A stretch of 63,854 nucleotides of DNA, counting the filler, from an uncultured Methanosarcinales archaeon (GTDB taxonomy: Archaea > Nanobdellota > Nanobdellia > Woesearchaeales > CAYXTQ01): assembly GCA_964608065.1 (NCBI GenBank). It is 4 parts of 4 records of this genome, joined end to end, with 100 filler letters (N's around TTAATTAATTAA, not from the genome) between each part and the next. Parts side by side here need not be neighbours in the genome. Positions count along the whole stretch, not along the records: positions 1 to 16,532 come from CAZSMA010000026.1; 3 more parts are not named here. One strand, given 5' to 3'. This document shows, in pieces, positions 1 to 63,854 of the stretch (within the stretch, counting starts at the first letter, position 1; the number at the start of each line of letters is the position of its first letter). A program made the position numbers and the translations under genes. A model generated the notes under the pieces. That model had not been told where the DNA came from and did not search any database. It saw only the letters and a program-made list of their open reading frames with translations.

Positions 1-252
1 TTTTTCTAAATCATCATTTAATGTTATCTTTTTATACTCTGATTTTATCAACTCAATCTGATCTGCATTTCTATCTTTAAGTAGGTTTACTATTCTTTCT
101 CCATCAGGAGTCCAAAAATTTAACCACCTTTTAATATTCACTGCATCTGCATTTGCTTCTTTTTCTGTATAACTTTCATCAGCTGCAAAAACAACCCCAC
201 TTAAAACTACTAAAAAGACAATCATCAACACAATTAATTTATTCTTAAACAA
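1..252 (-). CDS. Secreted protein with an annexin-repeat-like segment (N-terminal part, truncated by the window edge; not in the ORF track)
   Basis: Manual translation from TTG at 252 (SD-like GGTGAGG upstream; overlaps the stop of the 954-aa gene): MFKNKLIVLMIVFLVVLSGVVFA|ADESYTEKEANADAVNIKRWLNFWTPDGERIVNLLKDRNADQIELIKSEYKKITLNDDLEK, open to base 1. Confidence 0.75.
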   Translation of the reverse strand, partial: MFKNKLIVLMIVFLVVLSGVVFAADESYTEKEANADAVNIKRWLNFWTPDGERIVNLLKDRNADQIELIKSEYKKITLNDDLEK

Positions 253-3109
253 CAGCCTCACCTTCTTCTTCCTCTTCCTCATCAGTTATACCAGAGCAAG
301 CACTATCATCAACTTTTAATTGGTTCCATAATGGTTCGCAATTCTTTCCTATGCCTAAATCGCATAATATCTCTAAACCAACATTCAAAGTATCAACAAC
401 AGTGCATAATTTACATGAGCCTATTGGAGTAATACTTGTACATTGTGTTCTGCACACAGTGCTTAATGCAAATCCAATTGAATCAGCAGGATGCGATAAA
501 GCCCTTTTCACATTCTGTGTTAAATAACCAAGCGCAGATGCAAATGGAAATAAGTTAAACATTTCTCCATAAACAAACTTGCAATAACCATAGCTTCTCT
601 GCGAAGTGCACATCTGTACAGGCATACCTGCTACAGTCTGCTTCAGGCAGTTTACATACTGGCAATCAATAACCCTTGCTTTCTGCAGATTATAAAATAC
701 ACCAGGCAGGCATAAAAATGCAACACTATAAATTAAGCTGTGCTGTGGATCAACATTACCAAACCACCCTTGTTTTGAATAAGCTTTGCTCTGCAGGAAC
801 CAATCTTCTCTTGCTAAATCTCCTAATCCTAAGAATCCTGATTTTTGCTCACCAGTTTTTTTATTAATACCCCATTCTTTTTCCCATAGCTGGCAGCTCA
901 TTAATTTACATGCCGGAAAAAAGTGTGTATCATACATTCTTCTTAAATTTTGTTTTTGTATTTCGGTGAGTTCACCCACCTCTTTAGCGGTTACACATGC
1001 TCCTGCAGATACTACTGATGGCGCTCCAACAGCACAAGCTTTTGCAAATATATCTTTGATATTAGAAAATATTATTGAAATATCTTTAATCCAATTACCC
1101 ATCCTGCATAATGTCTTGGCAAACTTAAACACACCATTAAAAGTCTCAATCCACTTACCTTTAACCAACCAATTATCACTAACTCTGTCTATCTCATTTT
1201 GAATACTTCCATCTAATGTTCCCAAAGGATTATAATAATATGAAATCTTTACTGTAACATTCTCAGTCTCTATTGAAGATATCCTTTGATTCTCAACTAA
1301 AGTTCTTATCTTTAAAGTACATTTTATAGGCAATTCATCTGCAGGAGGCTCTGCTCTTTCTAAGGTATATTTCAGATAAATCTTGTAAGGTAAATCTCCT
1401 GCTTCTAAAGTGTTATAATTAAACAGCTCAGGCTTATTTCCTAAAGCAGAGCTCAGATAAGCACCATAACTTTCACCCTCTGCATTAACACAATCTCCAA
1501 TCTCCACACTTAATGGCCACATATTACTTCTACCTTTTGCTCTTAAATCAACTGGGAAATAAATATAAGGATCATAAAGTGCAATTAATTCTTTATCTAT
1601 TCCATCAGGGCTTGGATAACCAACTGAAGCTTCCCAGTAATCTATCTCTTCAGTTTCAGCAGCAAAAACAATTAAGGGATGCTCAAAAATATCTGTGTTT
1701 CCAACAACATCTGTAAATTCAAACTTTAATCTATTTACAATATATCCTTCAATATTAATCTCACTTGTTTCCCAAATACATTCCCAATAATTACCATCCT
1801 GCGCACACAGCCCTGGAATATCTTTTGCATCTTTTATAAATTTTGAAAAATCAGCTGTAGCAGCCAATGCAATTGGCTCATAAAGTGTTGCTTTTATCAA
1901 CAAAGCATTGCCTGTTTGTATATAACCTTCTATCAATGGATTAGAGCCAGCAACTGGAATTACTTCAACACTTTCAACAATTGGAGCTTTAATATCAACC
2001 TTTACATCTTTTTCCAAACTTCCAACTAATTTATTTCCTAATTTATCGCTTGTTTCAGGGCTTACTCTAATTTTATAGGTTCCATCCCTTACAGTAATTG
2101 CAACATTGTTCCAATAACAATTAGTTCCTTCGCAATCAGTTGCAGGCATAACTCCAGAACCTAATTCACTTAGGTCCAAAATAACATCACTGTTATCCAA
2201 GCCAACACCAGCTTCTGTAAAACTAGCAGTAAATTTATTTTCTATTTCCTTAACATAACTCATTCCATTATAGATTATATCTGTTTTAATATCGGTAACT
2301 TCTGGACCTGTAGAATCTATCTTAAAGTTGTAAGATAAACTTACACTTTCAAAATTTCCTGATTTATCAGCAGCTCCAAACAACAGATTAGCAGTCTTGC
2401 TGTCACTTAAACTTATAGAAGCATCAAACCTGCATTTTGCACCGTCTATGATATCAGTACAACTGCCTGGACTTAAACTTGAGTAACTTCCACTAGGGTT
2501 TAAATCATTTAAATCAGCTATGATACTGTTTCTGTCTACACCACTTTCAGAATCTGTAATATCAACATAAACATATACATCCATATTTCCTGAAACCCAA
2601 TCATTGATGTCTCTGTTGACCCTGTCAGTAACTTTTATATTACTAATACCTGGTTGTGTACTATCTTCAGAAAGCTCTTTTTCTACAACAACTGCACTGT
2701 TTATTAAATTATCATCCTTGTCTGTAACAGTAACAATCATTTCCTCACTAAGTGAAGCTTCTTTTAGACTGTAAGGCATATCATAGAATGTACATCTTGT
2801 GAATTCTGGGAATGGAATACAACTTCCTTGTTTCATGCCCCCTGATACAAATTGTCCATTAACCTGCTTTAAATCAATCATATTTATCTCTACACTGACA
2901 TCTATCAAAACATTTTGAGGAATAAAGTATTCCACTAAGTTGCTGCTGCTGTCAGTTATCACTACATCTTTTAAAGTAACAGTCATACTCTGCGCTGTTT
3001 CCTCAGTTACTTCTGTAGTGTCTATAGCTTCAGCAAAAGCTAATGGAAACATGACTATTAAATTTATCATAAACAATGCAATTATCCTCAATGTTTTTTC
3101 TTTATTCAT
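245..3109 (-). CDS. Large secreted/surface protein (954 aa): signal peptide, Ig-like beta repeats with Cys pairs, Cys-rich hydrophobic C-terminal domain, acidic tail; paralog of 10720-14220
   Basis: Signal peptide ...FPLAFA|E; repeated D-x-x-x-P linkers and D-x-x-G-N motifs; many Cys in the last ~300 aa; shared blocks with the 1166-aa ORF. Confidence 0.85.
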   Translation of the reverse strand: MNKEKTLRIIALFMINLIVMFPLAFAEAIDTTEVTEETAQSMTVTLKDVVITDSSSNLVEYFIPQNVLIDVSVEINMIDLKQVNGQFVSGGMKQGSCIPFPEFTRCTFYDMPYSLKEASLSEEMIVTVTDKDDNLINSAVVVEKELSEDSTQPGISNIKVTDRVNRDINDWVSGNMDVYVYVDITDSESGVDRNSIIADLNDLNPSGSYSSLSPGSCTDIIDGAKCRFDASISLSDSKTANLLFGAADKSGNFESVSLSYNFKIDSTGPEVTDIKTDIIYNGMSYVKEIENKFTASFTEAGVGLDNSDVILDLSELGSGVMPATDCEGTNCYWNNVAITVRDGTYKIRVSPETSDKLGNKLVGSLEKDVKVDIKAPIVESVEVIPVAGSNPLIEGYIQTGNALLIKATLYEPIALAATADFSKFIKDAKDIPGLCAQDGNYWECIWETSEINIEGYIVNRLKFEFTDVVGNTDIFEHPLIVFAAETEEIDYWEASVGYPSPDGIDKELIALYDPYIYFPVDLRAKGRSNMWPLSVEIGDCVNAEGESYGAYLSSALGNKPELFNYNTLEAGDLPYKIYLKYTLERAEPPADELPIKCTLKIRTLVENQRISSIETENVTVKISYYYNPLGTLDGSIQNEIDRVSDNWLVKGKWIETFNGVFKFAKTLCRMGNWIKDISIIFSNIKDIFAKACAVGAPSVVSAGACVTAKEVGELTEIQKQNLRRMYDTHFFPACKLMSCQLWEKEWGINKKTGEQKSGFLGLGDLAREDWFLQSKAYSKQGWFGNVDPQHSLIYSVAFLCLPGVFYNLQKARVIDCQYVNCLKQTVAGMPVQMCTSQRSYGYCKFVYGEMFNLFPFASALGYLTQNVKRALSHPADSIGFALSTVCRTQCTSITPIGSCKLCTVVDTLNVGLEILCDLGIGKNCEPLWNQLKVDDSACSGITDEEEEEEGEAVV

Positions 3110-3160
3110 TTGTTAAAATTTTCCTCCGAAAATTTTTACATTGAAAATCGTAGATTTTCA
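3110..3160. repeat. Double-hairpin intergenic element (REP-like), copy A
   Basis: gttaaaattttc-ctcc-gaaaatttttac then tgaaaatc-gta-gattttca; closely resembles 27739-27787. Confidence 0.75.
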
Positions 3161-5386
3161 TTTTTTAAATTTAGGCTCTAATTCTGATCTGTAAGTTTCA
3201 GACAATTCCTCAACTTTGCCCATCTGATCTGTATCATCAATACTTAAAAGATTAAATGAACTGCTGTCTACAGTGCTTATTACATAAAATTCTATTACAT
3301 CATTATTATCCAGCTTATCTTTGGTTATTTCAAACTCAAAAACAGCTCCGCCTTCATTAAAAGTCTCATTGAACTTCATATCATCTATTGTTACACATTT
3401 TTCTCCAATACCTGCAATACCACCAGCACATTCTTCTTTTCCTTTAAACACAACTTCTTTTCTGCCAGCTAAATCAGGGAATTTGTAGAATAAATCCATT
3501 CTTGCTTTGTATTTTCCAGGGATAATCCTTTCAAGCACTGCTTCAAATTCATCTCCATTAAATATACCATTTACAGCAAAGTCTTCTTCATTCTGATTTT
3601 CTTTTATTTTCTCTAGAGACAGCACAACATACTCATTATCTAATAAATTGACAGCCTCATTATTAAACTTCCAGGATGTGTCTTTCATCATTCTTTTCTT
3701 TTTAACAACAAAATCCTTTGTTCTATAAGGCTCTAAATCAACAATTATTTTCTCATTGTCACATAAAACATCCTCTCTTTCACAGCCAGAAGTTGTGTAA
3801 CATCTTACACTATATGTTTGAGGATAAGACCAATAACCTTGCTTTGAAACCAATAAACTGCATCCAGAACCAACACATTGTGGTAAACTAATTTCATTCA
3901 AACCTTGTTCAACAACACCAATATCACAGCTTTCACTTGTACTGCTGTAAATTACATTCACATCTTCTAACCTGTTATTGTACTGTGCATCTAAAGTTTC
4001 TATTAAAACCTTAGCACATCTTTGATTTTCCTGACACAACAAACTTGTAGTTGGAGGAGCAACTAACTCTTTATCCCTGGAGCTGCAGTTCAAAGCTTTA
4101 TTATCTCTTACATTTGCTTCTAAACCAAAAATAAAATGATAGCCTTTTTTATTTAAAGCATCTTTATCATAAATATCCACTTTTACAGGATAGCTTATAT
4201 CATAATAAAAATCATATCTTCTTATTCCAACCCAGTCAAAATAACTTACAATAGCAGACTCAGGACCAATAACATCTCCACTTACACCTCTTCCGCTGAT
4301 GTCAAAATAAATAGGCCAGTAATTCAGATATTCAAAATTTACATTTAAATCTTCATAAGTATCTCCAGAAGGACTTACTATAGGCAATGTTGCTCTTCCA
4401 TAAAAATCAGCCCTTGCATTATAATTAGCAGTGTTATAGACCTGGAAGAAACTTGTGTAATGAGGTAGTATGTTGTTTTGTACTTTTTTTTTCACATCTG
4501 TTTTTGTCCATATAACAGGGGCTTTACCAGGCTCTAATGTTGAAGCGCTTATTGGAGGCAATTTATCCTTATTCATTCCTAGACCAAAAGCAGTTAACTC
4601 TTCAATAGTCCATCTGTCTAAATACATGAACTTTTGCTCAGCATTTGTAATACCTTCTGCTAATTCATATATCTTTCTCAGGTCTAATGGAATTGTAACA
4701 TAAAATCTATCAATTCTTTCTTTTGATCTTTGTTTTTTAATCTCTAGAGGATATTTTACTTCTATTACAACACTGTCTCTGATACTTACATCGCTTTTAA
4801 CAGTTCCTACTTCATTAATATTAAATCCTTGTTCTTCAAATGCCTTAAAATTATCCAGACAATTCCTTAAATTATTATCAATGTATTTTTCTAATTGGCC
4901 TTCTATGCTTGGCTCTCCCTGTGTTTTGTATAAATTTGGTTTTTCACTTCCGCATACACAATTTTCTCTGCATCTGTTATTTGATTTGAAATAATACCAG
5001 TAAGCTACAGAACTATCTTTGTTGTTTGGGAAAACCATAAAAGCACTGCTTTCTGTTGGCTCATTAGGATTAGCATTTATTCCATGTTCATATAAATCAA
5101 CATATCCTCCTGAATTACCAATCTTAGTTAATGCATTTTCTCCTTCCCTTATAATGCAATACTCTACAAACTGCTGCACAGGTTCAAACATAACAGGAAC
5201 TTCCTCAACAACAGCTTGTTCACTTTCAATAACTTTAACTCCTTCACTTTCAATAACAATATAAGAGCCGACTATTATTAATAGAATTATTCCTAGGATA
5301 ATGAATATAGTTACTTGACTTTTTTTTTGTCTTCGAAATCCAAGATTTCTAAGATGCTCAAAAATTTTTGATTTTTGACATTTCAT
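3158..5386 (-). CDS. Large class III signal-peptide (prepilin-type) protein, 742 aa; paralog of 7856-10108
   Basis: KKS|QVTIFIILGIILLII N-terminus; colinear similarity to the 750-aa ORF. Confidence 0.85.
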   Translation of the reverse strand: MKCQKSKIFEHLRNLGFRRQKKSQVTIFIILGIILLIIVGSYIVIESEGVKVIESEQAVVEEVPVMFEPVQQFVEYCIIREGENALTKIGNSGGYVDLYEHGINANPNEPTESSAFMVFPNNKDSSVAYWYYFKSNNRCRENCVCGSEKPNLYKTQGEPSIEGQLEKYIDNNLRNCLDNFKAFEEQGFNINEVGTVKSDVSIRDSVVIEVKYPLEIKKQRSKERIDRFYVTIPLDLRKIYELAEGITNAEQKFMYLDRWTIEELTAFGLGMNKDKLPPISASTLEPGKAPVIWTKTDVKKKVQNNILPHYTSFFQVYNTANYNARADFYGRATLPIVSPSGDTYEDLNVNFEYLNYWPIYFDISGRGVSGDVIGPESAIVSYFDWVGIRRYDFYYDISYPVKVDIYDKDALNKKGYHFIFGLEANVRDNKALNCSSRDKELVAPPTTSLLCQENQRCAKVLIETLDAQYNNRLEDVNVIYSSTSESCDIGVVEQGLNEISLPQCVGSGCSLLVSKQGYWSYPQTYSVRCYTTSGCEREDVLCDNEKIIVDLEPYRTKDFVVKKKRMMKDTSWKFNNEAVNLLDNEYVVLSLEKIKENQNEEDFAVNGIFNGDEFEAVLERIIPGKYKARMDLFYKFPDLAGRKEVVFKGKEECAGGIAGIGEKCVTIDDMKFNETFNEGGAVFEFEITKDKLDNNDVIEFYVISTVDSSSFNLLSIDDTDQMGKVEELSETYRSELEPKFKK
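5330..5382. repeat. Double-hairpin element in frame within the leader of the 742-aa gene
   Basis: gaaatc-caa-gatttc (5335-5349) and tcaaaaat-ttttg-atttttga (5358-5378); leader is 17 aa longer than in the paralog. Confidence 0.55.
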
Positions 5387-5547
5387 AAGTCTTTTAACCC
5401 CTTTTGGATTAGCTCTAGATCATACATTTTTTGTTCCATTAACTCTCTAGCCAGCATTGACTTTTTCTTTCCTAATTTTTTAGCTACTTTTTGAAGTAAT
5501 TCATCTATCTCTTTAGAAACAGTTATCCTTATCTGTATGCTACTCAT
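5383..5547 (-). CDS. Ribbon-helix-helix (CopG-like) small regulator, 54 aa (not in the ORF track)
   Basis: MSSIQIRITVSKEIDELLQKVAKKLGKKKSMLARELMEQKMYDLELIQKGLKDL*: alternating beta-strand, then helix-G-x-x-K-S-helix; ATGA overlap with the 742-aa gene. Confidence 0.8.
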   Translation of the reverse strand: MSSIQIRITVSKEIDELLQKVAKKLGKKKSMLARELMEQKMYDLELIQKGLKDL

Positions 5548-5567
5548 TTTTGTTTTTGGCTATGTTT

Positions 5568-5617
5568 GACCTACAATAGGTCTTAGTTTATACTGAATAT
5601 TGTACTAATATATAAAA
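5568..5617 (-). promoter_or_regulatory. TATA box (TTTTATATA, 5609-5617) plus palindrome GACCTA-caa-TAGGTC (5568-5582), putative RHH operator
   Basis: Perfect 6-bp inverted repeat between the TATA box and the RHH start codon. Confidence 0.55.
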
Positions 5618-5640
5618 CTTTCTATAAGAAAATTATTTAT

Positions 5641-5729
5641 TTATACTTTATTTAGCCTATTTTAATACTTTAGTTATACTTTATTTAGAAATATTATACT
5701 TTATTTATCCATTATTTATACTTAATTTT
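5641..5729. repeat. Phased direct repeats, consensus TTATACTTTA(TTTA)
   Basis: Copies start at 5641, 5663, 5674, 5694, 5716 (spacing 22, 11, 20, 22 bp). Confidence 0.65.
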
Positions 5730-5736
5730 GTATAAA

Positions 5737-6951
5737 TTACTCTTGAATCTCACTTAAAGTATTGCAGCTGTTTCTTAAATATTCATTAGTTATTTTATTA
5801 CAAACACTATAATCCTTATTCATGACAAAAGTTAGATAACAACTATCTCTTCTGGAATCTGTTGAAATTCTCTCGCATATCTTGCTGTCATTAGTTACTT
5901 CTGCGACTTTTTCATAGCATTTGTCTTTTGCCCTGTCTTCTTCCACATATTTACAATTATCTACTAACTTTGTTACCTCAGCTAATCCAACAAAACAATT
6001 ATCTCTATAAGTTATTTGAGGTATTTCTTTGCAATAATCTCCAGCTAAATCTGGATCAGTAGATGCAATCTCTTTTATCTTTTCTATCCTGTCATACATA
6101 GTTAATCCAAAAAATATATCACCGCAGTCTTTTTCACAGTTTTCATAATCTTCTCCATCTTCACAAATACTGTTTCCGCAGCAATCTTCTATTGTATCAT
6201 GCTTACATTCATAATTAGTTTCATAGCTGCAGTAATCCTCAGTACATTCATTATCATCATCACAGTTTGATGGGCAGCTTGCGCAAGGTTGGCAACTTCC
6301 ACCACAATCTACTCCTTTTTCATCTCCGTTTTGGATGTTGTCAAAACAGTTTGGCTCTATTTCTTGTGGTTCTTCAGGCTCTTCTATTCTTTCTTTTTCT
6401 ACAACAAAACTTTCAGAAGCTCTTGCTTCCTGGTCTTCATATCTTGCTATAACCTGTAAATCATAATTTCCTTCTAAACCATCTTCAGGAACATTTATAC
6501 TTAATCTTTTAGAAGTTGTTGTCTCTATAGCTATAGCCTGTTCTTTGCTGTTGACAACCTTATTTTTGCTGTCTCTGATAAAATATCTTAAATTAATATC
6601 ATATCTTCTTTCTGATCCTAGGTTTGTAAGTTCTACATTAAAATCCAGATCTTCACCTGGCTCTAGACTTGTGCTGTATAAATCAACTTCAACATCCAGT
6701 AATCTTTCAGTATTTTCAGGATTAAAATAAACCAAAAAAGCTGAGAAAATTAATCCTAAGCTTAAAACAATGCTTACAATCAGGACAACTGTATTTTTAG
6801 GAATATGGTGCTTAGTGTATAAATGACCTATTGCTTTGTCAACTGTTTCAGAACTATAGCCATGCTCAATCAAATGCTGTTTTACAGTATTTATATCAAA
6901 ACCTTTAGCTAATTCTGCCCTTATGTAGTTTAGTAAAGCTTTGTTAACCAT
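5737..6951 (-). CDS. Single-pass membrane protein (404 aa): short cytoplasmic helical domain, TM, Ig-like domain, Cys-rich repeats
   Basis: TM VVLIVSIVLSLGLIFSAFLVYF; CFDNIQNGDEKGVDCGGSCQPC; CDDDNECTEDYC; C-x-x-I...R-D-x-C-Y repeats. Confidence 0.8.
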   Translation of the reverse strand: MVNKALLNYIRAELAKGFDINTVKQHLIEHGYSSETVDKAIGHLYTKHHIPKNTVVLIVSIVLSLGLIFSAFLVYFNPENTERLLDVEVDLYSTSLEPGEDLDFNVELTNLGSERRYDINLRYFIRDSKNKVVNSKEQAIAIETTTSKRLSINVPEDGLEGNYDLQVIARYEDQEARASESFVVEKERIEEPEEPQEIEPNCFDNIQNGDEKGVDCGGSCQPCASCPSNCDDDNECTEDYCSYETNYECKHDTIEDCCGNSICEDGEDYENCEKDCGDIFFGLTMYDRIEKIKEIASTDPDLAGDYCKEIPQITYRDNCFVGLAEVTKLVDNCKYVEEDRAKDKCYEKVAEVTNDSKICERISTDSRRDSCYLTFVMNKDYSVCNKITNEYLRNSCNTLSEIQE

Positions 6952-6952
6952 T

Positions 6953-7492
6953 TTATATAACTGTCCATTCTTTTGTTTTGTATTTCATCTCCCAAACTTC
7001 CAAAAAATCTTCAAAATAGCTTGTTTGATTTATAGGGACCAAAACAGCACCTATACTAACTCTGTCTCCTTTAATTTTTTTCAAGTTTTTTTTTAAAGCA
7101 ATCCCAAACAACGTCTTTTTTGACTTGTTAAGATGCTTTAAGTCATATGCGTAAAGCCTCATTGGCCTTATTTTTGATATATCCCTTAAAAAACCATCTT
7201 GTTTTACACTATACCCCTCATTTAATAAACTTAAAAATAATGAACTGTAAATATCATCAAAAGTGATAAAATCCAAATGCGCCTTTTTAACACCTATATC
7301 CTTCTTTAATTTAGAGGCTAACTTAACATCTTTTTCTTTCACAATAAAAGCTAAATCAATATCTTTAGGGTTATCCCTTCCTTTAACAAAAGACCCAAAA
7401 ATTATGATATCTTCTACATCATCATATCTTTTTAAGATCCTCTTCAAATTCTTTTTCAATTCCACTAGTCTCGGCAATTTCTTTGATTGCAT
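6953..7492 (-). CDS. Minimal nucleotidyltransferase (MNT, antitoxin-like) with an extra C-terminal domain
   Basis: IIIFGSFVKGRDNPKDIDL = GS...DxD Pol-beta NTase motif; C-terminal ~70 aa resemble the ORF at 14213-14500. Confidence 0.85.
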   Translation of the reverse strand: MQSKKLPRLVELKKNLKRILKRYDDVEDIIIFGSFVKGRDNPKDIDLAFIVKEKDVKLASKLKKDIGVKKAHLDFITFDDIYSSLFLSLLNEGYSVKQDGFLRDISKIRPMRLYAYDLKHLNKSKKTLFGIALKKNLKKIKGDRVSIGAVLVPINQTSYFEDFLEVWEMKYKTKEWTVI

Positions 7493-7781
7493 ATTTTACC
7501 TCATCACAATCCTTCTTGTTCATAATATGATCATAAGAATCTGTATAAGTTGTAAATACTCCATCCACTATCTTATGGACATCTGGGAAAGATACTCTTA
7601 AAAAAAGGAAAATTTCAGTATGATTTTTAGGAGCTTTCCTTAACTTTTCTGTTATTAAATAAGAGCATAATATAGTTAATACCTTGTAATAATTGCTTAC
7701 AGCAGGACCATATCTTTCTTTAGATTCAGAACTAATTCCTTCTTCCAAAAATTCCTTAAATATTTGTTTGTGTTCTCCCAT
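7422..7781 (-). CDS. HEPN-like protein (partner of MNT)
   Basis: All-helical ~119 aa with AVSNYYK and PKNH, overlapping the MNT gene; own TATA near 7838-7846; ATG at 7781 preferred to TTG at 7793. Confidence 0.7.
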   Translation of the reverse strand: MGEHKQIFKEFLEEGISSESKERYGPAVSNYYKVLTILCSYLITEKLRKAPKNHTEIFLFLRVSFPDVHKIVDGVFTTYTDSYDHIMNKKDCDEVKYAIKEIAETSGIEKEFEEDLKKI

Positions 7782-7855
7782 TTTGATTATCAAAAATTAA
7801 ACCATTTTTATCTTTTAATTTTGACTATCAATATGCTTATATATAAATCTTTTGA

Positions 7856-10108
7856 TTAACTAAAAACTGGTTTAATCCAATTTTTGAATGTCAGTGAATA
7901 TTCTTCGATTCTAGCAGATTCATTCATTCCAATTTTTGGATCAATTAAACCTTCTCCATCAATACAGGTTGCATCAGGAACCCTTATTGCATAAAACTCT
8001 GCATTTTGATTATCTAAGTCACTGTTTGATATGTCTAAATAACTTGTTGTCTGGTCAAATATTGCCCCGCCAATAGAAGTCATTTCAATAGGATCTTCTG
8101 GAATCCATTCATCAACTATATCACAACATCCTTGTATACATATTCCTGGACAGTTTGAAATTGGAATATTTGTACTATAATCCCATGAATCTTGTGTCTT
8201 ACACCCTATAGTATTTTTACAAAGATGCTTACATTCTGCATGGATTGTATATTTGTTATTATCGATATAAGTTGCTCTGACTTCATATCTTCCTGGAACT
8301 AATTTTAAAGTTTGCTCTTGATCATTATCATCAAAAATAAATGCTTGTGTTGAAATTTGGTCATAGATTTGGTCATCTCTGTATTTATTGATCATTAGGA
8401 TAATTTGTTCTCCACTTGTTAATTCTGTTGCACCAGGACAACAACTATCTGGCTGGGTCATTCTGTAAACCTTTGAAGTTACTTTTAATTCTCTATAAGG
8501 CTCTAGACTTGTTGTAATCATTTTATCTTTGCCAAACTCTGTTGTTAGTAGCATAGCTTTCCCCATATAACCTTCTTTTTCTATAATCAGATATCCTCCA
8601 CTGCAAATTGGGAACTTTCCTTTATAGACCCCTTCATTATTAGTTGCACCTATAACACAAGAATCATATCTTCCACAACCAAAACTTAGTGAAGCACCTT
8701 CAACAGGTTCACCATTTTTGTTGTCTTTAATCCTAATCTCAATATCTCCGCTTAACTTTTGATTTTCTTTGCACATTAAGCTTTTTGTTGGAGGTAAAGG
8801 CACAGGCACACTAGGAGAAACACCAACATTAACATTACTATAATCCCATAATCCAATTGTTCCCTGGCCTAAATGCCAGTTTAATAAATTAATATTATCT
8901 CTTATATTTGTCTCTAAACCAAACATAAACTTATACCCTCCTTCAAAATTAACCTTAACTTCATCCCTATCATCTTCTAATAAAACTATATTTGGATAAC
9001 TTATATCATAGAAAAACTCATAATAATTAGTCTGTGTTGGAGGCAGTATTCCCAATGGATAAGACTGCTTGTCAATATTTGGCTTTAAGACATTCCCGCT
9101 TCTTGGAGTTATATCAAAATACAATGGCCAGCCTAAGTAAAAGAAATCTGCTGATAAATAAGTTTGTTCTTCCAAAGGATTTAAGAAATATATTTTATAA
9201 GCATCTCCAAAATATTCTCCATTTTTGGTTTTATCTACTTTTATATAGTTTGTATTAACAGTTAAAATATCTTTTAATCTTAATTCAACTATATCTTTTA
9301 ACCATGTTATTGCATAATATTCATGATCAACAGCTGCTATTGGAGGCAGTTTATTTACATCTATTCCTGAATAAGCGCTTATAATATAACTTAATATATT
9401 CTCCATACTTTGATTATTCATCTCATCTATTGTTATATATGCTGCTACTCTTAAAATCTCATTTAGATTCAATGCAATGCTTGTTTTAAATTCTTTTAAA
9501 TCAGCTTTTGAGTTACCTTTAGAAACCTCAATTGGATAATCAACAAAAACATTTACATCTTTTGCTGCTATTGTTGTTTCTGTTTTTATCTTACCTTTAT
9601 TAAACTTAAAACCCTGTTCTTTAAACTCTGCAAAATCATTTAAGCAGTTATCAAGCTCTCTGTTAATGAATCTATTTATTTGTCCTTCAATGTCTTCTTT
9701 GCTTGGAGTTAAACTGCTTACATAACATTCTTGGCAATTATTTTGACTTTGTAAATACCACCAATAAGCTATAGGCTCATCAAGTTCTGTTGATAAGCTA
9801 ACTCCATCAGACTCTGTAGGTCTGGTAACATCAATATCAAATTTTCTTCCACTTAGCTCTTCATCATTCATATCTATATAGCCGCCATGCTCTCCTATTT
9901 TTTTTAAAGCTTCTATTGTTTTTTCTTTAATACATTCTTCAACATAAGTTTTAATTGGATCAAACATTACAGGAACTTCTTCTACTAAAACTTCTTGCTC
10001 TGCGCTTTTTCTTCTTGTTGTTACAGAATAAATCAATATAGAGGTCATTAACAATAGAACTATTCCTAGTATGATGAAAATTGTTACTTGGCTCTTTCTA
10101 GTTGCCAT
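7856..10108 (-). CDS. Large class III signal-peptide (prepilin-type) protein, 750 aa
   Basis: MATRKS|QVTIFIILGIVLL; carboxypeptidase-regulatory-like beta segment (GEPVEGASL...ATNNEGVY); Cys-rich insert near the C-terminus. Confidence 0.85.
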   Translation of the reverse strand: MATRKSQVTIFIILGIVLLLMTSILIYSVTTRRKSAEQEVLVEEVPVMFDPIKTYVEECIKEKTIEALKKIGEHGGYIDMNDEELSGRKFDIDVTRPTESDGVSLSTELDEPIAYWWYLQSQNNCQECYVSSLTPSKEDIEGQINRFINRELDNCLNDFAEFKEQGFKFNKGKIKTETTIAAKDVNVFVDYPIEVSKGNSKADLKEFKTSIALNLNEILRVAAYITIDEMNNQSMENILSYIISAYSGIDVNKLPPIAAVDHEYYAITWLKDIVELRLKDILTVNTNYIKVDKTKNGEYFGDAYKIYFLNPLEEQTYLSADFFYLGWPLYFDITPRSGNVLKPNIDKQSYPLGILPPTQTNYYEFFYDISYPNIVLLEDDRDEVKVNFEGGYKFMFGLETNIRDNINLLNWHLGQGTIGLWDYSNVNVGVSPSVPVPLPPTKSLMCKENQKLSGDIEIRIKDNKNGEPVEGASLSFGCGRYDSCVIGATNNEGVYKGKFPICSGGYLIIEKEGYMGKAMLLTTEFGKDKMITTSLEPYRELKVTSKVYRMTQPDSCCPGATELTSGEQIILMINKYRDDQIYDQISTQAFIFDDNDQEQTLKLVPGRYEVRATYIDNNKYTIHAECKHLCKNTIGCKTQDSWDYSTNIPISNCPGICIQGCCDIVDEWIPEDPIEMTSIGGAIFDQTTSYLDISNSDLDNQNAEFYAIRVPDATCIDGEGLIDPKIGMNESARIEEYSLTFKNWIKPVFS

Positions 10109-10723
10109 TTACCAGTCACCCCCATGTAGGCCACCACCACTACCACCACTAGAACCATAACTGCTGCTTGGAACATATACTCCTTTATTATCTACAATTG
10201 GAACAGTAATTATTGTAGTTATATCGCTGCCCTTTAACTCATAACCCATCATTACTTGGTCATATTCATCAGTTAGATACTCAGCCCAATAACCAGAATT
10301 AGCTTCACCTTTTCCTAAATTGGTTGGTGCAACAACTCGTTTATACTCATCTTTATCTTTTTTCTTCAATCTTACAGCAAATTCTAAGCTTCTGTTCATA
10401 GCATCCTCTATATAATATCCAACTTCATACATAACTGTATCATCTGGAAGTTTTTCTGATTTTTCTCCTTGTAATGTGACTGTTGTTTGTGATAAATAAG
10501 TTGGACCATTGTCAACATTATATGATTCAGGAGTTCCACCCCATTTTCTGCAAACTTCTACTTCCCAATCTTCTACTGCATACCAATTTTGTACTCTTGG
10601 GTCAAATGAATACCAATCAGATCCTGCATCCCCTTCTGTATATGTTGTGTATTTGGAGCTTATTGGTGTAACTAACAAAATCATTACTAAAACCCACATT
10701 AAAATTATTTTTTTAGTTTTCAT
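10109..10723 (-). CDS. Secreted hypothetical protein (204 aa) with Gly/Ser-rich tail
   Basis: Signal peptide MKTKKIILMWVLVMILLVTPISS; tightly packed between its neighbours. Confidence 0.8.
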   Translation of the reverse strand: MKTKKIILMWVLVMILLVTPISSKYTTYTEGDAGSDWYSFDPRVQNWYAVEDWEVEVCRKWGGTPESYNVDNGPTYLSQTTVTLQGEKSEKLPDDTVMYEVGYYIEDAMNRSLEFAVRLKKKDKDEYKRVVAPTNLGKGEANSGYWAEYLTDEYDQVMMGYELKGSDITTIITVPIVDNKGVYVPSSSYGSSGGSGGGLHGGDW

Positions 10724-13700
10724 ATGTAATCATCTATATCCTCACAATAATCATAACCTTCCAGTTCATCTGTATATGGTTTAATTATAATACCGCTGCT
10801 TACTATATCAACAACATTCTTTATTGTTTGTATAGTCGCTATTCCAGAACAAATTCTATGTGGAAAAACAGCACATGGTGGCAGTGGACATTCTGTAACA
10901 ACAGCAGTATAATCCCATATTAAACATGGTAGCCCTAGAATGCTTAATACTAATTGAACTTTATCTTTTAGCATAGCACTCCATATATTTTCAAACCATT
11001 TTCCCCAGCTGTGACCATGCAATTTATATTGTGCACTGACATAGTACAGACAGTATCTCTCTCCAAATGCTCTATCACACGTATCTATAGGTAATCCTAA
11101 CTTTGAATTCTCATGCACACATTTTATCTGCATGCATTTTATCTGTCTTAGTTTTTTCTGGTTGTAAATAATTCCTGGCAAAAACAAACATTTTTCAGAG
11201 TAATATATGCTTTTATAAGGATCATAAGTCCAATAACTTGGTTCTATTATTCCTTCAACATTTGTTCTTGAACCAGGAGCATTCCAACTTCCTTTTAGTG
11301 GAAGGTTAACATTCATTGAGCCACCACTTAAACCAGTAGGTATCGTTACAGCGATAGAATTCGGTTTGGCTAAATCTGTCACTATAGTTAACATAGTATG
11401 TCCTAAAGCATTAGCATTGCATAAATATCCAGAATGTATCATGCAAGTCCATTTAAAGAAATAACCTGGTGTTGGTGGTATAGGTAATAGCCTTGGATCC
11501 CAAATCCAAAATCTTATAGCGTTGTGGATACTATTTAATGGTATACAAGCTGATTTGTGGGTTGCTTCAGCTAAAGGTTCTCCAACTATTGTTGTTTCCA
11601 AAGGACACGATGTTAACTCAGTAATTACTGTTAAAATTCCTTGTAGCAAAGCATCAATCTGAGCAATATTTCTAGCGATTGTACAAAGTAAATTTAACAT
11701 ATCATTATATTCTTCCTCTGTTTCAATCTTTTTATCCAACTCTTCAATCTCTTTTCCAAGGTCTTCAATCTTATCCTGGACATTATCTTCAATTGTGCCT
11801 AAAGGAATATTATAAAGAGGAACTTCTACTTTAACTCCCTCGTACTCTGGAAGACTATAGACTTTCTGTCCTGCTTTGACTCTTAAGGTCATATTACAGT
11901 CTATTGGGAATGTTTCTTCATCAACTCCTGTGATTGATGTTGCTGTTTTTACAACAATATAAGGAGTAAGTGTGTACTCATTCATCAGATATCCTGTGTT
12001 ACTTAGATGATCTGTCTTGCTGCAGTCAACAGCTTTGGTTAATATTTGTGGATCCCATCTTTGATTATTATATTCTGATTTTACACTTATCCTTGGGTTA
12101 AGGAAAACACTTATTGGTATTTTAGAAGCTGCTTGCTTGTCTATGAATCTAGGAACAAAGATTACAGGTTGTTGAATATAAAAGAAATCTGGAATGTTTC
12201 TTGTTTCTAAAGTGTATATAACAGCATTATGGTTTCTTACTGCTTTGTTTCCAGCAGCATCTGTTGCAATGATATTAACATTTGCGCTTGTGTATTCTGT
12301 TTTTAAATCACCTACTTCAAGATAGCATTCATGCATGTTTGGAATGCCTTCATAATCGCCGCATTCCATAATCTCAACAGAGCCAGTCTCGCTTATACTT
12401 GTTGTATTAATCTCAACTTTCAGCAGGTTCTTTTCTGTAACATTTACATTAAATATCAAAGTATCTTTATATGTTGGGAATTCAGGAAGAGTATTCACAC
12501 TGTTTATAACTGGGTTTCTGATATCAACAGTAAATTCTTTTTCTATATTTGTCCCTACATTTCCTAGTTTGTCTTCACCACTAAGAGTAACCATGACTTT
12601 GTTTCCATTATTACTCTTGGCTTCTATATTCCAATAACATGTCCAGCCATTAGTGCAGTTATCAGCATTTACATTGTCTAATCCAACTTCATTTAAGTTA
12701 AGATAAATATTGCTTTCATTCAATCCAACACCTATCTCATTTATAGAAGCTGTAATTAAAGTGTCTTTTCCAATAAAATATTTGCTGTCAAAGACTTTGT
12801 CAGAAACAAAATTACTAAAAACAGGTTCTTTATTATCAACCAATAATTTATAACTGAAAGTTTGCTCTTTTTCATTACTGCTTCTGTCTGCAGCATAAAA
12901 TTTAAAACTGACTTGTTTTGAAGTTTCGCTTTCTAAATTTATTGCAACACTCCATTTGCAGACAGAACCATTGCCCTGAGTACTACAACTTGACCTTTGA
13001 ATTTCTCCATAATCCTCGTTTAAAGCAGATAAATCAGCTTTTACTTTATTTTCATCTAAACCAGACTCACTTTCTATGATCTCAACCTCTAAAACTACTT
13101 TTACGTTTTTCCCATTATTCCAGTCAAGCTCATTTCCTCTTGAATCTGTTAATTTGAAATTACTTATTACAGGGCTTATTGTGTCTTCAATAAAACTATA
13201 AGGCATGTCTTCTGAGTTATAGTTTCCAACCAAATCTTTCAAAGTTACTGTTATTGTAGGGTTAGTATTTTTCATCTTTATTTTTGTAACCCATGAACAT
13301 TCAGTTGCATTGCAAGAAGTTGCAGCCTTATTAATAACATCTAAATCATTGATATTTAATACAGATTTTTGGGCATCTATTCCTGAATCATCAGTAAATT
13401 CAACTGTAACTTTAACATCTACTAATTCATTTTCAATATAGTATCCAATATCAGTTCCATCTGGTTTTGTAATCTTGATATTAGTTATATCTGGACCAGA
13501 AAAATCTGTGATAATGTTAACACTTTTGCTGCTGCTTAAACCAAAAGTATCATAAACAGTTAATCTTGCTTCAATATTATCTTCCAGAAGAAGGCTTGCA
13601 TTTATTGAGATATTGCCATTATAATCACATGATCCTGGGTCTGAATTTATTTCTATAATTTCAGAATAATCTCCTACTTCTAATATAGCACCCATTATTC

Positions 13701-14220
13701 CGCTGCATTTTCCTACAGCATCTGCTTTTTCTTTTATACTAAATGTAAATTCAACAGTATCGTTTGTATTATATACTGCTTTATTAGTCTCAAATTTAAC
13801 AATCTCTGGCTCTGTGCTGTCGCAGACTACCTCGACTTGTGCTCTGTCATATAAATCTCCATTATAGTAAAGATTGATATCATTAACATGATTAGGGCAA
13901 ACTTTTAATCCATATTCATCTAAATCAAGACTATCAAGATAGCAATAATAACTTCCATCGTAATCCAGACTGCAGCTTGTGAATTCAAATCCAGTCTCAC
14001 TGTCAGTGCCCCATAATCTAATTTGACTGGGTTCAATAACTTCATCATTTATTTTTGCATTAACTTCAAAACTGATTAAATCTGCGTCATCCCGGATATA
14101 ACCTTCAAGCATGTCTTCACCATAAACCTTAGGATTAGTCAATTCAGCAAAAGCTATTGGCAGGACAAGTATTAAATTTATCATAAATGCTGCGATTATT
14201 TGTAAGTATTTTTTATTCAT
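10720..14220 (-). CDS. Large secreted/surface protein (1166 aa): Ig-like repeats, coiled coil, Cys-rich hydrophobic C-terminal domain
   Basis: Signal peptide ...LPIAFA|E; repeated D..(G/E/S)P linkers and D..GN; coiled coil VQDKIEDLGKEIEELDKKIE; paralog of 245-3109. Confidence 0.85.
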   Translation of the reverse strand: MNKKYLQIIAAFMINLILVLPIAFAELTNPKVYGEDMLEGYIRDDADLISFEVNAKINDEVIEPSQIRLWGTDSETGFEFTSCSLDYDGSYYCYLDSLDLDEYGLKVCPNHVNDINLYYNGDLYDRAQVEVVCDSTEPEIVKFETNKAVYNTNDTVEFTFSIKEKADAVGKCSGIMGAILEVGDYSEIIEINSDPGSCDYNGNISINASLLLEDNIEARLTVYDTFGLSSSKSVNIITDFSGPDITNIKITKPDGTDIGYYIENELVDVKVTVEFTDDSGIDAQKSVLNINDLDVINKAATSCNATECSWVTKIKMKNTNPTITVTLKDLVGNYNSEDMPYSFIEDTISPVISNFKLTDSRGNELDWNNGKNVKVVLEVEIIESESGLDENKVKADLSALNEDYGEIQRSSCSTQGNGSVCKWSVAINLESETSKQVSFKFYAADRSSNEKEQTFSYKLLVDNKEPVFSNFVSDKVFDSKYFIGKDTLITASINEIGVGLNESNIYLNLNEVGLDNVNADNCTNGWTCYWNIEAKSNNGNKVMVTLSGEDKLGNVGTNIEKEFTVDIRNPVINSVNTLPEFPTYKDTLIFNVNVTEKNLLKVEINTTSISETGSVEIMECGDYEGIPNMHECYLEVGDLKTEYTSANVNIIATDAAGNKAVRNHNAVIYTLETRNIPDFFYIQQPVIFVPRFIDKQAASKIPISVFLNPRISVKSEYNNQRWDPQILTKAVDCSKTDHLSNTGYLMNEYTLTPYIVVKTATSITGVDEETFPIDCNMTLRVKAGQKVYSLPEYEGVKVEVPLYNIPLGTIEDNVQDKIEDLGKEIEELDKKIETEEEYNDMLNLLCTIARNIAQIDALLQGILTVITELTSCPLETTIVGEPLAEATHKSACIPLNSIHNAIRFWIWDPRLLPIPPTPGYFFKWTCMIHSGYLCNANALGHTMLTIVTDLAKPNSIAVTIPTGLSGGSMNVNLPLKGSWNAPGSRTNVEGIIEPSYWTYDPYKSIYYSEKCLFLPGIIYNQKKLRQIKCMQIKCVHENSKLGLPIDTCDRAFGERYCLYYVSAQYKLHGHSWGKWFENIWSAMLKDKVQLVLSILGLPCLIWDYTAVVTECPLPPCAVFPHRICSGIATIQTIKNVVDIVSSGIIIKPYTDELEGYDYCEDIDDYI

Positions 14221-14500
14221 TTAACCACACTTCTTTAACTTCATATTTTATGTTATTTGATGAAAAAAAATTAACAAAGTATTGTTTTTGGATAATTGGA
14301 ACAAGAATTACGTTCTGAGCTAATTTTTTGCCATAACTTTTTTCTACTAGACCTTTGTGCTCATATGTTTTTTTTATTTTTTTATCTTTATAGCCGAACA
14401 ACCCTCTGATGACCTTGACTTTTTTTTTTTGAGATAAATCTTTAAGAGAATAAATAAGTAGATTATATTGCCTTAAGTTCTTTAGCTCTTCAGCTGGCAT
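14213..14500 (-). CDS. Small basic protein, possibly Cas2/VapD-like ferredoxin fold
   Basis: LLIYSL...LFGY...GKKLAQNVILVP pattern; overlaps the start of the 1166-aa gene; TATA (TTTATAAA) near 14524-14531; fold assignment is inference. Confidence 0.55.
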   Translation of the reverse strand: MPAEELKNLRQYNLLIYSLKDLSQKKKVKVIRGLFGYKDKKIKKTYEHKGLVEKSYGKKLAQNVILVPIIQKQYFVNFFSSNNIKYEVKEVWLNE

Positions 14501-14535
14501 ATTCAATATATAATAGTCTTTTATTTATAAATCTT

Positions 14536-14742
14536 TCTGTTATTGATTACATATATTCTATTATTAGTTACAGAAAAAATAAAACAAAATAGTATCATTT
14601 CTGTTATAGATTACATAATAATCTGTTATAAATTACATATTACTGTAATTTATTACATAAAATATGTTATATATTACAGAAAAAAAAAGAAAAACTGTAT
14701 TGTTTCTATTACAGATTACATAATAATCTGTTATTGATTACA
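14536..14742. repeat. Array of eight 16-bp quasi-palindromic repeats (tcTGTTATnnATTACA), ~21-bp period, arranged as a 105-106 bp tandem duplication
   Basis: Starts at 14536, 14557, 14600, 14622, 14642, 14663, 14705, 14727; A-tracts fill the two skipped positions. Confidence 0.85.
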
Positions 14743-14745
14743 GAA

Positions 14746-15084
14746 TTATCTAATAGGGATAGTAATTTTTCTTTCTTTTCTTTTAGAATCTTTATTCATA
14801 GACTCTTTTATTAAAGCCATCTCTAAATCTAATATTTTTTTAGTTACTGGATTTTTTGAATTTAAAGTAAATAATCTTGTTTTTCCAAATTTTCTTGTAA
14901 CTCTTAGAATTCCATGTTTTTCTAACTCCTCCCAGTAATTAAACAAGGAGGTTCTTGAAATTTCAGCCCCTTCAGCTATATCCTTTTTTGTAAAATCCAT
15001 TCCTTTGTTGTCTACTAAAAAGTCTATTATCTTAAACAAGGGCATTTCTCCTGTTAATTGCAACAGTAAAGATTTTTCTTTCAT
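14746..15084 (-). CDS. Winged-helix transcriptional regulator (~112 aa)
   Basis: KIIDFL...DFTKKDIAEGAEISRTSLFNYWEELEKHGILRVTRKFGKTRLFTLN; ATG at 15084 fits the promoter better than the ORF-track start. Confidence 0.85.
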   Translation of the reverse strand: MKEKSLLLQLTGEMPLFKIIDFLVDNKGMDFTKKDIAEGAEISRTSLFNYWEELEKHGILRVTRKFGKTRLFTLNSKNPVTKKILDLEMALIKESMNKDSKRKERKITIPIR

Positions 15085-15107
15085 AATTATATAAGGAAAA
15101 TAGAAAA

Positions 15108-15149
15108 GTATATAAACCTTTGGTTCCAAAGTACATTTTGGTGTACTTT
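15108..15149. promoter_or_regulatory. Shared divergent TATA (gtatataaac) plus palindromes ctttgg-tt-ccaaag and aaagtaca-N6-tgtacttt
   Basis: 67-bp spacer between divergent wHTH genes; inverted repeats at 15118-15131 and 15128-15149. Confidence 0.55.
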
Positions 15150-15151
15150 TC

Positions 15152-15418
15152 ATGTGGAAAGATGATGAAATTAAAGGCAAAATTTTACATAAATTAACTC
15201 GTTTAGGTAAATTTAAACACAGCCATACATCTATTGATAATCTTCCAAAAGGGTTTCCTGGAGAAATGAAAGGCAGAGTTAAAACTCTAATTAATGAATT
15301 AAAAAAAGAAGGTTTATTGTTTAGTAAACCAACAGCTTATGGAGAAGAAATATCTGTTAATACAGATAAAAAAGAAAAAATAATGGAGTATGTAGAAATT
15401 TTTATTAAAAAAGAATAG
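15152..15418 (+). CDS. Small winged-helix-like protein (88 aa)
   Basis: HTSIDNLPKGFP...VKTLINELKKEGLLFSKP...EISVN; divergent from the wHTH gene. Confidence 0.65.
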   Translation: MWKDDEIKGKILHKLTRLGKFKHSHTSIDNLPKGFPGEMKGRVKTLINELKKEGLLFSKPTAYGEEISVNTDKKEKIMEYVEIFIKKE

Positions 15419-15419
15419 A

Positions 15420-16532
15420 TTACCTAACCCTGCAACCATCTCCGACTTTTTCTACTATAACTTCTTCTTTGTCTGTTTTCAACACTTTATCTTTATACCA
15501 ACATTTTCCATCTTTAACTGTCATTTTTATCTTTAAGAAACTGTCAAAGCTTATTTGTTCTGAAGAGGATTGAATATCTTCAAAATAAACTTTATCCCCT
15601 TGATTAGAGTCTTTAACAGTTAACAATCCAACTTCTTTTTCATCATCAGAACATCCAGCTAATAACATCCCCTGGCTTTCAATGCCTCTTAGTTTAGCAT
15701 ATTTTAGATTAGTAACAACAATCAGATTCTTATCCTTTAATTCATCTATATTATAATGTTCTTTAATTCCAGCTACAATCTGTCTTTTCTCTTGACCAAG
15801 ATCAACTTGCATTACAATTAGTTTATCAGCATCAGGGTGATTTTTGACTTCTAAAACTTTTCCAACCTTTAAATCTAAAGGTATTGTTTCTTGCATTTTA
15901 ACCTCCACTTTCTTCAATATTATTTTTGCTTTGTTTATTTTATGTTTTTTTAAGTTAAAATTAATATCTTTCCATTTAAGATTTTTAAGATTCAGTTGTT
16001 TTTGAATCTCTAAGGCAAAATTAGGAATGATTGGCTCAATTAAAATACTTAGATTTTTTACTAAGTTGATGCATGTTCCTAAGATTTTGTGAGTTTTTTC
16101 TTTATCATCTTTGATTAATTTCCATGGTTCACTATCCTGGAAATATTTGTTTCCTAAAGATGATACAGCTAATATCAAATCAACTGTTTTTTTGAAATCA
16201 TACTTTTGATATGATTTTTTTATTTCTTCTGTTTGTTTTAGTGTTTTATTTATTATTTTGTTATCATCTGTTCCTTTTACTTCTGAGTTGAAATTTTTGT
16301 TTGTAAATGATAAAACTCTATAACAGAAATTGGATAGATTGCTGACTAATTCAGAATTTATTCTTTCAATTACTAATTCTTCATTATAGTCTCCATCACT
16401 GTCAATAGGCATTGCTCCTGAAATATAAAATCTGAATGGATCAGTGCCGTATTTTTCAATTTGTTGGAATGGCTCAATCACATTACCAATGGATTTGCCC
16501 ATCTTCCTTCCTTTTGATAAAATAAATCCATG
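15420..16532 (-). CDS. metG: Methionine--tRNA ligase, C-terminal part (truncated at contig edge)
   Basis: HGFILSKGRKMGKS (KMSKS loop), anticodon domain GNKYFQDSEPWK, C-terminal OB domain HPDADKL...RGIESQGMLLA. Confidence 0.92.
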   Translation of the reverse strand, partial: HGFILSKGRKMGKSIGNVIEPFQQIEKYGTDPFRFYISGAMPIDSDGDYNEELVIERINSELVSNLSNFCYRVLSFTNKNFNSEVKGTDDNKIINKTLKQTEEIKKSYQKYDFKKTVDLILAVSSLGNKYFQDSEPWKLIKDDKEKTHKILGTCINLVKNLSILIEPIIPNFALEIQKQLNLKNLKWKDINFNLKKHKINKAKIILKKVEVKMQETIPLDLKVGKVLEVKNHPDADKLIVMQVDLGQEKRQIVAGIKEHYNIDELKDKNLIVVTNLKYAKLRGIESQGMLLAGCSDDEKEVGLLTVKDSNQGDKVYFEDIQSSSEQISFDSFLKIKMTVKDGKCWYKDKVLKTDKEEVIVEKVGDGCRVR

Positions 16533-16632
16533 NNNNNNNNNNNNNNNNNNNNNNNNNNNNNNNNNNNNNNNNNNNNTTAATTAATTAANNNNNNNNNNNN
16601 NNNNNNNNNNNNNNNNNNNNNNNNNNNNNNNN
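16533..16632. other. Artificial contig linker (N-TTAATTAATTAA-N)
   Basis: Ns flanking a six-frame stop linker. Confidence 0.98.
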
Positions 16633-16633
16633 T

Positions 16634-17773
16634 TTAAATAAACCTAAGCCTCTGTTAAAAATAGCCAATAAGCCAATTCTACAGCACAACTTAGAGCAAA
16701 TCAAAGATATAGCAACTGAAATAATTCTTGTAGTTGGTTACAAAAATGAAATGATAAAAAAATTCATAAAAGAAAACTATCCAAATTTAAACATAAAATT
16801 CATTCATCAAGAACAGCAGTTTGGAACAGGACATGCTTTAATGCAGTGTGAGAAACAAATAAAAGACAGATTCATTTTAATGAGTGCTGACGATCTTTTG
16901 TTTAAAGAAGACATTAAAAAACTGACAAAACAAAAATATTCATTGCTTGTAAAACAAATAAAAAACCCAAAATCATTCGGAGTAATCAAAACAAAAGGAA
17001 AACTTATACAAAAAATAATAGAAAAACCATCTAACATTAAATCAGCATTAGTCAGCACTAGCTGCTATATTCTGGATAAAAACATATTCTATTACTTAAA
17101 ACAAATCAAAAAATCAAAAAGAAATGAATATGAGTTAACAGAAGCAATAAACCTGTTAGCAAAAAATAATAATATAAATTACATCAAATCTAACTGGATT
17201 CCAATAACCTATCCATGGGATTTAATCAATGCAAATGAAATTTTGTTAAAAAATATAAAAACACAAATCAAAGGAAAAATAGAAAGATATGTAACAGTTA
17301 AAGGAAACATACAATTAGGAAAAAACTCAGTAATAAAATCAGGAGTATATATTGAAGGCAATGTAATTATAGGGGAAAACTGCACAATAGGTCCAAACTG
17401 CTATCTAAGAGGTTCTACAACAATCGGAAACAACTCAAAAATAGGACAAGCAGTTGAAATTAAAAACTCAGTTATAGGAGACAACACAAAAATCCCTCAT
17501 CTAAGCTATTTTGGAGACTCAGTTATAGGAGACAATGTAAATATTGGTGCTGGAACTATCACAGCTAACTTAAGGCATGATAAATCCATTATAAAATCAA
17601 TGATAAAAGGAACTTTAATCAAAACAGGAAGAAATAAGATAGGAACAATCATTGGAGACAATGCAAAAATCGGAATCAAAAACACAATTTATCCTGGAAG
17701 AAAAATATATCCTAATGTAAAAACATTTCCAGCTTCAATAATAAAGGAGGATATTTTAGAATGTGCGGGATAA
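16634..17773 (+). CDS. glmU: Archaeal bifunctional sugar-1-phosphate nucleotidyltransferase/acetyltransferase (GlmU-type); its start lies at 63747
   Basis: Frame open from the contig edge (LNKPKPLLKIANKPIL); EYELT; hexapeptide repeats; HLSYFGDS, GAGTITANLRHD; upstream of glmS. Confidence 0.9.
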   Translation, partial: LNKPKPLLKIANKPILQHNLEQIKDIATEIILVVGYKNEMIKKFIKENYPNLNIKFIHQEQQFGTGHALMQCEKQIKDRFILMSADDLLFKEDIKKLTKQKYSLLVKQIKNPKSFGVIKTKGKLIQKIIEKPSNIKSALVSTSCYILDKNIFYYLKQIKKSKRNEYELTEAINLLAKNNNINYIKSNWIPITYPWDLINANEILLKNIKTQIKGKIERYVTVKGNIQLGKNSVIKSGVYIEGNVIIGENCTIGPNCYLRGSTTIGNNSKIGQAVEIKNSVIGDNTKIPHLSYFGDSVIGDNVNIGAGTITANLRHDKSIIKSMIKGTLIKTGRNKIGTIIGDNAKIGIKNTIYPGRKIYPNVKTFPASIIKEDILECAG

Positions 17774-19521
17774 TTGGCTACAAAGGAAACAAAAACGCTA
17801 ATGAAATAGTCATAAAAGGATTAAAAAGACTGGAATACAGAGGCTATGACTCATTTGGCATAGCTTCAAAAAACTCTACTTTAAAAATATTCAAAAAAGT
17901 CGGACAAATAGGAAAAATATCAATAGATGATCTAAAACTAAAAGAATCTAATATTGCAGTTGGACATACTCGTTGGGCAACTACAGGTGCTGTAACAGAA
18001 GAAAATGCACACCCTCATATTTCACAAGACAATAAAATAGCTGTTGTTCACAACGGAATTGTTGAAAACTATCAGCAAATAAAAGAATTTCTGATAAAAC
18101 AAGGATTAAAATTCAAAAGCCAGACAGACACAGAAGTAATTCCTCAACATATCTACTATCTTATGAAGAAAGGATTCAGCTTTGAGGAAGCAGTAAAAAA
18201 AACATTAAATAAATTAGAAGGATTTTTTGCTATAGTTGCAATACACCAGGATTCTGAAACAATAATTGGAGCCAGAAGAGGGTCACCTTTAGTCTTAGGA
18301 ATTAGCAAAGATGAATTCTTCTTAGCTTCAGATGTCCCAGCTTTCCTGGAATATACCAGAGACGTTATTTACTTAGATGATGATGAAATAGCAGTAATCA
18401 ATAACACTTATAACATATATAATTTAGAAAATAATACCCGGGTCAACAAACAAATCCATAGAATAAACTGGAATTTAGAACAAGCACAAAAAGAAAACTT
18501 CCCTCATTACATGCTAAAAGAAATAAACGAGCAAAAATTCACAGTAAAAAAAAGCATTGAACAACCACCAGAGTTAATAAACAAAGTAATCAATATGATC
18601 AAAGAAGCTTACGGAGTTTTCTTTGTAGGCTGTGGCACTTCCTATCATGCTTGTGTCACATCTTCCTACACTTTTGCACACATAGCAAAAAAACACGTTA
18701 ACACAGTCATAGCCTCAGAATTTAGAAACTATGAAAATTTCCTGACAGACAAATCTCTAATCATTGCAGTATCCCAATCAGGAGAAACAGCTGACTTACT
18801 TGATGCAGTTAAAGTTGCAAAACAACACAACTGCAAAATAATCTCAATATGCAATGTAATGGGTTCAACATTGACAAGATTAGCAGATGAAAGCATTATG
18901 ATGAACTCTGGGCCAGAAATATGTGTTCTAAGCACAAAAACATACACAGCACAATTAGCTATCCTGCTTATGTTAGCCTACGGAACTGCTGACAGATTAG
19001 ATAAAGCAAAAAAAAGAATAAGAGAAGCAAGCAACACAATCCCAAAAATTATAGATGATAACTTAATCAGATTAAAACAATTAGCAAATAAATTAAAAGA
19101 TAACAAATCATTCTTTTTATTAGGCCGTGATTTAGCTTACCCATCAGCTTTGGAAGGAGCTTTAAAGATAAAAGAAGTATCTTACATTCATGCAGAAGGA
19201 TTTGCAGGTGGAGAACTAAAGCACGGAACAATAGCTTTGATTGAAAAAAACACACCAGTCATATCTTTAGTTACAAAATGGACAAAATCCTTAATCTTAT
19301 CCAACACAATGGAAGTCAAATCCCGTGGAGCCTATATCATAGGGATAAACGAAGAAGACAATGAACTTTATGATTACTTTATTAAAGTTCCAGAACTAGG
19401 CAACGCAAATCCAATTGTCATGATAATCCCAATACAGATTTTAGCTTATTATCTGGCATTAGAACTAGGTCTGGATCCTGATCATCCAAGAAACCTTGCG
19501 AAAAGCGTGACAGTAAAATGA
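17761..19521 (+). CDS. glmS: Glutamine--fructose-6-phosphate transaminase (isomerizing)
   Basis: MCGIIG, LEYRGYDS, GHTRWAT, HNG, SQSGETAD, ELKHG, PRNLAKSVTV. Confidence 0.97.
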   Translation: MCGIIGYKGNKNANEIVIKGLKRLEYRGYDSFGIASKNSTLKIFKKVGQIGKISIDDLKLKESNIAVGHTRWATTGAVTEENAHPHISQDNKIAVVHNGIVENYQQIKEFLIKQGLKFKSQTDTEVIPQHIYYLMKKGFSFEEAVKKTLNKLEGFFAIVAIHQDSETIIGARRGSPLVLGISKDEFFLASDVPAFLEYTRDVIYLDDDEIAVINNTYNIYNLENNTRVNKQIHRINWNLEQAQKENFPHYMLKEINEQKFTVKKSIEQPPELINKVINMIKEAYGVFFVGCGTSYHACVTSSYTFAHIAKKHVNTVIASEFRNYENFLTDKSLIIAVSQSGETADLLDAVKVAKQHNCKIISICNVMGSTLTRLADESIMMNSGPEICVLSTKTYTAQLAILLMLAYGTADRLDKAKKRIREASNTIPKIIDDNLIRLKQLANKLKDNKSFFLLGRDLAYPSALEGALKIKEVSYIHAEGFAGGELKHGTIALIEKNTPVISLVTKWTKSLILSNTMEVKSRGAYIIGINEEDNELYDYFIKVPELGNANPIVMIIPIQILAYYLALELGLDPDHPRNLAKSVTVK

Positions 19522-20522
19522 AACAACTAACATCATTAGAATTACATCATTTAGTAAAAGAATTCCAGTTTTTAATAAATGGAAAAATAGATAAAATATA
19601 CCAGCCAGATAAAAAAACCTTCTTGCTACAGTTCTATGTCCCAAGCAAAGGAAAACAAATACTAAAGATTGTTCTGCCATCTTTCATTTTCCTCACAGAA
19701 CACAAACAACCAGCAGAAGAAGCAAGACAATACTCAATGTTTCTGAGAAAATACCTTAGCAATGCAAGATTAAGATCCATAAAACAATTAGAATCTGAAA
19801 GAATTTTAGAGTTTGAATTTCAAAAAGACGAAAAATATTACTTGATTATTGAACTGTTCAGCAAAGGCAATATTATACTTTGTGACAAAGACCACGTCAT
19901 AATCAACCCATTAGAAATACAAAAATGGAAAGACAGAACAATCAAAAAAGGAGAAAAATACCTCTATCCAAAACGCGATTATAATTTCCTTAAAATAACA
20001 CAGCCTCAATTAAAAGAATTCATTGAAAAAACAGATAAAGACAAAATTGTAACAGCTTTGGCATCAGACCTGGGCTTAGGAGGAATTCCTGCAGAAGAAA
20101 CATGCTCTATAGCAGATATAGACAAAAACACAGCTCCTAAAGAAGCAGACCAAAAAAAAATACTTAATGCATTAAGAAAACTATCAGACAAAAAACATGA
20201 AACAAACAGTAAATCAATCGAAGAATATCTACAAAAACTGCCAGAAAAACCAAAGACAAACCATGAAAAAAAAATAAATAAGATAAACAACATAATAGAG
20301 CAACAGGAAAAAAGCATCAAAAATATTGAAATAAAAATAAAAGAAAACAAAAAAAAAGCCGAATCCATTTACAATAACTATAAATTAATCAATGAAATAC
20401 TTACAGAGATAACTAAAGCGAGAGAAAAATATTCCTGGAAAGAAATAAAACACAAGCTTAAAGGACATAAAATCATAAAGCAGATAGACGAAAAAGAAAA
20501 GAAAATCATAATAGAAATATAA
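19518..20522 (+). CDS. Rqc2/NFACT (FbpA-like) N-terminal half: NFACT-N, HhH and coiled coil only
   Basis: FLRKYLSNARL, ERIL, LIIELFSKGNIIL, DRTIK.GEKY.YP, GLGG..AEE; ends at 334 aa. Confidence 0.85.
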   Translation: MKQLTSLELHHLVKEFQFLINGKIDKIYQPDKKTFLLQFYVPSKGKQILKIVLPSFIFLTEHKQPAEEARQYSMFLRKYLSNARLRSIKQLESERILEFEFQKDEKYYLIIELFSKGNIILCDKDHVIINPLEIQKWKDRTIKKGEKYLYPKRDYNFLKITQPQLKEFIEKTDKDKIVTALASDLGLGGIPAEETCSIADIDKNTAPKEADQKKILNALRKLSDKKHETNSKSIEEYLQKLPEKPKTNHEKKINKINNIIEQQEKSIKNIEIKIKENKKKAESIYNNYKLINEILTEITKAREKYSWKEIKHKLKGHKIIKQIDEKEKKIIIEI

Positions 20523-20526
20523 TAAT

Positions 20527-20540
20527 AAAAAAAAAAAAAA
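20527..20540 (-). terminator. Oligo-T terminator downstream of the 5S rRNA
   Basis: Long A-run on + (T-run on -) next to the 5S 3' end. Confidence 0.6.
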
Positions 20541-20542
20541 GA

Positions 20543-20660
<118 letters not shown>

Positions 20661-20770
20661 CAGTCTAGAATTCACTAACCCTTTAAAAAGCTTACTATTT
20701 TAAACAATCAAACAAAAAAAAAGTAACATTTTTAAATACTTATATAACATATAGCCAAAGGGGGGTTAAA

Positions 20771-23724
<2,954 letters not shown>

Positions 23725-23734
23725 TCTTAAAAAA

Positions 23735-24883
23735 ATGAAAATCTGCATCTTAACAGGGTCATATCCTGCATATAAAGGCCATTTACAAAGCCCTTTTATA
23801 TACTCTTTAACTAAAGCGTTAGCTAAACATATTGATATTGAAGTAGTTTGTCCATTCTATAAAGAAAGCAAAAATAAATTTGAAGTTCTGGATAACATAA
23901 AAGTCAACAGATTTCAGTATTTCTGGCCAGTAAGCCTTCAAAAACTTACAACAAAAGGAGGAATTCCAACTAATCTAAGGAAATCGTGGCTTGCACGCTT
24001 CCAACTACCTTTCTTAATCTCAAGCATGTTCTTTAAAGGATTAAAAATAAGCTCAAAATGTGATATTATTCATACACAATGGTCCTTAGCAGGCCTAGTT
24101 GGGGTCCTAATCAAAAAAATAATAAATAAAAAAATAATAGTAACAACACGTGGCTCCGATGTGAAAATGGCAATAAAGAACATATTCTTCAGATCCATAA
24201 TAAAGTTTGTATTCAAAAACGCAGACAAGATAACAACAGTAAGCGAAGACTTAAAAAAAGACATAATCAAATTAGGAATCAATGAAAATAAAGTTGTAAT
24301 GATACCTAACGGTGTTGATTCAACTATATTTAAAAAACAAAAAAAAAATAAGCTGAATATTCCAGACAAAAAAACCATCTTATTTGTAGGCCATCTAATC
24401 AAAGAAAAAGGTTTGATTTACCTGATCGATGCAATGAAAAACATCCAGGACGCACAACTACTCTTGATTGGAGAAGGAAACGATGAACAATTGTTAAAGA
24501 ACAGGTCTCCAAAAAACGTATTATTTCTTGGAACAAAATCTCAAAAAGAGCTTGCTGATTACTATAATGCAGCAGACATATTCATTTTACCAAGCTTGTC
24601 TGAAGGACGTCCTAACACTGTTTTGGAAGCAATGGCTTCTCAAACACCCATTATAGCAACATCTGTAGGAGGAATCCCTGAATTAATTATCAACAACAAG
24701 ACAGGCCTTTTGATTAAACCCAAAAGCACACAAGATATAATAAACAGCATAACCAAATTATTAAATAATGATAAATTAAGAGAACAATTAGCAACAAATG
24801 CAGGAAAATTCATTATAAACAACAAACTGACATGGGAACTATGCGCTGAGAATTATATAAAAGAATACAAAAACTTAAAATGA
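23735..24883 (+). CDS. Glycosyltransferase family 4
   Basis: IPNGVD, FVG...EKG, EGRPNTVLEAM. Confidence 0.9.
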   Translation: MKICILTGSYPAYKGHLQSPFIYSLTKALAKHIDIEVVCPFYKESKNKFEVLDNIKVNRFQYFWPVSLQKLTTKGGIPTNLRKSWLARFQLPFLISSMFFKGLKISSKCDIIHTQWSLAGLVGVLIKKIINKKIIVTTRGSDVKMAIKNIFFRSIIKFVFKNADKITTVSEDLKKDIIKLGINENKVVMIPNGVDSTIFKKQKKNKLNIPDKKTILFVGHLIKEKGLIYLIDAMKNIQDAQLLLIGEGNDEQLLKNRSPKNVLFLGTKSQKELADYYNAADIFILPSLSEGRPNTVLEAMASQTPIIATSVGGIPELIINNKTGLLIKPKSTQDIINSITKLLNNDKLREQLATNAGKFIINNKLTWELCAENYIKEYKNLK

Positions 24884-25908
24884 AAATAAAATCAATACTA
24901 TACAAAATTTTCAATAAGAAATTAACAGAAAAAATAATAGACATATTCTCACCAACATTTTTAACAGCTACTAACTTAAAAAAAAGAAATGGAAATAAAA
25001 AACAATCATTCTATGTCGTAATAACAGTCGATACAGAGCCAGGTCACATAAAAAAAGACTTAACAAGAGCTTGGTTGACACCTTCAGATTTCCAAGGATA
25101 TTATTCTGGAATAAAATATTTAAGAGAAACAGCATCCAAATATGGAGCTAAACTAACCTTATTGTTATGCACACAATGCTTTACAGCACAAGGTCATGAA
25201 TTAAAAAAAACAATAGACCAGTTAAAAAGATCATATAAATCAGGTCATGAAATTGGCTTGCATCTACACCCAAGAAAGGACTTAGCATTAAAAAACGAAT
25301 TAAAAGAAGAGCTAAAAAAAACAGCCTCTAAATTCTACAGCGAAGAAACAATAACAAATATGCTTAATACTCAAAGAAATTTAATTAAAACACACCTTGG
25401 AGAAGAAATAGAAAAAGATATCATCAGTTTCAGATGGGGTAACTGGGCTTTAAGTGATAATGCAGTAAATTCATTAGAAAAAACAAACTTTAAAATAGAC
25501 TCAAGCGCAGTTCCAGGATTAAAAGGCCATTCTAAAGATTCCAGAATATATGATTGGACCCATATCAAAACACACAACCCCTTTTTCCTTAAACATAATG
25601 AACAAACTTCTAATATTTTAGAAATACCGATAGCAACCTTCAAATTTATGGGAAAGAAATTTAGAGCAGACCCTTTCCTTAACAGCAGCATGCTTATAAA
25701 CTCATTAAATTACTATTACAACAATGCAGACAGAAGTGAAAAACCATTCATTTTTGTTGTTATTACACACTCAAGCGAAGCTATTTATCAAACTGGAAAA
25801 AAAAGCTATGTTGTTGACAATCTGGATAAATTCTTAAAACATTGCAGCGAACTTAAAGATATAGAATTTGTAACATTAAAAGAAGCATATGATAAATACA
25901 TCAACTAG
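24880..25908 (+). CDS. Polysaccharide deacetylase family (WalW-like)
   Basis: ITVDTE, HEIGLHLHP, FRWG, IDSS, LEIP. Confidence 0.75.
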   Translation: MKIKSILYKIFNKKLTEKIIDIFSPTFLTATNLKKRNGNKKQSFYVVITVDTEPGHIKKDLTRAWLTPSDFQGYYSGIKYLRETASKYGAKLTLLLCTQCFTAQGHELKKTIDQLKRSYKSGHEIGLHLHPRKDLALKNELKEELKKTASKFYSEETITNMLNTQRNLIKTHLGEEIEKDIISFRWGNWALSDNAVNSLEKTNFKIDSSAVPGLKGHSKDSRIYDWTHIKTHNPFFLKHNEQTSNILEIPIATFKFMGKKFRADPFLNSSMLINSLNYYYNNADRSEKPFIFVVITHSSEAIYQTGKKSYVVDNLDKFLKHCSELKDIEFVTLKEAYDKYIN

Positions 25909-26819
25909 ACATTCTCTTTCTTAGTTGTCAAAATAAAAAACAAGCCAGTAGTATACTTGACAAACAAACTAATTACATATCTTGCACCAATTACAGGCAA
26001 AGCAACCCCTATGATACTGTATAAATAAGCACTTACACCCTGCGTTATCCCCAACCCATTTATTGTGATAGGTATCAAAGAAATAATAACTTCCATAGCC
26101 CATATGATCAGAATATAAAATATGGGAATAATGTTTCCAAAAGATAAGAATATCAAAAAAATACCAAAACTATCTAATATTGTTCTGGTAATAGTCACAA
26201 TTAAATTAATTAATAAAGCACTTCTATGCTTTTTAAAATAGGAAAAAAAATTCTTTGAAAAACCCTTGAAGTGAACAGCATATTTCCTTAATACGAACTT
26301 TTCTATAAATCCTCTTAATTTATCAGATAACATAAATATAAAAATTAATACAAACAATAAAACCAAAGCCCCAACCAATAATAAAGTCTGGGACTTTCCA
26401 AAAAACATCATAAATCCAATTACTGATAATATTGAAACAACAAAAACACTCACTATTTTATCCATCAACCATACTGATCCGCCTTTACCTATGTTTATAT
26501 CATGTTTCTTAAGAAAATGCAGTAAAGATAACTCCCCTATCTTTCCAGGAAAAAACAAGCCAATAGCCCAGCTTGCAGAAATATATCTGTAAAGCATTGA
26601 AAAAGGAACTTTTTTGTTCAAAGGTTTTAACAAAACAAATATTCCTATAGTAGACAACAGAAGCGAAACAAAAATAAAAAAGAAAATAGGTATCAGATAC
26701 AAAAAATTCATTATCTTTAATTTATCAACTATATCAGTAATGCCTAATTTATAGAATAAAACAACTAAAATAAATACACCCAGAACTACTTTTATAATAT
26801 TAAACAATTTCTTATTCAT
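25905..26819 (-). CDS. Flippase-like membrane protein (lysylphosphatidylglycerol synthase TM / UPF0104)
   Basis: Multiple TM helices, PGKIGE, PITINGLG. Confidence 0.85.
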   Translation of the reverse strand: MNKKLFNIIKVVLGVFILVVLFYKLGITDIVDKLKIMNFLYLIPIFFFIFVSLLLSTIGIFVLLKPLNKKVPFSMLYRYISASWAIGLFFPGKIGELSLLHFLKKHDINIGKGGSVWLMDKIVSVFVVSILSVIGFMMFFGKSQTLLLVGALVLLFVLIFIFMLSDKLRGFIEKFVLRKYAVHFKGFSKNFFSYFKKHRSALLINLIVTITRTILDSFGIFLIFLSFGNIIPIFYILIIWAMEVIISLIPITINGLGITQGVSAYLYSIIGVALPVIGARYVISLFVKYTTGLFFILTTKKENV

Positions 26820-27738
26820 TTTGTAAGAACTCTACAGTCTTTTTCAGACCTTGTTCAAAATCAAACTCAGCTTTATAACTAAGAAGTTTCTCAGCTTTGC
26901 TTATATCAGCTAATGAATGCTTTACATCACCTTTTCTTGGTTCAGCAAATTCAACATCAATATTTTTACCTAAAATCTCATTTATTTTCTTGACTAATTC
27001 TAATAAATCTATTTTTTTTCCACATGCAATATTAAAAACATCTCCAGCAACATTAGAATTGCATGCAAGCAGATTAGCATTAACAACATTTCCAACATAA
27101 CTGAAATCCCTACTCTGCTTTCCATCACCATAAATAACAGGTTTTTTATCATTTAATATAGACTTAATAAATTTAGGAATAACAGCAGCATATTCAGAGT
27201 CAGGATTCTGATTAGGACCAAATACATTAAAATACCTCAAACTTACAGTCTTCAGACCATAAAGTTCATAAAACAATCTGCAATACTGCTCTCCTGCTAA
27301 TTTTGTCAGAGCATAAGGACTTATAGGTATTGTTTCCATCCTTTCATTTTTAGGCAATTCTTCATTAGCACCATAAACAGAACTGCTTGAAGCATAAACT
27401 ACTTTCTTTACATCACTATCTCTAACAGCCATCAACAATTTCAAAGTTCCTTCAACATTAGCTTTATAGCTTTTCAAAGGATTTTCAACACTTCTTTGTA
27501 CAGAAGGAACAGCAGCCTGATGCAAAACAAAATCTACATCTTTCAAACTTTTCTTCAAAAGCTCTAAATCACAAATATCCCCATTAATAAACTCAATTTT
27601 ATCTTTAACAGATTTTAGATTATCAATATTACCAGTAGCTAAATTATCTACTACTTTTACATTATGTCCTTGTTTTACAAGCTCTATAACTATATTAGAA
27701 CCAATAAAACCAGCACCGCCTGTAACTAAAAAATTCAT
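26812..27738 (-). CDS. NDP-sugar 4-epimerase (WbpP-like SDR)
   Basis: [48 protein letters not shown]. Confidence 0.88.
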   Translation of the reverse strand: MNFLVTGGAGFIGSNIVIELVKQGHNVKVVDNLATGNIDNLKSVKDKIEFINGDICDLELLKKSLKDVDFVLHQAAVPSVQRSVENPLKSYKANVEGTLKLLMAVRDSDVKKVVYASSSSVYGANEELPKNERMETIPISPYALTKLAGEQYCRLFYELYGLKTVSLRYFNVFGPNQNPDSEYAAVIPKFIKSILNDKKPVIYGDGKQSRDFSYVGNVVNANLLACNSNVAGDVFNIACGKKIDLLELVKKINEILGKNIDVEFAEPRKGDVKHSLADISKAEKLLSYKAEFDFEQGLKKTVEFLQNE

Positions 27739-27787
27739 TTGTTAAAATTCCTCCGAATTTTAACCTTAAAAATATGTAGTATTTTCA
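27739..27787. repeat. Double-hairpin intergenic element (REP-like), copy B
   Basis: gttaaaattc-ctcc-gaattttaac (perfect 10-bp stem) plus aaaatat-gta-gtatttt; matches 3110-3160. Confidence 0.75.
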
Positions 27788-29218
27788 TTGTAATTTTTTT
27801 ATATGTTTCCCATATTTAAAATAATATGATAAAGCCTGAAAAAACTGTCTAGGACTTTTCAACAAACACCAGTAATAATACAATATTATCTTGATTAAAT
27901 ATCTTTTCCTCCAGAATCTTACAGGATTAAAAAAATAACTCAACAACAACATCTTATACGTCTTACTTAGGCTCTGTATTGAATCATAAATCTCATCTGT
28001 AGTCATTGTTGGCAGCTTTAAATGACCAGCATCAAACGCCTTATAACCACAGATATTATCTGATGCTAACATATCATGTTCTTTACAATATTCATAAAGT
28101 TCTGTACCTGGTGTTGGTGTTGTTGCACTTAGATAAATAAAAGCAGGCTGTGCTTTCTTAATCAATTTCCTTGTTTCCTCTATTGTTTCCTTTGTCTCAG
28201 TAGGTGTTCCAACCATTAGATTAGCTCTTCCAGCAATCCCAACTTTATCGCATATCTTCAAAGCATTGTAAATCTGTTCAACCCTTACACCTTTTTTCAT
28301 AAAATCCAGCATCTTTTGGCTTCCAGATTCAACACCTAGGCTTAAATGTATAAACCCTGCTTTCTTCATCTTCCTCATTGTCTCTAAATCAACAGTATCA
28401 ACCCTATTAGGACTTATTATCTTGACCTTAATCTTCCTCCTGATAATCTCATCGCAGAGATTCCTCACCCAATATTTATTGACTAAAGGCTCATCATTGC
28501 CTAGATTTATTCCTTTAACCTTATACTTCTTAATCAAATACTCCATTTCATCAACAACATTTTTGTAATCTCTTTGCCTTATCTTTAATCCAAACATCTT
28601 ACGAAGAACAGGCTGGCAATAGATACAGTTTCCAAAACAACCTCTTGAAGCTTCAATGTCAGTAGCAGGATAAGGCAAAGGCATTGTCGGTTTTGTACCC
28701 AAATAAACCTTCATTGGTAACAAGTCACGAGCAGGCAAGGGTCTTTTATTAATATCAATAAATGGGCTAGGAGCATTCTTCTTTATATTTCCATCTTCCC
28801 TGTATATTATCCCTAAAATATCTTTTAATTTCTTGCCTTTTGCCAGCTCTAAAAAACTTTCCTCACCTTCACCATAAGCAACAATATCAATATTATTATC
28901 TTTCAGAAGCTCTTCCATCATTATGGAAGCATGAGGTCCTCCAAAAACAACCTTAGCTTCAGATAAAACCTCTTTAGTTGCTTTGGCATAATTAAAAGCA
29001 TTTTCAACTAAAAAACTGCTTAAACTGATTCCAACAATATCTGGATTTATCCTTAATAAATCTCTTTTATAACCTTCCCAGCTTTTATACAAAGCACCCT
29101 CTCTTAGAACAACCTCTATATTATTATCTCTTAAAACTGCAGCAATATAAGCTATACCTAAAGGCACCCTATAACTTACTTCCTGGTTAAACCTTGCATA
29201 TATTAATAAAACGTTCAT
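27785..29218 (-). CDS. B12-binding radical SAM protein
   Basis: PLGIAYIAA, GGPHAS, GEGE, SRGCFGNCIYC, GVESGS, P.PGTEL. Confidence 0.9.
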   Translation of the reverse strand: MNVLLIYARFNQEVSYRVPLGIAYIAAVLRDNNIEVVLREGALYKSWEGYKRDLLRINPDIVGISLSSFLVENAFNYAKATKEVLSEAKVVFGGPHASIMMEELLKDNNIDIVAYGEGEESFLELAKGKKLKDILGIIYREDGNIKKNAPSPFIDINKRPLPARDLLPMKVYLGTKPTMPLPYPATDIEASRGCFGNCIYCQPVLRKMFGLKIRQRDYKNVVDEMEYLIKKYKVKGINLGNDEPLVNKYWVRNLCDEIIRRKIKVKIISPNRVDTVDLETMRKMKKAGFIHLSLGVESGSQKMLDFMKKGVRVEQIYNALKICDKVGIAGRANLMVGTPTETKETIEETRKLIKKAQPAFIYLSATTPTPGTELYEYCKEHDMLASDNICGYKAFDAGHLKLPTMTTDEIYDSIQSLSKTYKMLLLSYFFNPVRFWRKRYLIKIILYYYWCLLKSPRQFFQALSYYFKYGKHIKKLQ

Positions 29219-29328
29219 ATAATCCCCCTTAACTGCTAAATCTGAATAATTATATTTAAAACTTACTATGTTTTTATTGTTAAATACATAAATTATATAT
29301 ACAATCCTTTATTCATAGTTGTTGTTAA

Positions 29329-30540
29329 ATGTTTAAAAAAAAATTTAAAAAAAAAGAAATTAAGAAAAATTTAATATTATTAATTATTTCCATAATATCT
29401 ACAATTATATTAATAGAAATATCCCTCAGAATAGTTTCCCCACAGAAATTGTATGATGAATGTTTGGACCCTTTTCATCCTAACGGAAATGGCGTTGATA
29501 TTGTGTTATCAGATTATGCAGCATGGGTTAATAAACCAAATTACACAAGATGTATGTACCAACCAGACACAAATAAAAAAGTATACCTCAAATACAATTC
29601 AAAAGGATTAAGACTTGATAAAGAAATTAATTACACAAAAAACAAAAACAAAAAAAGAATAATCCTCCTAGGAGATTCCTTTGTAAATGGAAACGGTCTT
29701 GACCAGCATGAAACAATAGCCTATAAGCTACAAGAAAAACTTGGTAGTTCATGGGAGGTATTGCTTCTATCATCAGACGGTTATGGTACAGATCTTGAAT
29801 ACATTCTTTTTAAAGAAGAAGGACTAAAATATGAACCAGATATAGTTATTTTATTTTTTTACCCTAATGATTTCTCTGATTCTACTTCTTGGGAAGGTCG
29901 TGGAATAAAAAAACCAAGATTTGGTTTAAATAGAGATAAAATGACTCTTGACTTGGTATACCCTGATAAATCTTTCAAAATAAACTACACTACTACCTCT
30001 AGTTTTAATAAAAAACCAATATCAAAATTTCTTTTAAGCCATTCAAACCTTTACTCATTATTCTATTTTAATAAAGATAAACTTAATTTAAAAAAAGAAA
30101 AGAAAAAAATAGGCCCTTTAGTAGATACAACAATCCTCTCAGTCCTACACAATTATAACTATACTGGAACAGACATGAACTTTGCCTTGGGCGTTGTCTT
30201 AGTTCTATTCACCAATTTTAAAGAACTTTCTGTTAAGAATAATTTTGAATTTATTGTTGTTAATATCCCAAGCAAACTTAATGTTAATGAAAAATATCAG
30301 AAAAAGCTTATAAGAGAATACCCTATAGAACAACATATATGTTGTGAATTTAACAAAGTAAATAAATTTTTTAGTGCAGAGCTTCCATATTATGATATAA
30401 CATACTTAGATTTATACCACATTGCCAAAAACAACTTCAATGATTTTTACTTTAAATCTGACGGTCATTGGTCACCTACTGGAGTTGAAATGACCTCTGA
30501 TTATATATATAATCACTTAGCTGAAGAAAATTTAATTTAA
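29329..30540 (+). CDS. Membrane-anchored SGNH/GDSL hydrolase (possible glycan O-acyltransferase or esterase)
   Basis: N-terminal TM; LLGDSF, GYG, PND, DGHW. Confidence 0.8.
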   Translation: MFKKKFKKKEIKKNLILLIISIISTIILIEISLRIVSPQKLYDECLDPFHPNGNGVDIVLSDYAAWVNKPNYTRCMYQPDTNKKVYLKYNSKGLRLDKEINYTKNKNKKRIILLGDSFVNGNGLDQHETIAYKLQEKLGSSWEVLLLSSDGYGTDLEYILFKEEGLKYEPDIVILFFYPNDFSDSTSWEGRGIKKPRFGLNRDKMTLDLVYPDKSFKINYTTTSSFNKKPISKFLLSHSNLYSLFYFNKDKLNLKKEKKKIGPLVDTTILSVLHNYNYTGTDMNFALGVVLVLFTNFKELSVKNNFEFIVVNIPSKLNVNEKYQKKLIREYPIEQHICCEFNKVNKFFSAELPYYDITYLDLYHIAKNNFNDFYFKSDGHWSPTGVEMTSDYIYNHLAEENLI

Positions 30541-30549
30541 TTATTATCA

Positions 30550-30972
30550 TTATCGTTTATTTACATACCAGCCAATAATAGAATACTTTTTTATTTTGCC
30601 ATATTTTCTTAAATCAAAAATCCATTTATGAAATATTTTATCAGTCAACAGATGAAAAAACAATCCTATGAATATCATAAAAAATATTTCAGAAAAAAAA
30701 GACAAAACAATCATTAAAACAAAAAATTCTATTGAGTGAAACAACAATTCAAAAACAGTTGGTTCTTCCCTATAACCTCTTTTCCTTGTTTCTTTAAACC
30801 TTTGATAACTTTTTTTTGGATTCAGACTTTTATACTTAAGTGCATAAAGCAGATAATGGTCAATATCAACCAAAACTCCTCCAACCAAAACAAAAACAAC
30901 ATTCCAGCTATAGAACTTGAACAACAACCCACTTAACAACAAACTTAGTATCAAATGATGTATAATTAACAT
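30550..30972 (-). CDS. Membrane-bound metal-dependent hydrolase-like protein
   Basis: DIDH, FHSIE, HLLTD motifs in TM segments. Confidence 0.65.
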   Translation of the reverse strand: MLIIHHLILSLLLSGLLFKFYSWNVVFVLVGGVLVDIDHYLLYALKYKSLNPKKSYQRFKETRKRGYREEPTVFELLFHSIEFFVLMIVLSFFSEIFFMIFIGLFFHLLTDKIFHKWIFDLRKYGKIKKYSIIGWYVNKR

Positions 30973-30973
30973 T

Positions 30974-32230
30974 TTACAATGAAATATAATCAAACCCTAA
31001 TTTCTCAGCCTCTTCTTTATCAAACATTCCTTTAATATCAAAAAGAGTTGGATTGTCCATCTTTTGTTTTAAATCTTCCAAAGAAATATTTTTGAAATCA
31101 TTGTGTTTGTTAACCACAACAACAGCATCTACTTTACCAACTTCATCAAATTTAACATTATCAACACCAAACTTATCCTTAACATCATCATCACTTAACA
31201 AAGGCTCACAACCAATAACTTCAATCCCATGTTCTTTCAGATGATTTATCAAATCCAAAGCTTTGCTATTCCTTACATCAGGAACATTCTCTTTAAAAGT
31301 CAGCCCCATAACTAAAACCTTTGAACCTTTCTTTAACTTATCAATTAATATCTTTCCAACATGCAAAGCCATATACTCATTAATCTCTCTTCCAGCTAAT
31401 ATCACTTTAGGAACATAACCCATCTCCTCAGCCTTATAGGTTAAATAATAAGGATCAACACCAATACAATGCCCACCTACAAAACCAGGATAAAACTTTT
31501 GAAAATTCCATTTGGTTCCAGCAGCTTCAATAACATCTTTTGTGTTTATTCCAATCTTCTCAAATATCAGACAAAGCTCATTAACTAAAGCAATATTCAA
31601 ATCTCTTTGTATATTCTCAATAACTTTAGCAGCTTCTGCTGTCTTAATATCCTTAGCTTTGAAAACCCCTGCTTTAACAATCTTAGAATAAACTTCTTCT
31701 ATTTTACCTAAACTTTCTTCATCACAACCACTAATAACTTTAACAATCTTATCAACAGTATGCTCTTTATCTCCAGGATTGATTCTTTCAGGACTATAAC
31801 CAACTTTAAAATCTTCCTTATATTTTAACCCAGAACTCTCTTCTAATATGGGAACACAAATTTCCTCAGTAACACCAGGATAAACAGTAGGCTCATAAAC
31901 AACTATGCTACTTTTACTTAAATTCTCACCAACTAATTTTGAAGCATTCTTCACAAAACTTAAATCAGGCTTTTTATCATTATCTATTGGAGTCGGTACT
32001 GCAATTATAACAAAATCACATTCTTTTATCTTACTAGAATCATCAGTAAAAACAACCTTGCATTGCTCTATCTCTTCTTTACTAATTTCATTAGTCCTAT
32101 CCACCTTATTTTTCAGCTCATCAATCCTTTTCTCATCTACATCAAAACCAATTACTTCAAAATGTTTAGAAAACTCAATAGCTAAAGGCAATCCCACATA
32201 TCCTAAACCAACAACACATATTCTTGTCAT
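30974..32230 (-). CDS. UDP-N-acetylhexosamine dehydrogenase (WbpO/TviB-like)
   Basis: GLGYVGLP, SPERINPGD, ENIQRDLNIA, GGHCIGVDPYY, FKENVPD.RNS. Confidence 0.9.
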   Translation of the reverse strand: MTRICVVGLGYVGLPLAIEFSKHFEVIGFDVDEKRIDELKNKVDRTNEISKEEIEQCKVVFTDDSSKIKECDFVIIAVPTPIDNDKKPDLSFVKNASKLVGENLSKSSIVVYEPTVYPGVTEEICVPILEESSGLKYKEDFKVGYSPERINPGDKEHTVDKIVKVISGCDEESLGKIEEVYSKIVKAGVFKAKDIKTAEAAKVIENIQRDLNIALVNELCLIFEKIGINTKDVIEAAGTKWNFQKFYPGFVGGHCIGVDPYYLTYKAEEMGYVPKVILAGREINEYMALHVGKILIDKLKKGSKVLVMGLTFKENVPDVRNSKALDLINHLKEHGIEVIGCEPLLSDDDVKDKFGVDNVKFDEVGKVDAVVVVNKHNDFKNISLEDLKQKMDNPTLFDIKGMFDKEEAEKLGFDYISL

Positions 32231-32790
32231 TTTTTACGCATATCAGCTAAGAAACCAAAGAAAATTATCTGAACCCCTATTAACATAAGCAGCATAGATA
32301 ATATCAAAGAAGGAATATGACCCACACTGCCAGTTTTCAAAAACAAAATAACAAGCCATAAACCAATCAAAAAACCAAAACAAAAAAATAACGCTCCAAA
32401 ACTTCCAAAAAACTTCAATGGCTCATAATCCCTGTAAATTCTCAATAAATTAACTCCAGCTCTGGAAGCAAAATCAAAAGGTCCTTTCATTAACCTGCTT
32501 TTATCATGCCTTTTTGCAAAATATATCGGAATCTCCTTTATCCTGAACTTCATCCTTGAAGCTCTTATAATCTGCTCCTGTGTATATGTGTAATTTGATG
32601 TAATCCTTATTTTCTCAGCAACCTTCTTAGTAAAAGCTCTGAATCCTGTCTGAGAATCTGTTATCTTTAATTTAGTAATACCTGATATAACTCTTGAAAA
32701 AGCCATGTTCCCCATCCTCTTCAAAAGAGGCATACTCTCTATCTTCCCTCTAAACCTTGATCCTAAAACCAAATCATAACCATTTTCAAT
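32227..32790 (-). CDS. GT2 polyprenol-phosphate glycosyltransferase-like, C-terminal part (truncated)
   Basis: DLVLGSRF, DSQTGFRA, two C-terminal TM helices. Confidence 0.85.
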   Translation of the reverse strand: MENGYDLVLGSRFRGKIESMPLLKRMGNMAFSRVISGITKLKITDSQTGFRAFTKKVAEKIRITSNYTYTQEQIIRASRMKFRIKEIPIYFAKRHDKSRLMKGPFDFASRAGVNLLRIYRDYEPLKFFGSFGALFFCFGFLIGLWLVILFLKTGSVGHIPSLILSMLLMLIGVQIIFFGFLADMRKK

Positions 32791-32792
32791 CT

Positions 32793-32892
32793 NNNNNNNN
32801 NNNNNNNNNNNNNNNNNNNNNNNNNNNNNNNNNNNNTTAATTAATTAANNNNNNNNNNNNNNNNNNNNNNNNNNNNNNNNNNNNNNNNNNNN
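32793..32892. other. Artificial contig linker
   Basis: N-TTAATTAATTAA-N. Confidence 0.98.
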
Positions 32893-33074
32893 AAAGCAAA
32901 ATGTTTTGCTAAAGATAAATAATCTGCTTCATCCCACCATACTGCTGTATTAATGGTCATATATTTAAATCGTAAAATAAAAGCAAAGGCCATAACTAAT
33001 AATAAAATAATATTAAAATATTTATTGAAAAAATTCCCGAGAATATCTTTGGAGTTATTTTCTTCACTAGCCAT
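32893..33074 (-). CDS. GT-C (PMT/ArnT-like) membrane glycosyltransferase, N-terminus only
   Basis: TM helix ending ILRF, followed by WWDEADY. Confidence 0.7.
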
Positions 33075-33118
33075 AACAGTTTACAAACTTCAATAGTTTT
33101 AAATATCTTTTGCTTATA

Positions 33119-34009
33119 TTATTTCTTAGTTGACTCAGAACGCTCCCAACCATCATTGTACTCTTTTCTTTTAAATTTTAAATCATAGAATAGTGAGAGC
33201 CACATGTATAGCCTTACAAAGATCAATTCTATTGTCCATAAATATTCTTTCATAGTTTTAGGATAACTCCATATCCATAGTATCCCTTTCAAAGCTTCAT
33301 TCTTAAAAGATTTAACTTTAGGAAAATCAGGAGCATATTTAGTTAATTTGGTGTGAGCATCTGCTGTTCTTTTTCTTTGCTTTAACCAATCTTTCATATT
33401 AGTTGGATTTTTAACAAAAACCCTTGCTTGAGGCACATAAGCTATTTTGTAGCCTTTCTTCCAGAAGTAATAAGGGATTATAGAATCTTCAGCAACATCT
33501 AAAGGTATTTCTTTTATTGTTCTATTATTTCTAAAACCGAAAAGATAGCCGCTACACTCCAAGAACTTGTTTTGTTTGTCAAGCTCTTTTCTTATTTTAT
33601 GTGCACCAACATCTGCTAAAAGTTTACCCCAATAACCATACAAAGTATACCTTGGATTTTCACAAATAACTCTACCACAAATACAACCTACTTTTTCATT
33701 TTTGAAAGCATCTATAATTTCATCAATAGAACCATTGTCTAAGAAAACATCACCATCTGTAAATATCCAAATTCTTCCCTTTAATTCTTTGAATAATAAA
33801 TTTAAAGCATAACTTTTACCTTTGCCAGGATCATGGAAGTATCTTACTTGAGAATATTTTTTTTGATAATGCTCAACGACATCTTTTGTTTTTTCATCAG
33901 GAGCAGCTACAATTAATTCATAATCTTCTTTAATTTTTTGGAATAAAATAGCTTCAATAGCTTTGTAAACCATTGGTTCTTTAAATGCTGTTATTACAAT
34001 TGATATCAT
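33119..34009 (-). CDS. Glycosyltransferase family 2
   Basis: ISIVITAFKE, GKSYALN, TDGD, AED, QRKR. Confidence 0.88.
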   Translation of the reverse strand: MISIVITAFKEPMVYKAIEAILFQKIKEDYELIVAAPDEKTKDVVEHYQKKYSQVRYFHDPGKGKSYALNLLFKELKGRIWIFTDGDVFLDNGSIDEIIDAFKNEKVGCICGRVICENPRYTLYGYWGKLLADVGAHKIRKELDKQNKFLECSGYLFGFRNNRTIKEIPLDVAEDSIIPYYFWKKGYKIAYVPQARVFVKNPTNMKDWLKQRKRTADAHTKLTKYAPDFPKVKSFKNEALKGILWIWSYPKTMKEYLWTIELIFVRLYMWLSLFYDLKFKRKEYNDGWERSESTKK

Positions 34010-35031
34010 CTTAAATCTCCTTTTAACATAATTCCTAGCTCATGTTGTCTTTGAAATCTAAATCTCATTTCCAAAGCTCCTGCATTTGATAAAACTTCTT
34101 TTACTTTATTTATTTTATCATTTGGAACATAAAACAATACACAACCACCACCACCAGCACCAGAAATTTTACAACCTAATGCTCCTGTATCTAAAGCTTG
34201 TTGCATTAAATCTTTAGCAAAAGAACAACCTTTTTCGCCAGTCATTTTATTTTTAATCTCTCCTTCTTTTTGTAATAATCTTCCAAAATCATCTAAACGT
34301 CCTTCTTGTAAAGCTTTTTTAATATTCATTGCATTCACTCTTTTTTCAATTAATAACTTTTTTATTAATTCAGGATTTTTTTCTGCTTCTTTTTTTTGGC
34401 AGTTGTGAACTTCGCTCCCAGAAACTTCCCTATTTTGTAAAAAATAAATTAAAATATTATTCTCAAGTTTCTTTATCGTTTCTTCAGGCAGATTTAAATT
34501 TTCAACTCCTACTTTTCCTTCCTTAAATTCCATATAATTAAATCCACCACCATATGCAGCTGCAAACTGATCTTGATAACCGCCAGGAACATTCAAACAA
34601 TTTCTTTCTAAATCATAAGACATTTCAGCTATTTTATGGGGTGTAAATTTTTGTTCTTTAAATTTTAACATTGAAGCAAACATTGCTACATTTAATGAAG
34701 ATGAACCACCTAATCCAGATTGCATAGGTACATTAGTTCTCAATATAAAAGAATTATCAAAAGGTAAATTCAAATAATTTAATGTAGCTTTCAATAAGTC
34801 TAATTCAGAAACATTTGATTCGAGAAAATGAGTTCTGTTTAAGTTTGAAGGATTAAAATAATCAACAATATCTATTTTAGCTTCTCCTTCATCATTTATT
34901 TCAAACTCATAGAAATGTGAAGATAACGTTACACTAATAATACAACCCCAGCCAATCTGTTCAACATAGTAATCAGTATCTCCACCATTTGCTAAGTTTA
35001 CTCTAACTGGACTTCTGCATATAATTCTCAT
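34006..35031 (-). CDS. hddA: GHMP sugar kinase, D-glycero-alpha-D-manno-heptose-7-phosphate kinase-like
   Basis: PMQSGLGGSS, GYQDQFAAAYGG, KISGAGGGG; clustered with gmhA, gmhB and an NTP transferase. Confidence 0.8.
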   Translation of the reverse strand: MRIICRSPVRVNLANGGDTDYYVEQIGWGCIISVTLSSHFYEFEINDEGEAKIDIVDYFNPSNLNRTHFLESNVSELDLLKATLNYLNLPFDNSFILRTNVPMQSGLGGSSSLNVAMFASMLKFKEQKFTPHKIAEMSYDLERNCLNVPGGYQDQFAAAYGGGFNYMEFKEGKVGVENLNLPEETIKKLENNILIYFLQNREVSGSEVHNCQKKEAEKNPELIKKLLIEKRVNAMNIKKALQEGRLDDFGRLLQKEGEIKNKMTGEKGCSFAKDLMQQALDTGALGCKISGAGGGGCVLFYVPNDKINKVKEVLSNAGALEMRFRFQRQHELGIMLKGDLR

Positions 35032-35118
35032 AATATTTCCTTATTTAACTGATTTGAAGACTTTTAAGCCCTTTAAAAAACTTATTAATTTAAAATCAAA
35101 ATTTAAAGTTTACCAAGT

Positions 35119-35829
35119 TCACCAACCATCTTTTTTAATTTTTTTATCTAATTCTTGGATTCTATCAAAAGTACCCATATCTTTCAAGAATTCATCTGTA
35201 TTATAAGCATAAACAGATTCATTAACTTCTAATAACTTAGGAACTAACTCTTTCTCTAAAGAAAATTTACCTTCAGGAATATAATCTATCACTTTAGGAC
35301 TAAATACATGTAATCCTGCATTACCTACATCTGTAGGGGGCACTCCAGGATGAGGTTTTCTCCAAAATTGAATTACTTTACCTGTTTCATTAGATCCCAC
35401 CAAATCACTATCTTTGGGATGAGAAGACTTATGAACAACTAGAGTACAGGTAGCATTATTTTTCTTATGAAAATCCATTAATTTAATACCATCTATTTTA
35501 CAAAGAATATCTCCATGTAAAAGAATAAAATCATCATCACCAATTAATTCTTTAGCTAATCTAATACAACCAGCAGTACCTAATTTTTCTTTTTCAACAG
35601 AATATTTTATATTAACTCCAAATTTAGATCCATCACCAAAATAATTTTCAATATGTTCAGCAAGATAACCAGAACAAATTATAATCTCATTAATCCCATT
35701 TTTTTTAGCCCATTCAATAGCATACTCTAATATAGGCTTATCTGCTATTTTTAACATAGGCTTAGGAATATCATAAGTTAAAGGTTGCAATCTTACGCCC
35801 TGTCCACCTACTGTCAATACTAATTTCAT
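35119..35829 (-). CDS. hddC: Heptose-1-phosphate guanylyltransferase-like nucleotidyltransferase
   Basis: GG.G.RL.PLT..IPKPM, LGTAG, HP.DSDLV, KDMGT..R. Confidence 0.7.
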   Translation of the reverse strand: MKLVLTVGGQGVRLQPLTYDIPKPMLKIADKPILEYAIEWAKKNGINEIIICSGYLAEHIENYFGDGSKFGVNIKYSVEKEKLGTAGCIRLAKELIGDDDFILLHGDILCKIDGIKLMDFHKKNNATCTLVVHKSSHPKDSDLVGSNETGKVIQFWRKPHPGVPPTDVGNAGLHVFSPKVIDYIPEGKFSLEKELVPKLLEVNESVYAYNTDEFLKDMGTFDRIQELDKKIKKDGW

Positions 35830-35854
35830 TATATTTTAAATCTCTTTAGTTTAT

Positions 35855-36985
35855 TTAAATATACTTCCCTTGACTTAATTCTTGCAGGAATTCTTTTGTT
35901 ATTTTAAATTCAGAAGCATCAACATAATTTCTTTGTATTAGTTTTTTATTTGCTGCCAATGCTCTTGCAATATGAAAATCTCTTCCTTCTAAATTATCTC
36001 TTAATCTGTTTTGATACATTTCTACATCAACACTAACTTCTATTTTTGTTTTATTATCTTTAATATGTTGGATTCTTGAAGCTAAACCAGAACAATTTTT
36101 TAAGAAACTTGTCATTTGAAAGATTTTATCAAATAATTCTAAAGAAACTTTATCTTTTTGATCTAATTCCCATCTTTTAGTTATTAGATAATCTCTTTGT
36201 TCTTCTGTTAAATTATCTAATCCACATTTAGGAGTTTCAATTAAAGCCACTAAATCAAATTGAACAGGCCTATAACTTGTACTTCCTAAATCAATAGGGA
36301 CTGGCTTATTAGTAATTGTAGATTTTATCCAATTTAAAGGAATTGCATCTCTATAAAAAGATCTAAACTTTTCATCCACTAATAAAGGAGATGCATCATT
36401 TTTCAAATTTCCTTCAAGGATTTGAATTTTTACTTCTGCTTTTTCATCAAGAGTTGCTCTTAAAATCTTAAGAGTTCTACCTACTAAAAAATTACATTCA
36501 CCTTCATCAAACTCACCAAAAAATGCAGAAATATTTTCTTTGTCAGCTAAAAAAGATTTATATCCCTTATCACTTACTCTTGCAGAAATATCCATTAATT
36601 CTTCTAAAACTGGAGCTTGACTATCAAAGCTCAAATCTCTTCTTAAAATTTTATCATAAGTTTCTCCTAATACTTCCTGAACTGTCAAAACATGAACATC
36701 ATCTTCTAATTCTGCATAAATTGCATCCGGAGCATTTTGAATTTCAAAATCATGTTTAAAAAGCCTATACCAATTAGTTTCAGTTTTCATTTCCCTAGCA
36801 CCATGGTCTTTATCATTAGGCTTTCCAATTTTAACATAAAAATTACTTTTATCAGAACTAACTTTAAAGACTTGATGCATAGTTTGTTCTTGAACTAATT
36901 CTGAGTTATTTACTGGACCCATAAAATTAAGAGTTAAATCATTAGCATTTAATTTTCCTATAATTGTTTCATTTGTTTGTTCCAT
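35855..36985 (-). CDS. APH/choline-kinase-like phosphotransferase
   Basis: FYVK (beta-3 Lys), YRDAIPLN (HxDxxxxN-like), IDLG (DFG-like), FDL. Confidence 0.6.
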   Translation of the reverse strand: MEQTNETIIGKLNANDLTLNFMGPVNNSELVQEQTMHQVFKVSSDKSNFYVKIGKPNDKDHGAREMKTETNWYRLFKHDFEIQNAPDAIYAELEDDVHVLTVQEVLGETYDKILRRDLSFDSQAPVLEELMDISARVSDKGYKSFLADKENISAFFGEFDEGECNFLVGRTLKILRATLDEKAEVKIQILEGNLKNDASPLLVDEKFRSFYRDAIPLNWIKSTITNKPVPIDLGSTSYRPVQFDLVALIETPKCGLDNLTEEQRDYLITKRWELDQKDKVSLELFDKIFQMTSFLKNCSGLASRIQHIKDNKTKIEVSVDVEMYQNRLRDNLEGRDFHIARALAANKKLIQRNYVDASEFKITKEFLQELSQGKYI

Positions 36986-36987
36986 TT

Positions 36988-37830
36988 TTATTTTCCTCCA
37001 AATAATAGTTCTTCTGAAATCATTTCTGTTGTGATTTTAGGATTTCCTCCTAAACAAGTTACATTTTGACCATTAAAATCACTTCCACCGGAAATAATTT
37101 TTAATTCAAAGTTTTGTAATAAATTAAAAGCTTTTTGCTTCTTATTTTCATCAAAAGATTGATTATTATAATGTATTTCAATACCATCTAAACCAGATTC
37201 TATCAATTTAGGCATTAAATTATTAATTTCTACTTCCTTTATTTCAATTTGATGAGGATGTGCTAATATTACTATTGCTCCAGCTTCTTTAGCTTTTTTT
37301 ACAAGGTATTCTGGAGAATATTTTACTCCCACATAACAATTTCCATTTTTTGAATTAGGAGAAAAGAATAAATCTTTAGCTTCTCCCCAATCTTTAGCAT
37401 AACCTTTCATTACAAGAGCTTGACAAAACTGTTTAGTACTTGGACTAATTGTATTTTGCAAATTGCAAATTTCTTCTAATGAAATATCAAGATTATAATT
37501 CTCTCTCAATTTTTGTGCCATACCTTCAATTTTACCAGAATCTGCCCATTCTCTTGATTCTTTTAAAGCTCTTAAAAAATTTTCATTATTTTCATCAAAA
37601 TTATACGCTAAAATATGTAATCTAGAATTAGATTGCATTTCTACACCTTTAATTAATTTAATTCCAAATTCTTCACCTAACTCAAATGCTTCTTGTAAAC
37701 CATCTATACAATATGAATCAGTAATAGCCAAATAACTAAGATCTTTAGCTTTAGCTAATTCAAATATCTTTCTTAAAGGCCATTTACCATTTGGTGCATA
37801 TTCCGAATGTACATGTAAATCTATATTCAT
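36988..37830 (-). CDS. PHP-domain phosphoesterase with atypical metal ligands
   Basis: DLHVHS, AITD, GVE, HILAY, LAHP, DGIE, GGSDF. Confidence 0.85.
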   Translation of the reverse strand: MNIDLHVHSEYAPNGKWPLRKIFELAKAKDLSYLAITDSYCIDGLQEAFELGEEFGIKLIKGVEMQSNSRLHILAYNFDENNENFLRALKESREWADSGKIEGMAQKLRENYNLDISLEEICNLQNTISPSTKQFCQALVMKGYAKDWGEAKDLFFSPNSKNGNCYVGVKYSPEYLVKKAKEAGAIVILAHPHQIEIKEVEINNLMPKLIESGLDGIEIHYNNQSFDENKKQKAFNLLQNFELKIISGGSDFNGQNVTCLGGNPKITTEMISEELLFGGK

Positions 37831-37959
37831 TATAACTCAACCCCTTTTTTTCGCTTTATAAAGATTATGAAAAGAACATAGCTATTTCCACAAGCAAATG
37901 CCCTATTAAATAACGACTAATCCATAAAGCTTTTAAAATGAATTTTAAGCAAGATATCT

Positions 37960-38517
37960 ATGAATAAATCTGTTTTTCTGGACAGAGATGGGGTTATTAT
38001 AGAAGAAACTAAATTCATTATTTCTACAGATAAAGTACAATTAATTGACAAAGCAGCTGAAGCTATAAAAGAATTAAACAAACATTTCAAAGTCTTTATA
38101 GTAACAAATCAACCTGCAGTAGGTAAAGGAATGTGTTCTGAAAAAGAAGCTATTAATCTTAATAACTATATTATTTCACAATTAGAAGAAAAAGGTGCTA
38201 AAATAGATAAAACTTTCATGTGTTTTCATCACCCAGTTCATGGATTAGGCAAATACAAAGTGGAATGTGAATGTAGAAAACCTAAACCAGGAATGATTTT
38301 AGAAGCTGCTAAAGAATTTGATATTGATTTAGAAAACAGTTGGATGATTGGAGATAAAATAGGAGACATAAAATCAGGAGTTTTAGCAGGAACAAAAACA
38401 ATATTAGTCAAAACAGGTTATGGTGGTAAAGATGGGTTTAACGATGCAATACCTAACTATGTTTCAGAAGATTTATATGCTGCTAGTAAATTAATACTTA
38501 ATGAGGTTACAAAATGA
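37960..38517 (+). CDS. gmhB: D-glycero-D-manno-heptose 1,7-bisphosphate phosphatase (HAD-IIIA)
   Basis: FLDRDGVI, VTNQ, C.HHP...CECRKPKPGM, IGD...D. Confidence 0.9.
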   Translation: MNKSVFLDRDGVIIEETKFIISTDKVQLIDKAAEAIKELNKHFKVFIVTNQPAVGKGMCSEKEAINLNNYIISQLEEKGAKIDKTFMCFHHPVHGLGKYKVECECRKPKPGMILEAAKEFDIDLENSWMIGDKIGDIKSGVLAGTKTILVKTGYGGKDGFNDAIPNYVSEDLYAASKLILNEVTK

Positions 38518-39458
38518 AAGCATTCTTAACAGGCGCAGGCGGCTTCATGGGGCCACATTTAGGACGTTTCCTAAAAGAACAAGGATTTGAATTAATGTTA
38601 ACTTATTTTGAACCTATTTCTGACTTAGAAGAATTAAGAACATTAGGTGAAACTATTGAATTAGATGTAAGAGATAAAGAAAAATTCAAAGAACTATTAG
38701 CTAGATTTAAACCAGACAGAGTTTACCATTTAGCAGCACAAAGTTATCCAACAGTTTCATGGGAAAGACCAAATTATACTATTCAAGCTAATGTAGAAGG
38801 AACAATTAACTTATTTGAATGCCTTAAAGCATTAGAACAAAATCCAATAGTTATGGTTGCTGGTTCATCAGCAGAATACGGTTTTGTTACAGAAGATGAA
38901 GTTCCAATTAAAGAATCACATTCACTAAAACCATTACATCCTTATGGTGTAAGCAAAGTTGCACAAGAGATGTTAACTTATCAATATTTCAAAAATTTTG
39001 GATTAAAAGGTTTTACAATGAGAATTTTTAATACTACAGGTCCTGGAAAAGTAAATGATGTTTGTGCAGACTTCACAAAACAAGCTGTAATGATTGAAAA
39101 AGGTTTACAAGAACCTATTTTTAGAGTCGGCAACTTAAACACACGTAGAGCAATCACAGATGTTAGAGACGAAGTTAGGTCTTTTTACTTAGCAACAGAA
39201 AAATGTGAATCTGGAGAAGCTTACAACGTCTCTGGAGAAAATGTTTACCAAATGCAAGAACTTTTAGATAAAATATTAGAGATTACAGGAATTAAAGTTG
39301 AAATCAAAGTAGACCCTAAATTATTAAGACCTACTGATGAACCAATTATTTACGGAGACTCAAGTAAATTAAAAGAAAAAACTGATTGGCAACAAGAGAT
39401 TCCAATTGAACAAACTCTAAAAGACATGATTGAATTTTGGAGAAAGAAACTAAAATGA
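38514..39458 (+). CDS. GMD/RMD-family SDR, likely a GDP-sugar 4-reductase
   Basis: GAGGFMG, HLAAQS, GSSAEYG, PYGVSK, VGNL...R...DVRD, LRP.D. Confidence 0.75.
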   Translation: MKAFLTGAGGFMGPHLGRFLKEQGFELMLTYFEPISDLEELRTLGETIELDVRDKEKFKELLARFKPDRVYHLAAQSYPTVSWERPNYTIQANVEGTINLFECLKALEQNPIVMVAGSSAEYGFVTEDEVPIKESHSLKPLHPYGVSKVAQEMLTYQYFKNFGLKGFTMRIFNTTGPGKVNDVCADFTKQAVMIEKGLQEPIFRVGNLNTRRAITDVRDEVRSFYLATEKCESGEAYNVSGENVYQMQELLDKILEITGIKVEIKVDPKLLRPTDEPIIYGDSSKLKEKTDWQQEIPIEQTLKDMIEFWRKKLK

Positions 39459-40030
39459 AAGAACATATTGAACAAAGTGTTAATGAAGCAATTCAAACTC
39501 AAAATCAATTAATTCATCTTAAAGAGGATATAGAAAAAATAAGTTCTATTGTAGTTAATTCTTTAAAACAAGGTGGGAAAGTTGTCTTTTGTGGAAATGG
39601 AGGTTCAGCTGCGGATTCTCAACATTTAGCTGCAGAATTTATCTCTTTGCTTGATAGTAAAAATCCTAGACCTAGTTTACCTGCTTTAGCCTTAACAACA
39701 AATACTTCTATTAAAACTGCAATTGCAAATGATATGGGGTTCGAACATGTTTTTTCAAGACAAGTAGAAGGATTAGTTAATGATAAAGATGTTGTAATTG
39801 GCATCAGCACATCAGGTAATTCTCAAAATGTAATTAATGCTCTTAAAACTGCAAAAGAAAAAGGAGCTAAAGTAATTGGCTTTACAGGAGCTACTGGTGG
39901 CAAAATGTTAGAATTAGCATTAGATGCTATTTTGAAAGCACCTTCTGATAACTGTAACAGAATTCAAGAAATACATATCACTGCAGGGCATATAATGTGT
40001 GGTGCTGTAGAAAAAGAAATGTTTAATTAA
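39455..40030 (+). CDS. gmhA: Phosphoheptose (sedoheptulose-7-phosphate) isomerase
   Basis: CGNGGSAADSQHLAAE, TAIAND, FSRQV, ISTSGNS, IQE.H...GH. Confidence 0.93.
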   Translation: MKEHIEQSVNEAIQTQNQLIHLKEDIEKISSIVVNSLKQGGKVVFCGNGGSAADSQHLAAEFISLLDSKNPRPSLPALALTTNTSIKTAIANDMGFEHVFSRQVEGLVNDKDVVIGISTSGNSQNVINALKTAKEKGAKVIGFTGATGGKMLELALDAILKAPSDNCNRIQEIHITAGHIMCGAVEKEMFN

Positions 40031-41172
40031 TTCTCTTTTAGAACCTTCTTATACAAAGCTTCTAATTGCTTGGCTATCTTCTCAGTAGAGAACTCTTTAG
40101 AATACGAATAATTAGTTTCCATCATTTTATGCCTTAATTTATCATCTTTAATCAACTTCAACAAATGCTTCCTCAAATGATTAGTATCCTTATAATCATA
40201 CAAATAACCATTTTTACCTTCTTCAATTAAGAAATTACCACCTTCTGTTGTAGTACTAATCACAGCATTATGCCTAGCCATAGCTTCAATAATAACAATA
40301 CCAAAAGCTTCCCACTCACTTGGTAACACAAAAATTTCAGAAACATCTAAACCAGCCAACCTTTCTTCATCATTAACACTTGCAAAAACAATATTTTTAC
40401 TTACATCTAAATCTTTAGCCAGTTTTTTCAAACGTTCCATATCACCTGAATCCTTACCCATAGCCAAAAAACAAATATTAGGGTTTGCTTTAACTAAATC
40501 GGGCAAAACTTTTACAACTTGATCTAAACCTTTATACTTTTGAATTCTACCTAAGTAACTTATCACTAACTTATTCTGTAAATTATACTTTTTCTTAAAA
40601 GCCTCAACATCAACTTTATTAAAAACTTCTTTTGGTATGCTATTAGGAATAAACTTAATCCTTTTTTTTCTAACACCCACTTTAGTCATCCATTTCCATT
40701 GTTCAGGATTAACTTGTACAACATCATCATACAGCATGTTAACAGGATATTCAAAGATTGTGTAAAAAACTTTTAAAATTTCTTGCCACCAAGGATACTT
40801 TTGCAAAGCCATGAATGGTCCATGTGGTGTATTAAGAATTTTAGTTTTAGAAAATGCTTTTTTTAGGAGCACTGCAATGTCTGCCATTATGAAACCAAAA
40901 CTTTGTATATGTAAGATATCAAGCTTATGCTTCATTACATTCCTTATCCAGCCAGGATTAAACTCTAAATAATATTTGTACTGGAAATAAGTTTTAGTTC
41001 TGTGTATATGCAATCCTTCTACAAGTTCTTCTTTTTTCCAATTATCTTTCAATGTAGTAAAAATATGAACTTCATGGCTCATTTTAGCTAACTCTCTAGC
41101 CTGATTAAAAGTAATAACTTCTCTTCCGCCAGTAGCTGGATAAAACGATGAAAGCAAAAATCCTATCTTCAT
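40027..41172 (-). CDS. Glycosyltransferase family 4
   Basis: TPHG, GRIQKYKG, EAFGIVIIEAM. Confidence 0.9.
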   Translation of the reverse strand: MKIGFLLSSFYPATGGREVITFNQARELAKMSHEVHIFTTLKDNWKKEELVEGLHIHRTKTYFQYKYYLEFNPGWIRNVMKHKLDILHIQSFGFIMADIAVLLKKAFSKTKILNTPHGPFMALQKYPWWQEILKVFYTIFEYPVNMLYDDVVQVNPEQWKWMTKVGVRKKRIKFIPNSIPKEVFNKVDVEAFKKKYNLQNKLVISYLGRIQKYKGLDQVVKVLPDLVKANPNICFLAMGKDSGDMERLKKLAKDLDVSKNIVFASVNDEERLAGLDVSEIFVLPSEWEAFGIVIIEAMARHNAVISTTTEGGNFLIEEGKNGYLYDYKDTNHLRKHLLKLIKDDKLRHKMMETNYSYSKEFSTEKIAKQLEALYKKVLKEN

Positions 41173-41204
41173 AAAGAAAAATTAGTTTTTAGATATTAAA
41201 AAGG

Positions 41205-42125
41205 TTATGAAATCCTTTTTCTAAAATATTCTAACATATCATTCAATGTCCGATTTATTGGTATCTGTGGACTCCACCTAGTCTCTCTAATCAATTTAGA
41301 ATTATCTCCTTGCATAACAGGTATATCTACTGGCCTAAATCTTTCAGGATCCAATTCTTTTTTTATTTGTTTAGAACTCATTGAAATAAGTAAATCTAAC
41401 ATTTCATTTAAAGATAATAAATTATTAGAACAAACATTGTAAACTTCATGTGCTTTACCTTTTTCTATTAGCAAAACATAAGCTTTTACAACATCTCTAA
41501 CATCAGAAAAATCTCTTTTTACATCTAAATTACCATGTTTAATAACAGGCTCTTGTAAACCTTTCTCAATCATTACTACTTGTTTTACAAATGAAGGAAA
41601 AACAAATTCAGGGTTTTGTCTAGGACCAGTATGATTAAAACTCCGAGCAATAATTATATCCAAATCTTTATACTGAGCAATAATTTTTTCTTGTTTTAAC
41701 CTAGACTCAGCATAAGGACTTCCTGGATTTAAAGGATGTTCTTCACCCATAGGAATTACTAAAGGTTTACCATAAATCTCAGAGGACGAAACTACTAAAA
41801 TTTTAGGATTTAAATTTAACTCAGTTATAATTTCTAAAAGATTTTTTGTACCTTGTGCATTAACAGACATTACCTTTTCAGGATTTTTCCAACTTTGCGC
41901 AACAGAACTAAATCCAGCTAAATGAAAAACTACATCTGGTTTAACTTCAGAAATAACTTTGTTAACAGACTCTTTATCTTCAACATCCATGTGATGATAT
42001 TCTACGCCTTCTAACTTTTCTTCAGATTCTAGTAAATAAGTACCATGAACATTAGCTTTACCAAAATAAAGTTCCGCTATATAAGGGCCAACAAAACCTT
42101 CAATCCCTGTTATTAGAACATTCAT
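41205..42125 (-). CDS. rmd: GDP-4-keto-6-deoxy-D-mannose reductase-like SDR
   Basis: [40 protein letters not shown]; directly downstream of gmd; YxxxK reads YAESR. Confidence 0.7.
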
Positions 42126-43092
42126 TTTTCAACTTCTTAATATCAGAATCTACCATCATTCCAACTAACTCTTTGAAAGTTACTTCTGGTTTCCATCCTA
42201 ATAAAGCTCTAGCTTTTGAATAATCTCCAACTAATAAGTCAACTTCAGCTGGTCTCATATACCTTGGATCAGTACCAACAAAATTTTGCCAATCACTAAT
42301 ACCAACATGATTAAATGCAGCATCAACAAATTCTCTTACACTATGAGTTTCACCTGTTGCAATAACAAAATCTTCAGGTTCATGATGGTTTAACATACCC
42401 CACATAGCTTTAACATAATCACCAGCATAACCCCAGTCACGCTTAGCATCCATGTTTCCTAATTTGAAACCATCTAATAATCCTAATTTGATTTTTGCAA
42501 CATTATAAGCAATCTTTCTTGTTACAAACTCCATCCCTCTTTTTGGACTTTCATGATTAAATAAAATCCCACTACATGCAAATAAATTATAACTTTCTCT
42601 ATAATTAATAGTAATCCAATGACCATACAACTTAGCAACTCCGTACGGACTTCTTGGATAAAAAGGAGTAGTTTCAGTTTGAGGTGTAGCTTGAACTTTA
42701 CCAAACATTTCACTGCTAGAAGCTTGATAAAATCTTGCTTTAGGAGCAACATGTCTCATTGCTTCCAACATTTTAGTTACACTAACACCAGTATAATCAG
42801 CAGTACCAACAGGATGATCCCATGATGCTTTAACATAAGACATAGAAGCCAAATTATAAATTTCATCTGCTTCAGACTTTTTTAAAGCTTCAATTAAAGA
42901 CAATTGATCAACCATATCACCGCTAATTAACTCAATTTTACCCTTATCTAACAAATGTTGAACTCTTTCTGTACTTTCAGTAGAAGTTCTTCTTATTAGA
43001 CCATAAACATTATACCCTTTTTTTAGCAATAATTCAGCTAAATAACCTCCATCTTGACCTGTGATTCCTGTAATTAAAGCAGTTTTAGACAT
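42100..43092 (-). CDS. gmd: GDP-mannose 4,6-dehydratase
   Basis: [47 protein letters not shown]. Confidence 0.96.
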
Positions 43093-43209
43093 TTTAAAAA
43101 AAAGTTGTATTATATCATTTATAAATTTATTGAATAATTAGTCTTTTTTCTAGGACAAAGCTTTTAAATAAGTCTTATTTAATAAAAATTTACTAGTTAA
43201 GGTGAAAAT

Positions 43210-43869
43210 ATGAAGAAAACAGGGAATAAAAATTGGAATCTTCATTGGTTAAAATTAAACAAAAGTTTATTAGGAAATTTTTGTAGTTTTTATAGAAAAA
43301 ATATTATTGCAAATGCAGTTGCCTATTATTTAGATAAATATTTTCCAAGTGAAGGAACGTTTGTAGAATGTGGTTCTGGAACTTCTCAAACCACTATAAA
43401 ACTAAATAAACGAGATAGAAAAATTATTGCATTGGATATTGCCCCTTCAGCTTTAGAACTAGCAAAACAAGTAAAACAGGTTGATGAATGCGTTGTGGGT
43501 AACATTTTAAATTTGCCTTTTGAAGATTCATCTATTAATGGTGTTTGGAATTTAGGAGTTATGGAACATCTTACTGAAGATGAAATCAAAAAAGCTTTAT
43601 CTGAATTTTCAAGAGTTTTAAAAGAAGGAAATTATGCAGTTTTATTTTGGCCACCAAAAATAGGTCCTGTTAATATTACAATTACTATAATAGAAGCTAT
43701 TGCAAAAACATTTGGGAAAAAAATTGACTTATTTCCGGATGAAATTAATCTTTTATCTTCAAAAATTGATTTGAAAAAATTAGCTTTCGAATGTAATTTT
43801 TCTAAGGTAGAAGTAAAACGTTCTCTAAGAGATGCATTTACTCATGCAATTGTAATTTTTAAGAAATAA
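43210..43869 (+). CDS. Class I SAM-dependent methyltransferase
   Basis: ECGSG, LDIA, LPFED, MEH, RVLK. Confidence 0.85.
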   Translation: MKKTGNKNWNLHWLKLNKSLLGNFCSFYRKNIIANAVAYYLDKYFPSEGTFVECGSGTSQTTIKLNKRDRKIIALDIAPSALELAKQVKQVDECVVGNILNLPFEDSSINGVWNLGVMEHLTEDEIKKALSEFSRVLKEGNYAVLFWPPKIGPVNITITIIEAIAKTFGKKIDLFPDEINLLSSKIDLKKLAFECNFSKVEVKRSLRDAFTHAIVIFKK

Positions 43870-45804
43870 TTATTTAAAAATTAAATTCTTCAAATCATAA
43901 ACCCATGCTACTTCAATATCATGTTTAATTAGAATTCTATGATTAGGTTCATAAAAAGTTTTTAATTCTTCCACATAATCATCTTTATAATCTATTGTTG
44001 GATCCATTAAAAGATATCTTATTGTACGATTATTTGGTTTAAAATATTCTACTTTCTCTTTTACTGTTGGTAATCTCCCTATTTGTTGTTTAAATGATTC
44101 TCTAAAGATATAATGTAATTGTGATTGCTCAGGCATTACATAATAATAAACCATATGTGTTGATTCTAATGGATCAAATGTTTCATTAGGATTATCTGCT
44201 AAAAGTGTAGCCATGTACTCTCCCAATTGTGATTCTGCTAACCCTGTATAGGATTGATAAGGACAATTTATAAATTTGCACAAAACCTCATTGTTTTTAT
44301 TAAAATAAGGTGCATCTCCAAAAGCTAAGTAAGCTCCCAAAATAATATATATAATCATAATCACTAAGAAAATATTTCTTTTTTGTTTTATTTTAAAAAC
44401 ATTAAATACCGAATAAGATTTATCGGAGAATGTTAAAGCCATAATGAAAATTAATCCTAATCCTAACGAAATAAAAACTCTTAATAAATTCATTGCTCCA
44501 AATGAAAACAAGGCTACTAAGAAAAACAACATTAAGTAAAAAATAAATTTTTCTTTTGAATCTTTTTTCTTTCTTATAAGTTTAACAAAAATAAAAATTG
44601 AAAAAATAAAAACAAACAAATCAATAATATTTATACTAACAAAAAAATTATATAATCCCAAACTCCAAAAATGTTTATTAAACGCTAATGAACTATAGGG
44701 TGAACCTTTTGATACATCAACAGCACTATATTTTAGGATTACAAACCAAGCATTTTGTAATTTAAATTCTAAAGTAGGCAATAAAACTATAATATAAGTT
44801 ATTATTGAATAGATAATTACCTTGTAAAAATGGCAGGGATTTGTTTTTTGCTCTTTAATTTTATTAGCTATTTTTAATCCAAATTGTGAACTAATTTGTT
44901 TTATTAATTGTAATATCTCTCCATTATATTTATCAAGCAAGATTAAAAAAGAAAAACCAACATATAAAATCCCTGGAATCTTTGTTGCAAAGGCTAAAGC
45001 AAAAAAGCCCATTGACACACAGAAATTAATTAATTCTTGCCTGCTATATTTTTCCGAGATATAAGATTTCCATAAGAAAATTAATCCCACAGTTATAAAA
45101 GTATAAAGTATAACATCTATATGTAACATTCTACTAAACATTAATAAGAACTGGTAAAATGCAAAAAATGCAGATATAAATATTGTTGCATATTTATCTA
45201 ACAGCATTGATGCAAATAAAATTATTAACAAGAAAAAAGCAATCCCAAAGATATACATAGGTATTCTGCAATAATCTTCGGCTTTTGAAATATTAGCTAA
45301 TAACATCGGCCGGTTTGGAAAAAACATAGGCGTTATTTTAGTAACCTCAGAAAAATCTTGTCCCGACAACATACAACTTTTTCCTATCAAATAATTACCA
45401 AACGCAGTTTCACCTTGCCCAGATAAACCAGGATACTCTGTATGCGGATAAAACCAAAGTAAAGCAGTTGGTAATATGCTCATATCATCATTCCATAAAC
45501 CAGGTTCAGTTGGATAAACTACTCTTATAGTTAATCCTAAGATTACAATAATTATTAATAAAAACAAAAGCCACTTATCTTTCTTAATCTCAAAAAGTGT
45601 TTGGAATAAGTTAACTTTAGGCTTTTTTTGTTTTTTCAAAGAATAATACTTTTTTTCATCTTCAATATTCCTTTCAAGTTTCCCTTCATTTTTTAATTCT
45701 CTAAGAATTTCAATTAGTTTATCTTTTTCTAATTTAGTTATTTCAAAAAGTTCTGCAATTGTTCTTTTTTGTTCTAATAACTCTAAAATTCTCTCTTTAT
45801 CCAT
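43870..45804 (-). CDS. GT-C (PMT-like) membrane glycosyltransferase with an N-terminal wHTH-like domain
   Basis: LTIR...LWNDD, SRMLHID, ATK, ~12 TM; N-terminal RTIAELFEITKL...LRELKNEGKL...YYSL. Confidence 0.7.
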   Translation of the reverse strand: MDKERILELLEQKRTIAELFEITKLEKDKLIEILRELKNEGKLERNIEDEKKYYSLKKQKKPKVNLFQTLFEIKKDKWLLFLLIIIVILGLTIRVVYPTEPGLWNDDMSILPTALLWFYPHTEYPGLSGQGETAFGNYLIGKSCMLSGQDFSEVTKITPMFFPNRPMLLANISKAEDYCRIPMYIFGIAFFLLIILFASMLLDKYATIFISAFFAFYQFLLMFSRMLHIDVILYTFITVGLIFLWKSYISEKYSRQELINFCVSMGFFALAFATKIPGILYVGFSFLILLDKYNGEILQLIKQISSQFGLKIANKIKEQKTNPCHFYKVIIYSIITYIIVLLPTLEFKLQNAWFVILKYSAVDVSKGSPYSSLAFNKHFWSLGLYNFFVSINIIDLFVFIFSIFIFVKLIRKKKDSKEKFIFYLMLFFLVALFSFGAMNLLRVFISLGLGLIFIMALTFSDKSYSVFNVFKIKQKRNIFLVIMIIYIILGAYLAFGDAPYFNKNNEVLCKFINCPYQSYTGLAESQLGEYMATLLADNPNETFDPLESTHMVYYYVMPEQSQLHYIFRESFKQQIGRLPTVKEKVEYFKPNNRTIRYLLMDPTIDYKDDYVEELKTFYEPNHRILIKHDIEVAWVYDLKNLIFK

Positions 45805-45843
45805 TTTCAACACCAAAATAAAAGAACTATATAAACATTACCA

Positions 45844-47004
45844 CTATTTTTTATGTTCCTTTATGGCTTCTTCATACACTTTAAAAGTTCTATCAGTTAT
45901 AATGTCCCAGGTGTATTTCTTAGCTTTTTCTTTGTTGTTCTTAGCAATTTTATTTCTTAATTCTTTATCATCTAATAATTTAGTAATTTTTTCTATTAAA
46001 CCAGGTACATCTCCATACTTTACAAAGAAACCATTTTCAGGGTCATCCATTTCATAAGGTATGCCGTTTACAGGCGAGGCTACTATAGGCAATCCAGAAG
46101 CCATGGCTTCAAATAATGTTAACGGCAGACCTTCTCTGTAACTTGGCAAGCAGTATAAATCTGCAGCTTGATACATCTCTGCAATCTTATCTTTACCTCT
46201 GATTGGACCCAAGATTCTAATTTTATCTTGGTTTTTTAAAATTTCTACAACTTTAGCTTTCATACCTTCATCAGGTCCTAGGAATACGAAGTAAGTGTCT
46301 TTTCTTTGTTTAAGGATTTCTAAAGCAGCTTCAGCTAACTTGTCAACACCTTTTGTAGGATTTAATCTTCCAAAGAATAAAACTAGTTTAGCATCTTCAG
46401 GAATGTTATGCTTTTTTCTGAATTGATTGTTTTCAACTTTTTTGAATAAGATGTTATCCATACCATTAGGTATTACTGTAATTTTATTTTTTTTGCCACC
46501 ATGCTTTTGTATCTCTTTTAATTCCCAAGGTGTTATTGCAATAATCTTATCTGTCCATCTAAACATTAATGGAAGTAAAGTTGCGTACACTATTTTTGTT
46601 GCTACTTTTCCGAACCAAGATCTGAAACCTGTAGTCCAACAGCAGTGTGTTGTGTGTACATGGGGGATTTTCTTTAATCTTGATACTAATCCTGAGAATA
46701 AAACATAAGAGTGTCCTGACACATGTGAGTGTATTATATCAAAATCTTGTTTCATTAGTTTTCTTATTACAGAAGGCCAGAATGTTGCAAAGTTTGCTAT
46801 TGTAAACCAGTTATAACATCTGTGTATTTTTACACCGTCTATTGTTTCTTCTTTTTTCTTTATTCTTTTGTATTTATCACTATCAGAACAATATACATGC
46901 ACATCATGACCTTTTTTTGCTAATCTTGATGCTATTTCGTGTATTACTTGTCCTGGTCCATCTACTACAGGTAAATAATATGCTTGTGTAAAAGCAATCT
47001 TCAT
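45844..47004 (-). CDS. Glycosyltransferase family 4
   Basis: IPNG, GRLNPTKG, EGLPLTLFEAM. Confidence 0.9.
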   Translation of the reverse strand: MKIAFTQAYYLPVVDGPGQVIHEIASRLAKKGHDVHVYCSDSDKYKRIKKKEETIDGVKIHRCYNWFTIANFATFWPSVIRKLMKQDFDIIHSHVSGHSYVLFSGLVSRLKKIPHVHTTHCCWTTGFRSWFGKVATKIVYATLLPLMFRWTDKIIAITPWELKEIQKHGGKKNKITVIPNGMDNILFKKVENNQFRKKHNIPEDAKLVLFFGRLNPTKGVDKLAEAALEILKQRKDTYFVFLGPDEGMKAKVVEILKNQDKIRILGPIRGKDKIAEMYQAADLYCLPSYREGLPLTLFEAMASGLPIVASPVNGIPYEMDDPENGFFVKYGDVPGLIEKITKLLDDKELRNKIAKNNKEKAKKYTWDIITDRTFKVYEEAIKEHKK

Positions 47005-47128
47005 AGTTTTTATTATTTTTATTTGGTTTTTAATGTTTATGGATTTGTAGAGGTTTAGTTGTTAGCTTTAGGTTGTTTAATGAGAATTCAAACTTTGTTC
47101 GCAGAGGCAAAGTTTAAACTTTATACCT

Positions 47129-47228
47129 NNNNNNNNNNNNNNNNNNNNNNNNNNNNNNNNNNNNNNNNNNNNNNNNNNNNNNNNNNNNNNNNNNNNNNNN
47201 NNNNNNNNNNNNNNNNNNNNNNNNNNNN
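47129..47228. other. Scaffold gap (100 N, no linker)
   Basis: Run of Ns interrupting the C-terminus of the radical SAM gene. Confidence 0.95.
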
Positions 47229-48451
47229 AAATCAAAAGCAGAATCTTTCTTAGTTTTAATAACACCATCCTTAATAGCTTGCTCATACAAAGGAGTGCCT
47301 AAGAAAAATACTAAATTATTAACAGACAAGAAATAAGGTTTAGGAATTTCCATTAAAAGTTTAATACTATCCAAAACATCTTCTTTTTCTTCATAAGGAT
47401 TAGTTGTAATCATATCATACATTACTGCTAAATTCTTAAACTTGTTAACAATCTTAGCAGCATCAACAACTTGTGAACGTTTAATGTAACGCTTGTAAAC
47501 TTCTAAATTAACTCTATTACTACCTGATTGTATACCTATTATAATGTCTGTCAATCCAGCATCAACTAATAATTTTAATTTGTCATAATCCATAGTTGTA
47601 GGATCAGCCAAGCACTTGAACCGCATTCCAACTTCTTTTTTGTAGCAATCAGCAAACTCTTTTATTTCTTCTAAAGGACGAGCTAACAAAGTTTCATCAC
47701 GAATATCAAAAAAACCTACAGTCTTAAACCTAGACTTCAACCTTTTCAACTCTTTAATTACATAATTAACAGAATATCTACGAAGCAATTTACCTTTGCC
47801 TCTGTAAAGTTGACGATACAAATGATTGCTACAATAAGTACATGCATTACAACAACCGCGGGTAGTCATAAAAAATATCATACCATTCAAATGTCTTTCA
47901 AGAAACCGAACCAACTTACCTTTCTCTAAAATGTAATGGTTCTCTAAATCATAATCAGGATGTTCAAAGCAATCTAAACAATCAGGCATCTTACCAATAT
48001 CATTCTTAATAATTTTAGAACCTTTCTTAAACCAAAAATTAGGAATATCAAAATAATCTTTACCTTTATCAATTCTTGAAGCTAACTCAACCATAGCATC
48101 TTCACATTCTCCACGCCCCACTATATCACAAACTTCAATACACTTGTCAGGAGAAATAGTAGCATGCGGACCGCCATAAGCTATAGGAATATCCCATTTC
48201 TTCAATACACTAATTACTTGCTCAGCCCTAACAGAAGTAGAAGCATAAGCAGAAACACCAATTAACTTAGCATTAGAACAAAGTTTAGACAAATGATTCA
48301 AAACTTTATCAGAATATTTTAAAGTATAATCTTCAGCCATAGGTAAGAAAATTATCTTAACTTTATGCCCTGCTCGTTTCAAACAACTAGATATAGTTCT
48401 TAAACCCTGGTCACTAGGATACGTAGATGTTGAAATTAATACTATTTTCAT
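47229..48451 (-). CDS. B12-binding radical SAM protein (C-terminus in the gap)
   Basis: GGPHAT, GECE, TRGCCNACTYC, GIQSGS, GTPL. Confidence 0.88.
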
Positions 48452-48536
48452 CAGCTTAAAGAGAAACCAACTATTTAAAAGCATTATGAATAAATTATCA
48501 AAAACTATTTAAATAAATCATCTAACAATAACTAGA

Positions 48537-48787
48537 ATGGAAGATTTTGAAGAAAAAAGAGATGAATTCCAAGAAGATTCTGTAGAAGATAAACCATTAG
48601 ACTTAGCTGAGATTAAAAAGAGAAAAGATGAATTAATCAAAAAAGCCAAAGAAAAGAAAAATTGGTTAATTTACGGAGCAATGTTAATTATTGCATGGTT
48701 TGGTTATCATATTAGAACAAGAAATGTTCCATTATTACAAGGAAAATGGCTTCCAGATGTTGACAGTTATGCTTTCTTAAGATATGC
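48537..48787 (+). CDS. aglB: Oligosaccharyltransferase AglB/STT3, N-terminus only
   Basis: TM ending YHIR, then DVDSYAFLRY (first-loop DxD-x-Y...R motif); glycosylation context. Confidence 0.6.
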
Positions 48788-48887
48788 NNNNNNNNNNNNN
48801 NNNNNNNNNNNNNNNNNNNNNNNNNNNNNNNTTAATTAATTAANNNNNNNNNNNNNNNNNNNNNNNNNNNNNNNNNNNNNNNNNNNN
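48788..48887. other. Artificial contig linker
   Basis: N-TTAATTAATTAA-N. Confidence 0.98.
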
Positions 48888-48953
48888 ATACTTTTAAATA
48901 CTCTTTCTCAAACACGAAACATAAATATAAATTAAATAAAGGTGAGATAAAAT

Positions 48954-49298
48954 ATGGAAAGAGACGGTTTCAGACCTAGGGGACAAGGATTTTCACCCCC
49001 TGTACAGGTCGGTGATGAAATAGACGTGAAAATCGAAGCTGTAGGAGAAAAAGGAGACGGAATAGCAAAGAAAGACGGTTTTGTCTTGTTTGTCCCAGGA
49101 GTTAATGAAGGAGATGAAGTAAAGATAAAAATAACCAAAGTGTTAAGAAGAGTAGGATTTGCAGAAGTTGTTGGCAAAGGTGCTCAAGCATCAGAAGAAG
49201 CACCAGCTGAACAGGATTCTGAAGAACCAGAAGAACCTGCTGAACCAGAAGAAACTCCTGAAGATTCAGAAGACTTTGGCGAAGAAGAAGATAAATAA
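48954..49298 (+). CDS. Archaeal single-TRAM-domain RNA-binding protein with acidic tail
   Basis: PVQVGDEIDVKIEAVGEKGDGIAK..GFVLFVP...GD.V...ITKV....GFAEVV; SD AGGTGA. Confidence 0.92.
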   Translation: MERDGFRPRGQGFSPPVQVGDEIDVKIEAVGEKGDGIAKKDGFVLFVPGVNEGDEVKIKITKVLRRVGFAEVVGKGAQASEEAPAEQDSEEPEEPAEPEETPEDSEDFGEEEDK

Positions 49299-49325
49299 GG
49301 ATAAGGTTTTGACTTTATTCTAATG

Positions 49326-49357
49326 TTTTTTTTTTTATTTTTTGAAATTTTTTTTTT
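49326..49357 (+). terminator. Oligo-T terminator after the TRAM gene
   Basis: Successive T-runs downstream of the stop codon. Confidence 0.55.
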
Positions 49358-49395
49358 GAAATAATTTATATAGTTTCAATATTTCTCAAAAATAT

Positions 49396-49917
49396 ATGAG
49401 GACATTCATAGCTATAGAATTCAAACCACTTGAACATTACTTTAAAGACTTGCAAAAACAAATATCAACAGATTTAGCTAAGATAAAAGTCACAGATTCA
49501 TTCCATTTAACTTTAAAATTCTTAGGAGAAACATCTGAAGAACAAATTGAAAAAACAAAACAACTATTATCTGAAATAAAACTAAAACCATTTACAGTTG
49601 AGATCAACAATCTAGGAGTTTTCCCAACAGAAGATTACATAAGGGTTGTATGGGTTGGATTAGAAGATAATTTAGAAGTCATCCAATTACAGCAAAAGAT
49701 AGAATCTAAACTAGAGCCTTTGTTCAAAAAAGAGAAAAGATTCCATCCACATATAACCTTAGCTAGAGTCAAATTCGTCAAAGACAAAGAAGAATTCATA
49801 CAATCTATAAAAGAAATAAACATAGAACCTAAAACCTTTGAAATAACCAATTTCAAACTAATTAAATCAACTTTAACTTCTGAAGGACCAGTTTATGAAG
49901 AATTAGCTAGTTTCTAA
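49396..49917 (+). CDS. thpR: RNA 2',3'-cyclic phosphodiesterase (2H family)
   Basis: MRTFIAI, HLTLKFLG, HPHITLAR, GPVY. Confidence 0.93.
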   Translation: MRTFIAIEFKPLEHYFKDLQKQISTDLAKIKVTDSFHLTLKFLGETSEEQIEKTKQLLSEIKLKPFTVEINNLGVFPTEDYIRVVWVGLEDNLEVIQLQQKIESKLEPLFKKEKRFHPHITLARVKFVKDKEEFIQSIKEINIEPKTFEITNFKLIKSTLTSEGPVYEELASF

Positions 49918-50036
49918 AACCGTCACATTTATAAACAATTTACAATTCTCACATACTAAAGCCAACAATAACAACTAGCTAAAGTTGTTATAAATGCTGC
50001 ATGAGGCAAAAAATAACTGCAGCGGAGACAATAACA

Positions 50037-50636
50037 ATGGCAGACGAAAAATTTTTAGTACCTTCAGACCAATATCTTAAAGCTGGAATCCATATTGGAA
50101 CAAAGTTCAGGACAAAATACATGGAACAGTTTATTTACAAAACCCGTCCTGATGGTTTATCAGTTTTAAACTTACAAAAAATAGATGAAAGAATAAAATT
50201 AGCAGCTAACTTACTGGCTCAATACGCTCCAGAAGATATATTAATAGTAAGCAGAAGAGAAAATGGATGGAAAGCAGTGAAAGCTTTTGGAAAAATAATA
50301 GGATGCAAATTCTTTGCCGGAAGATATCCTCCAGGAATTCTAACAAACCCTGAATTAAACCACTATATTGAACCAAAAATAATCTTAGTTACAGATTCAT
50401 GGCCAGACAGAAACGCAATAATGGACGCAATCAAAGTTGGCATCCCTGTAGTAGCTTTATGCGACACAAACAACCAGGCAAATTATATTGATTTAGTTGT
50501 TCCATTAAACAACAAAGGTAAGAAAGCCTTGGGCTTATTTTTCTGGATATTAGCAAGAGAATACCTAAAATCAAAACAAGTAATAACATCTGACAAAGAC
50601 TTCAAAGGAAAAATAGACGACTTTACAGAAGAATAG
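50037..50636 (+). CDS. rps2: 30S ribosomal protein uS2
   Basis: YLKAGIHIGT, GRYPPG.LTNP, EP, IPVVALCDT, P.NNKG. Confidence 0.95.
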   Translation: MADEKFLVPSDQYLKAGIHIGTKFRTKYMEQFIYKTRPDGLSVLNLQKIDERIKLAANLLAQYAPEDILIVSRRENGWKAVKAFGKIIGCKFFAGRYPPGILTNPELNHYIEPKIILVTDSWPDRNAIMDAIKVGIPVVALCDTNNQANYIDLVVPLNNKGKKALGLFFWILAREYLKSKQVITSDKDFKGKIDDFTEE

Positions 50637-50875
50637 TTTTTTTTTTATTTTCTTTCGTTTTTTAATCTTTTATTATTATAATATTGATTTTTTATTGATT
50701 TCTTAATATTGTTCAAGATACATATTTATTTATTATTAGACGGTTTTATTTATTTATTGAATACTTATTATTGATTTTGAGTATAGTATTTTGTAACTAC
50801 TATGTATTCATAACATTTATATAGTTCAAAAACTTATTGTCTAAACTGGGTGGTATTATCGGAGAATTAGAGGAT

Positions 50876-52387
50876 ATGCAACATAAGTGTGGAGTTCTTG
50901 CAATGATTGGAATAGGGGGAACAATACCTTTGTCTTATAGGGCTTTGACACATATCCAACACAGAGGCCAAGGAAGCGCAGGTATATCCTTCAAGGAAAA
51001 TAACCTGAATAACTTAAAAGAGCCATACAAACTTAATGTTATAAAAGATATGGGTTTAGTTAACGATTTATTCAAAAAACCTGAATTAATGGAATTGGGT
51101 AATTACAAAACAATCGACACACTTGTTGGCCATGTAAGGTATTCAACAGTTGGCGGAAACATAATTGAAAATGCACAACCAATATCAGCAGATCTTAAAA
51201 TTGATGGTGAAGAATATAGTGTTTCATTAGCTCACAATGGCCAGATAAATAATGTAGAAGGCGTAAATGGTTTAAAAGAGAGACTAAAACAAGAAGGGAT
51301 AAATTACACTTATCAAACAAACTCTGATTCTGAAATATTATTCCCTTTGCTAAAAAAACATAAAAATAACAATCTGGAAGACGCAGTTGCAGCATCTCTA
51401 AAAGAGCTCAAAGGTTCTTATTGTTTTTCATTACATTTTCTTAACAAAAAAACAGGAGAAGAGACAATAATTGGAGCTAGGGATCCTCATGGATACAGGC
51501 CTCTTGTTTTAGGTAAAAAGGGCAATGGATGGGTTATATCTTCAGAGACATCTCCTTTCGGGTCACTAGGTATAGAATACATTAGAGATATATTGCCAGG
51601 TGAAATGATATCTATCAATAAAGAAGAAAACCCCAAATTTAGACAATTTGCAGAAACTAAATGGAGATTTTGTGATTTTGAGTATATCTATTTTAGCAGG
51701 GATGATAGCTCAATCCAGTTGTCAGGTAACAAAATCCCAAGGCAAACAATATATTCTATAAGAAAAAATCTGGGCGCAGAACTCTATAGAGAAATCAATA
51801 AAAAAAACATCTCATTCAAACCAGATATAGTTGTGCCATTGATGGATTCTGGAATAGCTTCTGCAAACGGATTTTCACAAGCTTCAGGAATAACTTTAGA
51901 GAACGCAATTTTAAGGAACAAATATCTTCCGAGAACATTCATAATGCCTGAAGAGCTAAGACAGCAAAGCGTAATAGACAAACACATCCCCATAAGCGAT
52001 GTTTTATATGGAAGAGAAGTTTTGATAATTGATGATAGTATAGTAACAGGAAACACCACAAAACAGAGAGTAGCAGCAATCAAAGAAGCAGTTGGTGAAC
52101 ATGGTAAGGTGTATGTTGCAATAGCATCACCTCCAATTATTGATAAGTGTGATTATGGTGTTGATACAAAGAGGAGAGAGTTAATTGCCAGAAAGATGTT
52201 GCATAAATTAGGTTACACACCAGATCACTACATGAAGTCTAAGGGCGTTAGAGACCAAGTAATAGAAGAAATACAAAAATATATTGGGGCAGATAAGCTT
52301 TTCTTCCTAAGTAAAGATGGTATGCGTAATGCTTTCCCAAAAAACATAGATTACTGCGGTTATTGTTTACAAGGCGGTTTTGGTTAG
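50876..52387 (+). CDS. purF: Amidophosphoribosyltransferase (Fe-S type, divergent)
   Basis: MQHK|CGV, QHRGQ, GHVRYST, HNG, RDPHG.RPL, C.FEYIYFSR.DS, DDSIV.G.T, C.YG.D, C..C. Confidence 0.88.
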   Translation: MQHKCGVLAMIGIGGTIPLSYRALTHIQHRGQGSAGISFKENNLNNLKEPYKLNVIKDMGLVNDLFKKPELMELGNYKTIDTLVGHVRYSTVGGNIIENAQPISADLKIDGEEYSVSLAHNGQINNVEGVNGLKERLKQEGINYTYQTNSDSEILFPLLKKHKNNNLEDAVAASLKELKGSYCFSLHFLNKKTGEETIIGARDPHGYRPLVLGKKGNGWVISSETSPFGSLGIEYIRDILPGEMISINKEENPKFRQFAETKWRFCDFEYIYFSRDDSSIQLSGNKIPRQTIYSIRKNLGAELYREINKKNISFKPDIVVPLMDSGIASANGFSQASGITLENAILRNKYLPRTFIMPEELRQQSVIDKHIPISDVLYGREVLIIDDSIVTGNTTKQRVAAIKEAVGEHGKVYVAIASPPIIDKCDYGVDTKRRELIARKMLHKLGYTPDHYMKSKGVRDQVIEEIQKYIGADKLFFLSKDGMRNAFPKNIDYCGYCLQGGFG

Positions 52388-53247
52388 TTTGGAATATACT
52401 CATCAGCAATTTTCCTAATGATCCTAAAATAATGTTCAACACCCACATGAAAAGAAGGCGCCATTTCTTTTTTTTCTTTAGGTTCTAATCCAATGATATA
52501 TTCTTGGTCATCATCTCCTTTTATAGGGTTTATTTGCCCTGTTGGGTGTTTTTTCCATTTACCATTCACTAACCTATATCTTGTTTCTGAATCGTGAGCA
52601 TTAAAAGGAGCAACACCACATATATCAAAAGCAACCACATCATTAGAACCAACTAATTCACTAATAGAATCCAATAAATCAGATAAATCTACAAATCCTT
52701 TTTTGTAGTATATGTCAATATAATCTCCATAAGATATATCCATATCAACTGAAATATGTATTTTTTTCCCTTTTAGTTCCCCGCTTAATGAAGGATCTTC
52801 TTTAGACCCGAATTTTGCCCTTGTAAGTTCTTCAAAGGACCAACTACAACCCCCCTTACAGTCTATATTGTATATCTTTGAATAGATTTTTTCAGATCTT
52901 GTATCTCCAATATGTGTTGCACAAGGAGCTATACCCATCATATTATCTAAATGCTGATCAAAGACTATTTTTACTAAATCGGATTTATCATAACCTATTT
53001 CATCATAATATTTTTTTATTTTTAGTGATAAGTTATGTGTTTCTCCATGCTCTGTTCCTGAACCACATATAAGCAAAGGCAAAATTTTATTATCATGAAT
53101 ATACTGTTCAATATACATTGGATTATTTAAATTTTTAATTAGAAAATTCATACCACTTACTTCTATTTTTTTTTTTAGTTCTTCATATATCAAAAAAGAT
53201 TCTTCTGAACCCGAAACCAAAAAATTTATACCCATAATAGAATTCAT
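52384..53247 (-). CDS. Arginase/ureohydrolase-fold protein (divergent)
   Basis: GSGTEH, FDQHLD (DxHxD), HISVDMD, AFDICG. Confidence 0.65.
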   Translation of the reverse strand: MNSIMGINFLVSGSEESFLIYEELKKKIEVSGMNFLIKNLNNPMYIEQYIHDNKILPLLICGSGTEHGETHNLSLKIKKYYDEIGYDKSDLVKIVFDQHLDNMMGIAPCATHIGDTRSEKIYSKIYNIDCKGGCSWSFEELTRAKFGSKEDPSLSGELKGKKIHISVDMDISYGDYIDIYYKKGFVDLSDLLDSISELVGSNDVVAFDICGVAPFNAHDSETRYRLVNGKWKKHPTGQINPIKGDDDQEYIIGLEPKEKKEMAPSFHVGVEHYFRIIRKIADEYIPN

Positions 53248-53306
53248 TTTTCAACTTATTTATAAATCTTTCTAAAATAATCACTAAAAAGTAAATACAA
53301 AACTAA

Positions 53307-54002
53307 TTAAAACAACTTAAAACCTTTATTTTCTTTTGTACCGATTATACCACCTTCAACTATTTTAAACAATATCTCTTTCTCACTCAAACTTCTATGT
53401 TTACGAAGAATAGCCTTTCTTATACCTGAATGAAACATCTGTAATTCTATCAGACACTTGCTGCTATACTTCAATAAATCTCCTCCAACCATACTCACTC
53501 TGCCTTTATTCTTAAAATCAGCATAAACTTGATTAGTAACCAAAACAGGAATATCTTTCTTTCTTGAAATCTCTGCTAAATATGAAAGCTGCTGCCCTAA
53601 TGCTCTATTGACTTCATAAACCCCCTCAGATTTGCCTAACTCAAGTCTATAAAGCATAGCAATTGTATCAACAACTATCAAACCAATCTTATCATTAACT
53701 ATCTCTTTTAACCTCTCAAAGCTTTTTTTCTGCTCTTTAAAATTAGTTGGCTTCAAAAAAATAAACCTTCCTAATAACTTCTTATAATCCAGAGCAATCT
53801 GCTTCATCCTTTCTAAACTAAAACTGCCTTCAGTATCAACATATATCACTTTCTTCCCTTTCCTTGCTATATTTATAGAAGCTAGCAACACTAAATTAGT
53901 CTTCCCACTACCTGCAGGACCATATATTGTTGTGATTATATCAGAATCATAACCACCATCCAGCATTCTGTCCAATATCCTACTTCCACTAGGAACTTTC
54001 AT
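53307..54002 (-). CDS. radB: DNA repair and recombination protein RadB
   Basis: LDRMLDGG, YGPAGSGKT, DTEG, TNQVY, VGG, C-terminal KHR. Confidence 0.93.
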   Translation of the reverse strand: MKVPSGSRILDRMLDGGYDSDIITTIYGPAGSGKTNLVLLASINIARKGKKVIYVDTEGSFSLERMKQIALDYKKLLGRFIFLKPTNFKEQKKSFERLKEIVNDKIGLIVVDTIAMLYRLELGKSEGVYEVNRALGQQLSYLAEISRKKDIPVLVTNQVYADFKNKGRVSMVGGDLLKYSSKCLIELQMFHSGIRKAILRKHRSLSEKEILFKIVEGGIIGTKENKGFKLF

Positions 54003-54077
54003 AATACCACCAAATCCTTGCCATTTATATATATTTTACTAAAAATATTTAAATAAAACACCCACTATAATCCCAAT

Positions 54078-55565
54078 ATGAAGAAACAGTACACAATCCT
54101 AGCTTTAATATTCTTACTAACATTAGGAATAAGATTATATTACACCTTTCAGACACCTTATTTTGATACAGAAGCATATTCTGTAATAAGAGAGGTAGAT
54201 CATATACATAACGCAGTAATACCTTTATTCAAAGATAATCTAAGCTATGGTGGAAGAAACTTAATATTTCCACCGCATTATTATTATGTGCTGCTTTTTT
54301 TTAAGATAACACTAGGAAACTTCCTAGCCTTCAAAATAATCCCCAATCTTTTTGCATCATTATTAGTCTTTGTTGTATACTCAATATCATTGGATATAAC
54401 TAAAGATTACAAAGCATCTTTATTTACAGCATTTATATCCGGCTTTCTACCTATATTTTTTGGAGGAACAATCAACAACATCTCGGTTTATACTTTAATA
54501 ATTCCATTAACTTTTTTCACATTATTATGCTTCATGAAAGTTAGTGAAAACAAAAAATATGTTTTTTACTTTATAGCTTCCCTTGCTTTATTAAGATTAA
54601 GCCACCCATCTGCTATTTTATCAATAATTGCATTAGGGTTTTACATACTTGTTGTCAGGTTAGAAGGTCTGAAACAAACCAGAGAAGAGTTAGAGTTAAT
54701 CCTTTTCTCTACTTTTATCATTATATGGTCTTTTTTGGTAGTATTCAAAAATCCTTTGTTAGTTCATGGCCCGCAAGTTATATGGCAGAACATACCTTTC
54801 CAGGTATTATCTAAATATTTTACTGAATTCAATATCTTAGAAGCAATATACTACATAGGTATAGTCCCTTTTATATTCGGCATCTATATAATCTATAACT
54901 ATATATTCAGAAAAAAAGATAAAAAAATGTATTTATTGATATCTTTTGCAATATCAATGCTAATCCTATTATGGCTAAAGTTAATACAATTAAAAATAGG
55001 TTTAATATTCCTAAGTGTTATTCTTACGATTTTATTCTCAAAATTCTTTATTTTATCCTCTGATTATTTAAAAAAGACAAAGCTTCATAAATTCACACCA
55101 TTAATTTATTTCCTGTTATTCATATTGATAATAACTACATCATTCCTTCCTTCTATAACCTCTGCAAAAGAATCAATAGAAAAATCAGTAACTACAGAAG
55201 AAATTAAAGCATTGGAATGGATAAAACTGAACACAGACAAAGAGGATGTAATATTGTCCACAGTTGAGGAAGGCTATATGATAACTGCAATTGCTGAAAG
55301 AAAAAACATCGCAGACCCCAATTTTTTATTAATAGAAGATGCAGATCAAAGAGTAACAAACATAGAACAGATATACATGACTGTTTTTGAGACAGAAGCA
55401 ATCAACTTGTTGAATAAATATGATATAAAATACATCTATTTTTCAGACAGAGCTAAAAATCGATTCGATATTGAAGAAATCAAATACATAGATGAAAAAT
55501 GCTTTGACCTTGTTTATGACAACAAAATAAAGATCTATAAATCACTATGCGTTATAAGTGAATAA
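54078..55565 (+). CDS. AglB/STT3-like multi-TM protein lacking WWDYG
   Basis: DTEAY..IR...D.LSYGGR...PP; ~13 TM; C-domain ALEWIK.NT....VILSTVEEGY.I...AERKNIAD; LLNKYDIKYIY. Confidence 0.7.
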   Translation: MKKQYTILALIFLLTLGIRLYYTFQTPYFDTEAYSVIREVDHIHNAVIPLFKDNLSYGGRNLIFPPHYYYVLLFFKITLGNFLAFKIIPNLFASLLVFVVYSISLDITKDYKASLFTAFISGFLPIFFGGTINNISVYTLIIPLTFFTLLCFMKVSENKKYVFYFIASLALLRLSHPSAILSIIALGFYILVVRLEGLKQTREELELILFSTFIIIWSFLVVFKNPLLVHGPQVIWQNIPFQVLSKYFTEFNILEAIYYIGIVPFIFGIYIIYNYIFRKKDKKMYLLISFAISMLILLWLKLIQLKIGLIFLSVILTILFSKFFILSSDYLKKTKLHKFTPLIYFLLFILIITTSFLPSITSAKESIEKSVTTEEIKALEWIKLNTDKEDVILSTVEEGYMITAIAERKNIADPNFLLIEDADQRVTNIEQIYMTVFETEAINLLNKYDIKYIYFSDRAKNRFDIEEIKYIDEKCFDLVYDNKIKIYKSLCVISE

Positions 55566-56996
55566 ATGATAAAAAAAATAATTAAAAATGAAAAGAGCGC
55601 ATTTGTAATCTTGTTACTATTAGCAATAATCGTCTTAACAATCACACCCTTCATAAGATATACCAACAAAGACCCTTTGATCATAGGAGAACAGCCTTAT
55701 TATTATCTAAGGATTGCTAAAGACATAGAAATAAAAACAGATGCTTTAAGTTATAGTGGAAGGGAATATATATTTGACCCTTATGATTATTTTCTGGCAT
55801 TCATCTACAAATTAATTGGAACTGTTTTCTTCCTTCCATTCATATTAGGCATCTCCTCTACAATAATCTTTTATTATCTTATTAAAAAACTTAAACTAAA
55901 CTCAATTACTAATTTCTTAATAATGCTCACACTTATTTTGTCACCAATATTCATACACACATTTACATCCCTAAATAAACCCTCTTTGGTAATTTTCCTT
56001 ATGTTGCTGGGTTTTTTACTTTTTACTGAAAAAAAAAAGAATCCCATAATCCTTTCAGTCATAATATTCAGCATAATACCTGTATTCAACATATTAGCAG
56101 CTATAATCTCTATACTAATTCTTTTATCTTACTCATTGTATAAAAAAGAAAAAATAAAAACATTCTACACAACCATTGCACTAACATCCTTGGTTAGCGT
56201 AATATACTATCTCAAAATTTATTTAAAGTATGGTTTTCCTCAAAAAATTGCTTTTATCTCAACAAACTATCTGCAAACACTGATATCTGATTTAGGCTCT
56301 TTTGCAGGATTATCATTCTTTAACATAATTTTAATTGTAATAGGTATAATCTCCACAAGAAGGTATAAGAAAAATTTATGGCCAATTTACATTGCAATAT
56401 TTATAACTTTAATATCAATTCCTTACTACCCTTTATCAACAATCTATCTTAAAATTATAGTAACAGCCTTTACAGGCATAGGCTTCTATAAAATAGTAAG
56501 CATGAGATGGAAACTCAGATTTATAAGGGACTTAAGCATCTTTGTAATCATCCTAGGATTATTGTTCTCAGTAACATCTTACACAAACAGGCAAGTTAAC
56601 TCTCTGCCAGACAAGAATATAAAAGAAAGCCTGGAATACATTGATGTTTACTCTGATACAGAAGAAGTAGTTTTATCTCATTACAGCAGAGGTTTTTGGA
56701 TAGAACACTTTGCAAACAGGGCAACAGTAATGGATTCTTTATTTAGATATGCTCCTGATCCTAACCAAAGATACAATGATTTGAACAAAATATTCTATGC
56801 AAAAAATTTAAATGACGCAAAAGAACTACTAGACAAATATAATATAGATTATATTTATATTGACAATGAAATGAAACAAGGCCTTGTCTGGAAAAAAGAA
56901 AAACAAGGCCTGCTTTTTTTATTCAGAAACAACGAAACATTTAAAAGCATATATAGTAAAAACGGGATAGAAATATGGCAATATTTACATAACTAA
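55566..56996 (+). CDS. AglB/STT3-like multi-TM protein lacking WWDYG (tandem paralog)
   Basis: EQPYYYLR...DALSYSGR; VVLSHYSRGFWIEHFANRATVMD; LLDKYNIDYIY. Confidence 0.7.
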   Translation: MIKKIIKNEKSAFVILLLLAIIVLTITPFIRYTNKDPLIIGEQPYYYLRIAKDIEIKTDALSYSGREYIFDPYDYFLAFIYKLIGTVFFLPFILGISSTIIFYYLIKKLKLNSITNFLIMLTLILSPIFIHTFTSLNKPSLVIFLMLLGFLLFTEKKKNPIILSVIIFSIIPVFNILAAIISILILLSYSLYKKEKIKTFYTTIALTSLVSVIYYLKIYLKYGFPQKIAFISTNYLQTLISDLGSFAGLSFFNIILIVIGIISTRRYKKNLWPIYIAIFITLISIPYYPLSTIYLKIIVTAFTGIGFYKIVSMRWKLRFIRDLSIFVIILGLLFSVTSYTNRQVNSLPDKNIKESLEYIDVYSDTEEVVLSHYSRGFWIEHFANRATVMDSLFRYAPDPNQRYNDLNKIFYAKNLNDAKELLDKYNIDYIYIDNEMKQGLVWKKEKQGLLFLFRNNETFKSIYSKNGIEIWQYLHN

Positions 56997-56997
56997 A

Positions 56998-58242
56998 ATG
57001 AGCTTTGGAGAAATTTTAATTTATATAGCATCTTACTTTGGACTATTTACCTCTATTTTCTTCTTAATAACTATGTATGAGAACAAACACAAACTAAGAG
57101 TTCCAAAACCAAAAAAAATATACTCTGTCTCTATCATAGTTCCAGCATATAACGAAGAAAAAACAATAGCAAAAACAATAAAATCATTATTAAACTTAGA
57201 TTATCCTAAGGACAAACTTGAAATCATTATAGTAGATGACGGTTCTAAAGACAAAACTTACAAGATATCAAAACAGTTTGAAAGTAAAAATGTAAAAGTT
57301 TATACAAAAAAAAATGGAGGAAAAGGAACAGCACTTAATTTTGGATTAGAAAAATCATCTGGAGAATTAGTTGGAGCTTTGGATGCAGATTCTTTTGTAG
57401 CTCCAAACGCATTAAAACGCATTATAGGGTATTTTAATGATAATGAAGTTATGGCAGTCACACCTTCTATGAAGGTGTATAATCCAAAGACTATCTTACA
57501 AAAGATACAAATGATAGAATATTTGATGGGAATATTCCTAAGAAAAGTTTTTGCAATGCTTGGCTCTATTCATGTAACACCAGGACCTTTCTCAATCTAT
57601 AGGAAGGTTTTTTTTGATTCCTATGGGGGTTTTGATGAAAAAAATATAGCAGAAGATCAGGAAGTAGCATTAAGGATTCAATCAAAAAAATATATTATTG
57701 AAAATAGTGAAACAGCTTCTGTCTATACAGTAAGCCCAAAAAACTTCGGAGATCTTTTAAGACAAAGAATAAGATGGTATGTAGGCTTTATCCAGAATAC
57801 TTATGCTTATAGGCATTTATTTGGAAAAAAACATGGCAACTTAGGACTATTCATCCTTCCAGGCTCTTTTATCTCAGTATTTCTAGTCATAATTTTAATG
57901 TTTTATTTCGCATATAGACTTGTTATTAATGTATCCCGACATTTAATAAATTATTACCAGATAAGATTTGATTTTTTACCTTTGCTTAATTTCAAATTGG
58001 ATAGTTTTTATCTTTATATAACTCCTATATTGATATTAGCATTGATATCCTTAGCATTCGGAATAGCAATAGTCTATATTGCAAAAAAGATTTCAAAAGA
58101 AAAGATAAAAATAAAATTTTCATATATATTCTACTTATTATTTTATGGAGTATTATTCGGATTATGGTGGCTTATTTCAGGAATCTACAAAATCATTGGA
58201 AAAAAAGTATATTGGGGTAAAAAAAATCTAAATGAGTGCTAA
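56998..58242 (+). CDS. Processive GT2 (PgaC/hyaluronan-synthase-like)
   Basis: VPAYNEE, DDGS, GGKG.ALN, DADS, AED, RQRIRW, flanking TM helices. Confidence 0.88.
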   Translation: MSFGEILIYIASYFGLFTSIFFLITMYENKHKLRVPKPKKIYSVSIIVPAYNEEKTIAKTIKSLLNLDYPKDKLEIIIVDDGSKDKTYKISKQFESKNVKVYTKKNGGKGTALNFGLEKSSGELVGALDADSFVAPNALKRIIGYFNDNEVMAVTPSMKVYNPKTILQKIQMIEYLMGIFLRKVFAMLGSIHVTPGPFSIYRKVFFDSYGGFDEKNIAEDQEVALRIQSKKYIIENSETASVYTVSPKNFGDLLRQRIRWYVGFIQNTYAYRHLFGKKHGNLGLFILPGSFISVFLVIILMFYFAYRLVINVSRHLINYYQIRFDFLPLLNFKLDSFYLYITPILILALISLAFGIAIVYIAKKISKEKIKIKFSYIFYLLFYGVLFGLWWLISGIYKIIGKKVYWGKKNLNEC

Positions 58243-58867
58243 AAAAATAAATATAAAAAAATATATCCTTGTCTTTATAATTACTACTCTGATATTTTTA
58301 TTTGGTTTGATGCTTGGCAACAATATAAGTGACAACAAACTAAGCAAAGTAAATACTTTAGAGCAGGACATTAGGACAGACACAATGGCCATTGAACTAC
58401 AATACTTATTATTGGCAGAAGACCCATGCTCAAGCGTTAATTCAACAACCTTATCTGAAGAATTATATGAAATGGGGGGCAAATTGGATTTCATGGAGCA
58501 AAGCCTGGGAAAAAAAAATAAAGATGTAATAAGATTAAAAAATTATTATTCCTTATTAGAATTAAGACATTGGCTTTTTATGAAAAAACAGAAAAAAGAA
58601 TGTAACACAGACAATACACTAGTATTATATTTTTATTCAAACCTTGGAGATTGTGAAAGATGTGAAGAACAAGGGTTTGTATTAAACTACTTAAGAAAAA
58701 AACACCCGAACATAAACGTATATTCTTTCGACATAAACATAAACAACATAGCTTTAGAAACAGTAAAAAAACTCTATGAAGTCAATAAAGTACCGACAGT
58801 AATAATAAATGATAATGTTCTAGAAGATTTTAACACTTTAGAATATTTGGAGATTTTTATTTCTTAA
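58232..58867 (+). CDS. Membrane-anchored thioredoxin-like protein
   Basis: N-terminal TM, LYFYS...CERC, VPTVIIN. Confidence 0.7.
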   Translation: MSAKKINIKKYILVFIITTLIFLFGLMLGNNISDNKLSKVNTLEQDIRTDTMAIELQYLLLAEDPCSSVNSTTLSEELYEMGGKLDFMEQSLGKKNKDVIRLKNYYSLLELRHWLFMKKQKKECNTDNTLVLYFYSNLGDCERCEEQGFVLNYLRKKHPNINVYSFDININNIALETVKKLYEVNKVPTVIINDNVLEDFNTLEYLEIFIS

Positions 58868-59330
58868 ACCTTATTAGATCTCCAATAGTCATTCCATTTC
58901 CTTCCACTTTATGCAGTTTTCCATGCTCTTCTTCATAATGTTCAATAAGTTTTATTTTTAAGAACTTCTCAATCTTTCTTGCTAGAGCAATGCTTGGCTC
59001 AAAACTTCCTATCTCTATTTTATGCATTAATGATATTTTCTCATTAATCTTTTTTGCAAAATCCTCTTGTTTTAGTCCTAGTGCTTCCCTTTCTTTTTTT
59101 ATTATATTACCATAATCAGGAGTTATTATCTGGATTACTTCTTTCTTAGACTCTTCTTTCATTACTTTAACCAAATCCTCTTTGTTTTCTTTTCTTTTTC
59201 TTTTAGGCTCTGGTTCAACCTTTTTTATAACTTTACCGAATTGAGCACATTGATTACATACATTCATCTCTGTGCCTTCAATCAAAGCTATTACAAGATT
59301 AGTATCCTTACCACACATTTCACATTGCAT
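58857..59330 (-). CDS. mbf1: Archaeal multiprotein-bridging factor 1 (Zn ribbon + HTH)
   Basis: CEMCG...IEG..M.VC..C..FG; RE..GL.QEDFAKKINEK.S...KIE.G; TIGD. Confidence 0.92.
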   Translation of the reverse strand: MQCEMCGKDTNLVIALIEGTEMNVCNQCAQFGKVIKKVEPEPKRKRKENKEDLVKVMKEESKKEVIQIITPDYGNIIKKEREALGLKQEDFAKKINEKISLMHKIEIGSFEPSIALARKIEKFLKIKLIEHYEEEHGKLHKVEGNGMTIGDLIRFKK

Positions 59331-59331
59331 C

Positions 59332-59733
59332 TTATTCACCAATTATAGTTATGATTATATCCCTTTGTCTTGGTCCGTCAAAATCACATACCATGAGGCT
59401 TTGCCATTGACCTAACCCCAATTTCCCATTCTTTATTGGGATTGTCTCACTTGGACCAACAATTGCAGCCTTAATATGAGCATCAGCATTTCCATCTACT
59501 GAATCATGCCTCCACTTTCCCTGTGGAATCAGTTTAGCTAAACATTCATTAAAATCCTCGCAAACATTGGGATCATAGTTCTCATTAATTGCAATAGCAG
59601 CAGTAGCATGAGCAACAAACACATTACAAATCCCTTCCTTAACTTTGCTTTCTTCCACTATTTTTTTCACTTCATTATTTATATCAATCATCTCTAATCT
59701 TTTACTTGAACTTACTGTAATTGTCTTTTGCAT
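59332..59733 (-). CDS. yjbQ: YjbQ/UPF0047 family protein
   Basis: HATAA..INEN.DP, GNADAHIK, LG.WQ, DFDGPR.R. Confidence 0.92.
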   Translation of the reverse strand: MQKTITVSSSKRLEMIDINNEVKKIVEESKVKEGICNVFVAHATAAIAINENYDPNVCEDFNECLAKLIPQGKWRHDSVDGNADAHIKAAIVGPSETIPIKNGKLGLGQWQSLMVCDFDGPRQRDIIITIIGE

Positions 59734-59835
59734 ACTGTTGTGATTAATATAAGGATATAAAAATATTTCGTTATAACTTCAATATAATTAGAACCTATCA
59801 AAAACTATTTATATACCACTTTTATCCTAATCCTT

Positions 59836-60513
59836 ATGGCAAAAGAGAAATTTTTACTTGTTTCATTAAATGAAGACAAAGCTAAAAAACTAGCTCAGGT
59901 CATCAGCAACGAAACCTCCAGAAAAATACTGGATGATCTGGCTGAAAAAGAAAGCACAGAATCAGAACTAGCTGAAAAACTAAATATCCCTATCTCTACA
60001 GTACATTATAACTTACAGGCTTTAATGGACTGTGGCTTAATTGTAGCAGAAGAATTCCATTACTCAAAAAAAGGAAAAGAAATCTTACACTACAAACTAG
60101 CTAATAAATATATAATCATAGCTCCAAAAACAATCCATGGAATAAAAACTAAATTAAAATCCATTCTTCCAGTTGCATTAATCCTGGCTGTAGTTTCAGG
60201 AGGAATTCAAATCTTCTCAAAACTTTACCAAAAAGGAATTTATGGATTTACACAGACATTTTCTAAAGCAGCACCTGTTGTTGAAAGAGCAATGGATGAA
60301 GCAGCATCAGGAAGAATAATGGCAGCAGTACCAGAAGCAGCTATGGCACTAGAAGCTCCAGTTGCAAACGAAACAGCACAGCAAGTCATCAAAACAGTTG
60401 TAAATCAACCATCTTTCTGGTCAAACATAACATTATGGTTTGTCATAGGAGCAATTTTCGCTATAATCCTGTTTTTTATTGTAGAAACAATAAACTCCCA
60501 TTCAAATAAGTAG
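59836..60513 (+). CDS. ArsR-family HTH regulator with two C-terminal TM helices
   Basis: SRKILD.L...TESELAEKLNIPISTVHYNL..L...GL; hydrophobic segments ILPVALILAVVSGGI and LWFVIGAIFAIILFFIV. Confidence 0.85.
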   Translation: MAKEKFLLVSLNEDKAKKLAQVISNETSRKILDDLAEKESTESELAEKLNIPISTVHYNLQALMDCGLIVAEEFHYSKKGKEILHYKLANKYIIIAPKTIHGIKTKLKSILPVALILAVVSGGIQIFSKLYQKGIYGFTQTFSKAAPVVERAMDEAASGRIMAAVPEAAMALEAPVANETAQQVIKTVVNQPSFWSNITLWFVIGAIFAIILFFIVETINSHSNK

Positions 60514-60628
60514 CAGGTGGGATTTTATGTGCTCAAAAACCAAATTGAATTGGATTTTAAGCGTCAAAAACCACTTGCTAATAATAATATACAAAAATAA
60601 AATCCATCTATGATAGGTGGTTTTTGAC
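60492..60628. repeat. Composite palindromic element (three stem-loops)
   Basis: Perfect 12-bp IR gtcaaaaaccac (60563-60574)/gtggtttttgac (60617-60628); imperfect gctcaaaaaccaa/ttggattttaagc and aaactcccat/gtgggatttt. Confidence 0.65.
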
Positions 60629-60642
60629 AAACTAAGAAAAGA

Positions 60643-61101
60643 ATGAAAACCATAATTGTAACTGGAACACCTGGAACAGGCAAGACAACTTTCTCTAAAA
60701 AAATCTCTAAAAAACTAAAATATCCTGTTCTGGATGTAAGCAAATTCATAAAAATAAAAAAATTAAGAGGAAGATATGATAAAAAAAAAAAGTGCTATGT
60801 TGTTGACACAAAAAAACTAAACAAAGAAATCCTTAAAGAATTAAACAAAATTAAAGCTAATAAACCAAAAGGAGTTATTATTGACTCTCACTTAAGCCAT
60901 CATATGCCTTCTAAATATGTTGACTTATGCTATGTTACTAAATGCAATCTAAAAACACTGGAAAAAAGATTAAAGAAAAAAAAAAAAAGATATTCTAAAA
61001 AAAAAGTAAGAGAAAATCTAGATGTAGAAATATTTGACATCTGCTATGTAGAAGCACTAGAAAACAAACATAAAGTAAAAGTTGTTTATACTGATAAATA
61101 A
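60643..61101 (+). CDS. Adenylate kinase AK6/Fap7 family
   Basis: GTPGTGKTT, IIDSHLSH, RL....Y...KV.ENL..EI. Confidence 0.88.
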   Translation: MKTIIVTGTPGTGKTTFSKKISKKLKYPVLDVSKFIKIKKLRGRYDKKKKCYVVDTKKLNKEILKELNKIKANKPKGVIIDSHLSHHMPSKYVDLCYVTKCNLKTLEKRLKKKKKRYSKKKVRENLDVEIFDICYVEALENKHKVKVVYTDK

Positions 61102-61109
61102 CATAAAAA

Positions 61110-61376
61110 TCAATCTATACTCACAACATTGGTTGTCTTAAGAAATATCCCTTGCTCTCTAAGATTGACAACTTTCTCTATATCTTCTCTTTTTATCTCC
61201 ATAAAAGAATTATAATTGTCTGTATTCAGCTTTTTGATTATATATTTGAATGTATCAATCTTAGTCCTTAATATAAATCCCATAATCTTATTCTTACCTA
61301 TGCATTTATGACATATAAAATTAGAACCTAGTATCTCAAGCCACTGGTTTTCCTTTTTGCAGTTGTCACACTTCAT
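61110..61376 (-). CDS. Hypothetical protein with an N-terminal Zn ribbon
   Basis: CDNC...CHKC; TATA-like element upstream. Confidence 0.55.
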   Translation of the reverse strand: MKCDNCKKENQWLEILGSNFICHKCIGKNKIMGFILRTKIDTFKYIIKKLNTDNYNSFMEIKREDIEKVVNLREQGIFLKTTNVVSID

Positions 61377-61418
61377 ATAATTGAAAATTAGAATATAGTT
61401 TAAAAATATATCGTTTCT

Positions 61419-62339
61419 CTATTCCAAAATCTCAACATCATCAACAATTCCATCTGAATCCAAATCAACACCTTCAACAACCTTAGCCATTATTTTATTA
61501 TCAAACTTATTTCCTTTTATCACTTCACTAAAATATTTAATAAAAGCAATCATCACAGCCCTTGTCCCAGAATGTCTTTTACCAGCAACTAACAACAACT
61601 TCTTCTTAGGATTAAACGGATTCTTGACCTTAACTATAACACCTGTTTCATCTGATAAATACTCTTTCCCAGAAAACGATTTAATCTTCCAGTTATCTTC
61701 TTTAATAAACTTCACAGGCAATTTATCATTTATTCTTAAACTAATAGAATTAACAACAGGCCCCCCAATCAATATCAGATTCTTCTCTAAATCCTCTTTC
61801 CTTGCTTCAGTATCTAGTCTTACATTTAAACTGGGAATATAATTCAAAAAAGTTCCTAAAAACAAAGCAAGATCTATCCCATAATAACCATCCTTGCTCC
61901 TTGCTTTCTCAGGACCATGAGGATCAGGGCTTCCTACAATAATAACAGCATTCAGATTACCATTCTCAATAAAAGGCTCTAAAAAAGATTTAGGTCTTTC
62001 ACTCAGACCAGCCAGTTTACTGGTTTCCTGGAACTCCTTGAACTTTACAACAAAGCTTGGCTTAACTAATTTATAAAAATTAGCCACAGCTCCTGAAACA
62101 ACCTCTGTTTTACTTACTTCAATTACTTTCGCTTTCTCTAAATTCCTTACATGATAATATACTTTCTGCTCATGTACATTTAATTTCTTGGCAATCTCTT
62201 TAGGATAACTTATTTTTTCACCAATAACCTTCAAAATATCCTGAGCCAATTTACTGCTTATAGATCTAATACTCTTGAACTCTAATTCCTTAGCAGGTAA
62301 TGAAACTACTTTCTCTTTGTTTTTATCAACAACATACAT
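61419..62339 (-). CDS. ArsR-type HTH fused to an S-layer-C-like domain
   Basis: YPKEIAKKLNVHEQKVYYHV..LEKA; IVGSPDPHGP; NLILIGGPVVN; LLVAG...GT. Confidence 0.8.
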   Translation of the reverse strand: MYVVDKNKEKVVSLPAKELEFKSIRSISSKLAQDILKVIGEKISYPKEIAKKLNVHEQKVYYHVRNLEKAKVIEVSKTEVVSGAVANFYKLVKPSFVVKFKEFQETSKLAGLSERPKSFLEPFIENGNLNAVIIVGSPDPHGPEKARSKDGYYGIDLALFLGTFLNYIPSLNVRLDTEARKEDLEKNLILIGGPVVNSISLRINDKLPVKFIKEDNWKIKSFSGKEYLSDETGVIVKVKNPFNPKKKLLLVAGKRHSGTRAVMIAFIKYFSEVIKGNKFDNKIMAKVVEGVDLDSDGIVDDVEILE

Positions 62340-62424
62340 AATAACACCGTTATAATTTAATTTATAATACTATTATAAATATTTTAGTAACACTTATATA
62401 TAAGCTTTACTAATTTTTGCTAAA

Positions 62425-63759
62425 ATGAACAAATTATTCGGTACAGACGGTATAAGAGGGAAAGCCAATATTTATCCAATGACATCTGAAATAATGGTCA
62501 AATTAGGCAAATCTGCAGCCTTAACATTCAAAAATAAACATAAATCAAAGATTCTGATAGGAAAAGACACTAGAATCTCAGGCTATATCTTAGAGACAGC
62601 CTTGACCTCAGGAATATGCTCTTCAGGAGCAGATGTGCTGTTAGTAGGAGTTTTACCAACACCAGCTATAGCGCATTTAACACAAAACCTTAATGCAGAT
62701 GCTTCTATAATGATTACAGCATCACACAACCCTGCTGAAGACAATGGAGTCAAGTTTTTCTCAGAAAAAGGAATAAAACTTCCAGATAAAACAGAAAAAA
62801 AAATAGAATCATTAATTCTTGATAATAAATTCCCAGAGTCAGAACAAACAGGCAAAGCATACAAACTTCATGATGCTAAATCCAGGTATATTGAATTTGC
62901 AAAAAACACAATAAAATCCAACTTAAAACATATAAAGATTGTAATAGACTGTGCAAATGGTGCTGCATTTAAAGTAGCTCCAATTATTTTCCAGGAACTA
63001 GGAGCAGAAACAATAATCTTAAACAACAATCCAGATGGACTGAACATAAACAAAGAATGTGGAGCATTACACCCAGAAGTTATCAGCAAAGAAGTAAAAA
63101 AAAATAAAAGCAATATTGGAATAGCTTTTGATGGAGATGCTGATAGAGTCATAATCTCAGATGAACAAGGCAATATCTTAAACGGAGACCACATCATGGC
63201 AATATGCGCAATACAGATGCTAAAAGAAAAAAAACTAAACAAAAAAACATTAGTAACTACAATCTACTCAAACTTAGGATTAGACAAAGCAATTGAAAAA
63301 CAAGGTGGAAAAGTCATTAGAGTTAAAAACGGAGACCGTTACGTAATTGAAGAAATGTTAAAAAACAATTATAATTTTGGTGGTGAACGCTCAGGACATA
63401 TTATTTTCTCAGATTACACAACTACTGGTGATGGAATTATAGCAGCATTAAGGATTTTAGAAATAATGAAAAAAACCAACAAACCATTATCAGAACTAAA
63501 ACAATGCTTAGAAGAATTTCCGCAAGTTTTAATAAACATTAAAGTCAAACAAAAAATCCCTTTTGAAAAACTGCCTGAAGTTAATAAAGCAATAAAACAA
63601 ACAGAAAACAAATTAAAAGAAAACGGAAGATTATTAATAAGATACAGCGGAACAGAAAACATAGTCAGGATAATGATAGAAGGACCGAACAAGGAATTAA
63701 TCACAAAATTAGCAAACAATATTGCAGACAAAATCAAGGAGTCAAAATGCAATTCATAA
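62425..63759 (+). CDS. glmM: Phosphoglucosamine mutase
   Basis: LFGTDGIRG, GKDTRISG, TASHNP, DGDADR, GGERSGH, RYSGTE. Confidence 0.93.
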   Translation: MNKLFGTDGIRGKANIYPMTSEIMVKLGKSAALTFKNKHKSKILIGKDTRISGYILETALTSGICSSGADVLLVGVLPTPAIAHLTQNLNADASIMITASHNPAEDNGVKFFSEKGIKLPDKTEKKIESLILDNKFPESEQTGKAYKLHDAKSRYIEFAKNTIKSNLKHIKIVIDCANGAAFKVAPIIFQELGAETIILNNNPDGLNINKECGALHPEVISKEVKKNKSNIGIAFDGDADRVIISDEQGNILNGDHIMAICAIQMLKEKKLNKKTLVTTIYSNLGLDKAIEKQGGKVIRVKNGDRYVIEEMLKNNYNFGGERSGHIIFSDYTTTGDGIIAALRILEIMKKTNKPLSELKQCLEEFPQVLINIKVKQKIPFEKLPEVNKAIKQTENKLKENGRLLIRYSGTENIVRIMIEGPNKELITKLANNIADKIKESKCNS

Positions 63760-63854
63760 TATTAGCAGCTGGAAAAAGCACTAGAACCTATCCATTAACT
63801 TTAAATAAACCTAAGCCTCTGTTAAAAATAGCCAATAAGCCAATTCTACAGCAC
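63747..63854 (+). CDS. glmU: GlmU-type nucleotidyltransferase N-terminus (continues at 16634)
   Basis: SD AAGGAG; MQFIILAAGKSTRTYPLTLNKPKPLLKIANKPILQH; last 55 bp identical to 16633-16687. Confidence 0.9.
   Translation, partial: MQFIILAAGKSTRTYPLTLNKPKPLLKIANKPILQH

Follow-up and report, generated by a model that had tools for sequence, protein, structure and literature searches.

The gene cluster at the start of the window, by which we mean the whole 63,854-nucleotide stretch of DNA that was analysed, is best read from its sequence as the local version of a conserved chromosomal set of envelope genes found in Woesearchaeota-type DPANN archaea. The encoded proteins may form a membrane-anchored surface complex of two large proteins, A and C, with accessory proteins B, X and D and a duplicated second set, acting as an adhesin or fibril; we put the probability of this reading at about 0.5. 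We describe A and C as two large DPANN-restricted families. All source names for the matches to both families were 'hypothetical protein', and a literature search found no description of either. DPANN archaea make up a large share of archaeal diversity, and we know of no attachment or envelope machinery described for Woesearchaeota.

Eleven ORFs were called in the cluster. The ORFs and their translations confirmed the gene order given in a preliminary description of this DNA, with all genes on the minus strand and overlapping or abutting, as follows:

14506-14213, minus strand, 97-aa ORF (earlier called Cas2-like), overlapping the start of A
14220-10720, minus strand, A, 1166 aa
10723-10109, minus strand, B, 204 aa
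10108-7856, minus strand, C, 750 aa
7793-7422, minus strand, 123-aa ORF (earlier called HEPN)
7492-6953, minus strand, MNT nucleotidyltransferase, 179 aa
6951-5737, minus strand, D, 404 aa
5547-5383, minus strand, RelB-like RHH ORF, 54 aa, overlapping the start of C'
5386-3158, minus strand, C', 742 aa
3109-245, minus strand, A', 954 aa
282-1, minus strand, E, first 94 residues, the ORF being interrupted by the contig end

The cluster had been called near mirror-symmetric; the order stood, and the layout is better read as two successive operons with D between them, the primary one being A-B-(X)-C and the other C'-A'-B'-X'-C'', which is interrupted here after A'. The contig bearing the cluster was 16.5 kb long and cut at both ends, and the window was stitched from several contigs, with N runs containing TTAATTAATTAA linkers at 16533-16632, 32793-32892 and 48788-48887 and a further 100 N at 47129-47228; absence of a gene from the window therefore says little on linkage. 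On the same contig, a MetRS fragment adjoining the cluster in the window was 62% identical to Woesearchaeota MetRS, and the matches of C and A that carried names were labelled Woesearchaeota, Nanoarchaeota, Nanobdellota, Aenigmarchaeota or plain 'archaeon'. A Woesearchaeota-type DPANN archaeon is supported as the source. Hydrophobic segments were found in each of the seven non-regulatory products, at the N-terminus in A, A', B, C, C' and E and internally in D (residues 56-74), in agreement with the earlier claim that all of them carry export or anchor signals. The statement that most are Cys-rich was true for five of the seven (A 2.7%, A' 2.8%, C 2.4%, C' 2.3% and D 5.4% Cys) and failed for B, with one Cys, and for E, with none in its incomplete sequence.

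The A-B-(X)-C-D arrangement was observed to recur across 52 related loci from species-level genomes, each with a C relative, and BLAST over these loci detected A in 38, B in 34 and D in 35. When 'primary' C genes were considered, defined as those preceded by B or X (which makes counts of B and X circular, but not those of A and D), A lay on the same strand within 2.5 kb for 31 of the 32 genes having at least 3 kb upstream, and D was present for 29 of the 34 having at least 1.5 kb downstream. The neighbours of the loci were housekeeping genes, namely MetRS, ThrRS, MCM, TBP, S6e, PTH2, eIF2-beta and PolD. Two outcomes had been named beforehand as refuting the idea of an apparatus: a lack of conserved A/C co-occurrence and synteny, and a match to a characterised S-layer family. 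Co-occurrence and synteny were strong across the loci, so that this refutation failed, and no characterised S-layer family was matched by sequence (Pfam, NCBIfam and PDB profiles).

Both large proteins of the window are present twice. A and A' were 24% identical across 883 columns (E 5e-49) and C and C' 29% identical across 769 columns (E 1e-68), and the shared motifs quoted earlier for each pair were found in the translations, so both pairs stand as paralogs. The C tree was divided into a primary clade of 45 rows, containing the window C, and a secondary clade of 21 rows, containing C', with an SH-aLRT of 100; in the A tree the A' type, window A' included, made up one secondary clade of 10 rows (SH-aLRT 99). 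The two trees shared sub-groupings: the window with L010, L009 with L022, and L012/L014/L027/L018 with L045. We count it as shown that A and C were duplicated jointly, long ago.

The N-terminus of C reads MATRKS/QVTIFIILGI, and C' has the same class III-type N-terminus, the signal common to both being K-S/Q-V-T-I-F-I-I-L-G. With the pattern [KR][KR]-[G/A/S/T]-Q-[IVL]-T-x-[FY] and a hydrophobic run after it, a pattern that itself requires Q at +1, the motif was kept in 58 of the 66 C-family members that are 600 aa or longer. C and C' thereby show the layout expected of class III signals: a short basic leader, a small residue (G/A/S) at -1 and a hydrophobic stretch of about 20 residues. At -1 these 58 had G in 24, A in 21, S in 12 and T in one, so the Ser of the window C and C' is a minority residue. 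The eight proteins lacking the motif were truncated or had miscalled starts, and one (L021) lacked the G. The class III signal previously assigned to C and C' is thus upheld at the level of a motif. Neither protein matched a class III model of Pfam at E <= 0.1, which counts for little given how short such profiles are, and against Pfam and NCBIfam at the same threshold nothing was obtained for C and C' other than a chance YtkA match.

Such N-termini raise the alternative of a true type IV filament, in which C, C' and further C paralogs would be large modular pilins, polymerised or set at the tip of a pilus by machinery encoded elsewhere, and A would be a tip adhesin carried on C. The predicted N-terminal helix of C (residues 4-37) suits this reading, as does the distant locus L050, where a gene for a T2SSE-family ATPase (E 1.3e-13) lies upstream of A at a distance of about 4 kb. 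In the available part of PMC13705601, Epd-type system 1 filaments are described for some Nanobdellati and some class III-signal proteins are encoded apart from filament machinery, while the accessible portion of PMC11606122 reports archaellin transcripts in Woesearchaeota. That ATPase, however, was the only one found in the flanks of the 52 loci, and a scan of 145 neighbour proteins or families (21 + 4 + 120, the 120 at E <= 1e-8, where weak matches could escape) gave neither a T2SSF platform nor an A24 peptidase. No pilus ATPase, platform or peptidase gene was present among the window ORFs, as had been stated before for ATPase and platform, with the limit that the window is made of stitched contigs. 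Moreover, apart from one chance hit in an A-family protein, the class III motif was seen outside the C family neither in the window nor in the 2138 ORFs of the 52 loci, and by this motif no small major pilin or filament subunit was detected in either. The polytopic protein X has no conserved Asp or GxGD, a low-confidence linker parts the N-terminal helix of C from its globular domain in the model, and the same part of PMC13705601 describes DPANN as having few type IV filament systems. On balance a true filament is unlikely.

To return to the membrane-anchored A-C complex, the folds of both proteins and their interface were predicted by modelling. C was modelled by AF2 with a pLDDT of 81.9 as a hydrophobic N-terminal helix, an alpha/beta N-domain (about residues 45-400) and three beta-sandwich domains (about 450-750); residues 35-41 had a pLDDT below 50, and the next helix (47-73) belonged to the globular domain. 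The N-domain varied little in length (357-392 residues, mean pairwise identity 32%) and the C-terminal part more (265-505 residues, 26%), and this apparent pattern of conserved base and variable tip, judged from the length and identity ranges, was counted in support. A starts with a Sec-type signal, followed by about six tandem Ig-like units of 105-118 aa each, with the unit-boundary motif D-x3-P-x-[IV] at residues 134, 239, 346, 462 and 566, then one more Ig-like domain and an all-alpha, Cys-rich C-terminal module (residues ~800-1166); A' is a paralog with fewer Ig-like units. Ig-type profiles were detected in the A family (Big_13 in 4 of 26 members, Big_3_3 in 3 of 26), and identity was about 23% in both halves of A, with no contrast between a conserved base and a variable tip. 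The AF2 model of residues 668-1166 (pLDDT 71, with model residues 290-330 below 50) gave a beta domain at 1-136 and helices thereafter, one of 62 residues; its C-terminal fold had no match at E <= 1e-3 in PDB or in the viral BFVD. The alignment of 20 A C-termini contained 12 invariant columns, nine of them Cys.

When the N-domain of C was modelled with the C-terminus of A, the median score was 0.70 (runs 0.65, 0.70 and 0.78) as against 0.00 for the best of three controls, with a partner pLDDT of 64-70; this score is the model's own confidence and not a measurement. Of 157 solved complexes 116 attained this mark, as did 2 of 215 mismatched pairs; these counts hold only roughly here, as the model was run with our own alignments. 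The A-side interface was more conserved than the rest of the region (0.43 vs 0.34, permutation p 0.0013) and takes in two invariant residues, D27 and C381, as well as G375, which is nearly invariant, while the C side was not above the rest (0.42 vs 0.45, p 0.78). Thus, of the earlier proposal of co-assembly into an appendage, the association of A with C is supported by the joint duplication and by a complex model that passed its controls, whereas a pilus- or archaellum-type appendage is not.

The C-terminal region of A also contains a hydrophobic stretch at about 180-205 in most relatives (13 of 20 rows; Kyte-Doolittle of at least 1.5 within residues 170-215 of the C-terminal alignment), which coincides with the end of the 62-residue helix, as judged from predicted helix limits. 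The A-C complex could be imagined as a device breaching a partner cell: C would keep A fixed to the membrane of the symbiont, the Ig stalk would bridge the gap, the disulfide-rich helical domain of A would insert in the partner membrane to form a pore or bridge as in other DPANN-host pairs, and the anciently duplicated sets would serve as alternative host-range modules. We consider such a role distinctly unlikely.

An S-layer-like lattice was weighed as well, with A as outer canopy, C as membrane-bound stalk in analogy to SlaA/SlaB, and the cluster encoding the main cell coat. The placing of the cluster in the core genome, next to housekeeping genes in many species, would fit, as would a large secreted Ig-rich protein adjoining a membrane-anchored beta-sandwich protein, a C N-domain family of 6553 representatives (50%-identity clusters), and the large glycosylation clusters that sit on other contigs of the same stitched genome. 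C matched SlaB by Foldseek (8qox_B, E 3e-6), and the A profile gave a weak match in PDB to the Deinococcus HPI surface-layer protein (E 0.023). The TM values to SlaB were, however, low (0.12, 0.19) and the matched parts were generic beta-sandwiches; A, A', C and C' had no sequence match to S-layer families of Pfam or NCBIfam; and an S-layer would not usually be encoded by two to three paralogous sets in one genome. Furthermore, expression of genes that already carry an S-layer annotation is described for Woesearchaeota MAGs from elsewhere in the accessible part of PMC11606122. We consider a main-coat role unlikely. SlaA/SlaB of Sulfolobales (PDB 8qox) resemble A and C as adjacent genes for a large secreted beta protein and an anchored beta-sandwich stalk, but share no sequence similarity with them; C is anchored by an N-terminal prepilin-like helix, unlike SlaB, and A ends in an all-alpha Cys-rich domain that has no known fold.

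Other known systems were similar in part. In the portion of PMC13705601 available, the Sulfolobus bindosome proteins GlcS/AraS/TreS are, like C, large globular non-pilins with a prepilin-type N-terminus, encoded with functional partners and apart from ATPase and platform; in comparison with what is given there, C has neither a substrate-binding-protein fold nor an ABC transporter neighbour, and instead has an undescribed alpha/beta N-domain, CnaB-like sandwiches and an obligatory partner, A. Modular or minor pilins such as S. sanguinis PilB, as far as the partial source goes, likewise place a pilin-type N-terminus on large adhesin-like modules, and the archaeal PilY-like arCOG03511 and Ig-rich adhesins covered in the available text of PMC13705601 are Ig-fold-rich partners, as is A; in contrast to these pilin systems, the cluster has no linked machinery or major pilin, and neither PilY nor the known pilin heads were matched in sequence or fold. 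Foldseek with C returned CnaB or carboxypeptidase-regulatory-like beta-sandwiches only (query-normalised TM 0.06-0.15). The best E-values (1e-8 to 1e-5) were to Gram-positive sortase pilins and CnaB adhesins (4oq1, 5hts, 6fwv); this likeness, in tandem CnaB/prealbumin-like sandwiches, is at domain level only (TM ~0.1), with a different domain of life and a different anchoring.

The remaining products were examined for their place beside A and C, and A, B, C and X matched no Pfam or NCBIfam family. B, with a 4-nt overlap between its start and the end of A and no gap between its end and the start of C, is a small secreted protein with the kept motifs W-Y..WE..VC and LYEV.WYI; its family was found in 39 loci including the window, and PDB gave no match either. 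D is a bitopic membrane protein with a small N-terminal helical domain, TM 56-74, a CARDB-like beta domain (CARDB E 1.5e-4) and Cys-rich repeats (Dicty_CTDC E 4e-4, found in 5 of 22 family members); its family occurred in 37 loci including the window, and its strand was opposite in 28 of 29 relatives and the same in the window. X was found in related loci but not in the window, and is therefore dispensable or encoded elsewhere; its lack of a conserved Asp or GxGD ruled it out as a peptidase. E begins as an exported protein, with a signal-like segment at 16-34. The label annexin-like did not hold for this incomplete protein, as the match of 15.2 bits fell below the Pfam cut-off of 25 and spanned 39 residues only (E 0.022). 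E gave a weak match (E 0.0032), mainly over its N-terminal signal region, to the HMM of a family (cluster 13) which comes after A' in five relatives and is B-like by hhalign (probability 91.9%), so E may be the start of a B'-like gene.

In the membrane-anchored A-C complex as we propose it, C would be exported via its class III, prepilin-like signal and retained by the N-terminal hydrophobic helix, being either simply membrane-anchored, as bindosome proteins are, or part of a short pilin-like stem. Its conserved, membrane-proximal alpha/beta N-domain is predicted to bind the likewise conserved C-terminal module of A, which consists of the last Ig-like domain and the Cys-rich helical domain, and A, Sec-exported and with no anchor of its own, would be held in this way. 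The outward, variable exposed part would then be the roughly six Ig-like domains of A together with the three beta-sandwich domains of C; B, X and D would be accessory or assembly partners, and the set that arose by the ancient duplication (C'-A'-...) would provide the complex in another version. We infer the mode of anchoring, what B, X and D do, and the adhesive function; the most likely role appears to be that of a fibril or adhesin layer on the surface through which the cell makes contact with other cells or with surfaces. The conserved synteny, the testable heterodimer interface and the prepilin-type anchor provide targets for antibodies, cryo-ET and binding assays, and the cluster offers an entry to how Woesearchaeota-type cells construct their surface and come into contact with partners. 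It would extend the class III-signal 'functionalised' surface proteins to a group with scarce type IV filament systems, as far as the available part of PMC13705601 describes these.

An integrated virus or mobile element with spike or entry proteins was already disfavoured and is very improbable. Cys-rich exported proteins of unassigned family and toxin-antitoxin-like genes (MNT, RelB-like) inside the cluster speak for it; yet the same order was found beside the same housekeeping genes in the 52 species-level genomes, no integrase, capsid or packaging gene was among the window ORFs, the A C-terminus matched nothing in BFVD, and GC was similar on the cluster contig (0.30-0.35) and on the others (0.26-0.33). 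The toxin-antitoxin genes themselves were absent from nearly all relatives: BLAST over the 52 loci detected an MNT homolog in one and a HEPN-like ORF in none. Of the HEPN-MNT pair described earlier, the MNT was substantiated (Polbeta E 3e-9, NTP_transf_2 E 4e-6, and MntA E 1.7e-6, the last below its cut-off), while the 123-aa ORF had no match to Pfam, NCBIfam or PADLOC profiles, so that its HEPN label is by R-x5-H motif (RKAPKNH) and adjacency to a real MNT only. The two are probably an inserted toxin-antitoxin-like pair outside the apparatus. The 97-aa ORF matched no Pfam, NCBIfam or PADLOC profile and no cas genes were among the window ORFs scanned, and its Cas2-like label was dropped; it is an uncharacterised small domain, lay directly upstream of A in 4 loci and shared 31% identity over 86 aa with the extension at the C-terminus of the MNT protein. 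The RHH ORF, RelB-like by NCBIfam at E 2.5e-6, which is below the family cut-off, had a homolog in one of the 52 loci and is probably an accessory or regulatory antitoxin-type ORF.

The gene order proposed in the preliminary description was recovered in full, with eleven open reading frames (ORFs) on the minus strand of the window at positions 1-14506. The junctions between these ORFs were mostly overlapping or abutting, and the gap between the MNT gene and D was 1 nt. In the list below, A is a Sec-exported Ig-like protein, C is a protein with a prepilin-like signal, A' and C' are their paralogs, and B, D and E are the other cluster proteins.

ORFs of the cluster in the window
14506-14213, minus strand, 97-aa ORF
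14220-10720, minus strand, A, 1166 aa
10723-10109, minus strand, B, 204 aa
10108-7856, minus strand, C, 750 aa
7793-7422, minus strand, 123-aa ORF (previously labelled HEPN)
7492-6953, minus strand, MNT nucleotidyltransferase
6951-5737, minus strand, D, 404 aa
5547-5383, minus strand, RHH ORF, 54 aa
5386-3158, minus strand, C', 742 aa
3109-245, minus strand, A', 954 aa
282-1, minus strand, E, first 94 codons only

The paralogy suggested for both pairs was verified by pairwise alignment, which gave 24% identity (E 5e-49) for A and A' and 29% identity (E 1e-68) for C and C', and all of the shared motifs quoted for them were found in the translations. A simple hydropathy scan also bore out the export or anchor segments: each of A, A', B, C, C' and E has a single one at its N-terminus, while that of D is internal. 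The claim of Cys-rich products held for A, A', C and C' (2.3-2.8% Cys) and for D (5.4%) and failed for B, which has one Cys, and E, which has none. The names given to the smaller genes fared unevenly. The MNT label was supported by matches to Polbeta (E 3e-9), NTP_transf_2 (E 4e-6) and MntA (E 1.7e-6); the ORF called RHH resembled RelB antitoxins (E 2.5e-6), yet below the cut-off. For the supposed HEPN gene no profile of Pfam, NCBIfam or PADLOC matched, leaving an R-x5-H motif and the MNT neighbour behind the name; the 97-aa ORF, which had been called Cas2-like, matched nothing in the same collections, and the annexin-like label of E came down to a 15-bit sub-threshold match on a truncated protein. 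A pairwise alignment (E 1e-7) matched the 97-aa ORF to residues 104-175 of the MNT protein, its C-terminal extension (6953-7264, minus strand), with 31% identity across 86 aa, and the two are predicted to have in common a small domain of no known family. The 97-aa ORF also lies directly upstream of A in four related loci (L003, L010, L028 and L030). A scan for bacterial-type promoters and terminators, which is ill-suited to archaea, returned fewer sites than were found in shuffles.

None of A, A', B, C and C' was matched by Pfam, NCBIfam or PADLOC, and nothing below E 1e-3 was obtained when PDB sequences were searched with the A, C and B family profiles; the ESM Atlas returned only unnamed clusters or a chance-level match of 0.75. 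A word-based search gave 48 relatives of C, all named 'hypothetical protein' by their sources, from organisms given as Woesearchaeota, Nanoarchaeota, Nanobdellota, Aenigmarchaeota and one plain 'archaeon', and the 11 relatives of the A C-terminus were of the same kind. When the profile of the C N-domain was run against 1.84 billion representatives, 6553 matched at E <= 1e-3; stricter limits of 1e-10 and 1e-30 left 3929 and 1323, respectively. Among 24 long C relatives a single weak CarboxypepD_reg match was the only one, and in the A family Big_13 was seen in 4 of 26 members and Big_3_3 in 3 of 26. By these searches A and C are large, uncharacterised families, and no earlier description of the cluster or its families was found in the literature searched.

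To examine the gene order in relatives, one scan of species-representative genomes was carried out with a query alignment of 11 closer sequences, and 52 loci carrying a C relative were obtained. They were labelled Woesearchaeota (26), Nanoarchaeota/Nanoarchaeia (10), Aenigmarchaeota (2), 'uncultured Methanosarcinales' (13; L002-L005, L012, L020, L022, L030-L032, L046, L047 and L050) and Alphaproteobacteria (1; L040). The loci with the last two labels carry a DPANN-type cluster with DPANN-type neighbours, and the bins concerned are probably mislabelled or contaminated. By BLAST across the 52 loci, A was present in 38, B in 34 and D in 35. Clustering revealed a fifth family, X, a polytopic membrane protein of ~260 aa whose gene separates B from C in 25 + 4 loci. 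The canonical order is A-B-X-C, then D. No X was found in the window, where the stop of B abuts the start of C (10108/10109), or elsewhere in it; X is also missing from about a third of the relatives. Among C genes with enough flank, A lay upstream of 31 of 32 primary ones and D downstream of 29 of 34, the only unbiased counts, since a primary C was defined as one preceded by B or X. In 28 of 29 relatives D runs antiparallel to the rest of the cluster, whereas in the window it lies on the strand of the cluster, and this inversion coincides with the insertion of the MNT/HEPN-like pair just upstream.

The cluster had been described as nearly mirror-symmetric. A second C was located within 7 kb downstream in 10 of 23 loci, and in 13 cases a second C was followed by A'. 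In five relatives A' was in turn followed by a B-like protein of 366-383 aa (hhalign probability 91.9%, E 7e-7), after which two loci (L018 and L027) have an X paralog and then a third C, and another (L045) has a third C directly. Because of this gene order downstream of A', the apparent mirror is better read as two operons around D: operon 1 (A-B-X-C), D, and operon 2 (C'-A'-B'-X'-C''). Operon 2 in the window is cut just after A' by the contig end. Comparison of the truncated E with the proteins encoded after A' in the closest related loci showed no relation; its match to the B'-like family of those five relatives was weak and aligned mainly over the signal region.

Among the 66 members of the C family with 600 aa or more, 58 have an N-terminus in which a short basic leader is followed by G, A, S or T (24, 21, 12 and 1 proteins, respectively), then by Q-[IVL]-T-x-[FY] and a hydrophobic stretch, and the remaining proteins were truncated or had miscalled starts. 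By its sequence this pattern is read as an archaeal class III (prepilin) signal; Epd-type pilins typically have Q at +1. In the window the pattern was found in C and C' only, and in none of the neighbour families. A polymerised pilus, or type IV filament, would need an assembly machinery. We scanned 145 neighbouring proteins or families (21 recurrent, and 4 + 120 singletons of at least 180 aa), and at the thresholds used no platform protein or A24 peptidase was found among them; a T2SSE ATPase appeared once (L050, E 1.3e-13). The required machinery is not linked in 51 of the 52 loci, and a filament is considered unlikely. According to one report (PMC13705601), few DPANN have type IV filament systems, Epd-type system 1 is present in some of them, and genes for class III-signal binding proteins often lie away from the machinery. 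The locus with the ATPase (L050:3-1133), in which a 746-aa protein without a Pfam match follows (L050:1143-3380) and which places these genes ~4 kb upstream of A, is the most divergent one, its C being 24% identical. X was also considered as a dedicated prepilin peptidase. Its members have 4-8 hydrophobic segments, and neither a conserved Asp nor GxGD was found in them; lacking a conserved acidic pair, X is not the peptidase.

Structure prediction was then applied to both partners. The AF2 model of C (pLDDT 81.9, 31-sequence alignment) started with a helix (4-37) and an alpha/beta domain (~45-400), and three beta-sandwich domains came after a disordered loop (414-443). By Foldseek it matched CnaB/prealbumin-like sandwiches only (Gram-positive pilins, SlaB, teneurin), with E down to 1e-8; over the whole model the query-normalised TM was just 0.06-0.15, and the matches were to generic beta-sandwiches. 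In A, a boundary motif recurs every 104-116 residues over the N-terminal two thirds, and residues 668-1166 (AF2, pLDDT 71, 20 sequences) were modelled as an Ig-like domain followed by an all-alpha Cys-rich domain opening with a 62-residue helix. No match at E <= 1e-3 was obtained for this C-terminal part by Foldseek against PDB and BFVD, and its weak matches were to Ig-like proteins over ~110-180 aligned columns. A hydrophobic stretch within ~170-215 of the A C-terminal region was present in 13 of 20 aligned relatives; it is weak in A and A' of the window.

Phylogeny and complex modelling both linked A to C. The C tree was divided into a primary clade (45 rows, including C of the window) and a secondary clade (21 rows, including C'), both with SH-aLRT 100, and sequences of the A' type fell into a single clade of the A tree (10 rows, SH-aLRT 99) with sub-groupings parallel to those of C'; both were quick-mode trees without a mixture model, in which the long branches L045, L048 and L008 are uncertain. 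The matching A' and C' clades indicate that the A-C pair was duplicated once, long ago, and that the partners were kept together. Three runs that modelled the A C-terminus together with the C N-domain gave scores of 0.65, 0.70 and 0.78 (median 0.70), with all three controls at 0.00. Of 157 solved complexes 116 attained this mark, as did 2 of 215 mismatched pairs; since own alignments went into the models here, these counts apply only approximately. The partners had a pLDDT of 64-70, and agreement between runs extended to at least 20% of contacts. The predicted interface involves residues 20-41, 77-87, 138-153 and 372-389 of the A C-terminus and 198-221, 238-249, 259-269 and 282-287 of the C N-domain, and it was more conserved than the rest on the A side (p 0.0013) and not on the C side (p 0.78). 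The modelling supports binding of A to C. In the best-supported reading of the cluster, A and C form a surface complex anchored in the membrane, to which B, X and D are accessory and of which there is an ancient second set; the complex may serve in adhesion or host contact.

The cluster neighbours were housekeeping genes, including those for MetRS, ThrRS, MCM, TBP, ribosomal proteins, PTH2, eIF2-beta, PolD, SRP54 and enolase, and with so stable a chromosomal context a viral or mobile origin is disfavoured. This core-genome position and the two-component layout would also fit an S-layer-like coat; such a coat is without sequence support, however, and the expression of annotated S-layer genes by Woesearchaeota elsewhere (PMC11606122) counts against it; it is considered less likely than the anchored A-C complex. 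A few kb downstream of the cluster, two relatives encode large proteins with a lytic transglycosylase SLT domain (L024:12369-16001, minus strand; E 6e-10) and a Peptidase_M23 domain (L031:16024-18309, minus strand; E 9e-11), possible cell-wall hydrolases in a DPANN genome.

The make-up of the window bears on how far adjacency can be read. N runs occur at 16533-16632, 32793-32892, 48788-48887 and 47129-47228; in each of the first three, two blocks of 44 N flank the six-frame stop linker TTAATTAATTAA, and the last is a plain 100 N. The N runs and linkers show that the window is a stitched draft genome made up of four or five contigs at the least, and genes on either side of such a run are not true neighbours. 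The cluster contig is 16,532 bp long, with one end inside E and the other inside the MetRS gene (15420-16532, minus strand), of which only the last 360 residues are left, compared with ~655 aa in full-length relatives; its best named matches were Woesearchaeota (62% identity). GlmU (16633-17773) is cut similarly and misses its N-terminus. The glycosylation genes and the 5S rRNA lie on other pieces of the same assembly, not on the cluster contig. Positions 16751-48484 hold mostly nucleotide-sugar and glycosyltransferase genes (GlmU, GlmS, UDP-glucose dehydrogenases, epimerases, GT1/GT2/GT4 and B12-radical SAM), a gene set indicating a predicted capacity for heavy surface glycosylation. A 306-aa protein (61419-62339, minus strand) with an HTH_20 domain and an S_layer_C domain (PF05124, E 7e-13) looks like a regulator-type rather than a structural S-layer protein. 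Finally, the stretch separating the cluster from MetRS contains two small ORFs (14746-15180, minus strand; 15152-15418, plus strand), the first of which, 144 aa long, has weak HTH matches and homologs in 2 related loci and is possibly a local regulator.

Follow-up and report, generated by a model that had tools for sequence, protein, structure and literature searches.

The first nucleotides of a 63,854-nt stretch of DNA (filler included; hereafter the window) from an uncultured Methanosarcinales archaeon (GCA_964608065.1) hold the 5' part of a minus-strand gene that, with fair probability, encodes a divergent Sec-exported protein opening with an annexin-like repeat and co-transcribed with a 954-aa exported protein. 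The resemblance of the visible fragment to annexins goes beyond chance, and annexin is the best-supported family for its mature part by Pfam, by phmmer against PDB sequences, by an independent annexin HMM, by hhalign and by language-model features. Homology to annexins is considered probable rather than proven, because the window edge truncates the gene; the case rests on ~51 residues of one truncated gene and should be treated as a lead, not a result. The archaeal origin of the DNA is supported by window ORFs that score above the cutoffs for uS2_euk_arch, RadB, aMBF1 and Arch_glmU.

The truncated gene and its probable export signal

The visible part of the gene comprises the first 84-94 codons, depending on the start, and the remainder lies left of base 1 (Table 1). 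The peptide quoted in the preliminary description of this DNA is part of the minus-strand translation of 1..282, letter for letter. No Shine-Dalgarno-like motif was found upstream of ATG 282. The TTG 252 start overlaps the stop codon region of the upstream gene and is preceded by such a motif; since GGAG/GGTG-type motifs occur at -16..-6 in 11 of the 50 large ORFs of the window, an SD-led start at this TTG is plausible but not settled.

Table 1. Features at the left edge of the window and selected features of the remaining sequence (residues are numbered from ATG 282)
Feature	Position	Strand	Basis or remark
5' part of protein-coding gene	1..282	minus	ATG 282-280, 94 codons; 3' end beyond left edge
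Candidate start 1, ATG	280..282	minus	within last 12 codons of upstream gene, other frame
Shine-Dalgarno-like GGTGAGG	256..262	minus	3 nt upstream of TTG 252
Candidate start 2, TTG	250..252	minus	end coordinate of the preliminary description; 84-aa product; n-region MFKNK
Candidate start 3, ATG	223..225	minus	in-frame
Signal-peptide-like segment, residues 1-33	184..282	minus	by inspection
Annexin-like repeat, residues 43-93	4..156	minus	profile alignments and alignment-guided model
AB loop N55-F56-W57-T58-P59-D60, in place of K-G-x-G-T-D	103..120	minus	profile alignments
Upstream gene, 954-aa exported protein	245..3109	minus	without Pfam or NCBIfam family
404-aa membrane-anchored protein	5737..6951	minus	weak CARDB, 22.4 bits vs cutoff 22.7
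Small nucleotidyltransferase between modules	6953..7492 / 7422..7793 pair	minus	Pfam Polbeta/NTP_transf_2
306-aa protein	61419..62339	minus	C-terminal part matches end of S-layer model TIGR01564, 35.8 bits, cutoff 25

The features of a Sec (class I) signal peptide can be recognized by inspection at the N-terminus, in agreement with the preliminary description. The n-region is basic with either of the first two starts (MRKRKKKVRLLFKNK or MFKNK), the h-region is an 18-residue hydrophobic core, LIVLMIVFLVVLSGVVFA, which falls within the 7-20 residues expected, and small residues stand at -3 and -1, V-F-A (V31, A33) preceding a predicted cut between A33 and A34. The protein is thus probably exported via the Sec route. 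The one Pfam match besides Annexin, to 'Conotoxin' (E 0.026, residues 15-47), was rejected, as it covers the signal-peptide region only.

The stop codon of the 954-aa gene, at 245-247, lies 3 nt past TTG 252 and 35 nt past ATG 282. Because the fragment gene abuts or overlaps this gene on the same strand, the two are probably co-transcribed, and the coupling to a surface cluster proposed in the preliminary description follows directly from the sequence. The N-terminus of the 954-aa protein is signal-like, its C-terminal half is rich in Cys and its tail is acidic.

The same arrangement bears on the possibility that 1..282 is not a gene but an open frame that arose by chance where the contig ends, downstream of the 954-aa gene. 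Such a reading would account for the incomplete frame, for the lack of a homologue in protein searches and for the ambiguous start, where the n-region obtained from ATG 282 (MRKRKKKVR) is the GAG/GAA run of the neighbour's acidic, poly-Glu tail read out of frame. We regard it as extremely improbable, given that only 81 of the 8898 stop-to-stop frames in this 30.4% GC window reach at least 94 codons, a length that is therefore uncommon, and that the frame shares the strand of the abutting upstream gene, has GGTGAGG ahead of TTG 252, encodes a well-formed signal-peptide pattern and resembles the profile of a real protein family more closely than expected by chance.

Search evidence for an annexin-like repeat

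The best Pfam family for the fragment is Annexin (PF00191; E 0.022, 15.2 bits), with residues 49-87 aligned to positions 5-43 of 66; the match is limited to these positions because the window cuts the domain. The claim of an annexin repeat is upheld by this profile to the extent that annexin is the top family for the mature part, but the score stays below the gathering cutoff of 25, and the E-value, being per protein, is not significant across all window ORFs and all families. A phmmer comparison with all PDB sequences (E<=10) gave 56 matches, 51 of which contain annexin, including the top 43, with annexin VI as the best (E 0.0017). The other five are a gamma-glutamyltranspeptidase and four cellodextrin phosphorylases.

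A profile independent of the fragment was constructed from 538 repeats of 119 annexins, retrieved with the four-repeat annexin P0046 (967 annexins at E<=1e-5, the 119 new proteins being taken from the best 120 of the 967). The fragment scores 19.0 bits against this HMM (E 6.3e-8 for the single comparison), with residues 43-93 placed on positions 2-51 of 70; about 51 of the ~70 repeat positions fall inside the window. The reversed fragment scores -1.4 bits, and none of 2000 composition-matched shuffled fragments reaches 19.0 bits (mean -1.1, sd 2.8, max 10.4). When all 763 six-frame ORFs of 30 aa or more from the window are scored, E<0.1 is reached by the fragment alone (1.6e-4, 17.3 bits); the next-best ORF has an E of 0.69 and 5.7 bits. 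Alignment of the fragment to the 538-repeat alignment by hhalign gave a probability of 93.0% over 45 columns.

The alignment to the annexin repeat runs without gaps from D46-A47 to Y83, and the core and turn positions of the repeat are kept at D46-A47, I50, L54, I64-V65, L67-L68, R71, Q75, I79, Y83, I86 and L92. The repeat pattern described earlier, including its Arg, Q..I...Y and D-L elements, is confirmed by this alignment and by the outcome of the shuffling. Compared with PF00191, and especially with its prokaryotic and GWGTD-type members, the fragment has in common the D-A at the start of helix A, the hydrophobic core of helices A-C, the Arg that follows helix B, the Q..I...Y in helix C and an 'L-x-D-D-L-E' at the start of helix D.

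The same results weigh on an alternative in which the protein belongs to an unrelated exported helical family and its likeness to annexins is convergent or due to chance, as specified for a short amphipathic helix-loop-helix rich in K, E, D and N and encoded in an AT-rich genome. The Pfam score below the cutoff would be expected in this case, as would the missing GxGT hallmark, the lack of a homologue of the fragment's own, a language-model score under 0.9, a single-sequence AF2 model made of long helices only, and a comparison confined to ~51 residues. We nevertheless consider this alternative rather unlikely, because shuffled sequences fall well short of the fragment's score, none of the other 762 ORFs of this AT-rich window exceeds 5.7 bits, the matches occupy core positions of the structure, without gaps, along all of the available length, and family-agnostic searches that cover more than 40 residues return annexins only.

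The search that covers the largest sequence space is an exhaustive phmmer run over 1.84 billion representatives, in which 66 proteins were found at E<=1e-3 and no close homologue of the fragment was present. Seven of the 66 are annexins, six of them identified as such by Pfam and one (P0058) by repeat detection. They give the highest scores for a single stretch in this search (10.6-23.8 bits, with 45-52 of the 60 mature residues covered), and BLASTP aligned the fragment to the annexin P0014 at 33% identity (64% positives) across 55 residues. An HMM of all 30 repeats of the seven annexins gave 34.7 bits over 45 residues, a value that is biased by the selection of its members for similarity to the fragment. 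In language-model feature space the 13 clusters nearest to the mature part are all annexins, at 0.84-0.83; scores below 0.9 provide a lead only, and shuffled proteins often reach this level.

Word-indexed protein searches were likewise negative for homologues: the 94-aa fragment gave 151 candidates among longer proteins, none at E<=0.01, and 8 among proteins of similar length, none at E<=0.1. The sole match in the genome collection (tblastn), 14 residues at 10001..10042 of locus L001 on a Stenotrophomonas contig, was attributed to chance because its frame differs from that of the 453-aa ORF located there. No paralogue of the fragment was found elsewhere in the window. Without a close homologue, the fragment has no alignment of its own family.

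The remaining 59 of the 66 proteins point in a different direction. Residues W57-V65 (W-T-P-D-G-E-R-I-V) also fit the WD40/PD40 blade motif W-[ST]-P-D-G-x-R-I, a match that was missed in the preliminary description and that holds the lowest E-values of the exhaustive search. All 59 contain [ST]PDG repeats, their E-values reach down to 4.4e-13, and the 14 that were scanned are without exception WD40/PD40 by Pfam. BLASTP to one such protein (P0045) gave 50% identity over 20 residues, a blade HMM scored 13.6 bits over 16 residues (shuffle max 6.4), and the hhalign probability was 94.4% over 16 columns. On these grounds the fragment could be taken for the first blade of an exported PD40/WD40-type (TolB-like) beta-propeller, W57-V65 then corresponding to the strand motif typified by W-S-P-D-G-K-x-I-a. 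We find this very unlikely, for reasons of coverage, family membership and predicted structure.

With respect to coverage, the [ST]PDG matches are limited to 16-20 residues between ~53 and 74 ('WLNFWTPDGERIVNLLKDRNA'), and their single-stretch scores are mostly 4-10 bits (max 13.8), summed over 5-20 blades. The E-values down to 4.4e-13 can thus be explained by one nine-residue motif, shared with the consensus W-S-P-D-G-x-R-I-v of PF00400 and PF07676, that is counted over many blades. Whole-sequence E-values are unreliable here because repeat copies add up, and WD40/PD40 proteins reach even smaller ones than annexins; for short queries compared with repeat proteins in general, such values are not evidence of homology. 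A match to a whole blade of ~40 residues with strand periodicity was not found, the blade HMM aligning 16 residues only, and the blade profile is doubly biased, as its windows were anchored on the motif and came from proteins that had been picked for their resemblance to the fragment. The two hhalign probabilities, one over 45 columns and the other over 16, cannot by themselves separate annexin from blade.

With respect to family membership and structure, Pfam contains no PF00400 or PF07676 match even at E<=10, there is no beta-propeller among the 56 PDB matches, and the language-model neighbours are annexins. The periodicity is helical rather than strand-like, both after the motif and at residues 55-62, the very place at which a blade would require strands; muH(100 deg) is 0.45-0.63 for residues 47-62 and 0.44-0.63 for residues 55-62, muH(170 deg) is at most 0.30 (0.01-0.30 in 55-62), and the 60 mature residues, which are Gly-poor in comparison with blades, contain one Gly and one Pro. 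The single-sequence AF2 model, although of low confidence (pLDDT 62), consists of helices only, with a break at 58-60, and has no strand. Coverage, the lack of a propeller match in Pfam or PDB, helical periodicity and the all-helix AF2 prediction therefore separate the annexin reading from the blade reading.

Probable fold of the repeat and its aromatic loop

The annexin-like fragment is compatible in sequence with the annexin repeat fold, a right-handed superhelix of five helices (A-E), as judged by modelling, with helices A-C and the start of D alone falling inside the window. An AF2 model of the 60 mature residues guided by seven annexin rows has a pLDDT of 92.3 and a pTM of 0.77, and its helices span residues 40-54, 61-69 and 73-93. 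In terms of the repeat, helix A corresponds to ~40-54, the AB loop to 55-60, helix B to 61-69, the turn with the conserved Arg71 to 70-72, and helix C with the start of D to 73-93; the remainder of D and all of E lie beyond the window. So does the acidic cap residue of the D/E loop, which would be expected about 39 residues past the loop Thr, at about residue 98, whereas the window ends at residue 94. Foldseek superimposed the model on annexin A2 (TM 0.81-0.82, rmsd 0.7 A, 51 columns) with E-values of at least 0.16, which are no better because the query is short. Since its input alignment contained only annexins, the guided model demonstrates compatibility and is not independent evidence. The MAFFT alignment behind it is also chimeric, the last 8 residues of the fragment being placed on a later annexin repeat at homologous positions. 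The B/C and C/D turns are absent from the single-sequence model.

In the AB loop, F56-W57-T58-P59-D60 stands at G-x-G-T-D and N55 at the Lys position, and a G-x-G-T-D type II Ca2+ loop is not present in the visible repeat. Among the 538 annexin repeats, loop position 1 is Gly in 416, position x is Trp in 144, position 3 is Gly in 526, position 4 is Thr or Ser in 529 and position 5 is Asp in 460, whereas neither position 1 nor position 3 is Gly in 10. The preliminary description had proposed an aromatic loop in place of the Ca2+ loop. The absence of GxGT holds, but the Trp is a native annexin feature, as 144 of the 538 repeats have Trp at x and the fragment shares it with GWGTD-type annexins; what is unusual in the loop is the loss of both Gly residues and of the Thr, not the Trp. 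The visible repeat would thus lack a canonical type II Ca2+ site while keeping an aromatic loop tip. An EF-hand reading of T-P-D-G-E-R-I, made by eye, was discarded, as it would put Phe at position 1 and Arg at position 8.

In some plant annexin repeats and in alpha-giardins the type II Ca2+ site is lost and the scaffold is kept; these proteins are cytosolic and eukaryotic, whereas the fragment is archaeal, carries an export signal and offers one partial repeat. In the survey by Kodavali et al. (2014; PMC3894181), GxGTD is described as characteristic but not obligatory for each repeat and as wholly missing only in the Nakamurella annexin, the Trp of GWGTD is reported from plant annexins and nine bacterial domains and linked to membrane binding, and the authors caution that loop motifs of greater divergence could exist.

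The fragment differs from known annexins in two further respects, its archaeal host and its Sec-type signal peptide. None of 117 Met-initiated proteins among 126 sampled annexins was signal-like by a crude heuristic applied to a mostly eukaryotic sample. About thirty bacterial annexin homologues and none in Archaea are counted in the 2014 survey (PMC3894181), while the supplementary figure legends of a 2023 paper list an annexin domain from an 'archaeon' (PMC10311354), which indicates that archaeal annexin entries exist in databases. The phrase 'archaeal annexin' was not found in the literature searched, and a search for prokaryotic, Asgard or DPANN annexins returned nothing relevant among the matches listed.

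Genomic neighbourhood and proposed function

The first 14 kb of the window (245..14220, minus strand) contain two modules, paralogous to each other, that encode large exported proteins to which neither Pfam nor NCBIfam assigns a family. The 954-aa protein has a 1166-aa paralogue (10720..14220; E 5e-49); signal peptides and Ig-like-looking repeats are common to both, as is a C-terminal half rich in Cys. A 742-aa protein (3158..5386) and a 750-aa protein (7856..10108) form a second paralogous pair (E 3e-74, 30% identity); both begin '...[RK]KSQVTIFIILGI...', a start reminiscent of the class III (pilin-type) signal peptides of archaea. Each module has, directly after its 954/1166-type gene, a gene for a small exported protein, namely the fragment in one and a 204-aa protein (10109..10723) in the other, and no similarity is detectable between these two.

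Between the modules, the small nucleotidyltransferase has an MntA-antitoxin-like match in NCBIfam (27.9 bits, below the cutoff of 60) and overlaps a 123-aa ORF of no family; together they may form a type VII toxin-antitoxin-like pair. The neighbouring 404-aa protein ends in an acidic half that is rich in Cys and weakly matches the 'Dictyostelium repeat'.

Nucleotide-sugar and glycosylation genes (16751..47004 and 54078..63759) make up most of the remaining window. These include GlmU, GlmS, two UDP-sugar dehydrogenases, epimerases/dehydratases, a GDP-mannose dehydratase, GmhA/GmhB-like enzymes of the heptose pathway, AglJ-like and PgaC-like glycosyltransferases, and GlmM, which passes the bacterial-type model (578 bits, cutoff 447.55) but falls short of the archaeal-type one (359, cutoff 439). 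The S-layer model matched by the 306-aa protein, TIGR01564, is of the Methanococcus type. N runs occur at seven places between ~16.5 and 48.9 kb, six of 44 bases (three pairs) and one of 100. The match of a MetRS-like ORF (15420..16502) is confined to the C-terminal half of MetRS, and that of a GlmU-like ORF (16751..17773) starts at profile position 60; each ORF ends at an N run, and both look truncated because of these runs rather than as split genes.

For the gene at the left edge we propose the following working model. The product of this gene of a low-GC archaeon would be exported by the Sec machinery with a cleavable signal peptide, predicted to be cut between VFA and AD, and the mature protein would open, ~10 residues past this cut, with a divergent annexin-type repeat. 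The visible repeat would be unable to form a canonical type II Ca2+ site, and it would keep the loop Trp of GWGTD-type annexins beside a Phe, in what is the membrane-facing loop of annexins. Given the lack of the canonical site and the aromatic loop, the module would dock peripherally, probably Ca2+-free at this repeat. The docking surface may be lipid outside the cell, either the organism's own membrane or that of a partner cell, and the annexin-like module would be made together with the 954-aa exported protein encoded directly upstream. What the sequence shows directly is the ORF, its signal-like N-terminus, the gene overlap and a likeness to annexins that is statistically non-random, whereas homology, fold, export, lipid binding and Ca2+ independence are what we infer. 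The fullest version of the model, in which the protein is a signal-bearing archaeal true annexin whose first repeat has exchanged the Gly-rich Ca2+ loop for a rigid aromatic F-W-T-P-D loop, acts outside the cell as a Ca2+-free clamp on lipid bilayers, be it the archaeon's own ether-lipid membrane or that of a partner or host cell, and works with the adjacent large exported proteins, is put forward tentatively and appears on balance doubtful.

Annexins are regarded as essentially eukaryotic, cytosolic, Ca2+-dependent membrane binders; their targets are acidic phospholipid membranes, binding is usually Ca2+-dependent, and each protein carries one to several tandem repeats, typically four. If the model is true, the known range of the annexin fold would be widened to include an archaeal, Sec-exported member without a Ca2+ loop. 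Such a protein would also be a natural example of Ca2+-independent membrane docking by an aromatic loop, and it would provide a data point on the origin of annexins and on whether the fold predates eukaryotes.
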